The notes under the pieces: generated by a model
Seen by the model: only the letters and a program-made list of their open reading frames with translations
Told to the model about the DNA's origin: nothing
The model's database searches: none
Assembly: GCA_001823105.1 (NCBI GenBank)
Contig: MHTO01000019.1
Coordinates: forward strand, 5,079-42,456
Length of the DNA stretch: 37,378 nucleotides
Direction: 5' to 3'
Origin: Candidatus Wildermuthbacteria bacterium GWA2_46_15
GTDB lineage: Bacteria; Patescibacteriota; Minisyncoccia; Minisyncoccales; GWA2-46-15
Position numbers and translations under genes: made by a program
Shown: piece by piece, positions 1-37,378 of the stretch
Layout: each line of letters opens with the position of its first letter
Position numbering within the stretch: the stretch's first letter is position 1

Positions 1-666
1 GGCGAAATCAGCTTGGCGCACCGCGGTGTTTTGTTCCTGGACGAGTTCAGCGAATTTCCCCGGTCGGTCATGGAAGCTCTACGCCAGCCCCTGGAAGATG
101 GTTGTCTGACCATTTCGAGAAGCCGGGAAAGGGTGGAATATCCGGCTGACTTTATGCTGGTGGCTTCGGCCAATCCCTGCCCCTGCGGCTACTTGAACCA
201 TCCCAAGAAAAATTGTGTTTGCTCTCCCCGGCAAATACGGAAATATCAAAAGAGAATTTCCGGGCCCATTTTAGACCGGATTGATCTGCACGTAGTTGTT
301 CAGCCGGTGGACGTGGAAGAGTTTTCGGAAAACCAAAAAGCCTCGGAATTTTTGGAGTCGTCGGAGAAAATCAGAAAAAGAGTGGCGGCGGCCCGCGAAA
401 TCCAGCTGGCGCGCTTCAAGAAAGAAAAAATTTATACTAACGCCCAAATGAAGAACAGTCACATCAAGAAATACTGCCGACTGACAAAAGAGGTGGAGCA
501 ACTTTTAAAACAGGCCGGCCGGAAATTTCAGCTGTCAGCCCGATCTTATCTGAAAATGATCAAGGTCGCCCGAACTATCGCCGATTTGGAGAGCGCTGAG
601 GCAATTGGCGTGGCCCACATAGCCGAAGCCCTGCAATACCGACCCAAAATCTATGAAGATTTTTAG
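1..666 (+). CDS. comM: Mg-chelatase-like AAA+ ATPase, YifB/ComM family (5' end cut by the window edge)
   Basis: Frame 1 is open from base 1 (GEISLAHRGVLFLDEF, Walker-B-like VLFLDE). It continues with ANPCPCGY and a C-terminal helical domain typical of ComM/YifB. Stop at 664-666. Confidence 0.85.
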   Translation, partial: GEISLAHRGVLFLDEFSEFPRSVMEALRQPLEDGCLTISRSRERVEYPADFMLVASANPCPCGYLNHPKKNCVCSPRQIRKYQKRISGPILDRIDLHVVVQPVDVEEFSENQKASEFLESSEKIRKRVAAAREIQLARFKKEKIYTNAQMKNSHIKKYCRLTKEVEQLLKQAGRKFQLSARSYLKMIKVARTIADLESAEAIGVAHIAEALQYRPKIYEDF

Positions 667-676
667 AATATGAACC

Positions 677-699
677 TGTGCTTAACTTAGTTAAGCACA
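677..699. repeat. Perfect palindrome TGTGCTTAAC-TTA-GTTAAGCACA (REP-like hairpin), 11 nt after the comM stop
   Basis: Read directly: 10-bp arms are exact reverse complements with a 3-nt centre. The same arms recur at 36209-36229 and a half copy at 37218-37225. No T-run follows. Confidence 0.8.
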
Positions 700-706
700 C
701 AATGGC

Positions 707-1075
707 ATGAATAAATTTAAAGCGCTGGAAACAGGGAAAAAGGGCGAAGAAATGGCCCGAGAATATTTGGAGAAAAGGGGGTATCAGATTGTCGAGCAAA
801 ATTACCGGACAAAATACGCGGAAATCGACCTGATTTGCCGGCAGAAAAACAAACTGGTTTTGGTGGAAGTGAGGACAAAGATGGGAGAAGATTTTGGCGC
901 GCCGGAGGAAACCATTAACGGGAAGAAGAAAAGAAAACTGCGCGGCAACGCCCTGGCCTACGCCCGGGCCGCCCGGTGGCCGGGTCCCTTACGAGTCGAT
1001 GCCGTCTGCATCGTTCTGAAGGAAGATTATTCCGTGGCGCGTTTAAACCACTACGAAAACATCATTGAGGATTAG
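707..1075 (+). CDS. yraN: YraN-family (UPF0102) endonuclease-like protein
   Basis: 122-aa ORF. G(E)EMAREYLEKRGYQIVEQNYR...EIDLI...LVLVEVRTK is the typical YraN pattern, and it sits next to comM as in many bacteria. Confidence 0.8.
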   Translation: MNKFKALETGKKGEEMAREYLEKRGYQIVEQNYRTKYAEIDLICRQKNKLVLVEVRTKMGEDFGAPEETINGKKKRKLRGNALAYARAARWPGPLRVDAVCIVLKEDYSVARLNHYENIIED

Positions 1076-1093
1076 TCTTAAATAGGTTATAAT
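1065..1093 (+). promoter_or_regulatory. Sigma70-like promoter TTGAGG-17-TATAAT
   Basis: TTGAGG at 1065-1070, 17-nt spacer, TATAAT at 1088-1093, 26 nt upstream of the 1120 ATG. Confidence 0.5.
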
Positions 1094-1119
1094 CAATAAT
1101 TAACCAACTTAACAAAAAT

Positions 1120-3567
1120 ATGACAGAACAAATCAATTCTACCCGTACCTGGCAAAAGGTTTCCAAAACCAGCCTCTTCTTGGCGGTCTTCCTCTTGCCC
1201 ATCCTGTTTCTGCCCTTGACCAGTAACGTGCTGGATTTTAACAAGCAGACCGTCTTGGTCTTCCTGGTTTTGGCCTCGCTCTTCTCCTGGCTCTTAAAAT
1301 CTTTGATTGAAGAGAGAATCACTCTAGAGCTGAGCTGGTTTAACTTGGCGCCGGTCGTCCTGGTCTTGCTGGCCGGACTCTCGACCCTTTTCTCGGCCTA
1401 CAAGTACGCCAGTTTCTGGGGCTGGCCCTTGGTCATCGCTTCCAGCTTTCTGAGCACGCTGGCCTTAGTTCTGCTCTACTTCCTTATCATCCATCTTTTC
1501 AAGCAGCCCGAAGACATTTTCGGTCTGATCTTTGTTTTGGTCTTTGCCGGGTTGTTGGTTTCTCTCGTTTCTCTGCCCCATCTCTTGGGCAAGTTTCCTC
1601 TGCCTTTTGATTTCAGCAAAGCCACTTCCTTCAACCCAATCGGCACGGTCAATTCCTTGGCCGTTTTCCTGGCCAGTCTTCTGCCGCTGGCCGCCAGCCT
1701 CATCTTCATCTCCCGCTCGAGACTGATCAAGTTCCTGGTCTGGTTTTTTGTGGTCCTGGCCCTTTTCTTGCTCCTGGCCATCAACTTCCAGACGGCCTGG
1801 CTCGTCCTTTTGGTCGGTTCTTCCCTGATCCTCATCTTCGGCATTTCGAGGCGAGAGATCTTCAACCTGAGCTGGCTGTTTCTGCCCATGCTTTTATTGG
1901 CCGTTGCCCTTTTTGCTTTGGTGATGAGAGCCTCGATCCTGCCCACCCTGGATCTGCCGGCCGAGGTTTCGCCGACCCTGGGCACGAGCTTCAAGATCTC
2001 TTTGCAAACGCTCAAGGATTTCCGGCCGCCCTTTTCCTGGTTCTTTGGTTCGGGTCCCGGCACCTTTGTCTATGACTATGCCAAGTACAAACCTTTGGAA
2101 ATCAACCAGACGGTTTTCTGGGGCACGCGATTCGGCTCGGGTAGTTCTGAAGTCCTGGACCGGCTGGCCACCACCGGATCCCTGGGTTTCCTCTCCTTTT
2201 TGAGCGTCATGCTGGTGGGCTGGGTCCTGGGCCTGCGGTCCATCATTTCCCGTGAATTCCGCAAAGAGAACTTTGCCTGGATTCTTTTGATCGGCGTCTT
2301 TAGTAGCTTTGCCGGTCTGACCCTGGGCCTCTTCTTCTACTCGGCCAATCTTTCTCTGATGTTTCTCTTTTGGCTGCTCTTGGCTTCGATCTTCTGCCTG
2401 GTCGGTGGCAAGAGCCGGAACTTTGATTTGAAGCCCAGCGAGCCCGTGGAAGGCAAGAAGTCCCGCCTGAACACGCCTTTTGTTACCGTCGGCGTTTCCT
2501 TCGCCTTCATCGTCGTCCTCATCGCTTCGATGGGCATCTTCTTTGTTCAAGGGCAGCGCTACCTGGCTGAAGTCAATTACTTGCGAGCATTGACGAGTGT
2601 CCAGAAAGGCAACAATGCGGCGGCTGTTGATTCTTTGGCCCGGGCCATCCGTTTGACCGGCAGTAGCCAAGACAATTACTGGCGAGATCTATCCCAGGTC
2701 TATCTCTTTCGCATCAACGAGGAAGCCACCAAACCGGATCTGACCCAGGAAGAAAGATCCAAGAGGGTCTCTGATCTCATCACTCTTCTGGTGGCCTCGG
2801 CCAAGTCTTCTTCCGACTCTTCGCCCAAGAACGTGGCCAACTGGAGCATTCGAGGCTACGTCTACAGCCAGCTTCTGAATCTCATCAACGGCTCCGACAA
2901 TTGGGCCGTCACCGCTTATGAAGAAGCCCTAAAGCTGGAGCCAGCTAATCCCTTCACCTATACGGCCTTAGGTCAAGTTTACGCTAACCGGGCCGATAAC
3001 CTAGCTTCGGACAAGGAAAAAGTGGCCGAAAGGCAACAGGCCTTGGATCAGGCCCGCGAAAAGTTCCAGAAAGCCAAGGACTTAAAGTCCGACTACGCGC
3101 CGGCCCGCTTCCAGCTGGCCATGATTGACATCCGCGAGAACAAGGTCAAGGACGCCATTGATAAGCTGGAAGAGACCAAACAAATTGCGCCCTTTGACAC
3201 GGGCCTGGCTTTCCAGCTGGGTCTGGTCTATCGGGCCGACAACCAGAAGGACAAAGCCCAAGCCGAATTCGAGCGAGCCGTGGCTTTGGACGCCAATTAT
3301 GCCAACGCCCGCTATTTCCTCGGCCTTTTGTATGACCAGGCTAACGAAAAGCAGAAAGCCATTGACCAGTTTGAGAAGATCGTTCAGCTCAATCCGGATA
3401 ACGAATTGGTCAAAAAGATTTTGGAGAATCTTAAAGGCGGTAAACCGGCTCTGGAAGGTTTGACCGAGGCTCAGCCGCAACCGCCCATTCAGGAAACACC
3501 AACGGAACAGCTTCAATCGCCCGTAGTTTCGCCCTCACCCAGCCCGAGCCCGAAGACTAAGAAATAG
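1120..3567 (+). CDS. Large polytopic membrane protein, O-antigen ligase/Wzy_C-like core plus C-terminal TPR repeats
   Basis: 815-aa ORF with many hydrophobic helices and an FGSGPGTF motif region. The C-terminal ~280 aa are TPR-like (AYEEALKLEPANPF, FERAVALDANYANARYFLG, QFEKIVQLNPDN), followed by an SPSPSPSP tail. Confidence 0.75.
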   Translation: MTEQINSTRTWQKVSKTSLFLAVFLLPILFLPLTSNVLDFNKQTVLVFLVLASLFSWLLKSLIEERITLELSWFNLAPVVLVLLAGLSTLFSAYKYASFWGWPLVIASSFLSTLALVLLYFLIIHLFKQPEDIFGLIFVLVFAGLLVSLVSLPHLLGKFPLPFDFSKATSFNPIGTVNSLAVFLASLLPLAASLIFISRSRLIKFLVWFFVVLALFLLLAINFQTAWLVLLVGSSLILIFGISRREIFNLSWLFLPMLLLAVALFALVMRASILPTLDLPAEVSPTLGTSFKISLQTLKDFRPPFSWFFGSGPGTFVYDYAKYKPLEINQTVFWGTRFGSGSSEVLDRLATTGSLGFLSFLSVMLVGWVLGLRSIISREFRKENFAWILLIGVFSSFAGLTLGLFFYSANLSLMFLFWLLLASIFCLVGGKSRNFDLKPSEPVEGKKSRLNTPFVTVGVSFAFIVVLIASMGIFFVQGQRYLAEVNYLRALTSVQKGNNAAAVDSLARAIRLTGSSQDNYWRDLSQVYLFRINEEATKPDLTQEERSKRVSDLITLLVASAKSSSDSSPKNVANWSIRGYVYSQLLNLINGSDNWAVTAYEEALKLEPANPFTYTALGQVYANRADNLASDKEKVAERQQALDQAREKFQKAKDLKSDYAPARFQLAMIDIRENKVKDAIDKLEETKQIAPFDTGLAFQLGLVYRADNQKDKAQAEFERAVALDANYANARYFLGLLYDQANEKQKAIDQFEKIVQLNPDNELVKKILENLKGGKPALEGLTEAQPQPPIQETPTEQLQSPVVSPSPSPSPKTKK

Positions 3568-3673
3568 CGCAAAGTATAAAGTGCAAAGCGTAAAGTTACA
3601 ATTCAAAACTTAAAGCTGACGAGTGTTTTACATTTTACGCTGTAGTTTTGAGTTTTGAGCTTTGCGCTTTGAG
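3567..3673. repeat. Heptamer-phased A-tract arm (3567-3616) followed by a T-tract arm (3624-3673); imperfect hairpin, terminator-like
   Basis: GCGCAAA GTATAAA GTGCAAA GCGTAAA GTTACAA TTCAAAA CTTAAAG, then GTGTTTT ACATTTT ACGCTGT AGTTTTG AGTTTTG AGCTTTG CGCTTTG. The array starts at the G of the TAG stop. It contains the 13-mer TTTGCGCTTTGAG (3661-3673). Confidence 0.75.
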
Positions 3674-3682
3674 TTTCTGCCA

Positions 3683-5923
3683 ATGGAATCTTCTCTGAGT
3701 AAACTTATGCGCTACGGTTTTTATTTATTGGTTTTTCTCACGCCGCTCTTCTGGCTGCCTTTTTCCTTTGAAGCCTGGGAATTCAACAAGGTGTTTTTGT
3801 TGTTTTTTGGAGGACTAGGTCTTTTGCTGGCCGTGACAATCAATCGGTTTCGTCAACAGTCAAATTTTCAATTTCTCTGGCCGTTTGATTTTCTGGTTTT
3901 ACTCTTTTTGCTACTGGCGGCGGTTTCAGCTTTTTTCTCGGTCGATAAGATCGCCAGCCTCTTTGGGTTTTATGGCCGCTTCTCCGATGGCCTGGTCGGC
4001 CTCCTGAGTTTTATCTTGGTCTATCTTTTGGCTCGGCGGCAAAAGGATCCGACTCGGTTGATCAAGATTTTGTTGGCCTCGGGTTTGATGGTTGTCTGTT
4101 TGTCCTTTTTGGCCCTGACCGGGATTTTTGGCAACCTAGCCGGTTTCAGCGCTACCTTAAAACAGCTGAATTTCAACCCGGTTTCTCCGTCTTTCGAGGG
4201 CCTGACTTTGTTTTTGGTGCCTCTGGTTTTTTTGGCCCTAGGCGTTCTCAAAGAGAAAACCAAATTTATCTTTCTGGTTTTTTCTTTGGGCCTGATCTTT
4301 TTGGTTGATTACACTCCGGCCTGGGTGGTTTTGGGGCTGACCTCTCTTCTGGCTTTAATTTTCCTTTTCTTAAAGAGCTTTAAGGACAAAGAGGGAAACT
4401 TTCTCAGGAAAAACCTGGCGCTGGCCTTATTTTTAGTATTGGCGACTCTGGGCATCAGTTTTAATCTGAATCAAGTTGTGCCCCCGGCTTTGGTCGGCTT
4501 TCCCCGCGAAGTGACCCTGGACCAGACTACCAGCTGGCAGGTCGCCCAAGATTCTCTGAGGGCCCGGCCTCTTTTGGGATCTGGCCCCGGCACCTTTTTC
4601 TACGATTTCTCTCGCTTTCGACTAGCCAGTTTCAACGACGATCCCTTGTGGCAAGTGAGGTTTGACCGGCCGATTAGTCATATAGCCGAGGTGGTTGCTA
4701 GCACAGGGGTAGTGGGAATTTTAGTCTACTTTATTTTGATAGCCGCAGTTCTGAAATCCAAAATTCAACCCTTCGACAGGCTCAAGATTGTCCCGAGCAA
4801 CGTCGAGGGACAAAATTCAAAATTAGAAACGGAGATACCCGACGTTTTATTCTTTGCGTTTTTGGCCGTGGTCATCAGTCAGTTTGTTTATTACCAGAAC
4901 GCGGTTTTGGGATTCAGTTTTTGGCTGTTCTTGGGACTGATCGCGGGCCAGGCCGGGCAGGCCCGGAGCTTTAACTTTCCTTTGCTATCGAGATTTTCCC
5001 GGCTCAAACCACTCAGCCTCGAGAGCCTGAAAGGGAGAATCGTCTTCACGAGTTTAATTCTGGTCTTGAGCCTCGTTCTCCTTTCGATTGTCTTCATCGG
5101 CCTGCGGATCTACGGGGCGGATTCATTCTACCGTCAGGCTTTCCAGAAAGCCGCCGGCCCGGAAAAGACCGCTCTCTTACAGAAAGCGGTTCTCACCAAT
5201 CCATTTTTTGCCGAATACCAGATCATCCTGAGCCGCGCCTTATTAAACTCGGCCCTGGCCGAGTCGCAAAAGCCGAGTCGCGACCTGACCAAGATTTTTC
5301 AGGATTTGAGCCGGTCCACCGACGCGGCCAAGCAAGCCACTCAGCTTTCGCCCCGGTGGGTGGCCGGCTGGGAAACCCTAGGCATGATTTATCAGGAAAT
5401 TCAAGGCCTGGCGACGGGCGCCGAAGAAGCCGGCCAGCGATCTTTTGAAAAAGCCATTGAATTAGAGCCAACTAATCCCTTGCTTTATTCCCGGCTGGGT
5501 AAAGCTTTTTTTGTCCAGGATCAGTTTGACGAGGCCCGGATCCAGTTTGAAAAAGCCCGTCACCTTAAATCCGACTTGCTCGAGCCGAAACTTTATCTGG
5601 CTTTGATTAAGGAAAAGAAAGGGGATCTGCCCGGAGCGATCCGGAACCTGACGCACTTGCAGACGTTTTCTCCTTTGAATGTCGACGTGGCTTTCCAGCT
5701 GGGCCGGCTTTACTTCAACCAAAACCAGAACGATCCGGCTATCCAGCAGTTTGAAAAGGTTCTGACCCTCAATCCGTCTCACCTCGACAGTCTCTATTCT
5801 CTGGCCCTGGCTTGGGAGAAGAAGGGCCAGAAAGCCCAAGCCATTTCTTATTTGGAAGAAGCTCTCCAGATCAGTCCCGATAACGCGCAGCTGAAAGAAA
5901 AACTGCAGGAGTGGCAGAAATAG
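3683..5923 (+). CDS. Second O-antigen ligase/Wzy_C-like polytopic membrane protein with C-terminal TPR repeats (tandem paralogue)
   Basis: Same architecture as 1120-3567 (LGSGPGTFFYDF; FEKAIELEPTNPLLY; QQFEKVLTLNPSH; LEEALQISPDNAQL). I prefer the ATG at 3683, because the TTG at 3662 in the ORF track lies inside the upstream repeat. Confidence 0.75.
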   Translation: MESSLSKLMRYGFYLLVFLTPLFWLPFSFEAWEFNKVFLLFFGGLGLLLAVTINRFRQQSNFQFLWPFDFLVLLFLLLAAVSAFFSVDKIASLFGFYGRFSDGLVGLLSFILVYLLARRQKDPTRLIKILLASGLMVVCLSFLALTGIFGNLAGFSATLKQLNFNPVSPSFEGLTLFLVPLVFLALGVLKEKTKFIFLVFSLGLIFLVDYTPAWVVLGLTSLLALIFLFLKSFKDKEGNFLRKNLALALFLVLATLGISFNLNQVVPPALVGFPREVTLDQTTSWQVAQDSLRARPLLGSGPGTFFYDFSRFRLASFNDDPLWQVRFDRPISHIAEVVASTGVVGILVYFILIAAVLKSKIQPFDRLKIVPSNVEGQNSKLETEIPDVLFFAFLAVVISQFVYYQNAVLGFSFWLFLGLIAGQAGQARSFNFPLLSRFSRLKPLSLESLKGRIVFTSLILVLSLVLLSIVFIGLRIYGADSFYRQAFQKAAGPEKTALLQKAVLTNPFFAEYQIILSRALLNSALAESQKPSRDLTKIFQDLSRSTDAAKQATQLSPRWVAGWETLGMIYQEIQGLATGAEEAGQRSFEKAIELEPTNPLLYSRLGKAFFVQDQFDEARIQFEKARHLKSDLLEPKLYLALIKEKKGDLPGAIRNLTHLQTFSPLNVDVAFQLGRLYFNQNQNDPAIQQFEKVLTLNPSHLDSLYSLALAWEKKGQKAQAISYLEEALQISPDNAQLKEKLQEWQK
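4769..4810. repeat. Imperfect palindromic element CCCTTCGACAGGCTCAAG-attgt-CCCGAGCAACGTCGAGGGA embedded in frame in the CDS
   Basis: Read directly. It shares the exact 15-mer CCTTCGACAGGCTCA with 36332-36346 and is flanked by the 10-nt direct repeat CAAAATTCAA (4759-4768, 4811-4820). Confidence 0.75.
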
Positions 5924-5940
5924 TTTAGCCGTTTTTCTCT

Positions 5941-5969
5941 TTGACAAATAACACAGACGGTGTTATAAT
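5941..5969 (+). promoter_or_regulatory. Consensus sigma70 promoter TTGACA-17-TGtTATAAT
   Basis: TTGACA at 5941-5946, 17-nt spacer, extended -10 TG (5961-5962) plus TATAAT at 5964-5969. AGGAGGA (5999-6005) and the ATG at 6010 follow. Confidence 0.8.
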
Positions 5970-6009
5970 TTGTCATTGGAGTGGAGACAGACTAGAACAG
6001 GAGGAAACG

Positions 6010-6465
6010 ATGATCTGGTTCATTCTCATTCTGCCGCTCCCCTTCGTGGGAGCCCTCGCTTTGCGGTTTTGCGCAGAATATGCTATCCGGCGGGCCCGGG
6101 CCACGACGCCGGACTGGGGACAGGCACTGATCTGGGCGGGCAGCGGCGCGATCGCGCTGCTTTCCCTGATCCTGGTCTCGCTCGTCGGCATGTGGTTCCT
6201 GAAAGCCGGGGCCACGGGCGCCGGCCTGGTGCTGGGGATTACTGCCATCGGGTTGATTTCGCCCGAACTCTGGGTCGCCATCAGCGCCTGGCTGCGCGAT
6301 CCGAGGCACTTGCCCTGGCTCGTGGTCCCATTCCTTCTCGTTGGTCTGGTAATTTTCTTTCTGACCAACGGGAGCCTGGCGATCACCTTGCTTTCCGAAC
6401 TGCTCGTTCTGTTGGTGATCGGCCTGGGCATCGGTCTGATGTTCAGGCCCTTCCGGCGGAAATAG
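6010..6465 (+). CDS. Small GC-rich integral membrane protein (about 4 TM), no family recognised
   Basis: 151-aa ORF starting at an ATG 5 nt after AGGAGGA. Third codon positions are strongly G/C in this frame. The TTG at 5941 in the ORF track is the -35 hexamer, not a start. Confidence 0.7.
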   Translation: MIWFILILPLPFVGALALRFCAEYAIRRARATTPDWGQALIWAGSGAIALLSLILVSLVGMWFLKAGATGAGLVLGITAIGLISPELWVAISAWLRDPRHLPWLVVPFLLVGLVIFFLTNGSLAITLLSELLVLLVIGLGIGLMFRPFRRK

Positions 6466-6488
6466 GACAGAATCGCAAAGCCAAAAGG

Positions 6489-6521
6489 CGGGTTTCCACA
6501 GAGGAACCCGTCTTTGATTTT
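6489..6521 (+). terminator. Intrinsic terminator after the 6010-6465 gene
   Basis: CGGGTTTCC-acaga-GGAACCCG (8 bp with one bulged T), followed by TCTTTGATTTT. Confidence 0.6.
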
Positions 6522-6533
6522 CGGCCCGTCCCC

Positions 6534-6558
6534 GGTTGCTTGGTCAGACCAAGCAACC
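6534..6558. repeat. Perfect palindrome GGTTGCTTGGTC-A-GACCAAGCAACC (REP-like), with an extra half-site CAGGCAAC at 6562-6569
   Basis: Read directly. It has a twin at 37236-37258 and shares the GGTC-N-GACC apex with the palindromes flanking ORF 16187-16927. Confidence 0.8.
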
Positions 6559-6627
6559 GACCAGGCAACCGCTTTGACTGGCCGCGAAAAAGTTCTCAAT
6601 TGGAAGAGTTTCAGAAATAAAGAGTTG

Positions 6628-6661
6628 ACGTCTTAAGACTGCTATAGCAGTTTTAAGACGT
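6628..6661. repeat. 34-nt near-perfect palindrome ACGTCTTAAGACTGCTA|TAGCAGTTTTAAGACGT followed by a T-run
   Basis: 17+17 nt with one mismatch, followed by TACCTCATTTTTTATTT. It could act as a terminator or operator. The 8-mer ACGTCTTA recurs at 6761-6768. Confidence 0.7.
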
Positions 6662-6688
6662 TACCTCATTTTTTATTTGTAGCTACAA

Positions 6689-6709
6689 TTGCCTAGCTAA
6701 GCTAAGCAA
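6689..6709. repeat. Imperfect palindrome TTGCCTAGC-TAA-GCTAAGCAA
   Basis: 9-bp arms with one mismatch. It shares the 9-mer TTGCCTAGC with the repeats flanking ORF 23384-24109. Confidence 0.55.
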
Positions 6710-6742
6710 TTTCTAAGCAGTTCGCTAATTAAAAAAGGTCTC

Positions 6743-6772
6743 TTGACAGCCATTTTCGAAACGTCTTACAAT
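6743..6772 (+). promoter_or_regulatory. Sigma70-like promoter TTGACA-18-TACAAT (distal rpoB promoter candidate)
   Basis: TTGACA at 6743-6748 and TACAAT at 6767-6772, with an A-rich UP-like stretch TAATTAAAAAAGG upstream. Confidence 0.6.
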
Positions 6773-6811
6773 GAACTTTAGACGCACTCACCAGAACCCC
6801 GTTGAACGGGG

Positions 6812-6840
6812 TAGACATTTTTTGGGTTGTTTGCTATACT
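6812..6840 (+). promoter_or_regulatory. Sigma70-like promoter TAGACA-17-TGcTATACT (proximal rpoB promoter candidate)
   Basis: TAGACA at 6812-6817, TG at 6832-6833, TATACT at 6835-6840, about 125 nt upstream of the rpoB ATG. Confidence 0.55.
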
Positions 6841-6963
6841 GGATCCATCACCACTTTAATAGTTTTTAAGTTAACTTGAAGCTTACCCAGCTAACTTAAG
6901 ACAAGACATTTTTCTAGCCCCCAAGCTCTTCGGGGATTTTTTAGCTTTTAGCTTTGCTCGAAA

Positions 6964-9900
6964 ATGAACGTAAAATCATTCTCTAAGGCGAAGGTTTCCT
7001 TTCGCCTTCCCTACTTGGGGTCTCTCCAGAGAGACAGCTGGCAATGGCTTTTGGAGAGAGGCATCAAAGATCTGTTTGCCGAGGTTTCGCCCATCCGGGA
7101 TTACACCAAAAAAGAGTTTGAACTCTGGTTTTTGGATTATGAGCTCAGCGCGTCCAAATACAAGGATGATTTGGAGGCCAAAAATGACAACGGTTCATAC
7201 GAAGCTTCCCTGAGGGCCAAGACCCGCCTGATCAATCTCAAGACTAAAGAGATTAAAGAGCAAGAAGTTTTTCTGGCCGATTTTCCCATTATGACCGAGA
7301 GAGGCACTTTTATTGTTAACGGCGTCGAAAGGGTCGCCATCGCCCAGCTGATTCGTTCGCCGGGCGTTTTCTTTACCAGCCAGAGAATCGGCGGACGTCA
7401 TTATTTCGGCGCCAAGGTCATTCCTAACCGGGGCGCCTGGCTGGAAATGGAAACCGACGCCACGGGTTTTGTGGGTATCAAGATTGACCGCAAGAGAAGG
7501 GTGGCTGCCACCACTCTCTTGAGGGCTTTTGGCATTGATAATGATTTGGCCATCAAAGAGCTCTTCTCGGATATCGACAATGATCCCGATCTCAAATACC
7601 TGGACGAAACCTTAAAGAAAGACCCGACGCACAACCAGGCCGAAGCCTTGGTTGAGATCTATGAGAGGCTGAGGCCGGGAGATTTGGTGACGCCGGACAC
7701 GGCGCGGGAATTGATCGAAAACATGTTTTTTAACTTTGAGAGATATGACCTTTCTCGGGTCGGGAGGTGGAGAATGAACCAGCGGTTTTCGCGCGAGCGC
7801 AAAACTGACGCAGAACCAAACGCAAAACAGACGCAGAAGTTTAGCGGCGACGAGGTCACGGTCAAAGAAAGAGTTCTTCGGCCCGAGGATATCGTGGCCG
7901 TCATCCATGAAATCATTCGCTTAAACAACACGCCGGGCGCCCTGCCCGATCCGATTGATCACTTGGGCAACCGCCGCGTCAGAACCTCGGCCGAAGTTCT
8001 GCAAAACCGCATGAGAGTGGGGATGCTGAGGATGGAAAGAATCATCAAGGACCGGATTTCCACTTTAGAAGAAGGCATGCTGGCCCCTTCTCAGCTCATC
8101 AACCCCCGTCCCTTAATGGCCGTCATTAAAGAATTCTTTACTTCCAGCCAGCTCTGCCAATTCATGGATAATGAAAATCCTTTGGCCGAGCTCGAACACA
8201 AAAGACGGCTGGCGGCAACGGGCCCGGGCGGTTTGACCCGGGAAAGAGCCGGTTTGGAAGTGAGAGACGTCCAGCCTTCGCACTATGGCCGTATCTGCCC
8301 GATTCAGACCCCCGAAGGCCAGAATGTCGGTTTGATTTCTCACATGGCCTGCTTTGCCCGGATCAATTCTTTGGGCTTTCTGGAAACCCCCTACTTTAAG
8401 GTGGAAAACGGCAAAATCACCGGCGAAGTTCATTATCTCAATGCTTACGAGGAAGAAAGGTACAACATCGCCCACGCCGGCATTGACATTGATAAAAACG
8501 GACAGATTATTCCCGCCAAGGTAGCCGCCCGCATCAAGGGGGAGCCGGGCGAGATTGAAAAAGAAAAGATTAATTTCATCGACGTTTCTTCGAAACAAGC
8601 CATTTCCGCGGCCACTTCTTTGATTCCCTTTTTGCAGAATGATGACGCCAACCGCGCCCTGATGGGCTCGAACATGCAGCGCCAGGCCGTGCCTCTTTTG
8701 AATCCCGAGGCGCCTTTGGTTTGCACCGGGGTGGAGCCTAAGGTGGCCGAAGACTCGGGCCAGATTCTCCTGGCCCGGGACGACGGCCGGGTAACCGAAG
8801 TCGATGCCCAGCACATCGTCATTCAAAACACCAAGACCCGGGTCCAGACCCGTTACCCGCTCCGCACTTTTGTTCGGACCAACCAATACACTTGTTTTCA
8901 CCAACGGCCGGTTGTCAAAAAGGGGGAGCCCATCAAAAAGGGCCAGGTTTTGACGGATGGGGCGGCCATTGAAGATGGCTGGCTGGCCTTGGGCCGGAAT
9001 ATTCTCGTTTCCTTTTTGCCCTGGCGGGGCTCAAACTTTGAAGACGCCATCATCATTTCGGAAAAACTGGTTAAAGAATACGTTTATTCTTCGATCCATT
9101 TAGAGAACTTTTTTTGCGATGTCCGGGAAACCAAGCTGGGTCCGGAACTGACCACCGGCGACATTCCCAATGTTTCGGAAGAAAAACTGAAGGACCTGGA
9201 TTCCGAAGGCATCATTCGCATCGGCGCCGAAGTCGGTTCTCACGACATTCTGGTCGGGAAAATCTCGCCCAAGGGCGAGACGGACCTGACGCCGGAAGAA
9301 AGGCTCTTGAAAGCCATTTTCGGGGAAAGAGCCCGGGAGGTCAAAGACAGTTCGCTTTTGCTCGAATACGGCAAACGCGGCCGGGTCGTTGGCGTTAAAG
9401 TCTGGGAAAGAGAAAAGGGGGCCAAGCTCGAACCCGGCATCATTAAAAGAGTTCAGGTGGAAGTGGCGGCCCTGCGCAAGATTCAGACCGGTGATAAATT
9501 AGCCGGGCGCCATGGCAACAAAGGCGTCGTTTCTCTGGTTTTGCCCGAAGAAGAAATGCCCTTCCTGGAAGACGGCACGCCCGTGGATATTATTCTTAAT
9601 CCTTTGAGCGTCGCTTCCCGCATGAACCTGGGCCAGATTCTGGAGACGCATTTGGGTTTGGCGGCCAAGAAACTGGGCTACCGGGCCGTTTCCCCGGCCT
9701 TGCTCGGTGCCAACGAAAAAGACATCAAAGAGGAATTGATTAAGGCCGGCTACCCCGCCGACGGCAAATTGCCGGTTTTTGACGGCCGGACCGGCGAACC
9801 CTTTCCGGAAAAGATCACCGTCGGCTATATCTACATGATGCAGCTGATCCACATGGTCGAAGACAAACTTCACATGAGATCGATCGGCCCCTATTCTTTG

Positions 9901-10194
9901 ATCACCCAGCAGCCGTTGGGCGGTAAATCCCAATTCGGCGGCCAGCGATTCGGAGAAATGGAAGTCTGGTCTTTGGAAGGCTACGGCGCCAGCCACATCC
10001 TGCAAGAGATGTTAACCATCAAATCCGATGACGTGCCCGGGAGAGCCGCCAGTTATGAGGCGATTCTCAAAGGCGAGCCCATTCGTCAGCCCAGCGTCCC
10101 GGCTTCTTTTAGTCTTTTGGTGGCCGAATTAAAATCACTGGGATTGGCGGTGGAAGTCAAGGAGAAAATGAGGGAAGAAGAGAAAGAAGAATAA
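6964..10194 (+). CDS. rpoB: DNA-directed RNA polymerase subunit beta
   Basis: 1076 aa with canonical blocks (GTFIINGVERV-like TFIVNGVERVAIAQL, DHLGNRR, NMQRQAVPL, GRHGNKGV, GGQRFGEMEVW). Confidence 0.98.
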   Translation: MNVKSFSKAKVSFRLPYLGSLQRDSWQWLLERGIKDLFAEVSPIRDYTKKEFELWFLDYELSASKYKDDLEAKNDNGSYEASLRAKTRLINLKTKEIKEQEVFLADFPIMTERGTFIVNGVERVAIAQLIRSPGVFFTSQRIGGRHYFGAKVIPNRGAWLEMETDATGFVGIKIDRKRRVAATTLLRAFGIDNDLAIKELFSDIDNDPDLKYLDETLKKDPTHNQAEALVEIYERLRPGDLVTPDTARELIENMFFNFERYDLSRVGRWRMNQRFSRERKTDAEPNAKQTQKFSGDEVTVKERVLRPEDIVAVIHEIIRLNNTPGALPDPIDHLGNRRVRTSAEVLQNRMRVGMLRMERIIKDRISTLEEGMLAPSQLINPRPLMAVIKEFFTSSQLCQFMDNENPLAELEHKRRLAATGPGGLTRERAGLEVRDVQPSHYGRICPIQTPEGQNVGLISHMACFARINSLGFLETPYFKVENGKITGEVHYLNAYEEERYNIAHAGIDIDKNGQIIPAKVAARIKGEPGEIEKEKINFIDVSSKQAISAATSLIPFLQNDDANRALMGSNMQRQAVPLLNPEAPLVCTGVEPKVAEDSGQILLARDDGRVTEVDAQHIVIQNTKTRVQTRYPLRTFVRTNQYTCFHQRPVVKKGEPIKKGQVLTDGAAIEDGWLALGRNILVSFLPWRGSNFEDAIIISEKLVKEYVYSSIHLENFFCDVRETKLGPELTTGDIPNVSEEKLKDLDSEGIIRIGAEVGSHDILVGKISPKGETDLTPEERLLKAIFGERAREVKDSSLLLEYGKRGRVVGVKVWEREKGAKLEPGIIKRVQVEVAALRKIQTGDKLAGRHGNKGVVSLVLPEEEMPFLEDGTPVDIILNPLSVASRMNLGQILETHLGLAAKKLGYRAVSPALLGANEKDIKEELIKAGYPADGKLPVFDGRTGEPFPEKITVGYIYMMQLIHMVEDKLHMRSIGPYSLITQQPLGGKSQFGGQRFGEMEVWSLEGYGASHILQEMLTIKSDDVPGRAASYEAILKGEPIRQPSVPASFSLLVAELKSLGLAVEVKEKMREEEKEE

Positions 10195-10203
10195 CTTAAT
10201 CTT

Positions 10204-13200
10204 ATGCGTGTCGCTGATCTAGAGGCTATCAGGATCAAACTCGCTTCGCCCGAGGAGATTTTGCAATGGTCCCACGGCGAAGTGACCAAACCCGAGACGA
10301 TCAACTACCGGACGCAAAAGCCCGAAAAAGAAGGTTTGTTTGACGAAAAGATTTTCGGTCCGGAAAAAGATTACGAGTGCTATTGCGGCAAATATCGCGG
10401 CATCCGCCACAAGGGCATCGTCTGCGACAAATGCGGCGTGGAAGTGACCAAGGCTCAAGTTCGGCGGGAGAGAATGGGGCACATCAAACTGGCCTCGCCC
10501 GTTTCCCATATCTGGTTCTTAAGAGGCGTGCCGTCCCGCATGGGCCAGGTTTTGGATTTGCCCATGGCCCACCTGGAGAAAGTCATCTATTTTAATGCTT
10601 ATATTGTGACCAAGGTGGAGGAAGCGGCCAAGCAGCAGATCTTAGAACAGATTGAAAAAGAATACCAACAAAAGTTCAAAACGCAAAGCGCAAAACGCAA
10701 AACTATAACTAAAAATTCAAAAATAAAAACAGACGAGGGCAAGACAAAAGGAGAAAAGCAGGAAGAACGCGATTTGAAGACGGCCCGAGACCGGGCCAAA
10801 GACGAACTTTTAAGCATTAAACCCTTAAAAATTCTTTCGGAAGTCGACTATTTTGACTTATCGATTAAATACGGCCAGTCTTTTGAGGCCGGCACCGGGG
10901 CAGAAACTCTGAGAAAGATCTTCAGCGAAATTGATACCAAGAAAAAGATTGCCGGACTCAAGGAAGAACTGGAAAAAGCCTCTCCCTTAAACCGGAGAAA
11001 GATTTTAAGACGGCTCAAGCTTTTTCAAGGCCTGGAAAGGGCCAACATTAAAGCCGAATGGATGTTTCTGACCATCCTGCCCATTCTGCCGCCGGATCTT
11101 AGGCCGATGGTTCAGCTGGACGGCGGCCGCTATGCCTCCTCTGATTTAAACGATCTTTACCGCCGGGTCATCAACCGCAATAATCGCTTAAAGTATTTGC
11201 TGGAGATTGCCGCGCCCGAGGTCATCGTCCGCAATGAAAAGAGAATGCTGCAGGAAGCCGTTGACGCCCTGATCGACAACGGCATGAGAAAGGGCACCAT
11301 GACTCAGGCCACCACCGGCGGCCGCCGCCTTTTGAAGTCTCTGGCCGATATTCTAAAAGGAAAACAAGGCCGGTTTAGGCAGAATCTTTTGGGCAAGAGA
11401 GTGGACTACTCCGGGAGATCCGTCATCGTCGTGGGCCCGGATTTGCCCTTGAATCAGGTGGGCATTCCCAAGAAAATGGCCCTGGAACTTTTTAAACCTT
11501 TTGTCATTAAAAAAATTCTGGACAAGGAACTGGCCTACAACGTGCGGGGCGCTTCCCGTTTGATTGAGCAGGAAACCGATGACGTCTGGGCCATTCTCGA
11601 AGAAGTGGTGACGGACAAATTAGTCCTCTTGAACCGGGCCCCGACCTTGCACCGGCTGGGCATTCAGGCTTTTCAGCCCATCCTGATTGAGGGTGAAGCC
11701 ATCCGGGTTCATCCCTTGGTTTGCAAAGCTTTTAACGCGGATTTTGACGGAGACCAGATGGCTGTTCATTTGCCTTTGTCCAAAGAAGCTCAGGCCGAAG
11801 CCCGGGAGATCATGCTTTCTTCGTTGAATCTCTTGAAGCCGGCCACGGGCTTGCCCATTGTCAGTCCTTCCCAGGATATTGTTTTGGGCTGTTATTGGCT
11901 GACCAAGATAAAGCCTGGCGCCAAGGGTGAGGGCAAGATTTTCGGTTCGGCCGAGGAAGCTCATCTGGCCCATGAGTTTAAGGAAGTCGATATGAAGGCC
12001 GTTATTAAAATCCCAAATCCCAAATCCCAAACCAACGAATTTATCGAGACCAGCGTGGGCCGCTTGACCTTTAACGAGGCTTTGCCCGAAGATTTTCCTT
12101 TCCAGAATAAAGAGATGAATTCCCGGGAGCTGGAAGAGCTCATCCGCGAGGTCATTGAGAGATACGGGATTGAAAAGACCCCGCCCATTCTGGATAAAAT
12201 TAAGAGTACGGGCTTCGAAGGCGCCACCTGGTCCGGCGTGACCTGGGGCATGGATGACCTGATCGTGCCCGAGGAAAAACCCAAACTGATTGCGGCCGCC
12301 GAGCAAGAAATCGCCCAGCTGGAAACCCATTTTCAAAAAGGACTTTTGTCCCGCGATGAAAAATATCAGAGATCAATTGAAGTTTGGCAGCGAACCAAGT
12401 CGGCGGTGGAAAAATTAGTGCCGAAATCTCTGCCGGCGGATGGAAGCGTCTTTACCATCATTGATTCGGGGGCCCGGGGTTCCTGGGCTCAGCCGGCGCA
12501 GATGGCGGGCATGAAGGGCTTGGTCATTAACCCAATCGGCCGGATTATTGAACTGCCGATCAAACATTCTTACAAAGAAGGCTTTGACGTTTTGGAATAC
12601 TTCTTATCAACTCACGGCGCCCGCAAGGGTACGGCCGACACCGCCCTGAGAACCTCCACCGCCGGTTACCTGACGAGAAGGCTCGTCGACGTCAGCCACG
12701 ACATCATCATCCACGAGATTGACTGCGGCGATGCCGCGGGCACGGTCTTTTCACGCCCGGAAGCCCAAGAGATCGGCCAGAACTTCCTTTTTAAAATTGT
12801 GGGCCGTATTTCTCTGGATAGTATTAAATCAAGCAATCCGGAAAGCAAAAATAAAACCCTGGTTAAGGCGGGCGAAGTGATCGACTGGGAAAAGGGCAAA
12901 GAAATCATCAAAAATGGCATTGACGAAGTGCGGGCCCGTTCGCCTTTGAGCTGCCGGCTTTTAAGAGGCGTCTGTCAGAAATGCTACGGCTGGAGCCTGG
13001 GATCGGGCCAGATAGTTAAGACGGGAGAAGCGGTGGGCGTCATTGCCGCTCAGGCCATTGGTGAGCCGGGGACGCAGTTAACGATGAGAACCTTCCATTT
13101 GGGCGGCGTGGCCGGCGGCAGCGATATTACCATGGGCTTGCCGCGGGTGGAAGAAATCTTTGAGGCTCGGGTGCCTCTTGGCCAGGGCGCGATGACCCTG

Positions 13201-13881
13201 GTTGATGGCCAGGTTCTGGAAATTATTGGCGGAAAGACGGTCCGGATAAAGCCATCCGAGCCAGCCAGCTCAGCCCTTGGTTTAGCCGCTGGCTCAGCCA
13301 GGAAGAAAAAGATCTCGAAGCTGGAGAAAGACGAGATTTTGGAATATGAAATCCCCGAAGGCAAAGGCATTTTGGTTAAGGTGGGGGATCGGGTCAAAGC
13401 GGGGCAAGCCCTGTCCGAGGGCAACCTGGATTTAAAGGAGCTTTTCAAGGCCGTGGGCCAAGAACGAACCCAGCATCATATTATTAAAGAGATTCAGCGG
13501 ATTTATGCTTCTCAGGGGGCGACCATTCACGACAAGCACGTTGAGGTGGTCGTCCGGCAAATGTTTTCCCGATTGAAGGTCAAGGATCCGGGTGACAGCA
13601 TTTTGATTCAGGGAGAAACCATCACCAACCAGAAATTATTTGAAGAAAACCAGCGGCTGAAGAAAGAAGGAAAAAAGACCGTGTCGGCCACTTCAATTTT
13701 ATTGGGCATCTCTAAAGTAGCTTTAACGACGGACAGTTTTTTGTCGGCCGCCTCCTTCCAAGAGACTTCCCGGATTCTTATTTCCGCGGCCATCTCGGGC
13801 AAGGAAGACAAGCTCCAGGGCTTAAAAGAGAATGTCATCATCGGCAAGCTGATTCCGGTCGGCACGGGCCTGAAGAAGTGA
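10204..13881 (+). CDS. rpoC: DNA-directed RNA polymerase subunit beta'
   Basis: 1225 aa with zinc-binding CYCGKY...[27 protein letters not shown], the catalytic NADFDGDQM, and [13 protein letters not shown]. Confidence 0.98.
10681..10701 (+). repeat. Three tandem heptamers ACGCAAA GCGCAAA ACGCAAA in frame in rpoC (encodes TQSAKRK)
   Basis: Read directly. It matches uvrA 29952-29972 at 20/21 nt. The 18-mer CAAAGCGCAAAACGCAAA (10684-10701) also occurs at 29338-29355 and 29955-29972. An A-rich heptad-phased tail continues to about 10730. Confidence 0.9.
12008..12028 (+). repeat. (AAATCCC)x3 heptamer microsatellite in frame in rpoC
   Basis: Three perfect tandem copies (21 nt, 7 codons) encoding part of [11 protein letters not shown]. 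Confidence 0.9.
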
Positions 13882-13917
13882 TTCACTCGGCAGCCAAAAA
13901 ATGCTAGAATTTACTCA

Positions 13918-16149
13918 GTGAGTAAAAACAATAAGAATCACAATTCAAAGAACTCTCTTTCGAAGAAAGACAAGGAACCAAAGCCCTTGTTCCTTCCGGC
14001 TTTAGCCCGGGGCTATCTCTTGGGCCTGGTTTTTCTCTTGGCCGCGGCCATTCTCACCCTTTCCTTTTTCGATCTGGCCGGCGGGGGAGGAGAAAAAATT
14101 CTCAGTTCCCTCACTTTTTTATTTGGCCAAACAGCGGTCCGGTTGCTGCCTTTGTTTTTGATTTTGGCCGGCGTCTTCTTTTTTGTCGCCAGCCCGAATT
14201 CTCAGAAGATCTGGAAAATGATTATTCTGGCGCTTTTTTCCTGTTTAATCGGCCTGAGCGCGGTTTTGACTTCTTTAAACGGTTACGACAAATTCTCTTT
14301 GGGCGACCCGGGGCCCGGTGGTTTTCTGGGACGCCTTTTGAGCTGGCCCATTCTCAAGATATTTGATTTCTGGGTCAGTCTGGCGGTTTTCGGGGGCTTG
14401 ATCATCTTTGGCTTTTTTATCTTTTGGCAGGTGAGCCGGAAGATCCGGCCCAAAGAGGTTGAGGATCTGGCGGAAAAGCCCCAGATACTCCGGAGGATTT
14501 TTGAACCCCAGCTCAAAATTAAAGAAATCTCGGACAACAAATCCCGTTCCCTGACGGGAGCGGCGCCCTTACCCGAACTCAAAACTAAACCCATTCCCCA
14601 AGGGATGAGATCATCAATTTACAAGAAACCGCCCCTGGATTTGCTGGAAGTTGATCGGGGCGAACCCGTCACCGGCGATATCCGCAATAACCTGACCATT
14701 ATTAAAAAAACCTTAGAGACTTTTGGCATTCCCGTGGAAATGGGCGAAGTTAATGTTGGTCCGACCGTCACCCGATATACCTTAAAGCCGGCCGAAGGCA
14801 TCAAGCTTTCCAAAATCACCACTCTGAATAATGATCTTTCCCTGGCCTTGGCGACTCATCCCATTCGCATCGAAGCGCCGATTCCGGGCCAGTCCTTGGT
14901 GGGAATTGAGATTCCCAACAAGGTCCGAACCCAGGTCAGATTGCGCAATCTTTTTGAATCGCCGGAATTCCAAAATTCCAGTTCATCTTTGGTTTTTGCT
15001 TTGGGCCGGGACGTCGCCGGCAACCCTCTTTTTGCCGATCTGACCCGCATGCCGCATTTGCTGGTGGCCGGCTCGACCGGAACGGGCAAAACCATTTGCC
15101 TAAACAGCCTCATTTTAAGCTTGATTTATCGCAATTCACCCGAGGTGATGAGGTTAATCCTGGTTGATCCCAAGCGGGTGGAGTTCCCGGTTTATCAGGA
15201 CATCCCCCATCTTTTGTCCCCCGTTATCTTTGACGGCCAGAAAACCATCAATACCCTAAAATGGCTGGTCAAGGAAATGGAGAGACGTTTCGAAGTTCTG
15301 GCTCAGGCCAAAGCCCGGGACATCGGCGGGTACAATCGCGAGATCAATTCCCGCCGCGCCAAGACCTCGGTCAAAAATGAAGAAGAGGATTTGGACCCCA
15401 TGCCCTATATTGTCGTCGTCATTGACGAGCTGGCCGATTTGATGGCCGCCCGCGGCAAAGAGATTGAAGGCGGCATCGTCAGGCTGGCCCAGATGGCCCG
15501 CGCCGTGGGCATTCATCTGGTCGTGGCCACGCAAAGACCGTCCGTGGAAGTCATTACCGGTTTAATCAAGGCCAACATTACTTCCCGCATCACTTTCCAG
15601 GTGGCTTCACAGGTTGATTCCCGGACCGTCATTGACATGGCCGGAGCGGAAAAGCTCCTGGGCTCCGGCGACCTGCTCTTTATCTCTGCAGAAACGGCTA
15701 AGCCCCGCCGGATCCAGGGCGGCTATGTCACGGACAAAGAAGTCAAAAGAGTCACCGAGTTTTTGAAGACTCAAAAACATGACTTTGCCGTTTTGAAAGA
15801 AAACTTTTTGGCCGAGGAATTGGAAAGAGAGCTGGCCGTCGGGGAACCCGACAGGGGCGAGTTTTATGCCGGCGAGGAAGACCCTCTCTATCCCCAGGCC
15901 AAGCAATTGGCGATTGAATCCAAAAAAGCTTCGGCTTCCCTGATGCAGCGCCGGTTAAGAGTGGGCTATGCTCGGGCGGCCCGGCTCTTGGATATTCTGG
16001 AAGAAAGAGGCGTGGTCGGACCGGCCGACGGCGCCAAACCCCGGGAGGTTTATCTGACCGGTGAAGTCAAAGAAGGAGAAGGGGGTGTTTCCATTAAGAT
16101 TCAGAGGCCGGGGGGAGAAAAACAGGATGACGAGTGGGAGAAAGTCTAA
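13918..16149 (+). CDS. ftsK: DNA translocase FtsK/SpoIIIE
   Basis: 743 aa with N-terminal TM helices, a Walker A motif (LVAGSTGTGKT), DELADLM, ATQRPS, and a C-terminal winged-helix gamma domain (LMQRRLRVGYARAARLLDILE). Start is GTG at 13918. Confidence 0.93.
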   Translation: MSKNNKNHNSKNSLSKKDKEPKPLFLPALARGYLLGLVFLLAAAILTLSFFDLAGGGGEKILSSLTFLFGQTAVRLLPLFLILAGVFFFVASPNSQKIWKMIILALFSCLIGLSAVLTSLNGYDKFSLGDPGPGGFLGRLLSWPILKIFDFWVSLAVFGGLIIFGFFIFWQVSRKIRPKEVEDLAEKPQILRRIFEPQLKIKEISDNKSRSLTGAAPLPELKTKPIPQGMRSSIYKKPPLDLLEVDRGEPVTGDIRNNLTIIKKTLETFGIPVEMGEVNVGPTVTRYTLKPAEGIKLSKITTLNNDLSLALATHPIRIEAPIPGQSLVGIEIPNKVRTQVRLRNLFESPEFQNSSSSLVFALGRDVAGNPLFADLTRMPHLLVAGSTGTGKTICLNSLILSLIYRNSPEVMRLILVDPKRVEFPVYQDIPHLLSPVIFDGQKTINTLKWLVKEMERRFEVLAQAKARDIGGYNREINSRRAKTSVKNEEEDLDPMPYIVVVIDELADLMAARGKEIEGGIVRLAQMARAVGIHLVVATQRPSVEVITGLIKANITSRITFQVASQVDSRTVIDMAGAEKLLGSGDLLFISAETAKPRRIQGGYVTDKEVKRVTEFLKTQKHDFAVLKENFLAEELERELAVGEPDRGEFYAGEEDPLYPQAKQLAIESKKASASLMQRRLRVGYARAARLLDILEERGVVGPADGAKPREVYLTGEVKEGEGGVSIKIQRPGGEKQDDEWEKV

Positions 16150-16150
16150 T

Positions 16151-16955
16151 TGTGTCAAGGTCAGACCTTGACACAGGAACAAAGAGATGGCAAATAGAAA
16201 TATTTATTTTGAAAAACGTGGCATTTATCATATTTTGACAAGAGCGGTTGATAAGAAAAAGTTTTTTGCCGACGAAAAGGATTGTTTACGTTTTGTTTTT
16301 CAAATGTTCGCCGCTAACCTCGGTATGACCGTCTCCAATTTTCTTCGTCAAAACGTTTCTAACATAGGTAGAAATTTATTAGTTGGTCGGGAAGATTCTT
16401 TTGGTCAAACAAAGCCGAGTCGTGTGTCATTGGTGCACATTTTGAGTTTTGTTTTGGTCGTTGACCACTACCATCTCCTTTTGGCTTTAAACGAAGATGA
16501 TGATGGGATACCGAGATATATGCAAAGACTGAATACCGGCTTTGCCATGTATTTTAATCTCAAGAAGAATCGTCGAGGAGCCCTTTTCGAGAGTCGCTAC
16601 AAGGTTGTTTCGATCGAAAACGAAAGGCAATTAAACACGATTATCCGTTACATCAACATTACTAATCCTTTAGATGTTTGCCAACCGGGTTGGCGCGAGA
16701 GGGGGGTTGAAGACAGAGTCGCCGCTTGGAATTTTCTAAATAAATATCAATTTTCGAGTTTTCCGGATATTTTTGGTAAAAGAAATTCTTCGATTTTAGC
16801 ATCCCGTTCGGTGTTGGATGAATATTTAGGAGAGAGTATAATAAAAGACAGAGCAGGACTTAAAGAATTGGCGCAGGACTACCTATGGCAAAAATCCAAC
16901 CAATTGTTCATCAACACCTTAGAATAACTTTCGTGTCAAGGTCTGACCTTGACAT
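16151..16955 (+). mobile_element. REPtron-like unit: Y1/HUH transposase gene bracketed by inverted copies of a 23-25 nt palindrome
   Basis: TGTGTCAAGGTCAGACCTTGACACA (16151-16175) and GTGTCAAGGTCTGACCTTGACAT (16933-16955) flank ORF 16187-16927. The centre base is A in one and T in the other, so the orientation is inverted. Confidence 0.65.
16187..16927 (+). CDS. IS200-like Y1 (HUH) transposase / REP-associated tyrosine transposase-like protein
   Basis: 246 aa with IYHILTR, an HUH motif in VVDHYHLLL, and a Tyr motif in IIRYINITNP. It is colinear with ORF 23384-24109. Confidence 0.7.
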   Translation: MANRNIYFEKRGIYHILTRAVDKKKFFADEKDCLRFVFQMFAANLGMTVSNFLRQNVSNIGRNLLVGREDSFGQTKPSRVSLVHILSFVLVVDHYHLLLALNEDDDGIPRYMQRLNTGFAMYFNLKKNRRGALFESRYKVVSIENERQLNTIIRYINITNPLDVCQPGWRERGVEDRVAAWNFLNKYQFSSFPDIFGKRNSSILASRSVLDEYLGESIIKDRAGLKELAQDYLWQKSNQLFINTLE

Positions 16956-16970
16956 AAGAAAAGGTTAAAA

Positions 16971-17987
16971 ATGATCAAAAAGAAGGCCGAAAAAAAAGAA
17001 GAGAAAACAGAAGTCAGAAAAGACCTACTGGAAGCGGTGGCCGAGATCAGACAGAGATTTGGCGAGGGCGCCATTATGAAATTAAAAGACGTGAGGGCGG
17101 TTGATGTTGACGTCATCCCCACCGGCTCGCCTTCTTTGGATTTGGCTCTGGGCGTGGGCGGCGTTCCCCGCGGCCGGGTCGTGGAAATATTCGGCCCCGA
17201 AAGTTCGGGAAAAACAACCTTGGCGCTGCATATTTGCGCCGAAGCCCAGAAGACGGGCGGGGTGGCCGCTTTTATCGATGTCGAGCACGCTTTGGATCCG
17301 GACTACGCCAGAAAAATCGGGGTGGCGGTGGAAGATATTCTCATTTCTCAGCCCGATTCCGCGGAAGAGGCCTTACAGATCGTGGAAACCTTGGTTCGAT
17401 CGAACCAGGTTGACGTCATTGTCGTCGATTCCGTGGCCGCCTTGGCGCCCAAGAATGCCATTGAATCAGAGATGGGGGAGTTTCAGATCGGTCTTCAGGC
17501 CCGGCTCATGTCTTCGGCTCTGCAAAAGCTTTCGGGTGCCATCTCTAAGAGCAAGGCAACCGTCATTTTTCTTAATCAAATCCGCATGAAGATCGGCATC
17601 ATGTTTGGTAATCCGGAAACTACTTCCGGCGGTCTGGCTCTTAAATTTTATTCTTCGGTTCGGATTGATTTAAGGCGGATTGCCCAGATCAAGCACGGGG
17701 AAAGCATTATTGGTTCCCGGATCCGGGCCAAAATCGTCAAGAACAAAGTGGCCGCTCCCTTCCGCATCGCCGAATTCGACATCTATTACAACGAAGGCAT
17801 TTCTTATCTCACCGATCTTTTGGCTTTGGGGATAAAGCAGGAAGTGATTAAGAAATCCGGCAGCTGGCTGGACTTTGAAGAAACGAGACTGGGCCAGGGA
17901 ATTGAAGCGGCCAAGAAATATCTCAAGGAGAATCCAAAGGTGGCCGAAGAAATAAAAAAAGTGGTTTTTACTCAGGTTCAAGCTTAA
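16971..17987 (+). CDS. recA: Recombinase RecA
   Basis: 338 aa with GPESSGKTT (Walker A), [18 protein letters not shown] and [10 protein letters not shown], plus a Lys/Glu-rich N-terminal extension. Confidence 0.97.
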
Positions 17988-17988
17988 A

Positions 17989-18090
17989 ACTCAAAGCGCA
18001 AAGCGTAAAATTACAGCGTAAAACGTAAAGCTATCCAAAAATTTTACATTTTTCGCTGTCATTTTACATTTTTCGCTTTACGCTTTTAGC
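17989..18090. repeat. Long imperfect hairpin of heptamer-phased A-arm and T-arm between convergent recA and rpsR (candidate bidirectional terminator)
   Basis: A-arm ACTCAAAGCGCAAAGCGTAAAATTACAGCGTAAAACGTAAAGC, loop about 18031-18040. The T-arm contains a 17-nt tandem duplication ATTTTACATTTTTCGCT (18041-18057 and 18061-18077). About 22/26 positions pair in the inner stem. Confidence 0.7.
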
Positions 18091-18097
18091 TGATTCA

Positions 18098-19156
<1,059 letters not shown>

Positions 19157-19162
19157 GGGGAA

Positions 19163-19191
19163 AGTATATCATCTCAAAAATCCGCTGTAAA
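19163..19191 (-). promoter_or_regulatory. Promoter TTTACA-17-TGaTATACT for rpsF-ssb-rpsR
   Basis: On the minus strand: TTTACA (19191-19186), 17-nt spacer, extended -10 TG, then TATACT (19168-19163). Confidence 0.65.
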
Positions 19192-19224
19192 GACCCGACC
19201 TTAAAATTCCCCAAGGTCGGGTCT
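19191..19224. repeat. Hairpin AGACCCGACC-N14-GGTCGGGTCT in the divergent rpsF/PMM control region
   Basis: Perfect 10-bp arms with a 14-nt loop. The left arm abuts or overlaps the rpsF -35, and the right arm ends 6 nt before the PMM extended -10. Confidence 0.75.
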
Positions 19225-19230
19225 TGAATA

Positions 19231-19239
19231 TGGTATAAT
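19231..19239 (+). promoter_or_regulatory. Extended -10 element TGgTATAAT upstream of the PMM/PGM gene
   Basis: TG at 19231-19232 and TATAAT at 19234-19239. The ATG is at 19246 (very short or absent leader). No good -35 was seen. Confidence 0.5.
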
Positions 19240-19245
19240 CTAAGT

Positions 19246-20634
19246 ATGATCATTAATCCGTCGATTTTCCGGGCCTACGACATCCGGGGCATCTATCCCA
19301 AAGACCTCACCGCCAAGGGGGTCTTGGCCATTGCCCGGGCTTTTCTGGTTCTCTACCCCGGCTTAAAGAAGGTCGTCGTCAGCCACGACACGAGACAGAG
19401 TTCACCCCGCTTGGCCAAAGCCATTGCCAAGGGCTTGAAAGAGGCGGGCCGGGAGGTTATCTTTCTTGGCATCGCTCCCGATCCTCTGTTCTACTTTGCC
19501 ATTCTCAACCTTGGCTTTGACGGGGGCATCATGGTTTCCGGCTCCCACAACCCGCCCGAGTACAACGGCCTGATGCTGCACGTTAGAAATAAGGGAGATC
19601 TGATCGGCCGCGATCTGGAGAAAATCCGGCAGATTGCTTTACAAGACAGGAAACCAACTAAGACGGGGGAGGGCAAGATCACCCTGCTCGATCCGACTTC
19701 AGACTATATCGATTATGTCACCCAAAGGATCAAGCTGAAAAAGCCCTTAAAGATCGTGGTGGACTCGGGCAACGGGGCCATGGGCTATCTGCCGGCCAAG
19801 GTTTTCCAGCGGCTGGGCTGTCAGGTTTTCACTCTTTACGGGGAGTTCGACGGTTCTTTCCCGTACCATTTGCCCGATCCCTACGAAAGGAAGAATCGGC
19901 TGGCCGCCAAGCGGGAGGTTTTGAAAAAGAAGTTTGACCTGGGTTTTGTCTTTGACGGGGACGGCGACCGGGTGGCGGCCATTGATAACCAAGGGCGATC
20001 GGTCGGCGGCGACTTTTGTTTCCTGATGCTGGCCCGTCAGGCTTTGCAAAAGAAAAAAGGATCAATCGTGCACGACATGAGGGTTTCCCAGGCTTTTTTA
20101 GACGAGATGAAAGAAAGAAAGGTTAAAACCTACTTTTGCGTTTCCCACCACACGGCCATCATCGAAAAGATCAAGAAGGTCAAGGCTATTTTTGGCGGAG
20201 AAGTGACCCTGCACTTTCTTTTTCCCCAGGACTATTACCTCTGCGACGAGGCCCTCTTCGCTTCTTTGAAGCTGGCCGAGATCGCCTCCAGCCAGAAAGA
20301 CTTTGCCGCCTACATCGACACCCTGCCTCGCTGCCAATCCAGCCCCGAGGTCTTCATTCCTTGTCCGGACCGGGAGAAGTTTAAGATCATAAGAAACCTC
20401 CAGAACTATTTAAGGGAAAATCATTACAAGTTCATTGACATTGACGGCGCGAGGATCTCTTTTCCGCACGGTTGGGCCTTGGCCAGAGCCGCCAATACCA
20501 GTCCTTATGTCAAATGCCGGTTTGAGGGCGACACCCCGGAGCACTTAATCGAGGTCGAAAAAGAGGCGCTGGAGATCTTTAAGAAAGTCGGCCTTCCGGT
20601 AACAAAAAAGACCCTGAAAGAGCTAGGTCTTTGA
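19246..20634 (+). CDS. Phosphomannomutase/phosphoglucomutase (alpha-D-phosphohexomutase family)
   Basis: 462 aa with the active-site loop SGSHNPPEYNG, metal site FDGDGDR, and sugar-binding region GGEVTLH-like. Confidence 0.88.
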   Translation: MIINPSIFRAYDIRGIYPKDLTAKGVLAIARAFLVLYPGLKKVVVSHDTRQSSPRLAKAIAKGLKEAGREVIFLGIAPDPLFYFAILNLGFDGGIMVSGSHNPPEYNGLMLHVRNKGDLIGRDLEKIRQIALQDRKPTKTGEGKITLLDPTSDYIDYVTQRIKLKKPLKIVVDSGNGAMGYLPAKVFQRLGCQVFTLYGEFDGSFPYHLPDPYERKNRLAAKREVLKKKFDLGFVFDGDGDRVAAIDNQGRSVGGDFCFLMLARQALQKKKGSIVHDMRVSQAFLDEMKERKVKTYFCVSHHTAIIEKIKKVKAIFGGEVTLHFLFPQDYYLCDEALFASLKLAEIASSQKDFAAYIDTLPRCQSSPEVFIPCPDREKFKIIRNLQNYLRENHYKFIDIDGARISFPHGWALARAANTSPYVKCRFEGDTPEHLIEVEKEALEIFKKVGLPVTKKTLKELGL

Positions 20635-20644
20635 CAAGAACCAA

Positions 20645-21619
20645 TTATACTAGGCCGGTTTTTTTACGGACTTCTTCCATGGTTGATTGGGCGATGGAGC
20701 GGGCTTTTTTGGCGCCCTGGCTTAAAATTTCTCTGACATAAACCTCTCTTGAAAGCAGTTCCTTTCTCTTTTTCCTCAAGGGTTCCAGGGCTTCAATGAT
20801 AACCTGGGCCAAGGATTTCTTAAAATCAGCATAGCCCTTATTTCGGAATTTTTTTTCAATTTTAGGAATGGCCAATCCGGAAAACTGGCTGTAAACGGTT
20901 AAAAGGTTGGCAATACCCGGTTTTTTGATTGGGTCAAACTTTATCTCTCGACCAAGGTCGGTGACGGCCGCCATAATTTTCTTTTCTATTATTTCCGGTT
21001 CGTCAAAGAGATAAAGGCAGCTCGGGGGTACGGATTTGGACATTTTCTTTTTCGGATCGGTCAGAGACAAAATCTTGGCTCCGGTTTTGGGTAAACTGAC
21101 CCGGGGCTCAACAAAGGTTGGGCCGAATCGATGATTAAAGGCTCGGGCAATGGTGCGGGCCAGCTCAACGTGCTGTTGCTGGTCCTGGCCCACCGGCACC
21201 ACCTCGGTCTGGTAAAGCAGGATGTCGGCGGCCATGAGGATGGGGTAGTTGAGGAGGCCGGCGTTGAGGTCTTTCTGGAATTGTCGGGATTTTTCTTTGT
21301 ACTGGGTCATTCTTAACAAGTCGCCCACCGGCGTGACCGTGTTTAAGATCCAGGCCAGCTCGGTGTGTTCGGTTACCTGAGACTGGACAAAAAGAATGGA
21401 TTTTTCCGGATCAATGCCCGAGGCCAGGTAACAGACGGCGGCGTCCAAGACGTTTTTCGGCAAAGTTCGAGGGTCATAGGGGATGGTCATGGCGTGCAGG
21501 TCAACAATACAGAAAACGCACTCTTCTTTTTCCTGGAGTTCTAAGAATTGTTTGATGGCGCCCAGATAGTTTCCGATGTGGAGGGCACCGGTCGGCTGGA
21601 TTCCCGAAAAGATTCTCAT
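20645..21619 (-). CDS. trpS: Tryptophan--tRNA ligase
   Basis: MRIFSGIQPTGALHIGNYLG (HIGH-type motif) and KMSKS present. I prefer the ATG at 21619, since the TTG at 21637 in the ORF track would overlap the rnj stop. Confidence 0.93.
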   Translation of the reverse strand: MRIFSGIQPTGALHIGNYLGAIKQFLELQEKEECVFCIVDLHAMTIPYDPRTLPKNVLDAAVCYLASGIDPEKSILFVQSQVTEHTELAWILNTVTPVGDLLRMTQYKEKSRQFQKDLNAGLLNYPILMAADILLYQTEVVPVGQDQQQHVELARTIARAFNHRFGPTFVEPRVSLPKTGAKILSLTDPKKKMSKSVPPSCLYLFDEPEIIEKKIMAAVTDLGREIKFDPIKKPGIANLLTVYSQFSGLAIPKIEKKFRNKGYADFKKSLAQVIIEALEPLRKKRKELLSREVYVREILSQGAKKARSIAQSTMEEVRKKTGLV

Positions 21620-21626
21620 GTTTTTA

Positions 21627-23318
21627 TCATACCTCAATCACTACGGGCAGCACCATTGGCCGTCTCTGGGTTTGTTGATACAAAAATTCACCGACCTTAT
21701 CTCTAATTTCTTCTTTGACATAGGTCCAGTTGACGGCGCCGCCGGAGCCGGCGGCCCGGTCGACAATACTCACCACTTTCTTTCTGGTTTGGCGGAGCAG
21801 TTCTTTGGATTCTCTCAGATAAACAAAGCCTCGGGAGATGATATCCGGAGAGCCGTGGACCTTGCCGGTCTGGCGGTCGATGGTGGTGATGATGACGAAC
21901 ATGCCGTCTTTGGCTAAAGTTTGCCTATCCCTTAAAACGACTTCGCCGATGTCGCCGATGCCCAAGCCGTCAACAAAAACGTAGCCGGTATCAATTTTTT
22001 TATTCAAAACCTCGGCCGTTTTGTTGTGAAATTCGATGATGGAACCGTTATCTAAAACAAAAATGTTTTTTTCTGGGTAATTGATGCCGGCCGCCAGCTT
22101 GGCCGCCTCTTTTAGGATGTAATGATTGGCATAGACGGGGAGGAAGAAGTCCGGCTGAATCTGTTTGATCATCTTTTTAATGCTGTCGGCGTTGGAGTGG
22201 CCGCTGATGTGGACGTCCATAATGTCGCTGTGAACAACATTATCGCATTTTCTGTAAAGGCCGTCTTTTAGCCGCTGGATAGTTCTTTCGTTGCCCGGGA
22301 TGACCGAAGAAGAAAAAACGATAGTGTCATTTTTCCTGATTTTGACGAATTTGTGGTTGTCGCTGACGATCCGCGACAAAACGGCGTTGCCTTCGCCTTG
22401 AGCGCCGGTGCAGATAATAATGACTTTTTCCTCCGGATATTTATTGATGCTGTTGATGGGGATAATGGTGCCGCCGCCAACTTTTATATAGCCCAGCTCT
22501 TTGGCAATTTCGACGTTCATTTTCATGCTGTACCCGTCCAGGGCGACTTTTTTACCGATCCGTTTGGCGTATTCCAAAAGATAATTGATTCTTTTTATTT
22601 GGGAAGCAAAAGTGCCGATAATGATTTTACCCTTAGCCTGGCTGATTAGTTTTTCCAGGTTGGCGTACATTTCTTTTTCCGAAATAATTTTCGGAGAGGT
22701 GTTGATCGCTCCCAAACTTTCCAGCATCAGGATTTTTGGTTTGGGCAGTTTGGCCAAATGATGATAAGTCAGCGGCTCGCCGTTAACGGGATTTTTTTCC
22801 ATTGTCCAGTCGCCCGGATGGATGATCGTTCCCGGCGGCGTGTTGATGATGACGCCGATCGCGTCCATGATCGAATGTTCAATTTCGAAAAAACCGATTC
22901 TGAATTTCCCAAAATTAAACCGGTCGTTGACGGAATTTATCCTAATGACGTTTAATCTCTTGGCCGAATTTTTTTCAAAATCTTCCATTCGTTTTTTTAT
23001 CATGGCGATGGTCAAATCGCGCCCCACGACCGGGGGATAGCCGAGTTTTGGCAAGAGCAAGGGAGCGGCGCCGATATGATCGAGATGGCCGTGGCTGAAA
23101 ATGACGGCGCGGATATTTTTTTCCTTGCCCTTAAGATAACTGACGCTGGGAATAATATAGTCAATGCCCAGCATGTCTTCTTCCGGGAATTGAATGCCCA
23201 TATCCAAAATGACGATGTCTTTTTCATATTCAAACACGGTCATATTGCGGCCGACCTCTTCCTGCCCGCCCAAGGGGATTATTCTGAGCGGGCTTTCTTT
23301 TTGGTGATATTTTTCCAT
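21627..23318 (-). CDS. rnj: Ribonuclease J (metallo-beta-lactamase/beta-CASP)
   Basis: 563 aa with the HGHLDHIG motif, a beta-CASP region, and a C-terminal domain. N-terminus LRIIPLGGQEEVGRNMTVFEY. Confidence 0.92.
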   Translation of the reverse strand: MEKYHQKESPLRIIPLGGQEEVGRNMTVFEYEKDIVILDMGIQFPEEDMLGIDYIIPSVSYLKGKEKNIRAVIFSHGHLDHIGAAPLLLPKLGYPPVVGRDLTIAMIKKRMEDFEKNSAKRLNVIRINSVNDRFNFGKFRIGFFEIEHSIMDAIGVIINTPPGTIIHPGDWTMEKNPVNGEPLTYHHLAKLPKPKILMLESLGAINTSPKIISEKEMYANLEKLISQAKGKIIIGTFASQIKRINYLLEYAKRIGKKVALDGYSMKMNVEIAKELGYIKVGGGTIIPINSINKYPEEKVIIICTGAQGEGNAVLSRIVSDNHKFVKIRKNDTIVFSSSVIPGNERTIQRLKDGLYRKCDNVVHSDIMDVHISGHSNADSIKKMIKQIQPDFFLPVYANHYILKEAAKLAAGINYPEKNIFVLDNGSIIEFHNKTAEVLNKKIDTGYVFVDGLGIGDIGEVVLRDRQTLAKDGMFVIITTIDRQTGKVHGSPDIISRGFVYLRESKELLRQTRKKVVSIVDRAAGSGGAVNWTYVKEEIRDKVGEFLYQQTQRRPMVLPVVIEV

Positions 23319-23347
23319 ATAATTTTACTAGATTAGATTCTAGCTTC

Positions 23348-24145
23348 TTGTGCTCGGCGTTGCCTAGCACAAAATTTAACTAACTAATCTTCGAGAGTTA
23401 GATTATTAATTGAATTAAACTTTCTTTCCAATAAACTAGCCCGAACTAGCTTTTGGTAATCTTTACTGCTGGAGAAAATTTCTCCGAGAATATCTTTATC
23501 AATAATAATTGACTTTCTTTTGCCGAGGTATTCTTGATGGGTGCTCCAGAGGTAGCTTCTAACGAAGTCGAGAACTTTGTCCAAATTTTTGATACCCGTT
23601 TTCTTTAAATTTGGTTCCACTAGTTGGGCGGGGTTTATAACGTTGATATAAACCAGCAGCTGTTCTAGATACTCCTGACTATCGACTAAAATAGCCTTGA
23701 ATGGTCCTTCAAACAGGCTGCCGCTCCGCTCGTATTTTTTATTGAGATATTGCGCATAACCGGTGCCGAGTTTATGCATAAATTTTGAAATGCCCCCATC
23801 GTTGATTTCTTTAATCAGTAAATGATAATGATTCGGCATCAGGCAGTCAGCCATAATCCGGACCAGCGGCTGCCGATTTTTTTGGTCATTTTTCAGAAAG
23901 TCTTGTATGGTTTTAAAAGTAGCTTTTCCCTTAGCTCTTTCAACTTGCCAGAGAATATTTGTTGAAGCTTCGACGTCGTTGAATAAAAATAATCCCTGGA
24001 GAAAACGCCATCTATCGTTATCGTTTCGGAAGATATTGCGTTTTTCAACTCCACGATTGTAAATATGATAAATATGATCTTTCGCGAATTGGATTTTTCT
24101 TACGCTCATAAGTATAAGATTCGTGTTAGGCGTTGCCTAGCACAA
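23348..24145 (-). mobile_element. IS200-like unit: second Y1/HUH transposase gene flanked by direct copies of an imperfect 25-nt palindrome
   Basis: TTGTGCTCGGCGTTGCCTAGCACAA (23348-23372) and TCGTGTTAGGCGTTGCCTAGCACAA (24121-24145) are 22/25 identical and in the same orientation. Each forms a 9-bp stem with a GTT loop and one mismatch. Confidence 0.6.
23384..24109 (-). CDS. IS200-like Y1 (HUH) transposase / REP-associated tyrosine transposase-like protein
   Basis: 241 aa with IYHIYNRG, an HUH motif in MPNHYHLLI, and a Tyr motif in LLVYINVINP. It is a full-length homologue of ORF 16187-16927. Confidence 0.75.
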   Translation of the reverse strand: MSVRKIQFAKDHIYHIYNRGVEKRNIFRNDNDRWRFLQGLFLFNDVEASTNILWQVERAKGKATFKTIQDFLKNDQKNRQPLVRIMADCLMPNHYHLLIKEINDGGISKFMHKLGTGYAQYLNKKYERSGSLFEGPFKAILVDSQEYLEQLLVYINVINPAQLVEPNLKKTGIKNLDKVLDFVRSYLWSTHQEYLGKRKSIIIDKDILGEIFSSSKDYQKLVRASLLERKFNSINNLTLED

Positions 24146-24166
24146 CTAGAACAATTATCAATGATG

Positions 24167-24249
24167 TGCCGGGAGCGGGAGTCGAACCCGCATGGAGTTG
24201 CCTCCGCTAGGCCCTGAACCTAGTGCGTCTGCCATTTCGCCACCCCGGC
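24167..24249 (-). tRNA. tRNA-Leu (anticodon CAG), class II with long variable arm
   Basis: The reverse complement folds as a cloverleaf: acceptor GCCGGGG/CTCCGGC-type with one G-U, anticodon stem CTAGG/CCTAG with loop TTCAGGG, variable arm CGGAGGCAACTCCAT, T-arm GCGGG-TTCGACT-CCCGC. No encoded CCA. Confidence 0.9.
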
Positions 24250-24256
24250 TATTTTT

Positions 24257-24832
24257 TTATTGACCATTAGGCCGCAGAAGAAAACTTAAATCTCTGGGCA
24301 TTTTCTTTAACGGTTTTTTCTCTTTCAATTTGGGCAGTTTCTTGTAATTCTTATCTTTTTGCCAGCCCGAAACAGTGTAGTAATAACCGAAACCGCCTAG
24401 TTTTTCGATATTACGGTAATCGCTCTCGCATCTTTTGTCCATCCAGGTAGCGATTTTCAAATCTTTTTTCATGGGGTTAATGGTGACGTGGGAATAGCCC
24501 GAAGGGGAGAGTGCGGCCTGTCCTTTTTTGGCCCGGACAAAGTAGACATCCTCGATCTGGTTACCCTCGTCTTTCTGCAAGAGGAAGATGGCTTCTCCTT
24601 TTAAGACGAGAAGGAGTTCCCGGCATTCTGGAGGATGTTCGTGGCCTTTGGTTTTGGGAAACTCGGCTCCCAGCATTTTGGGGAAGATGACGGTTTCGTC
24701 ATAGCGCAGATGGCCGCGGGACTTTAAGCCTCGCCAGACCTGATAGATGTTAAAATTGGGAGCCTTTTTGGCCCAACTCTGGTCAAAGAGAACTTTCCTT
24801 AAGTCATTAACAGATCGTTTCATGGTTTCCAC
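24257..24832 (-). CDS. Cupin-type glucose-6-phosphate isomerase (archaeal cPGI-like)
   Basis: 191 aa. TKGHEHPP...ELLLVLKGEAIFLLQ...SPSGYSHVTIN matches the TKGHFH / LLQ / PPxxAHRTxN pattern of cupin PGIs as I recall them. Confidence 0.65.
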   Translation of the reverse strand: METMKRSVNDLRKVLFDQSWAKKAPNFNIYQVWRGLKSRGHLRYDETVIFPKMLGAEFPKTKGHEHPPECRELLLVLKGEAIFLLQKDEGNQIEDVYFVRAKKGQAALSPSGYSHVTINPMKKDLKIATWMDKRCESDYRNIEKLGGFGYYYTVSGWQKDKNYKKLPKLKEKKPLKKMPRDLSFLLRPNGQ

Positions 24833-26856
24833 ACTCTTTTAGTCGCAAGATACCAATTTTGGATGTCCTCAAATCTCTGGCTGGGGTCGGCAATCAGGCC
24901 CGCCTTGATGCCCCTGATCTCGGGGCTGGTCAGATAAACAAAGTCGGGGCGATAGAGGAAGACCGCCGGCGCATCGGCCAAAAGAATCTCCTGGAATTTC
25001 TCCAGCTTTTCTTTTCTGACACCTTCATCATTGGTTTGTCGGGCTTCTTCTAAAAATTTATCCGCCTCTTTGTTCTCATAGAGAGCCAAATTGAGCCCGG
25101 GATCCTTTTTCTGAAGCGAATGCCAGAAAGGAAAGAGATCCGGTATTTGGCCCAGGACTTCGCCGAAGAGAAGGGCGTCATATTCCCGGGGTTTGAGAAA
25201 ATCCGAATTTAATTGGGAAAAGCTGAAAGACCTAATTTCCACTTTGGCGCCAATCTCGGCCCACTGTTTTTTCAAGATTTCCGCGGTCTTCAAAAGAACG
25301 GGATCATCCACCGTGACCAAAGAGAATTTCAAGGCCAGAGTTTGCTGGTTCGGGCCAAAGCAGATTTTGTTCAGTTTCTGGCGCGTTAAGGGTCCGGTTT
25401 CGCCGTTGCCGCTGATTAGTCCGGCCGGGGTCAAGATATCCGCGCGGTACTTTTCCTGGAATTTAATGACGGCTTCGCGCGTTTTAGGGCCAAAGACGCC
25501 GGTGATTTCGCCCTCCGGATAGATTCCAGGGTCCCGGGCCAGACACTTTTGCAATTCCTTGACTTCGGCTCCCTGGGAGCTTTTGGAAAGCGTGTTTTTG
25601 AATTCAAAGCTCAATTTTTTCTCAACCGTCTTTTCCCAGACATTAGTTTGAGGATTAAGCTTGAAACCCACTTTTTTCAGAAGATCCCTGGCTTTATTGG
25701 GGCTGAAGCGGTAAGTGATTTGGGGTTCCTCAAAGCCGAAAAGATCCGGCAGGATCGGCGAATCCACCGCCACCCCGCTGTTCCCGAGAACCTGGTCAAT
25801 GATTTCCTTTTTGTTAACGGCGTAGTTGAGGGCCAGCCGGACATTCTTTTCCGCTAAGACCAAAGCATTCTTCTGGTTGAAGAAAACGGCGAAATAGCGG
25901 GGCAGATCAAAATGATGAATGACGAAGTCGCGGTTTTCAAAGAGGAGTTGTTTTTCCGGGGCAGAAAGGACAAGGGCCTGAATTTCCCGATTTTGCGCCG
26001 CCTCAATTAAGTCTTTTTCCTGTTCAAAAAAGGCAAAGGTGATTTCCTTGATTTTAGGGAGCTCGGCGTGATAACGGGGGTTAATCTCGAGGGTTAATGA
26101 TTTGATCCGGCCCGACTGGTCTTTTTCCTGAATGATTCTCGCCACTCGATAGGGGCCGGAGCCGACGGGTTTTAAGTTGAAAATGGCCAGAGGGAAGTTT
26201 TCGGCCGTGATCTCTTCCCACGTCTTTTTGGGAATGATCTTTAAGGTCAGGCTTTCCAGGAAGCCGGGATAGACATTCTTTAATTTGAAACGGACGGTGA
26301 GATCGGAGACTCTTTCGGTCTCAATGCCGAGCCAGCTGGGCCTTAAAGGACTTTTATAATCGGGGTTTTGAATGGTCTTAATGGTGAAAATGACATCATC
26401 GCTGGTCAGAGGAGAACCGTCTTGAAAGACGAGATTTTCTTTTAAATTAATTTCCCAGGTCTGGCCGTCTTGGCTGACCTGGTAACCTTTGGCCAGGTCC
26501 GGCTGGATTTGGCCGTCGACGGAATATTTCATCAGGCCCGAAAAGATCAATTCCGTCAAATCGCGGTCGATGTCATTGGCCGGAGCAAAAATGGGGTTGA
26601 TGAATCGGGGCTGACCGATCATACCCTCGGTGAATTCTCCTCCGGCGGCAGCGCGGACCTCGGTATGCTTAAAATAGAAGTTAACGGTCAAAAAGGCAGA
26701 AGAAACCAAACCCAAAACAAGAAAGATGAAAAAAGCCTTTTTCTCTCTGCGGCCGAGAATTTTAAAAAACTTCCGGTACTGGCCTTGTTCGGGCAAAGTT
26801 TTGAGTTTTTCGATAAGATCCCTTAATCCCAGTCGGGAGGGAAGGAAAGAAAACAT
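24820..26856 (-). CDS. Extracellular solute-binding protein, family 5 (peptide/nickel type), N-terminally anchored, with an embedded peptidoglycan-binding domain
   Basis: 678 aa with an N-terminal TM helix and SBP_bac_5-like core (IGQPRFINPIFA, GSGPYRV, LNYAVNK). aa ~425-500 look like PG_binding_1 (GAEVKELQKCL...GVFGPKTREAVIKFQ). Confidence 0.75.
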   Translation of the reverse strand: MFSFLPSRLGLRDLIEKLKTLPEQGQYRKFFKILGRREKKAFFIFLVLGLVSSAFLTVNFYFKHTEVRAAAGGEFTEGMIGQPRFINPIFAPANDIDRDLTELIFSGLMKYSVDGQIQPDLAKGYQVSQDGQTWEINLKENLVFQDGSPLTSDDVIFTIKTIQNPDYKSPLRPSWLGIETERVSDLTVRFKLKNVYPGFLESLTLKIIPKKTWEEITAENFPLAIFNLKPVGSGPYRVARIIQEKDQSGRIKSLTLEINPRYHAELPKIKEITFAFFEQEKDLIEAAQNREIQALVLSAPEKQLLFENRDFVIHHFDLPRYFAVFFNQKNALVLAEKNVRLALNYAVNKKEIIDQVLGNSGVAVDSPILPDLFGFEEPQITYRFSPNKARDLLKKVGFKLNPQTNVWEKTVEKKLSFEFKNTLSKSSQGAEVKELQKCLARDPGIYPEGEITGVFGPKTREAVIKFQEKYRADILTPAGLISGNGETGPLTRQKLNKICFGPNQQTLALKFSLVTVDDPVLLKTAEILKKQWAEIGAKVEIRSFSFSQLNSDFLKPREYDALLFGEVLGQIPDLFPFWHSLQKKDPGLNLALYENKEADKFLEEARQTNDEGVRKEKLEKFQEILLADAPAVFLYRPDFVYLTSPEIRGIKAGLIADPSQRFEDIQNWYLATKRVWKP

Positions 26857-26858
26857 TT

Positions 26859-27110
26859 TTAGAGGAGTAGGTTCAAGAGAGCCGTGGCAATGAAGATGAA
26901 GCCCAGAAAAATGGTAAAAAAGAAAATCTTTTTAGATATTCCCCGCAGTTTGCCCGTGCCGGTAAAGCTCTGGCCAAAGGCCGATCCTAAGGATTCGCCG
27001 CGAGGTTGAAGCAAGACCAATGAAGTTAAAAGTACGGCAATGACAATCTGGATGACCGGCAAAAAGGGCTTGATTTGAGAGAGAGCGGCCACTAAGTTTT
27101 GTAGATTCAT
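26859..27110 (-). CDS. secG: Preprotein translocase subunit SecG-like
   Basis: 83 aa with two TM helices flanking LLQPRGESLGSAFG (the SecG Gly-rich loop pattern). Confidence 0.6.
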   Translation of the reverse strand: MNLQNLVAALSQIKPFLPVIQIVIAVLLTSLVLLQPRGESLGSAFGQSFTGTGKLRGISKKIFFFTIFLGFIFIATALLNLLL

Positions 27111-27120
27111 GGTTTATCTT

Positions 27121-27468
27121 TTATTTATCGGGCATCCACTTTGTTAGCGCAAAGATGACGAGCCAAATAATAACGGTGGTCCAGAAGAGAGGAACAATTC
27201 CCGTGATGACCAGTTCCGTAAAGGCAATATCCACCAGCCAGACCAAGAGCATGTTAATGATAAAACCGAAAAGGCCCAAGGTCAAAATCTTTAAAGGCAG
27301 GGTCAGAACGTTGAGCAGGGGCCGGAGAAAGAAGTTGACGGCTCCCAGAACCGCGCCAATCAGGACAAAGGTTTTCCCATCACCGAGAACATCAACTCCC
27401 GGAACGAAACGATCGGCCAACCAGAGGCCGGCCGTACTGCCGGCAATTTGCAAGAGGAGAGACCACAT
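27121..27468 (-). CDS. DUF360 / phage holin family IV-like membrane protein
   Basis: 115 aa, 4 TM. The pattern GAVLGAVNFFLRPLLNVLTLPLKILTLGLFGFIIN is typical of the YvlD/DUF360 family. Confidence 0.6.
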   Translation of the reverse strand: MWSLLLQIAGSTAGLWLADRFVPGVDVLGDGKTFVLIGAVLGAVNFFLRPLLNVLTLPLKILTLGLFGFIINMLLVWLVDIAFTELVITGIVPLFWTTVIIWLVIFALTKWMPDK

Positions 27469-27509
27469 TCTTCATGATAGCAAGACTTTTCTCTCGGGTC
27501 AAGGGTGAC

Positions 27510-28502
27510 TTATTCGATCAGTTCGGGCTGGAAAAATTTATTTATTTTTATTTCTTTGGTGATGACTTTTTTTATCTTTTTATTCTCAATAGTAATCTCC
27601 ACGACCTCCCCTTGCGTCGTTTCTTTTGAGAAGCCCTGATCAAAGACGAAATTGCCCAGGCCGTAGAAAATGTAGCCCGAACGATATTCTTCTGATTCTT
27701 GGACGATATGGCTGTGATGGTTGACGACGATGTTGGCGCCGGCGTCAATGAAAGCCCGCGAAAAAGTGGTCTGAGAAAGAGTCGGTTCTTTGGCGTATTC
27801 CTGGCCGGCGTGAAGAGAAACAATGACGACGTCGGTCAGCTCCCGGGCCAGGGTCAGGTCGGCTTTAATTCTTTCGAGGTTGTTTTCCGAAACTCGGGCA
27901 ATACCGATGTTTTCCGCCAGAGCCTGCCAAGCAAAGGGGGCTTGGTCGGTGTAGGCGAAAAAAGCGATGCGGGTGTCCCGGACGGTCTTGATCGTCGTGA
28001 AATAGGCCTGGCTTTCGGTTCCGGCCCCCACCGGCGAGATGCCCGCGTCGATCAGGCGATTCAAGCTGTCTTGGAGCGCCTCTCGGCCGTAATCCAGGGC
28101 GTGGTTATTGGCCAGGGAAAGAACATTGAAACCGGCAAACTTTAAGCCCTCAATGGCTTGGGGGTCGGCGCGGAAGGAATAAATACTGCCCACTTTCGTG
28201 CCCCGGTCAGAAATCTGGCTTTCCAGGTTGCCAAAGACGAGGTCCGCCTTTTTCATTTCGTCCGCCATCTTCAAAAAGGGGAATTTAAAGTCACCCTGAC
28301 CCTCCTTTTCAATCATATATTTAACTCCGCGGTCGAGCATGATGTCGCCGGCCAAAAAGAGTTTGACTGATTTTTCCGCCGGGCTTGGTTCGGGAACCGT
28401 AGTCTTAATCTCAATGGTCGTTGTCCTTAAGAAGAAAAAAGTCAGAGCCAGAACCAAGACGCTCAAAGAAACACCCGAAACTATTTTTACAGATTTGGTC
28501 AT
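27510..28502 (-). CDS. CapA-family (PGA_cap) metallophosphatase-like protein, membrane anchored
   Basis: 330 aa with an N-terminal TM helix, FLAGDIMLDRGV, FGNLESQ, SLANNHALDYG, VVIVSLHAGQEY and VVNHHSH. Confidence 0.8.
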   Translation of the reverse strand: MTKSVKIVSGVSLSVLVLALTFFFLRTTTIEIKTTVPEPSPAEKSVKLFLAGDIMLDRGVKYMIEKEGQGDFKFPFLKMADEMKKADLVFGNLESQISDRGTKVGSIYSFRADPQAIEGLKFAGFNVLSLANNHALDYGREALQDSLNRLIDAGISPVGAGTESQAYFTTIKTVRDTRIAFFAYTDQAPFAWQALAENIGIARVSENNLERIKADLTLARELTDVVIVSLHAGQEYAKEPTLSQTTFSRAFIDAGANIVVNHHSHIVQESEEYRSGYIFYGLGNFVFDQGFSKETTQGEVVEITIENKKIKKVITKEIKINKFFQPELIE

Positions 28503-28527
28503 GGTTCTTCCTTGATATTACCAGAGA

Positions 28528-28556
28528 TTGAAATTTTTCTGAAATTATGCTACAAT
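28528..28556 (+). promoter_or_regulatory. Promoter TTGAAA-17-TGcTACAAT for uvrA
   Basis: TTGAAA at 28528-28533, TG at 28548-28549, TACAAT at 28551-28556, about 60 nt upstream of the uvrA ATG. Confidence 0.65.
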
Positions 28557-28616
28557 GCCCAACATTGCTAAGGTTCTGCGAGCGGAGCGAGCAGGTTCTT
28601 ATCATATTCGATTGCC

Positions 28617-31514
28617 ATGTCGGAAAATTATATTAAAATCCGGGGAGCGAGAGTTCATAACTTACAGAATATCGACGTTGATATTCCCAAAAACAAATTG
28701 GTCGTCATCACCGGTTTATCCGGCTCGGGGAAATCTTCTTTAGCTTTTGACACTCTTTATGCCGAAGGTCAAAGAAGATATCTCGAAAGTCTTTCGGCTT
28801 ACGCCCGGCAGTTTTTGGGCGTCATGCAGAAACCGGACGCGGACAAGATCGAGGGCATTTCTCCTTCCATCGCCATTGATCAGAGAAAAGCCAGTCACAA
28901 TCCCCGGTCCACCGTCGGCACGATCACCGAAATCTATGATTATTTAAGGCTTCTCTTTGCCCGCGTAGGCTTGCCGCACTGTCCCCAATGCGGCCGATTG
29001 GTCAGTCGCCAGACGATTGACCAGATTGCCTCACAGATCCGGCAGCTGCCTTCCCAGAGAGAAATCATTATTCTGGGACCGGTCATCCGGGGCAAAAAAG
29101 GAGAACACATCGGGGTCTTAGAAGAAATCAAAAAGGCGGGTTTCCTGCGCGTCCGGATTGACGGCATTGTTTTTCGCACTGAAGAGGCTTTGGAGAAAAC
29201 TTTGGACCGGCAGAAAAAGCATAATCTCGAAGTCGTCATTGACCGCCTGGTCATTGATAAAGAGTTGGATAAATCGAGATTGGTTGATTCCTTGGAAACG
29301 GCCCTAAAACTGGGCAAGGGCATTGTAATCATAAGCGCAAAGCGCAAAACGCAAAGCGCAAAGCTTGAATACGAAGACTTGATCTTTTCGGAACATTTTG
29401 CCTGCGAAGAGTGCGGCCTGTCTTTGCCCGAATTAGAACCACGTCTCTTTTCTTTTAACTCGCCCTACGGGGCGTGTCCGGCTTGCCAAGGGTTGGGGCA
29501 GAAACTGGAAGTTGACCCGAAATTAGTCCTGCCCAACCCGAATCTGACTTTGGGCGAAGGCGCCATTTTTCCCTGGGCCCACGCCTCGCACCGGACCGGG
29601 CGCCAGGGATTCTTTTGGTTCAGGCTGCAGAACCTTTCCGAGAAATACCAAATTCCTCTGGATGTGCCGGTCAAAGAACTTTCTGAAAACGATCTCCGGC
29701 AGATTCTTTACGGAGACAGCCAGATCGAAGGCGTCATTCCCTGGTTGAGGAGAAGATACCACGAGACGGATTCAGATTACGCCCGGGCCGAAATTGAACA
29801 GTACATGGTGGAGAAAATCTGTGAGGCGTGCCGCGGCAAGAGGCTGAAGCCGGAAGCACTGGCAGTGACTGTTTTAAATAAGTCTATTGCCGATATTGTC
29901 GGTATGTCGATTGCGCAAATCAAGGGATTTTTTGAAGGCTCATTGGTTCAAACTCAAAGCGCAAAACGCAAACCTTGGTCCCGAGAAAACGAAATCGCCA
30001 TAGCAAAGCCGATCATTAAAGAAATTCTCAGCCGGCTGCAGTTTTTAATTGACGTGGGGCTGGATTACCTTTCTTTGAACCGTCAGGCTTCGACCTTGGC
30101 CGGGGGAGAAGAGCAGCGCATTCGCCTGGCCACTCAGCTGGGTTCTCAGTTGACCGGTGTTTTGTACATCCTGGACGAACCCTCGGTGGGCTTGCATTCC
30201 CGGGATCAGGGCCGGTTGATTGAAAGCCTCAAAAAATTGCGCGACCTGGGCAATAGCATCATCGTCGTTGAGCACGATGCCCAGACGATTCGGGCTTCAG
30301 ACTGGGTCATTGATATTGGCCCGGGCGCGGGCAAACACGGCGGCCGCGTCACCTTCACCGGGACTCCCCGGCAACTGTTGAAATCCAAGACCCTGACCGG
30401 AGACTATCTAGCGGGACGGAGAAAAGTCGCCGTGCCGGCTCCAAGTAAAAACTCCCCAAGGTCGAACCTTATTATTAAAGGCGCCCGGGAGCACAACTTA
30501 AAGAACATTGACGTTAAGATCCCGCTGGGGAAATTTGTCTGCGTCACGGGCGTTTCCGGTTCGGGCAAATCTTCTTTGGTCAATGATGTTTTGGCCAAAG
30601 CCTGCTTGAAGAAGTTTTACCGGGCCAAAGAAGAGCCGGGCCGGCACGAAACCATTTTGGGTTTGGAGAATCTGAATAAGGTCGTTTTGGTTGATCAATT
30701 GCCGATTGGCCGGACGCCCCGGTCAAACCCGGCCACTTATACCGGCGCCTTTGCCTATATCCGCGATCTTTTTGCCAAGACCAAGGAGGCGAGGATCCGG
30801 GGATTTGGACCGGGGAGGTTTAGTTTCAACGTCTCCGCCAAAGGCGGATCCGCCTCTGGAGGAAAGGGCGGCCGCTGTGAAGCCTGCGAGGGCCAGGGCG
30901 AAATCAAGATTGAAATGTATTTTCTGCCCGATCTCTATCAGGAATGCCAGGAGTGCAAGGGCCAGAGATTTAACCAGGAAACTTTGTCGATTGAATACAC
31001 GCCCCTGGGCCAGGCCAAAGGCAAAAACATTGCCCAGATTCTTTCTTTGACGATTGAGGAAGCTCTGTCGTTTTTTAAAAACATTCCGGGGCTTTGGCAA
31101 AAACTTCAGACCTTAAATGACGTTGGCCTGAGCTATCTCGAACTGGGCCAACCGGCTATTTCCCTGTCCGGGGGAGAAGCCCAGCGCATCAAGTTAGCCG
31201 CGGAGCTCTCTCGGCGAGACACGGGTAAAACCCTTTACGTCCTCGACGAACCCACCACCGGCCTGCATTTTGAAGATGTCCGGAAACTGGTTGAAGTTTT
31301 GCGCCGCTTGGTGGATAAAGGGAACACCGTTCTGGTCGTCGAACACAATTTAGAATTAATTAAAAACTCGGACTGGATTATTGATCTGGGTCCGGAAGGC
31401 GGAGAAAAGGGCGGTCAGATTGTCATCGCGGGCACCCCTCGCGAAATATCCAGAACTACCCGGTCCCATACCGGCCGATATCTTAAAGAGGCCTTGGCGG
31501 GCAGAATTCTTTAG
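28617..31514 (+). CDS. uvrA: Excinuclease ABC subunit A
   Basis: 965 aa with two ABC modules ([52 protein letters not shown]) and zinc modules (CPQCGR, CEECG...[14 protein letters not shown]). Confidence 0.98.
29335..29362 (+). repeat. Four tandem heptamers GCGCAAA GCGCAAA ACGCAAA GCGCAAA inside uvrA (encodes [10 protein letters not shown])
   Basis: Read directly. The stretch contains the 18-mer CAAAGCGCAAAACGCAAA (29338-29355). Confidence 0.9.
29952..29972 (+). repeat. Three tandem heptamers ACTCAAA GCGCAAA ACGCAAA inside uvrA (encodes TQSAKRK)
   Basis: Read directly. It matches rpoC 10681-10701 at 20/21 nt and shares AAACTCAAAGCGCAAA with the recA-downstream repeat (17987-18002). Confidence 0.9.
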
Positions 31515-31565
31515 CGGTTATTTTTTCAGTATTTGTGCGAAGCCGGGCCTTTGCTTTTCCGGCCC

Positions 31566-31594
31566 TTGACAGACGGTTGTCACTTCAATAAAAT
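31566..31594 (+). promoter_or_regulatory. Promoter TTGACA-17-TAAAAT for groES-groEL
   Basis: TTGACA at 31566-31571, 17-nt spacer, TAAAAT at 31589-31594. Confidence 0.6.
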
Positions 31595-31607
31595 CAAGGT
31601 GACTCCA

Positions 31608-31634
31608 TTAGCAGTCAACACATTTAATTGCTAG
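31608..31634 (+). promoter_or_regulatory. Degenerate CIRCE-like inverted repeat (candidate HrcA operator)
   Basis: TTAGCAGTC-N9-AATTGCTAG versus consensus TTAGCACTC-N9-GAGTGCTAA (8/9 and 6/9). It lies between the -10 and the groES ATG. Confidence 0.45.
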
Positions 31635-31645
31635 CTGAGAAAAAT

Positions 31646-31936
31646 ATGAACATCAAACCCTTAAGTGATCACGTTTTGATCGAACCCCTGCCCCAGGCCG
31701 AGAAGACCAAGGGCGGCATTTTTCTGCCCGAATCGGCGGAAAAAGAAAGGCCCGAACAGGGCCAGATTGTGGCCGTTGGCCCGGGTAAGAAATTAATTTC
31801 AGGCAAGATTATTCCTCTCAACGTCCAGGTGGGCGATAAGGTTTTGTTTACCAAATACGGACCCAACGAAATTAAAGTCGATGACAAAGAGTATCTCATC
31901 GCCAAAGAGGAGGATATACTGGCGGTAATTGAATAA
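31646..31936 (+). CDS. groES: Co-chaperonin GroES
   Basis: MNIKPLSDHVLIEP...KGGIFLPESA...GQIVAVGPG. The ATG at 31646 is preferred over the upstream TTG in the ORF track. Confidence 0.95.
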   Translation: MNIKPLSDHVLIEPLPQAEKTKGGIFLPESAEKERPEQGQIVAVGPGKKLISGKIIPLNVQVGDKVLFTKYGPNEIKVDDKEYLIAKEEDILAVIE

Positions 31937-33574
<1,638 letters not shown>

Positions 33575-33592
33575 TAAGACTCGATCTTTAGA

Positions 33593-33629
33593 CAGAAAAC
33601 GGAGGAGACCGGGTCTCCTCCGTTTTCTG
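33593..33629 (+). terminator. Strong hairpin terminator after groEL
   Basis: CAGAAAACGGAGGAGAC-cgg-GTCTCCTCCGTTTTCTG: a perfect 17-bp stem with a U-rich distal part, followed by TT. Confidence 0.75.
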
Positions 33630-33657
33630 TTGCCAAACCGGTCTTTTCTGCTAGAAT
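33630..33657 (+). promoter_or_regulatory. Promoter TTGCCA-16-TGcTAGAAT for lemA
   Basis: TTGCCA at 33630-33635, TG at 33649-33650, TAGAAT at 33652-33657. The same TGCTAGAAT element is present at 13902-13910 upstream of ftsK. Confidence 0.55.
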
Positions 33658-33704
33658 GAAAACGATATCAAAGGTCGCTCTCTTACTTTTTAAACTTCAA
33701 AACC

Positions 33705-34259
33705 ATGTTACCATTTCAAGTTTTATTTTTGGCCGTGGTTCTTGTCGCCGCCTGGCTGGTTTTAACCTATAACCGCCTGGTGGCTTTAAGACAGCGAGCC
33801 AAAGAAGCCTGGTCCGACATTGAGGTTCAGCTGAAGAGAAGATACGATCTGATCCCCAACTTGGTCCAGACGGTCAAGGGCTATGCCGCTCACGAATCGG
33901 GCGTCTTTGAAAGAGTGACCCAGGCCCGGACTCGGGCCATGGGCGCCCAGGGCATGAAAGAGCAGGCCGAAGCGGAAAACATGCTTTCGCAAACCCTGAA
34001 AAGCCTTTTTGCCGTGGCCGAAAACTATCCTCAGCTGCAGGCGGCCCAGAATTTCTTGGCCTTGCAGAATGAGCTGACCGATACCGAAGACAAAATTCAG
34101 GCGGCGCGTCGGTTCTATAACGCTAATGTCCGGGATTTGAGCATTGCCGTCCAGACCTTTCCTTCGAGCCTGATCGCCGGCGCTTTCGACTTCAAGGCTC
34201 CCGAGTTTTTTGAGACCGTCAACGAAGCGGAAAAAGAGCCGGTCCAAGTTAAGTTTTAG
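33705..34259 (+). CDS. lemA: LemA family protein
   Basis: 184 aa with an N-terminal TM helix, YNRLVALRQRAKEAWSDIEVQLKRRYDLIPNLV, and ARRFYNANVRD. Confidence 0.92.
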   Translation: MLPFQVLFLAVVLVAAWLVLTYNRLVALRQRAKEAWSDIEVQLKRRYDLIPNLVQTVKGYAAHESGVFERVTQARTRAMGAQGMKEQAEAENMLSQTLKSLFAVAENYPQLQAAQNFLALQNELTDTEDKIQAARRFYNANVRDLSIAVQTFPSSLIAGAFDFKAPEFFETVNEAEKEPVQVKF

Positions 34260-34335
34260 CGTAAAGCTTAAAGCGATTTCTAGTTTTTAATTTTGAGTCG
34301 TAATTTTGCGCTTTGAGATTTGAATTTTGAGTTTG
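34259..34335. repeat. Heptamer-phased repeat array (short A-arm, long T-arm) between lemA and htpX
   Basis: GCGTAAA GCTTAAA GCGATTT CTAGTTT TTAATTT TGAGTCG TAATTTT GCGCTTT GAGATTT GAATTTT GAGTTTG. It starts at the G of the TAG stop and contains TTTGCGCTTTGAG (34305-34317). Confidence 0.75.
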
Positions 34336-34339
34336 AAAC

Positions 34340-35230
34340 ATGACCATCTACACCCAAGCCTCTTCCAACGTTCGTAAAACCTGGATTCTTTTGGGTTCAT
34401 TTTTGGTTTTTATCATCGGCCTGGGCTGGCTCTTCAGCTATGTTTTGGACAATCAACTCATTCTGGTTTTTGTCACCGTCTTCAGCCTTGCTACCAGCTT
34501 CGTCAGCTATTGGTATTCGGACAAGATTGTTTTGGCGATGACCCATGCCCAAGAAGTTGACCACGCTAAAAATCTCGAGCTCTATCACTTGTTAGAAAAC
34601 TTATGCATTGCCGCGGGCCTGCCGCAACCAAAGTTCTACATCCTGGAGGAAGCCCAGCCCAACGCCTTTGCCACCGGCCGGGATCCCCAGCACGGCGTCA
34701 TCGTCGTGACGCGCGGTTTGCTGGAGAAGCTGGAAAAACCCGAGCTCGAAGGCGTCTTGGCCCACGAATTGTCCCACATCGGCAACCGCGACAGTCTTTT
34801 AATGACGGTCGTCGTCATCCTGGCCGGCCTGGTTTCCAATCTGTCTAGTTTCTTTTTCCGGATGAATTGGCGCCGCCAGAGCGACGACAATAATAAAGCC
34901 GGCGCCATTCTGATGGTGGCGGCTCTGGCGGCCGCCATCCTGGCTCCTTTGGCCGCTCTACTGATCCAGCTGGCCATTTCCCGGAAGCGGGAGTTTTTGG
35001 CCGATGCCTCGGGTTCCCTTTTAACCCGTTATCCCGAAGGATTGGCTCGGGCCCTGGCCAAAATCAGCCTGGATCCGGCGTCTCTGAAGGTGGCCAATCC
35101 CGGCACCGCCCACCTCTATATCGTCAATCCTTTGCGAGGGAAGGCGGCGGCGGGCTGGCTGGCCGGTCTCTTCTCCACCCATCCGCCCATCAACGATCGC
35201 ATCAAAGCTCTGCGCGAGATGAGCATTTAA
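34340..35230 (+). CDS. htpX: Zinc metalloprotease HtpX (peptidase M48)
   Basis: 296 aa with N-terminal TM helices, the HELSH zinc motif (LAHELSHIGNRD), REFLADASG and THPPINDRI. Confidence 0.93.
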   Translation: MTIYTQASSNVRKTWILLGSFLVFIIGLGWLFSYVLDNQLILVFVTVFSLATSFVSYWYSDKIVLAMTHAQEVDHAKNLELYHLLENLCIAAGLPQPKFYILEEAQPNAFATGRDPQHGVIVVTRGLLEKLEKPELEGVLAHELSHIGNRDSLLMTVVVILAGLVSNLSSFFFRMNWRRQSDDNNKAGAILMVAALAAAILAPLAALLIQLAISRKREFLADASGSLLTRYPEGLARALAKISLDPASLKVANPGTAHLYIVNPLRGKAAAGWLAGLFSTHPPINDRIKALREMSI

Positions 35231-35234
35231 ACCT

Positions 35235-35669
35235 ATGAAACAACCATTGATTCGCACCATTTATCTTTACCTTTTTACTTTAATCGGACTGGTTTTAATT
35301 ACCATTGGTTCGGTTAATCTGATAAACTTGGGATTAAAAAGATTTATTTTTACCAAAGCAGACCAGGAATTAAACTATAATCTCAAGCCGTCTTTTCCGA
35401 TGACGATCGATGGCAGAGCGGCAACAGAGGAAGACTTTATTTCGGCAGTAGAGAAATGCCAGGAAAAGTGCGATTTAACTTCAGAGCAAAAACAGCAGAT
35501 TGCCAGCTGGCTGAAAGATTACAAAATTTGGCAGGAGCAAGAAAAACAATTTGATTATCTGGCTCAGCAAAGACAAAGAGAGTTTTCTTTGGCTTTGGCT
35601 TTGATTATTGTTGGTTTGCCGCTTTACCTTTATCACTGGTCAACCATCAAAAGAGAAACCAAAGACTAG
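35235..35669 (+). CDS. Hypothetical 2-TM protein with a Cys-containing, Gln/Glu-rich central domain
   Basis: 144-aa ORF starting 4 nt after the htpX stop, with a hydrophobic helix at each end. No family recognised. Confidence 0.6.
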   Translation: MKQPLIRTIYLYLFTLIGLVLITIGSVNLINLGLKRFIFTKADQELNYNLKPSFPMTIDGRAATEEDFISAVEKCQEKCDLTSEQKQQIASWLKDYKIWQEQEKQFDYLAQQRQREFSLALALIIVGLPLYLYHWSTIKRETKD

Positions 35670-35672
35670 AGA

Positions 35673-35695
35673 ATTAAGGAGCTAAGCTCCTTAAT
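35673..35695. repeat. Perfect palindrome ATTAAGGAGC-TAA-GCTCCTTAAT
   Basis: 10-bp arms and a 3-nt centre. It starts 3 nt after the upstream stop and ends 2 nt before tRNA-Ser. Confidence 0.8.
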
Positions 35696-35697
35696 GA

Positions 35698-35781
35698 GGA
35701 GGAGTCGCATAGCGGCCATTGCAACGGCTTGGAAAGCCGTGATCCGAAAGGGTCCCGTGGGTTCGAGTCCCACCTCCTCCG
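35698..35781 (+). tRNA. tRNA-Ser (anticodon GGA), class II
   Basis: Acceptor GGAGGAG/CTCCTCC plus discriminator G, 3-bp D stem, anticodon stem ACGGC/GCCGT with loop TTGGAAA, variable arm GATCC-GAAA-GGGTC, T-arm GTGGG-TTCGAGT-CCCAC. Confidence 0.9.
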
Positions 35782-35806
35782 CTTTAACAATTTAATCTAT
35801 GCTTTC

Positions 35807-36268
35807 ATGAAAGGATTTGTCATCAACATCGAAAAAGAGACTCGGGCGAACGAGAATTTCCGCCAGGTTCTCTACACCTCTAAACACAGCCAGTTGGTCT
35901 TGATGAGCCTCAAGCCCCGGGAAGAAATCGGGATGGAGAGGCATCCCGACAACGACCAGTTTTTCCGCTTTGAAAGGGGACGGGGCAAATGCGTCATCGA
36001 TGGACACGAGTATGAGGTTTCTGACGGCGTGGCCGTGGTCGTGCCGGCCGGCGCCGAGCACAACGTCGTCAATATTTCTGAAACCGAAGACCTCAAACTC
36101 TACACTATCTATTCCCCGGCCCACCACCAAGACGGCATTGTGCGCCAGAGCAAGACCGAGGCCGCGGCCAGCACCCGGAGTTCGACGGCGTCACCACCGA
36201 ATAAGGCCGTGCTTAACCAGGTTAAGCACAAGGTTAAAAATACTGGCTTTGGAAGTGTAAAATATTAG
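35807..36268 (+). CDS. Small cupin-domain protein; 3' end appears frameshifted
   Basis: MKGFVINIEKETRANENFRQVLYT...VVVPAGAEHNVVN...LKLYTIYSPAHHQDG is a typical single-domain cupin. The family-typical C-terminus EFDGVTTE* is encoded at 36178-36204 but in another frame. The ORF-track start at 35729 lies inside tRNA-Ser. Confidence 0.7.
   Translation: MKGFVINIEKETRANENFRQVLYTSKHSQLVLMSLKPREEIGMERHPDNDQFFRFERGRGKCVIDGHEYEVSDGVAVVVPAGAEHNVVNISETEDLKLYTIYSPAHHQDGIVRQSKTEAAASTRSSTASPPNKAVLNQVKHKVKNTGFGSVKY
36164..36215 (+). repeat. Copy 1 of the 52-54 bp direct repeat (cupin 3' end)
   Basis: GCGGCCAGCACCCGGAGTTCGACGGCGTCACCACCGAATAAGGCCGTGCTTA. Its partner is at 37172-37225. Confidence 0.85.
36209..36229. 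repeat. Palindrome GTGCTTAAC-CAG-GTTAAGCAC (same arms as 677-699)
   Basis: 9-bp perfect arms, overlapping the end of repeat copy 1. Confidence 0.8.
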
Positions 36269-36307
36269 AAAGGTCGATCTTTTATTCAATTAACTGACTG
36301 ATAGATT

Positions 36308-36739
36308 ATGGAAAACTCTAAAAAAATTGATCCTTCGACAGGCTCAGGATCAACCCTGAGCAAAGCCGAATGGGTTGAGTGGATCTTACGTGTGGCCGTG
36401 GCCGGCGAGTTTATCGGCCACGGCGCATTTGCGCTGCAAGGTCGCCCGGCCTGGGTGGCCTGGTTTTCCATCTTCGGCGTCTCCGATCCGCAAATCGCCA
36501 CGACGCTTCTCTGGCTCGTTGGCCTGCTCGACATCACTCTGGCGGTTTTGGTTTTGATTAAACCGGTTCGCCTCGCCCTTCTCTGGATGACCTTTTGGGG
36601 TTTTTGGACCGCCTTAATGCGCCCGATCGCCGGCGAATCAATTTTTGAATTCGTGGAAAGGTGGGCAAACTGGGGCGCGCCACTGGCCTTATTGCTTCTT
36701 GTCGGTTGGCCCAAATCAATTAAAGAATGGCTTAGATAA
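36308..36739 (+). CDS. Hypothetical 4-TM membrane protein (possibly DoxX-like; weak)
   Basis: 143-aa ORF, GC3-rich, with hydrophobic helices and a GHGAFAL motif reminiscent of DoxX-type proteins. The N-terminus carries the CCTTCGACAGGCTCA element. Confidence 0.55.
   Translation: MENSKKIDPSTGSGSTLSKAEWVEWILRVAVAGEFIGHGAFALQGRPAWVAWFSIFGVSDPQIATTLLWLVGLLDITLAVLVLIKPVRLALLWMTFWGFWTALMRPIAGESIFEFVERWANWGAPLALLLLVGWPKSIKEWLR
36332..36373. repeat. Imperfect palindromic element CCTTCGACAGGCTCAGG-atcaac-CCTGAGCAAAGCCGAATGG inside the CDS
   Basis: Inner perfect stem GCTCAGG/CCTGAGC (36342-36348 and 36355-36361). It shares a 15-mer with 4770-4784 and is translated here as PSTGSGSTLSKAEW. Confidence 0.75.
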
Positions 36740-36766
36740 TTGAATTAATTGAAAGGAATATAGTTT

Positions 36767-37171
36767 ATGGAACCATACTTGACTTTGCTGCTGATTTTTT
36801 CCGGCTTGGGAATCGTGGATACGCTCTACCTGGCCTACCACAGCATCACCAAAACCGACGTTGCCTGTCCGTTTTTCCCGAAAGAGTGGTGCCGGAAAGT
36901 TCAATACAGCCAACTGAGCAGAACCTTTGGGATTCCCAATTCGTATTTGGGATTGGTCATGTATCTCGTTATTTTCGGATTAACCATCGGCCATATAAAC
37001 GCCTTGGCCGTTCCCTTTTGGTGGCTGCAACTGGTAATCGGTTTTGGATTTTTATTCTCCCTGTATTTCACCTTTGTTCAGGCATTTATCCTGCGGGCGT
37101 TTTGCACCTGGTGCGTTGTCTCCGCCGTTAGTTTTACGGCGCTGGCCGTGGCTGCTTTCATTCTGCGCTGA
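36767..37171 (+). CDS. Vitamin K epoxide reductase (VKOR) family membrane protein
   Basis: 134 aa, 4 TM, with loop cysteines (VACPFFPKEWC) and CTWC (CxxC) at the start of the last helix. This is the typical bacterial VKOR layout. Confidence 0.8.
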   Translation: MEPYLTLLLIFSGLGIVDTLYLAYHSITKTDVACPFFPKEWCRKVQYSQLSRTFGIPNSYLGLVMYLVIFGLTIGHINALAVPFWWLQLVIGFGFLFSLYFTFVQAFILRAFCTWCVVSAVSFTALAVAAFILR

Positions 37172-37225
37172 GCGGCCAGCGTGCTGGAGTTCGACGGCGT
37201 CACTCACCGAATAAGGCTGTGCTTA
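37172..37225 (+). repeat. Copy 2 of the 52-54 bp direct repeat (orphan cupin 3'-end fragment)
   Basis: GCGGCCAGCGTGCTGGAGTTCGACGGCGTCACTCACCGAATAAGGCTGTGCTTA. It starts immediately after the VKOR stop codon. Confidence 0.85.
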
Positions 37226-37235
37226 CGACCGAATA

Positions 37236-37258
37236 GTTGCTTGGTCTGACCAAGCAAC
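37236..37258. repeat. Perfect palindrome GTTGCTTGGTC-T-GACCAAGCAAC, plus an extra half-site CAAGCAAC at 37266-37273
   Basis: Twin of 6534-6558, with centre T instead of A. The third half-site lies downstream in the same relative position. Confidence 0.8.
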
Positions 37259-37279
37259 GCCTGATCAAGCAACGCTCCA

Positions 37280-37378
37280 ATGAAACCAATTTTGGTTACC
37301 ACCTACATTAATCCCGACTTGGACGGTTTCGCTTCGGTGCTGGCCTACACCGAGTTTTTGAATAAGACGGGTTTCTCC
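37280..37378 (+). CDS. DHH-family phosphoesterase / family II pyrophosphatase-like protein (3' end cut by the window edge)
   Basis: ATG at 37280 opens MKPILVTTYINPDLDGFASVLAYTEFLNKTGFS. NPDLDG..A..AY is the DHH motif I/II region. Only 33 codons are visible. Confidence 0.45.
   Translation, partial: MKPILVTTYINPDLDGFASVLAYTEFLNKTGFS

Follow-up and report, generated by a model that had tools for sequence, protein, structure and literature searches.

In essential genes, tandem repeats whose unit length is not a multiple of three are not expected to persist, as slippage by a single unit shifts the reading frame. The DNA analysed here, a stretch of 37,378 nt that we call the window, nevertheless carries an array of 7-nt units inside rpoC, raising the question of where such a block comes from and how an essential gene accommodates it. 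The core of the array (ACGCAAAGCGCAAAACGCAAA, window 10681-10701) starts on the first base of codon 160 and agrees at 20 of 21 nucleotides with a block in uvrA (ACTCAAAGCGCAAAACGCAAA, 29952-29972), which is likewise in frame and read as TQSAKRK, confirming the sequence and the frame given in the original prediction. TRF delimited the rpoC array at 10677-10703, with a period of 7, 3.9 copies, and 90% matches; having at least three head-to-tail 7-nt units, above chance, it is an LSSR sensu Mrazek. The core is embedded in a longer segment (10667-10729) whose units are AACAAAA, GTTCAAA, ACGCAAA, GCGCAAA, ACGCAAA, ACTATAA, CTAAAAA, TTCAAAA, and ATAAAAA. Its self-identity is 0.64 at lag 7 and 0.63 at lag 14, compared with 0.25-0.5 at the remaining lags, in agreement with the A-rich, heptad-phased tail that had been proposed. 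The features of the window are collected in Table 1.

Table 1. Host genes, heptamer arrays, and intergenic hairpins in the window
Feature	Position	Strand	Basis and remarks
Intergenic hairpin between two TPR genes	3560..3682		Fold dG -42.1 kcal/mol, z -4.9; arm alignment
Short array GAGCAAA GCTAAAA GCTAAAA just upstream of rpoB start	6939..6959	-	TRF
rpoC (RNA polymerase β′)	10204..13881	+	Intact 1225-aa host gene, Pfam-confirmed
rpoC extended heptad-phased segment, 9 units	10667..10729	+	Lag-7 and lag-14 identity; 63 nt, 21 codons
rpoC heptamer core, ACGCAAA GCGCAAA ACGCAAA	10681..10701	+	TRF and lag-7 scan; codons 160-166 = TQSAKRK
Second rpoC in-frame heptamer array, TCCCAAA x3.4	12004..12031	+	TRF, lag-7 scan; IKIPNPKSQ
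Intergenic hairpin directly after recA stop codon, RCKYAAA family	17978..18098		Fold dG -32.9 kcal/mol, z -6.6
uvrA	28617..31514	+	Intact 965-aa host gene
uvrA site 1, GCGCAAA GCGCAAA ACGCAAA GCGCAAA	29333..29364	+	TRF; 4.6 units, HMM E 7e-8
uvrA site 2, GTTCAA ACTCAAA GCGCAAA ACGCAAA	29946..29972	+	TRF, HMM E 2e-5; read VQTQSAKRK
Intergenic copy between lemA and htpX	34252..34340		Right arm clear, left arm degenerate; fold z -0.5, not significant

The rpoC block lies in a loop that varies between lineages, as had been suggested from the letters. The linker that contains it is 87 aa long in the window and 65-66 aa in five relatives, and the excess equals the length of the 63-nt segment. Residues 156-207 of β′ have no counterpart in the E. 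coli or B. subtilis protein in our alignment. In the AF2 model of β′, the segment comprises the end of a helix (residues 140-171) and a tip loop (residues 172-179), with the pLDDT dipping to 55, and the model thus places the segment at the predicted tip of a lineage-specific antiparallel helical hairpin on the β′ clamp. Residues 91-300 of window β′ (query fragment 1-210) align end to end only with actinobacterial β′ (residues 92-325), whose lineage-specific clamp coiled-coil shares the insertion point. That likeness is one of position and shape only, and unlike the actinobacterial insert, the heptamer array accounts for the hairpin tip only. The second rpoC array sits in a second variable loop. 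Its unit, TCCCAAA, also builds the hairpin in the rpoB-rpoC spacer of the closest relative (L001, 622-649), and at the homologous site the RpoC of P0006 reads FPISNFQ (TTTCCAA x3).

Searches for relatives of window RpoC returned no identical record; the best N-terminal match in the protein database was 84% identical at the amino acid level, and the best match in the metagenome scan was 77% identical. The original prediction had regarded the same peptide in non-repetitive codons, across the phylum, as the mark of an ancient conserved segment, which would refute it. In the closest RpoC, that of L001 (84% amino acid identity), the codons corresponding to TQSAKRK encode SQSAGRQ in a non-periodic manner, with 10 of 21 nucleotides identical to the core. 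This goes halfway toward the refuting case, but conservation of a TQSAKRK-like peptide at this site stops at that relative. Either an old array has decayed in L001, or the array was rewritten in the window.

Both uvrA arrays correspond to gaps in the alignment with the solved UvrA structure 2r6f, of 8 aa at site 1 and 11 aa at site 2. Site 1, a third coding array that had been overlooked in the original prediction, is read as a 12-residue peptide, and the 18-mer that it shares with rpoC is read there in a different frame. Both arrays have the same length in the 99.9% identical strain L122. In L124 (77% amino acid identity), an orthologous array at site 1 is built from the same unit as in the window and keeps 24 of 28 nucleotides; third codon positions differ at 2 of 10 sites within the array vs 16 of 20 in its flanks, and two of the four differences within the array alter the amino acid. 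Other relatives carry orthologous arrays of other units at this site (AAATTCC x4 in L206 and GATACAA x4 in L207), and the site is wholly absent from L123 (∼90% amino acid identity). In relatives the UvrA loop reads NSKFQIP, NTKYKIQ, or SHKSLVI, and it is missing in L123 and P0192.

The original prediction had assigned the rpoC units to the same type as the heptamers of the intergenic hairpins. We trained an HMM on the intergenic hairpin arms alone, leaving out the coding copies, and searched with nhmmer. The arms share an order of units that goes beyond the simple repeat, as revealed by the arm alignment; in the hairpin at 3560-3682, both arms consist of RCKYAAA heptamers, with four units followed by AyTACAG and then CGTAAAA. 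The HMM matched rpoC at 10673-10716 (E 4e-7; model positions 11-54 of 56, 44 nt) and uvrA at 29328-29365 (E 7e-8) and 29942-29974 (E 2e-5). Besides these three coding copies, no untrained site scored below E 0.01; in the lemA-htpX copy, 34340-34290 (a training sequence) gave E 1.5e-10 and 34252-34275 (not trained) gave E 0.011. The rpoC copy resembles the intergenic arm past the simple repeat, with ACTATAA CTAAAAA TTCAAAA set against AyTACAG CGTAAAA. Moreover, the 14-mer ACTCAAAGCGCAAA occurs six times with at most one mismatch, vs 0.01 expected, at coding and intergenic sites, and both kinds of site contain identical 14-18-mers in which the unit variants follow one another in the same order. 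Together, these data uphold the assignment and show that the rpoC block and the intergenic hairpins belong to one nucleotide-level repeat family.

Each coding copy is a single arm without predicted RNA structure (z -0.7 to +0.6), compared with fold z values of -4.9 and -6.6 for the intergenic hairpins. Units tend to be shared within a genome: 72% of within-genome array pairs have an identical unit vs 29% of pairs between genomes (permutation p = 0.002, in a test that the window dominates and that ignores kinship), as do 14 of the 19 pairs that match a coding with an intergenic array inside one genome. We also considered whether the hairpins are canonical intrinsic terminators, but a consensus scan (short GC-rich stem, small loop, U-tract) flagged none of them; it placed a separate canonical terminator site at 18169-18188. 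In the flanks of the array alignments we noticed nothing resembling a terminal inverted repeat or a target-site duplication, and no candidate enzyme for the spread of the heptamer repeats was found.

Several statistics bear on whether the repeats arose at the nucleotide or the protein level. The 18-mer CAAAGCGCAAAACGCAAA has three exact occurrences, and 11 occurrences at no more than three mismatches vs 0.21 expected. A scan of lags 4-13 yielded tandem arrays at lag 7 only, and 300 codon shuffles of the genes produced no lag-7 array vs four observed. Given the peptide and codon usage, the probability of a period of 7 is 2.7e-4, and that of identical codons for QSAKRK in two genes is 0.0024; the arrays use GCA, which is rare at 3.3% of Ala codons. 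One 18-mer is read in two different frames in rpoC and uvrA. Convergence at the protein level is ruled out by the codon statistics and by this difference in frame. None of the three sense frames of an NNNNAAA array contains a stop codon, and the earlier arithmetic, by which the GCGCAAA array reads AQSAKRK in the sense and FALCALR in the antisense direction without a stop, was correct.

To follow the arrays in relatives, we used a peptide test that scores 7-mers encodable by three identical heptamers. Perfect three-unit heptamer peptides were present in 40 of 120 UvrA homologs, clustered at three loops, vs 1.55 in shuffles, and three-unit peptides in five of 120 RpoC homologs, at both rpoC sites of the window, vs 0.55 in shuffles. 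The underlying arrays were confirmed in the DNA of L206, L207, L124, L126, and L134. UvrA loops fall into length classes of 12, 19, 26, and 33, i.e. steps of 7 aa, which is how the anticipated 21-nt length steps appear, and they are K-rich throughout the clade, including in those cases in which a perfect array cannot be seen. Several arrays in one protein often carry different units, and one site differs in its unit between lineages; a single recent insertion is therefore excluded, and comparison of the orthologs suggests that the array sites are old hot spots. Arrays with lag 7 number ∼50-100 per Mb in the window and its close relatives vs ∼1 per Mb in distant RpoC loci. Gain or loss also occurs at the strain level, as a strain 99.9% identical over 11.4 kb has a four-unit array in the groES-groEL spacer that is absent from the window.

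The range of host genes is wide. In other Patescibacteria, in-gene arrays were Pfam-confirmed in GyrB, TopA, LigA, a Mur ligase, a MiaB-like enzyme, ribosomal protein L3 (rplC), and TrmD, where Pfam support means domains within the array-bearing ORF, on the array flanks where domain coordinates allow; rpoB and uvrC are also among the array-bearing genes. The original prediction had reasoned that all hosts are DNA-binding enzymes, on which a basic loop may be harmless. This does not hold, and the rationale is unnecessary because the Mur ligase, the MiaB-like enzyme, TrmD, and L3 host arrays. The weaker rpoB look-alike at 7796-7836 was not borne out either: it has no period of 7 in the window (lag-7 identity of 0.30, with a periodicity of about 11 nt), whereas a relative carries a true heptamer array at the matching rpoB loop. 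In all 10 Patescibacteria loci examined, seven of them Pfam-confirmed as in-gene, the A-rich strand runs in the same direction as the ORF that the array overlaps or adjoins.

Beyond this clade, a genome scan for RCGCAAA returned more than 120 loci in many phyla. RCGCAAA is not, however, a special cross-phylum unit: in viral contigs, arrays of composition-matched control heptamers matched or exceeded it in number (12 for RCGCAAA vs 20 and 29 for the controls), and its wide spread is therefore a property of heptamer repeats at large. An initial figure that placed one array in two inside an ORF, whatever the phylum, proved too high, as non-Patescibacteria arrays mostly edge long stop-free stretches, lying at their very start or end and in most cases in GC-rich genomes. 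They are probably located in untranslated regions, and location inside an ORF was confirmed by Pfam for the Patescibacteria cases only.

The account that we favor, and consider probable, is that the RCKYAAA heptamers are a dispersed family that permissive loops tolerate and that evolves by quanta of 21 nt, and that the rpoC block is the best-preserved core of an in-frame arm copy of ∼63 nt. In this Patescibacteria (Parcubacteria-like) genome, the family exists as long hairpins between genes and as single A-rich arms within ORFs, two in uvrA and one in rpoC. The arrays originated in nucleotide rather than protein sequence, and their survival in ORFs would follow from the freedom of NNNNAAA from stops in three sense frames and from placement at maximally permissive positions, namely the β′ clamp hairpin tip and two UvrA loops absent from solved structures. 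Only frame-keeping lengths were seen, with the copy number changing in steps of three units (21 nt, 7 aa). The sense strand of the coding arrays is always the A-rich one, and the peptide is therefore hydrophilic and rich in K, R, Q, S, and T; we infer that it is neutral. Once in place, the arrays would act as heptanucleotide microsatellites that change by slippage or unequal exchange and, probably, by ectopic conversion with other arrays of the same genome, which would explain why orthologous loops in related lineages carry different, genome-typical units. The copying itself may proceed by template switching, slippage, or conversion.

Local birth of a microsatellite could also produce such a block: replication slippage in situ, starting from a proto-repeat present by chance in a loop that is A-rich and codes for K, would involve no copying between loci, and the likeness to the hairpins would reflect only a genome-wide mutational preference for NNNNAAA. 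In many bacteria, long SSRs are most often heptanucleotide repeats, and polymerase slippage with a 7-nt footprint has been proposed (PMC4679880, citing Mrazek 2007; PMC4692102). The 7-aa steps of the UvrA loops and the ordinary frequency of RCGCAAA among viral contigs fit this account, and unit differences between sites of one protein, or between lineages at one site, suit slippage as well as dispersal. Nevertheless, we judge it unlikely: the match of the rpoC copy to an intergenic arm extends outside the simple repeat, identical 14-18-mers with the same unit-variant order link coding and intergenic sites, unit sharing within genomes is significantly above that between them (with the window dominating that test and kinship ignored), and uvrA site 1 retains 24 of 28 nucleotides relative to L124 where flanking synonymous sites are saturated.

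A selected function is harder still to reconcile with the data, and we consider it very unlikely. Selection might act on a basic peptide that, for example, adds contacts with DNA or RNA both at the clamp tip of RNA polymerase and on UvrA, or on a nucleic acid motif (phased sites bound by a heptamer-binding protein, or a signal at the mRNA level). The third codon positions kept in the site 1 array at 77% amino acid identity, the K-rich loops across the clade where no perfect array is visible, and the binding of heptamer direct repeats by cold-shock proteins, one per unit (PMC4679880), are compatible with this possibility. However, the peptide is not conserved between relatives and the loop can be lacking, the hosts (L3, TrmD, Mur ligase, and the MiaB-like enzyme) are functionally unrelated, the coding arrays lack predicted RNA structure, and half of the window-L124 array differences change an amino acid. 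The region is A-rich and lysine-coding, and short repeats can be misassembled, but a chance or compositional resemblance or an assembly artefact is effectively refuted. The 18-mer counts, the lag scan, and the codon shuffles exclude the former; the independent ENA assembly of L122 reproduces the uvrA arrays, and orthologous arrays recur in NCBI, Logan, and JGI assemblies, with the P0149-type UvrA on 20 contigs.

The dispersed heptamer family that we favor combines traits of two known kinds of repeat. Rickettsia palindromic elements (RPEs) are whole palindromes of 100-150 bp with a family-specific peptide (Ogata et al. 2000/2002, as reviewed in PMC10969869). Like RPEs, and like intragenic ERIC elements, the family occurs both between genes and in unrelated housekeeping ORFs, as the intergenic-arm HMM revealed, and its coding copies are translated, always in frame, at places that the fold tolerates, as seen in the intact ORFs, the gaps relative to 2r6f, and the predicted hairpin tip. 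Unlike RPEs, a coding copy is one arm of 21-63 nt with no inverted partner rather than a whole palindrome; it is microsatellite-like, with 7-nt tandem units and a 21-nt quantum, and therefore yields the same cyclic peptide in any frame. The host clade, Patescibacteria, is also different, and there is no sequence relationship to RPEs. Tandem 7-nt units that are lineage-specific and dispersed are shared with bacterial heptanucleotide SSRs (LSSR, Mrazek 2007; cyanobacterial STRR; TAACTGA of Beggiatoaceae, PMC4679880; GGGAATC of Xanthomonas/Nostoc, PMC4692102), as are the mostly 2-6 copies and the enrichment just before or after genes. These known families are reported to be intergenic and under-represented in coding DNA, and TAACTGA even contains stop codons. 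In contrast, the present arrays recur inside essential genes throughout a clade, where they are in frame and occupy orthologous loops, and their intergenic copies are long two-armed hairpins with ordered units. In the literature, we found descriptions of intergenic heptamer repeats and of in-frame palindromes in Rickettsia, but none of in-frame heptamer arrays in Patescibacteria. The union of heptamer SSRs and Rickettsia-type in-frame repeats in one family is a new combination.

Two other systems resemble the family less closely. As in REP/BIME elements with RAYT, there are hairpin repeats at gene 3′ ends, and the window encodes two Y1_Tnp proteins (IS200/RAYT-like). A link to these genes was rejected, as each has a 25-nt palindrome of its own on either side (GTGTCAAGGTCwGACCTTGACA and GTGCTmGGCGTTGCCTAGCAC), unrelated to the heptamer arms; unlike REP/BIME, the heptamer hairpins measure ∼110-120 nt and are heptad-periodic. 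With phase-variable contingency repeats, the arrays share a non-triplet tandem unit within an ORF, in which a one-unit change would shift the frame. Unlike contingency loci, which typically involve surface or modification genes, the hosts are essential or housekeeping genes, the tracts are interrupted and 3-5 units long, and every allele observed keeps the frame, so that nothing points to ON/OFF switching.

A bolder extension, which we think unlikely on the present evidence, is that, in Patescibacteria at large, arms of a genome's own heptamer hairpins are continually written into permissive loops of essential genes by an active copying process specific to that genome. Such repeats would then be a major, hitherto unrecognised source of the protein insertions characteristic of the clade, and homogenisation of nucleotides, not selection on proteins, would keep the arrays recognisable over deep divergence. 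Copying could then occur by template switching at hairpin-stalled forks or by ectopic conversion seeded by phased AAA microhomology.

Against the expectation that non-triplet repeats are purged from essential genes, 7-nt arrays lie in frame in rpoC, rpoB, uvrA, uvrC, gyrB, topA, ligA, a mur ligase gene, rplC, and trmD of many Patescibacteria lineages, in the same loops, with lineage-specific units and a length quantum of 21 nt. They point to a concrete mutational route for new surface loops in streamlined, fast-evolving genomes and to a nucleotide-first origin for low-complexity K-rich peptides. The 7-mer peptide test provides a simple marker for such events in protein databases, and the array loops call for caution when rpoB, rpoC, and uvrA are used as markers for alignment and phylogeny in this clade.

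The window is a segment of a Patescibacteria (Parcubacteria-like) chromosome whose genes include two TPR genes, rpoB, rpoC, ftsK, recA, uvrA, groES, and groEL; the nearest relatives of its RpoC and UvrA are labelled Patescibacteria, Parcubacteria, or Nealsonbacteria. The original prediction held that an intergenic heptamer repeat is embedded in frame in rpoC as TQSAKRK and shares 20 of 21 nt with uvrA. Our analysis confirmed that this block is real and codon-aligned, that the match and the identical peptide occur at uvrA site 2, and that its A-rich tail is heptad-phased, the phasing spanning 10667-10729 with a lag-7 identity of 0.64. For uvrA the prediction was incomplete, having overlooked the longer array at site 1, where an 18-mer common to the rpoC core is read in another frame.

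Heptamer arrays, hairpins, HMM matches, and Y1 genes in the window
Feature	Position	Strand	Details
rpoC core array	10681-10701		ACGCAAA GCGCAAA ACGCAAA; first base is the start of codon 160; peptide TQSAKRK
uvrA site 2 core	29952-29972		20/21 nt as rpoC core; in frame; peptide TQSAKRK
uvrA site 1 array	29333-29364		GCGCAAA GCGCAAA ACGCAAA GCGCAAA
Second rpoC array	12004-12031		different unit, TCCCAAA x3.4
Intergenic hairpin	3560-3682		dG -42.1 kcal/mol, z -4.9; units as in coding arrays
Intergenic hairpin	17978-18098		dG -32.9, z -6.6; units as in coding arrays
HMM match, uvrA site 1	29328-29365		E 7e-8
HMM match, rpoC	10673-10716		E 4e-7; model positions 11-54 of 56
HMM match, uvrA site 2	29942-29974		E 2e-5
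Y1_Tnp gene, IS200-like	16187-16927	+	within 16152-16956; 25-nt palindrome on both sides, GTGTCAAGGTCwGACCTTGACA
Y1_Tnp gene, IS200-like	23384-24109	-	within 23348-24146; 25-nt palindrome on both sides, GTGCTmGGCGTTGCCTAGCAC

Convergence at the protein level is ruled out by codon statistics and by the use of two reading frames. Given the peptide and the codon usage of the genome, the probability of a period-7 encoding is 2.7e-4, and that of two genes choosing identical QSAKRK codons is 0.0024; the arrays also use GCA, which makes up only 3.3% of the Ala codons in the window. No lag-7 array was obtained from 300 codon-shuffles of the genes, compared with four observed. Scanning lags 4-13 revealed tandem arrays at lag 7 only (four distinct arrays, three of them coding), and the 18-mer has three exact copies in the window and 11 with up to three mismatches, against 0.21 expected.

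The arms of the intergenic hairpins align in an ordered layout, in which four RCKYAAA units are followed by AyTACAG, then CGTAAAA and onwards. An HMM was trained on eight intergenic arms and no coding sequence (the window supplied five, the sister strain one, and a relative with 73% identity two). Run against the 37-kb window, the model recovered the training arms plus only three other significant matches, in rpoC and at both uvrA sites, supporting the claim that the coding block is built of hairpin units. Beyond the simple repeat, the rpoC match also takes in ACTATAA CTAAAAA T. The phased rpoC segment comprises nine units (63 nt, 21 codons), and its length equals the excess of the 87-aa rpoC linker over the 65-66-aa baseline of five relatives. 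Coding copies contain a single arm only and are unstructured by folding. Rather than a conserved protein motif, the rpoC block is a translated copy of the heptamer repeat family.

Both UvrA sites map to gaps in Bacillus UvrA (entry 2r6f), of 8 and 11 residues for sites 1 and 2, respectively. Neither E. coli nor B. subtilis beta' has an equivalent of RpoC residues 156-207, which share the location of the actinobacterial beta' insertion. In the AlphaFold model, residues 140-171 and 180-203 are helical and residues 172-179 form a tip loop, and the array covers the last part of helix 1 and continues into that loop; pLDDT is ~90 in the helices, falls to 55 at the tip, and is poor outside the helical hairpin (mean 59.6). 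The rpoB loop at 7796-7836 (RERKTDAEPNAKQTQK), proposed as a weaker look-alike, proved to be encoded by an ~11-12-nt repeat (CGCAAAACTGA CGCAGAACCAAA CGCAAAACAGA CGCAGAAG), and a true heptamer array is found in the homologous loop of a relative (L126 rpoB, 7323-7350).

The sister strain (locus L122), 99.9% identical to the window across 11.4 kb, carries the two uvrA arrays, which differ from those of the window by a single synonymous change. Its uvrA contains 42 extra in-frame nucleotides (QVEGVKSDGEKFKA; L122 11372-11413, window 29987/29988), which follow the site 2 array on its 3' side at a distance of five codons and are not of period 7. Its groES-groEL spacer is 45 nt longer (L122 13363-13410, window 31937-31939) and holds a four-unit array, ACGTAAA GCGCAAA ACGTAAA GCGCAAA, missing from the window. 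Identity is 99.9% upstream of this spacer but only 94.6% in groEL downstream, suggestive of a recombination boundary. Confined to the window and the sister strain is a 30-nt insertion in uvrA (30834-30863), between FNV and KGGRCEAC within the zinc-module region, that resembles an imperfect tandem duplication of 15 nt (TCCGCCAAAGGCGGA TCCGCCTCTGGAGGA).

The next relative, GCA_030704795.1 (UvrA ~90%, RpoC 84%), wholly lacks uvrA site 1, being 39 nt shorter, and its rpoB-rpoC spacer is a hairpin made of TCCCAAA, which also builds the second rpoC array of the window. The refuting case, an ancient peptide encoded by non-repetitive DNA, was encountered in part: this relative has SQSAGRQ, encoded non-periodically, at the rpoC core site, but the peptide is otherwise not conserved. 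At the exact codons of uvrA site 1, L124 (UvrA 77%) has GCGTAAA GCGCAAA CCGCAAA GTGCAAA; third positions differ from the window at 2/10 in the array versus 16/20 in the flanks. L124 uvrC has a further array of the window's family (1376-1403, minus strand; GCTCAAA ACTCAAA ACGCAAA GCGCAAA), and uvrC of another relative (L207) has an in-frame ATCAAAA x4 at a different position (7691-7723, minus strand). The window lacks uvrC between secG/holin and capA, its place in relatives. Locus L134 has a heptamer array at the window's rpoC site. Arrays were also predicted from UvrA peptides and then confirmed in DNA, with equal locus offset: NSKFQIPNSK (P0149) is encoded by AAATTCC x4 and NTKYKIQ (P0124) by GATACAA x ~4.

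A search for 7-mers that three identical heptamers could encode was positive in 40 of 120 UvrA homologs (1.55 in shuffles), concentrated at residues ~235-258, 442-484, and 597-633, and in 5 of 120 RpoC N-terminal fragments (0.55), at residues ~155-161 and 551-616. Lag-7 array density per Mb is ~107 in the window, 51 in close relatives, 9 in mid-distance loci, and 1.3 in distant RpoC loci. Scanning species-representative genomes for RCGCAAA x3 identified Pfam-confirmed in-gene arrays in other Patescibacteria, in GyrB (two copies), TopA, LigA, a Mur ligase, a MiaB-like enzyme, ribosomal protein L3, and TrmD, with the A-rich strand as sense in every case; beyond Patescibacteria, the arrays appear for the most part intergenic or untranslated. 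RCGCAAA was rejected as a special unit, control units being equal or commoner in viral contigs. In the GyrB of a Candidatus Yanofskybacteria (L084, 2164-2242), which also has an intein, a 16-residue segment occurs twice between the Toprim and C-terminal domains; this is a 51-nt duplication of a stretch with a four-unit GCGCAAA array. RCGCAAA arrays occur on at least seven contigs of Gemmatimonadaceae MAG SRP136066_co1_116 (L003, L022, L028, L030, L037, L047, L076) and on many Chloroflexaceae contigs from several MAGs; these may be independent heptamer families of like unit in unrelated phyla.

No enzyme was implicated in the arrays; the two Y1 genes of the window were rejected as agents because each is flanked by its own palindrome, unrelated to the heptamers. 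Judged from synteny, the second Y1 gene is an insertion beside tRNA-Leu (24166-24249), since the corresponding spacer of L123 (UvrA ~90%; 4147-4297) lacks it. A third palindrome family, GTTGCTTGGTCwGACCAAGCAAC, occurs at 6536-6571 and 37235-37275 with a partial direct repeat (GACCAAGCAACC) after it; it shares its GGTC-w-GACC core layout with the palindrome on either side of the first Y1 gene and may represent REP-like elements cognate to the transposase of that gene.

Most likely, arms or arrays of the family would enter permissive loops, or be rewritten in them, and only frame-preserving, stop-free versions with the A-rich strand as sense would survive. Turnover would then most likely proceed by three-unit slippage steps, probably with ectopic conversion. 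UvrA site 1 loop lengths peak at 12, 19, 26, and 33 residues, numerous clear +7-aa pairs are present, and 32 of 80 unique loops fall in the residue class of those lengths mod 7 (chi-square p = 7e-11, kinship ignored). Either copying between loci or purely local slippage may be the dominant process. Units are identical in 72% of array pairs within genomes versus 29% between (permutation p = 0.002), and coding and intergenic arrays of one genome share their unit in 14 of 19 pairs. A function for the peptide or the DNA motif is unlikely, because the peptide is not conserved and the hosts are diverse.

Rickettsia palindromic elements are in-frame dispersed repeats (PMC10969869), as are the window arrays, which however do not comprise a whole palindrome. 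Heptanucleotide simple-sequence repeats are known in bacteria, with a reported intergenic bias (PMC4679880, PMC4692102); the window arrays are alike in build, but its coding arrays do not follow that bias. Our literature searches turned up no account of in-frame heptamer arrays in Patescibacteria. Given this and the departures from both known kinds, these arrays would constitute a variant that joins traits of the two.

Follow-up and report, generated by a model that had tools for sequence, protein, structure and literature searches.

A gene for a Y1 HUH enzyme that is closely bracketed by two palindromes and wedged between ftsK and recA raises the question of whether the unit is an autonomous insertion sequence, a REPtron-type cassette, or a bystander between signals that serve the host genes. 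To our knowledge, the cellular role of RAYT and REP elements is still not known, and these systems have been studied almost solely in Proteobacteria and Cyanobacteria. REPtrons, TIRtrons, and the occurrence of multiple RAYTs per genome have already been described (PMC6006769, PMC3733652, and PMC5581495). A literature search found no paper tying extragenic palindromes, REPs, or RAYTs to CPR bacteria, which is absence of evidence only.

The window analyzed here is a stretch of 37,378 nucleotides in which ftsK (13918-16149) is followed, after a gap of 1 nt, by the perfect 12+1+12 palindrome TGTGTCAAGGTC-A-GACCTTGACACA (16151-16175; palindromes are given without a strand unless stated), whose single-stranded DNA hairpin has a folding energy of -11.2 kcal/mol (z -5.9). 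The ATG of an open reading frame on the plus strand, Y1a (16187-16927, 246 aa), lies 11 nt further on, and a second palindrome, GTGTCAAGGTC-T-GACCTTGACAT (16933-16955), is found 5 nt past the Y1a stop and 15 nt before recA, which starts at 16971. Both hairpins included, the unit measures 805 bp. The positions given in the preliminary description for the reading frame, the left palindrome, and the gaps to ftsK and recA were all borne out by re-reading the sequence. It had also called both palindromes perfect, which holds for the left one; the right one is not perfect as a 23-mer but only over 16934-16954 (10+1+10), with the outer G16933 and T16955 unpaired. The centre bases of the two copies, A and T, are complementary. 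As single-stranded DNA, the left and right hairpins are stable on either strand (-8.3 to -11.2 kcal/mol, z about -5 to -6), and a search of the 37-kb window with the 22-nt palindrome pattern at three or fewer mismatches returned the bracketing pair as the sole sites, where 100 shuffles gave an expectation of 0.00. An Rfam search of the window returned two tRNAs and nothing else. Y1a is identical in its product to a hypothetical protein from the CPR genome Candidatus Wildermuthbacteria GWA2_46_15, and the earlier guess of a CPR-like host was therefore right.

The identity of Y1a as a class 2 (RAYT-like) Y1 HUH protein is based on several lines of comparison. The motifs IYHILTR, VVDHYHLLL, and IIRYINITNP, which had been picked out beforehand, are all found in the translation, and they supply the HUH histidines H94 and H96 and the putative catalytic Tyr155 in YINITNP. 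The protein scores 29.4 bits against Pfam Y1_Tnp (PF01797; cutoff 23), with a match that covers residues 83-157 only, and the catalytic residues are kept on alignment, so the proposed Y1/HUH assignment stands. All 32 family members match Y1_Tnp at a permissive E<=5. Among NCBIfam models, the RAYT equivalog NF047646 REP_Tyr_transpos is the sole match of the family and is reached in 16/32 members; Y1a itself scores 42.5 bits, which is below the cutoff of 80. The NCBIfam IS200 HMM is matched by none of the 32. In the alignment of these 32 relatives, which keep a constant length of about 246 aa, H15, H94, H96, Y155, N160, S190, and S191 are invariant, the two serines sitting in a YxFSS motif, and the HUH and Tyr residues are invariant across three Y1 clades as well. 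In an exhaustive profile search, 310 representative clusters, most of them full length, reached E<=1e-30; at E<=1e-10 the number rose to about 5,300.

Structure prediction and substitution rates agree with this assignment. The AlphaFold (AF2) model of Y1a (pLDDT 84, pTM 0.86) contains the predicted elements E13-20, E83-91, E94-101, and E139-143 and a helix at 146-165 that carries Tyr155, in agreement with the beta-alpha-beta-beta-alpha-beta-alpha core of Y1 HUH enzymes, and its best fold match is 4er8 (E=1.7e-5, TM 0.66, rmsd 4.2 A), the E. coli RAYT (YafM) bound to a REP hairpin. The IS608 and ISDra2 TnpA structures are the next fold matches, with an rmsd of about 9 A. At the sequence level, the Y1a profile searched against the PDB gave a weak ISDra2 match only and did not reach 4er8; in an alignment of the family profile with ISDra2 TnpA, the HUH and Tyr residues of the two coincide. 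When Y1a is compared with its 84% identical counterpart at locus L057, dN/dS is 0.21 and dS is 0.36, with a dS of 0.51 for the adjoining recA. The gene is under purifying selection, and the low dN/dS together with a dS comparable to that of recA indicates that Y1a is functional and has diverged along with its locus.

Hairpin bracketing is a constant feature of the relatives, as each Y1 locus examined has a genome-specific hairpin pair. In nine close relatives, the hairpins lie 8-24 nt upstream of the ATG and 1-40 nt past the stop; more distant loci that carry the core palindrome described below are bracketed too, with wider spacing or overlap with the reading frame. The pairs at L057 (TGTCAAGGTC, centres T and A), L008 (TTTAAAGCC, centres C and G), and L004 (TGTTTAAGGTG, centres G and C) have complementary centre bases, and the pair at L001 (TGTTTAAC) carries the inverted 7-nt loops ATCGGAA and TTCCGAT. 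The same TGTTTAAC pair at L058 carries the loop ATCGTAA twice, and that at L061/62 (GTTTGAAGC) the loop TTC twice; the two copies stand in direct orientation at both of these loci, as they do around the paralogues Y1b and Y1c discussed below. Mutual inversion of the copies had originally been read from a single centre base in the window. Complementary centres recur in 7/8 loci with 1-nt centres (P=4e-4; this count includes the identical-core loci L020, L025, L068, and L021 of other CPR), so the inverted geometry is real though not universal. In the 7-12 kb flanks of each relative, no clear further full hairpin copies were found, only adjacent half-sites.

Comparison of the ftsK-recA junction between relatives separates the hairpins from the host genes. 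Genomes with RecA orthologues 95, 87, 86, and 82% identical to that of the window keep the same rpoC-ftsK-recA-rpsR-ssb-rpsF-pgm array without a Y1 gene, and the hairpins are absent in 4/4 relatives without the reading frame. In the closest of them, L081 (FtsK 98% and RecA 95% identical), ftsK is followed by a 20-nt spacer and recA, and both the reading frame and the palindrome are absent. Because this spacer has no palindrome, the hairpins are parts of the cassette and not ftsK or recA signals. The preliminary description had placed them where the ftsK terminator and the recA promoter or 5' UTR would be; a reading as resident signals of these genes fails at the empty L081 junction, and neither a promoter nor a T-tract terminator consensus was matched at either Y1a hairpin. 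It had also named palindromes persisting in ftsK-recA spacers devoid of the reading frame, and nowhere else, as a finding that would speak against the unit; the opposite was seen.

The same loci record the movement of the cassette. At L008, insertion has left a clear scar in which about 31 nt are duplicated: an orphan ftsK 3' end follows the cassette, matches the genome's own ftsK at 28/31 nt, and runs on into an ancestral spacer that is conserved in L082-L084. Neither the window nor L057 gave more than noise-level alignment scores when searched for a similar duplication of the ftsK 3' end. Synteny of the Y1 locus persists among relatives with as little as about 54% protein identity, and the neighbourhoods of the relatives vary and include ftsK-recA, type IV pilus genes, and ligA-ftsW. 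Selection maintains Y1a, which for the most part passes down in place on the chromosome; now and then, the cassette is gained or lost as a whole. Such gains and losses, like the scar in L008, would be compatible with an autonomous mobile element as well.

Y1a had been presented as a domesticated enzyme, but it does not stand alone. Another Y1 gene between hairpins, overlooked in the preliminary description, is present in the window: Y1b (23384-24109, minus strand), which encodes a 241-aa Y1 HUH protein that is 32% identical to Y1a (tblastn E=3e-34) with the Y motif YINVINP. The RAYT model is the sole NCBIfam match for Y1b as well, and its family is very large, with 1,784 matches. The upstream hairpin, TGTGCTAGGC-AAC-GCCTAACACG (24122-24144, minus strand, one mismatch), lies about 12 nt before the ATG, and the downstream hairpin, TTGTGCTAGGC-AAC-GCCGAGCACAA (23348-23372, minus strand, one mismatch), lies 11 nt past the stop; the latter (-9.5 kcal/mol, z -4.1) has the same orientation as the upstream copy, so that the pair is direct. 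Further paralogues in the MAG are A2117_00335 (69% identical to Y1b) and A2117_02050 (58%), the second of which should lie a short way upstream of the window, judging by its locus tag. On a 15-kb contig, a gene identical in product to A2117_00335, here called Y1c, is bracketed on both sides by TTGTGCTAGGT-TCG-ACCTAGCACAA, and two solo copies of TGTGCTTAACT-T-AGTTAAGCACA are found on this contig, both in frame inside an mnmA-like gene. In total, the MAG carries at least four Y1 paralogues that are 32-69% identical, and Y1a, Y1b, and Y1c each have a private hairpin pair. Given Y1a, Y1b, the two paralogues, and the solo copies, the RAYT-like genes of this genome number at least four, and one or more palindrome families are dispersed in it.

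Palindromes are abundant in the rest of the window. Eight perfect palindromes with arms of at least 10 nt were counted, where the shuffle mean was 0.4; every one of them has a centre of exactly 1 nt and lies at a gene end or boundary. None of this type was found in the 11-kb syntenic stretch of L081, and the palindrome count of L061 was left out as an artefact of N runs. One family has TGTGCTTAACT-T-AGTTAAGCACA at 677-699 and GTGCTTAACC-A-GGTTAAGCAC at 36209-36229 as solo perfect copies, is dispersed in this genome, and shares a TGTGCT...AGCACA foot with the Y1b and Y1c hairpins. The TGTGCTTAAC family, a relation of the Y1b and Y1c hairpins, has dispersed copies in GWA2_46_15. The palindromes with the GGTC-N-GACC apex that had been noted elsewhere in the window were located at 6533-6559 (CGGTTGCTTGGTC-A-GACCAAGCAACCG) and 37236-37258 (GTTGCTTGGTC-T-GACCAAGCAAC). 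Both are solo and perfect; the first, whose apex is that of the Y1a hairpins, is a candidate for a related REP, and the second belongs to the same family with the opposite centre base and is followed by an extra tandem half-site (37246-37275). The apex sequence GGTCNGACC occurs 7 times in the window against 0.39 expected, a count that 0/100 shuffles reach. Terminators were considered as a general explanation of the 1-nt-centre palindromes and rejected, with the exception of the palindrome at 33592, which has A and T tracts and the look of a canonical terminator.

A solo copy of the exact Y1a palindrome was not found in the 37-kb window or in the 15-kb contig, which encodes a protein identical to the MAG's A2117_00335; the census of the host's own genome consists of these two stretches (about 52 kb). 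Of the cognate REPs that had been proposed for Y1a, exact solo copies are thus missing from this census, and the apex-sharing palindromes at 6533 and 37236 are present. Since no exact solo copy was found, the case for cognate REPs of Y1a in this genome is made by these two palindromes only.

A wider search placed the Y1a palindrome in a broader context. The 19-nt core GTCAAGGTCNGACCTTGAC was scanned in 185,579 species genomes, a set that, like the metagenome-contig set, excludes the GWA2_46_15 contigs, and 48 genome loci were recovered, of which 36 are labelled CPR (Saccharibacteria, Patescibacteria, and other). The other 12 comprise 4 labelled 'bacterium' only and 8 in unrelated taxa, the latter being in line with a chance expectation estimated at about 9 loci. 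A single MAG can carry up to about 14 core copies, some paired around Y1 genes and others solo. By a crude ORF map, 35/46 copies are intergenic and lie in all gene arrangements, including between divergent genes. No conserved outer tag was found on the core palindrome; the bases of the outer stem differ from genome to genome (gct/agc, tgc/gca, cact/agtg, and att/aat, with ccat/atgg in a metagenome sample). The class of the unconstrained centre base, W or S, is genome-specific in 40/41 copies (P=2e-11), which argues for copying within genomes and not for convergence. The genomes that carry the core encode Y1 homologues of about 30% identity, bracketed by the palindrome and bearing subclass 2.1 motifs that include YIHLNP. 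In L051 and L068, core copies lie inside the Y1 reading frame, and both L051 copies are in frame; repeat copies inside the Y1 gene have been described for subclass 2.4 (Quentin et al., PMC6006769). Neither a relative nor the palindrome was found on IMG/VR contigs. The Y1a palindrome, then, is not visibly spread in GWA2_46_15, and the same core is dispersed, mostly intergenically, in other CPR.

On this evidence, the 805-bp unit is probably a REPtron-type cassette that consists of a class 2 Y1 HUH gene and two inverted copies of its expected target palindrome, and it is a divergent relative of known REP/RAYT systems. The preliminary description had likewise favoured a REPtron over IS200/IS605 ends, a choice upheld by the RAYT as best fold match, the RAYT model as sole NCBIfam match, the bracketing in all relatives, and the inverted centres. 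Y1a and the REPtrons (RAYT/TnpA-REP, such as E. coli YafM) have the same Y1 HUH/Tyr core, as reflected in the match to 4er8, and share a gene placed between inverted copies of a hairpin-forming repeat, a genome-specific hairpin with dispersed extragenic copies (here in related genomes), low paralogue identity, purifying selection, and largely vertical inheritance. However, canonical REPs are imperfect hairpins with an unpaired 5' GT[AG]G foot, whereas the Y1a repeat is a perfect odd-length palindrome that has no such foot, its GTGT being paired with ACAC. The Y1a protein is also about 80 aa longer than RAYT, with an insert between beta1 and the HUH motif and a C-terminal tail; it carries a Y motif of the type YIN[IV]xNP and misses the NCBIfam cutoff. 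The host differs as well, being a CPR bacterium with a very small genome and with no exact solo copies in about 52 kb. The missed cutoff, the extra residue in the Y motif, the lack of a GT[AG]G foot, the lack of an exact solo copy, and the direct orientation at some loci all count against reading the unit as a REPtron.

Within the Y1 proteins, class 2 is marked by the Y motif Y---NP and class 1 by Y---Q, and TnpAY1 subclass 2.1 corresponds to Bertels group 1 and to the 'TIRYT/TIRtron' elements of Di Nocera 2013 (Quentin et al. 2018, PMC6006769). By motifs alone, as opposed to the HMMs of that study, the Y1a family fits class 2 and appears nearest to subclass 2.1. The likeness to this subclass covers N/DH[YF]H (as [ND]HYH), the replacement of W[EQ] by F[EQ] (as F-E), the serine pair SS in the tail, a protein size near 240 aa, and inverted flanking repeats of only moderate abundance. 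There are differences too. Subclass 2.1 is reported to be without REP-like hairpins and to have the TIR consensus GGGG[AT][CG]A[CG], whereas the Y1a flanks are hairpins and there are also dispersed solo copies; its tails are HTH-like, whereas a Pfam search of the Y1a C-terminal tail for an HTH or other second domain gave nothing consistent. The NP of the Y motif is invariant in the Y1a family, but the spacing in Y-I-N-I-T-N-P is four residues as compared with three in class 2, so that the Y1a clade has an extra residue relative to subclass 2.1. The canonical YIHLNP is found in the CPR relatives that share the core palindrome.

It could instead be proposed that the unit is a minimal, autonomous IS200-like insertion sequence with the two hairpins for its left and right ends, moving whole by single-strand peel-and-paste. 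Y1a resembles the IS200/IS605 TnpA proteins (IS608 and ISDra2) in fold, catalytic residues, and subterminal hairpins beside the gene. Moreover, the cassette with its hairpins is present or absent as a whole between near-identical relatives, the scar in L008 shows that it was inserted, relatives occupy differing neighbourhoods, several Y1 genes occur per genome, and some relatives are named 'transposase' in some sources. We nevertheless regard this explanation as unlikely. IS200/IS605 elements leave no target duplication on insertion, whereas L008 has a repeat of about 31 nt. They also have distinct, same-strand end hairpins, often a tnpB gene, and near-identical multiple copies, whereas both ends of the Y1a unit are one hairpin, usually inverted, tnpB is absent, and no near-identical copies were seen, the paralogues being 32-69% identical. 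Intragenomic identity has been put at 99% for IS200 and 40-55% for class 2 (Quentin et al. 2018, PMC6006769). The Y motif closes with NP, as in class 2, in place of the class 1 Q, none of the family matches the IS200 HMM, synteny reaches down to about 54% identity with a dS concordant with that of recA, and viral copies were not found on IMG/VR contigs.

Two further explanations are, in our view, less credible. If the hairpins were host expression signals (an ftsK terminator or RNA stabiliser, or a recA leader or operator) or generic gene-end hairpins with the Y1 gene merely between them, the position of 8/8 perfect window palindromes at gene ends or boundaries and the terminator-like palindrome at 33592 would be accounted for, and REPs elsewhere do act as RNA elements (Di Nocera 2013). 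This is highly unlikely, since no hairpin is found at the ftsK-recA junction that is empty in the closest relative, the sequence of the hairpins and the Y1 gene change together between genomes with bracketing retained, Y1a, Y1b, and Y1c have private pairs, neither a T tract nor a promoter consensus is present at the hairpins, and divergent genes of other CPR can also have solo copies between them. Y1a might otherwise be an exapted regulator that binds double-stranded DNA as a dimer and no longer cuts, with the flanking palindromes as its operators. Perfect odd-length palindromes are typical of dimer operators, the sites lie directly at the start and end of Y1a itself, and TTGACA occurs within the palindrome arms. 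Loss of catalysis is unlikely because the HUH His and the Tyr stay invariant in 32 relatives and three clades; a search of the tail turned up neither an HTH nor another DNA-binding domain, and in-frame copies inside genes together with genome-wide dispersal point to DNA transactions. We give the regulator very little credence indeed.

If the unit is a REPtron-type cassette, its mode of action can be outlined by analogy. In single-stranded DNA, such as the lagging-strand template, the palindrome would fold into a hairpin with a stem of 9-11 bp and a 3-nt loop, and the Y1a protein may bind this folded hairpin as E. coli TnpA-REP and the TnpA proteins of IS608 and ISDra2 do. With a divalent metal held by H94 and H96, Tyr155 would then cut near the foot of the hairpin and form a covalent 5'-phosphotyrosine link, and rejoining to another 3'-OH could allow hairpin-bounded DNA to be excised, inserted, or copied. 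As such, hairpin binding, Tyr155 cleavage, and strand transfer by Y1a are activities that we infer from these better characterized enzymes.

Several features of this system are new. CPR is a host group missing from the surveys in PMC6006769, PMC3733652, and PMC5581495; the palindromes are perfectly symmetric, untagged, and of odd length; their core is conserved across CPR classes; and a subclass 2.1-like protein is accompanied by REP-like hairpins, contrary to the published description of that subclass. The symmetric, untagged hairpins and the simple two-hairpin cassette offer a minimal biochemical substrate, and the presence/absence polymorphism together with the scar provides natural before-and-after pairs for cassette movement.

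It is conceivable, although we consider it doubtful, that CPR own a deep RAYT-like branch in which each enzyme has private perfect odd-length palindromes at gene boundaries or even in frame within genes, in which several paralogues jointly shape a large part of the intergenic punctuation of a genome of less than 1 Mb, and in which an ancient core, GTCAAGGTC-N-GACCTTGAC, extends from Saccharibacteria to Parcubacteria and the enzymes have a role in handling single-stranded DNA. If this were true, the repeated linkage to type IV pilus genes, recA, ssb, ligA, and ftsK would reflect the handling of single-stranded DNA and not mere selfish spread, and the DNA handled could be, for example, that imported by competence. 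Non-IS Y1 genes are, according to a published survey, over-represented in large genomes (Quentin 2018, PMC6006769); the group of GWA2_46_15 is known for very small genomes, yet this genome holds at least four Y1 genes and dispersed palindromes. The finding thus extends the REP/RAYT system to a major uncultured radiation and argues that such elements are tolerated or useful under strong genome reduction.

Y1a, the RAYT-like Y1 HUH gene situated between ftsK and recA, is not the only gene of its kind in the window. A second hairpin-bracketed Y1 gene, Y1b, is encoded on the minus strand (23384-24109), shares 32% identity with Y1a, and is bracketed by hairpins at 24122-24144 and 23348-23372, with a tRNA-Leu gene (24166-24249) as its neighbor. 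Besides Y1a and Y1b, the MAG harbors at least two further Y1 paralogues, A2117_00335 and A2117_02050.

Across the whole window, all eight perfect palindromes with arms of at least 10 nt (starting at 677, 6533, 16151, 16934, 33592, 35673, 36209, and 37236; shuffle mean, 0.4 per window) have a center of exactly 1 nt, and these palindromes form sequence-related pairs. The palindrome at 33592-33630 is located 3' of groEL and looks like a canonical bidirectional terminator, and that at 35673-35695 stops 2 nt short of a tRNA-Ser gene.

The centers of the palindromes that bracket Y1a are A upstream (16163) and T downstream (16944), whereas those of L057, a locus carrying an 84% identical relative, are T upstream (722) and A downstream (1509). 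The center bases are thus swapped between the two loci, yet mutual complementarity is kept in both.

Palindromes are also found within a gene in L085, a 15-kb contig encoding a protein identical to A2117_00335. An mnmA-like tRNA methyltransferase gene holds two TGTGCTTAACT-T palindromes (443-469 and 536-556) in frame within its C-terminal region. Both encode the peptide ..VLNLVKH.., and they resemble the REP insertions inside genes that Di Nocera et al. have reported. Separately, the core palindrome occurs within the conserved sequence ggcaaccaattggttgtgat...aatatggtgaatgagatggcacaaa at five loci: a Sodaliphilus MAG (L056) and the metagenome contigs L067, L070, L071, and L080. A Y1 relative was not detected in any of these five, and this occurrence appears to be unconnected with the CPR system.

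In three relatives without the cassette, the spacer between ftsK and recA is AT-rich and conserved (L082, 4904-5000; L083, 4898-5000; L084, 4767-5000), and within it AGTATCTAGTATTTTGTATATAGTATTTAGTAT ... GTATACAAGATACTAAATAC form a long imperfect inverted repeat. This spacer may be a recA regulatory region, and it has been lost in the clade comprising the window, L057, and L081, a close relative without the Y1 gene. The L084 spacer also contains a perfect 13+1+13 palindrome (4942-4968), TTTTTCCTTGACT-A-AGTCAAGGAAAAA, in which the heptamer GTCAAGG is arranged opposite to that in the window's palindrome.

In L008, an orphan second copy of the ftsK 3' end (28/31 nt) is located at 6777-6819, downstream of the right hairpin of the cassette, and continues into the spacer that is conserved across L082-L084. 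Y1 transposition does not generate a target duplication of about 31 nt, and the duplication in L008 may reflect recombination-borne transfer of the cassette from one relative to another. In the window, a direct repeat of roughly 40 nt (copy A, 36177-36215; copy B, 37186-37225), positioned directly 5' of two differing palindromes with 1-nt centers, resembles this scar in that a gene 3' end is duplicated beside a hairpin. Copy A is the 3'-terminal part of a short ORF (frame inferred by eye). In the non-coding copy B, the GTGCTTAAC palindrome is reduced to its first 7 nt and is followed by the GTTGCTTGGTC palindrome; a further half-site is tandemly repeated at 37246-37275.

Type IV pilus genes, typically pilin and prepilin peptidase, adjoin or flank the Y1 gene in L001-L003, L058, and L059-L062, lineages whose Y1 proteins share only ~50% mutual identity, and recA, ftsK, or ligA is the neighbor in other lineages. 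Although this could be chance given such small genomes, the Y1 gene therefore recurs near genes for DNA handling and DNA uptake.
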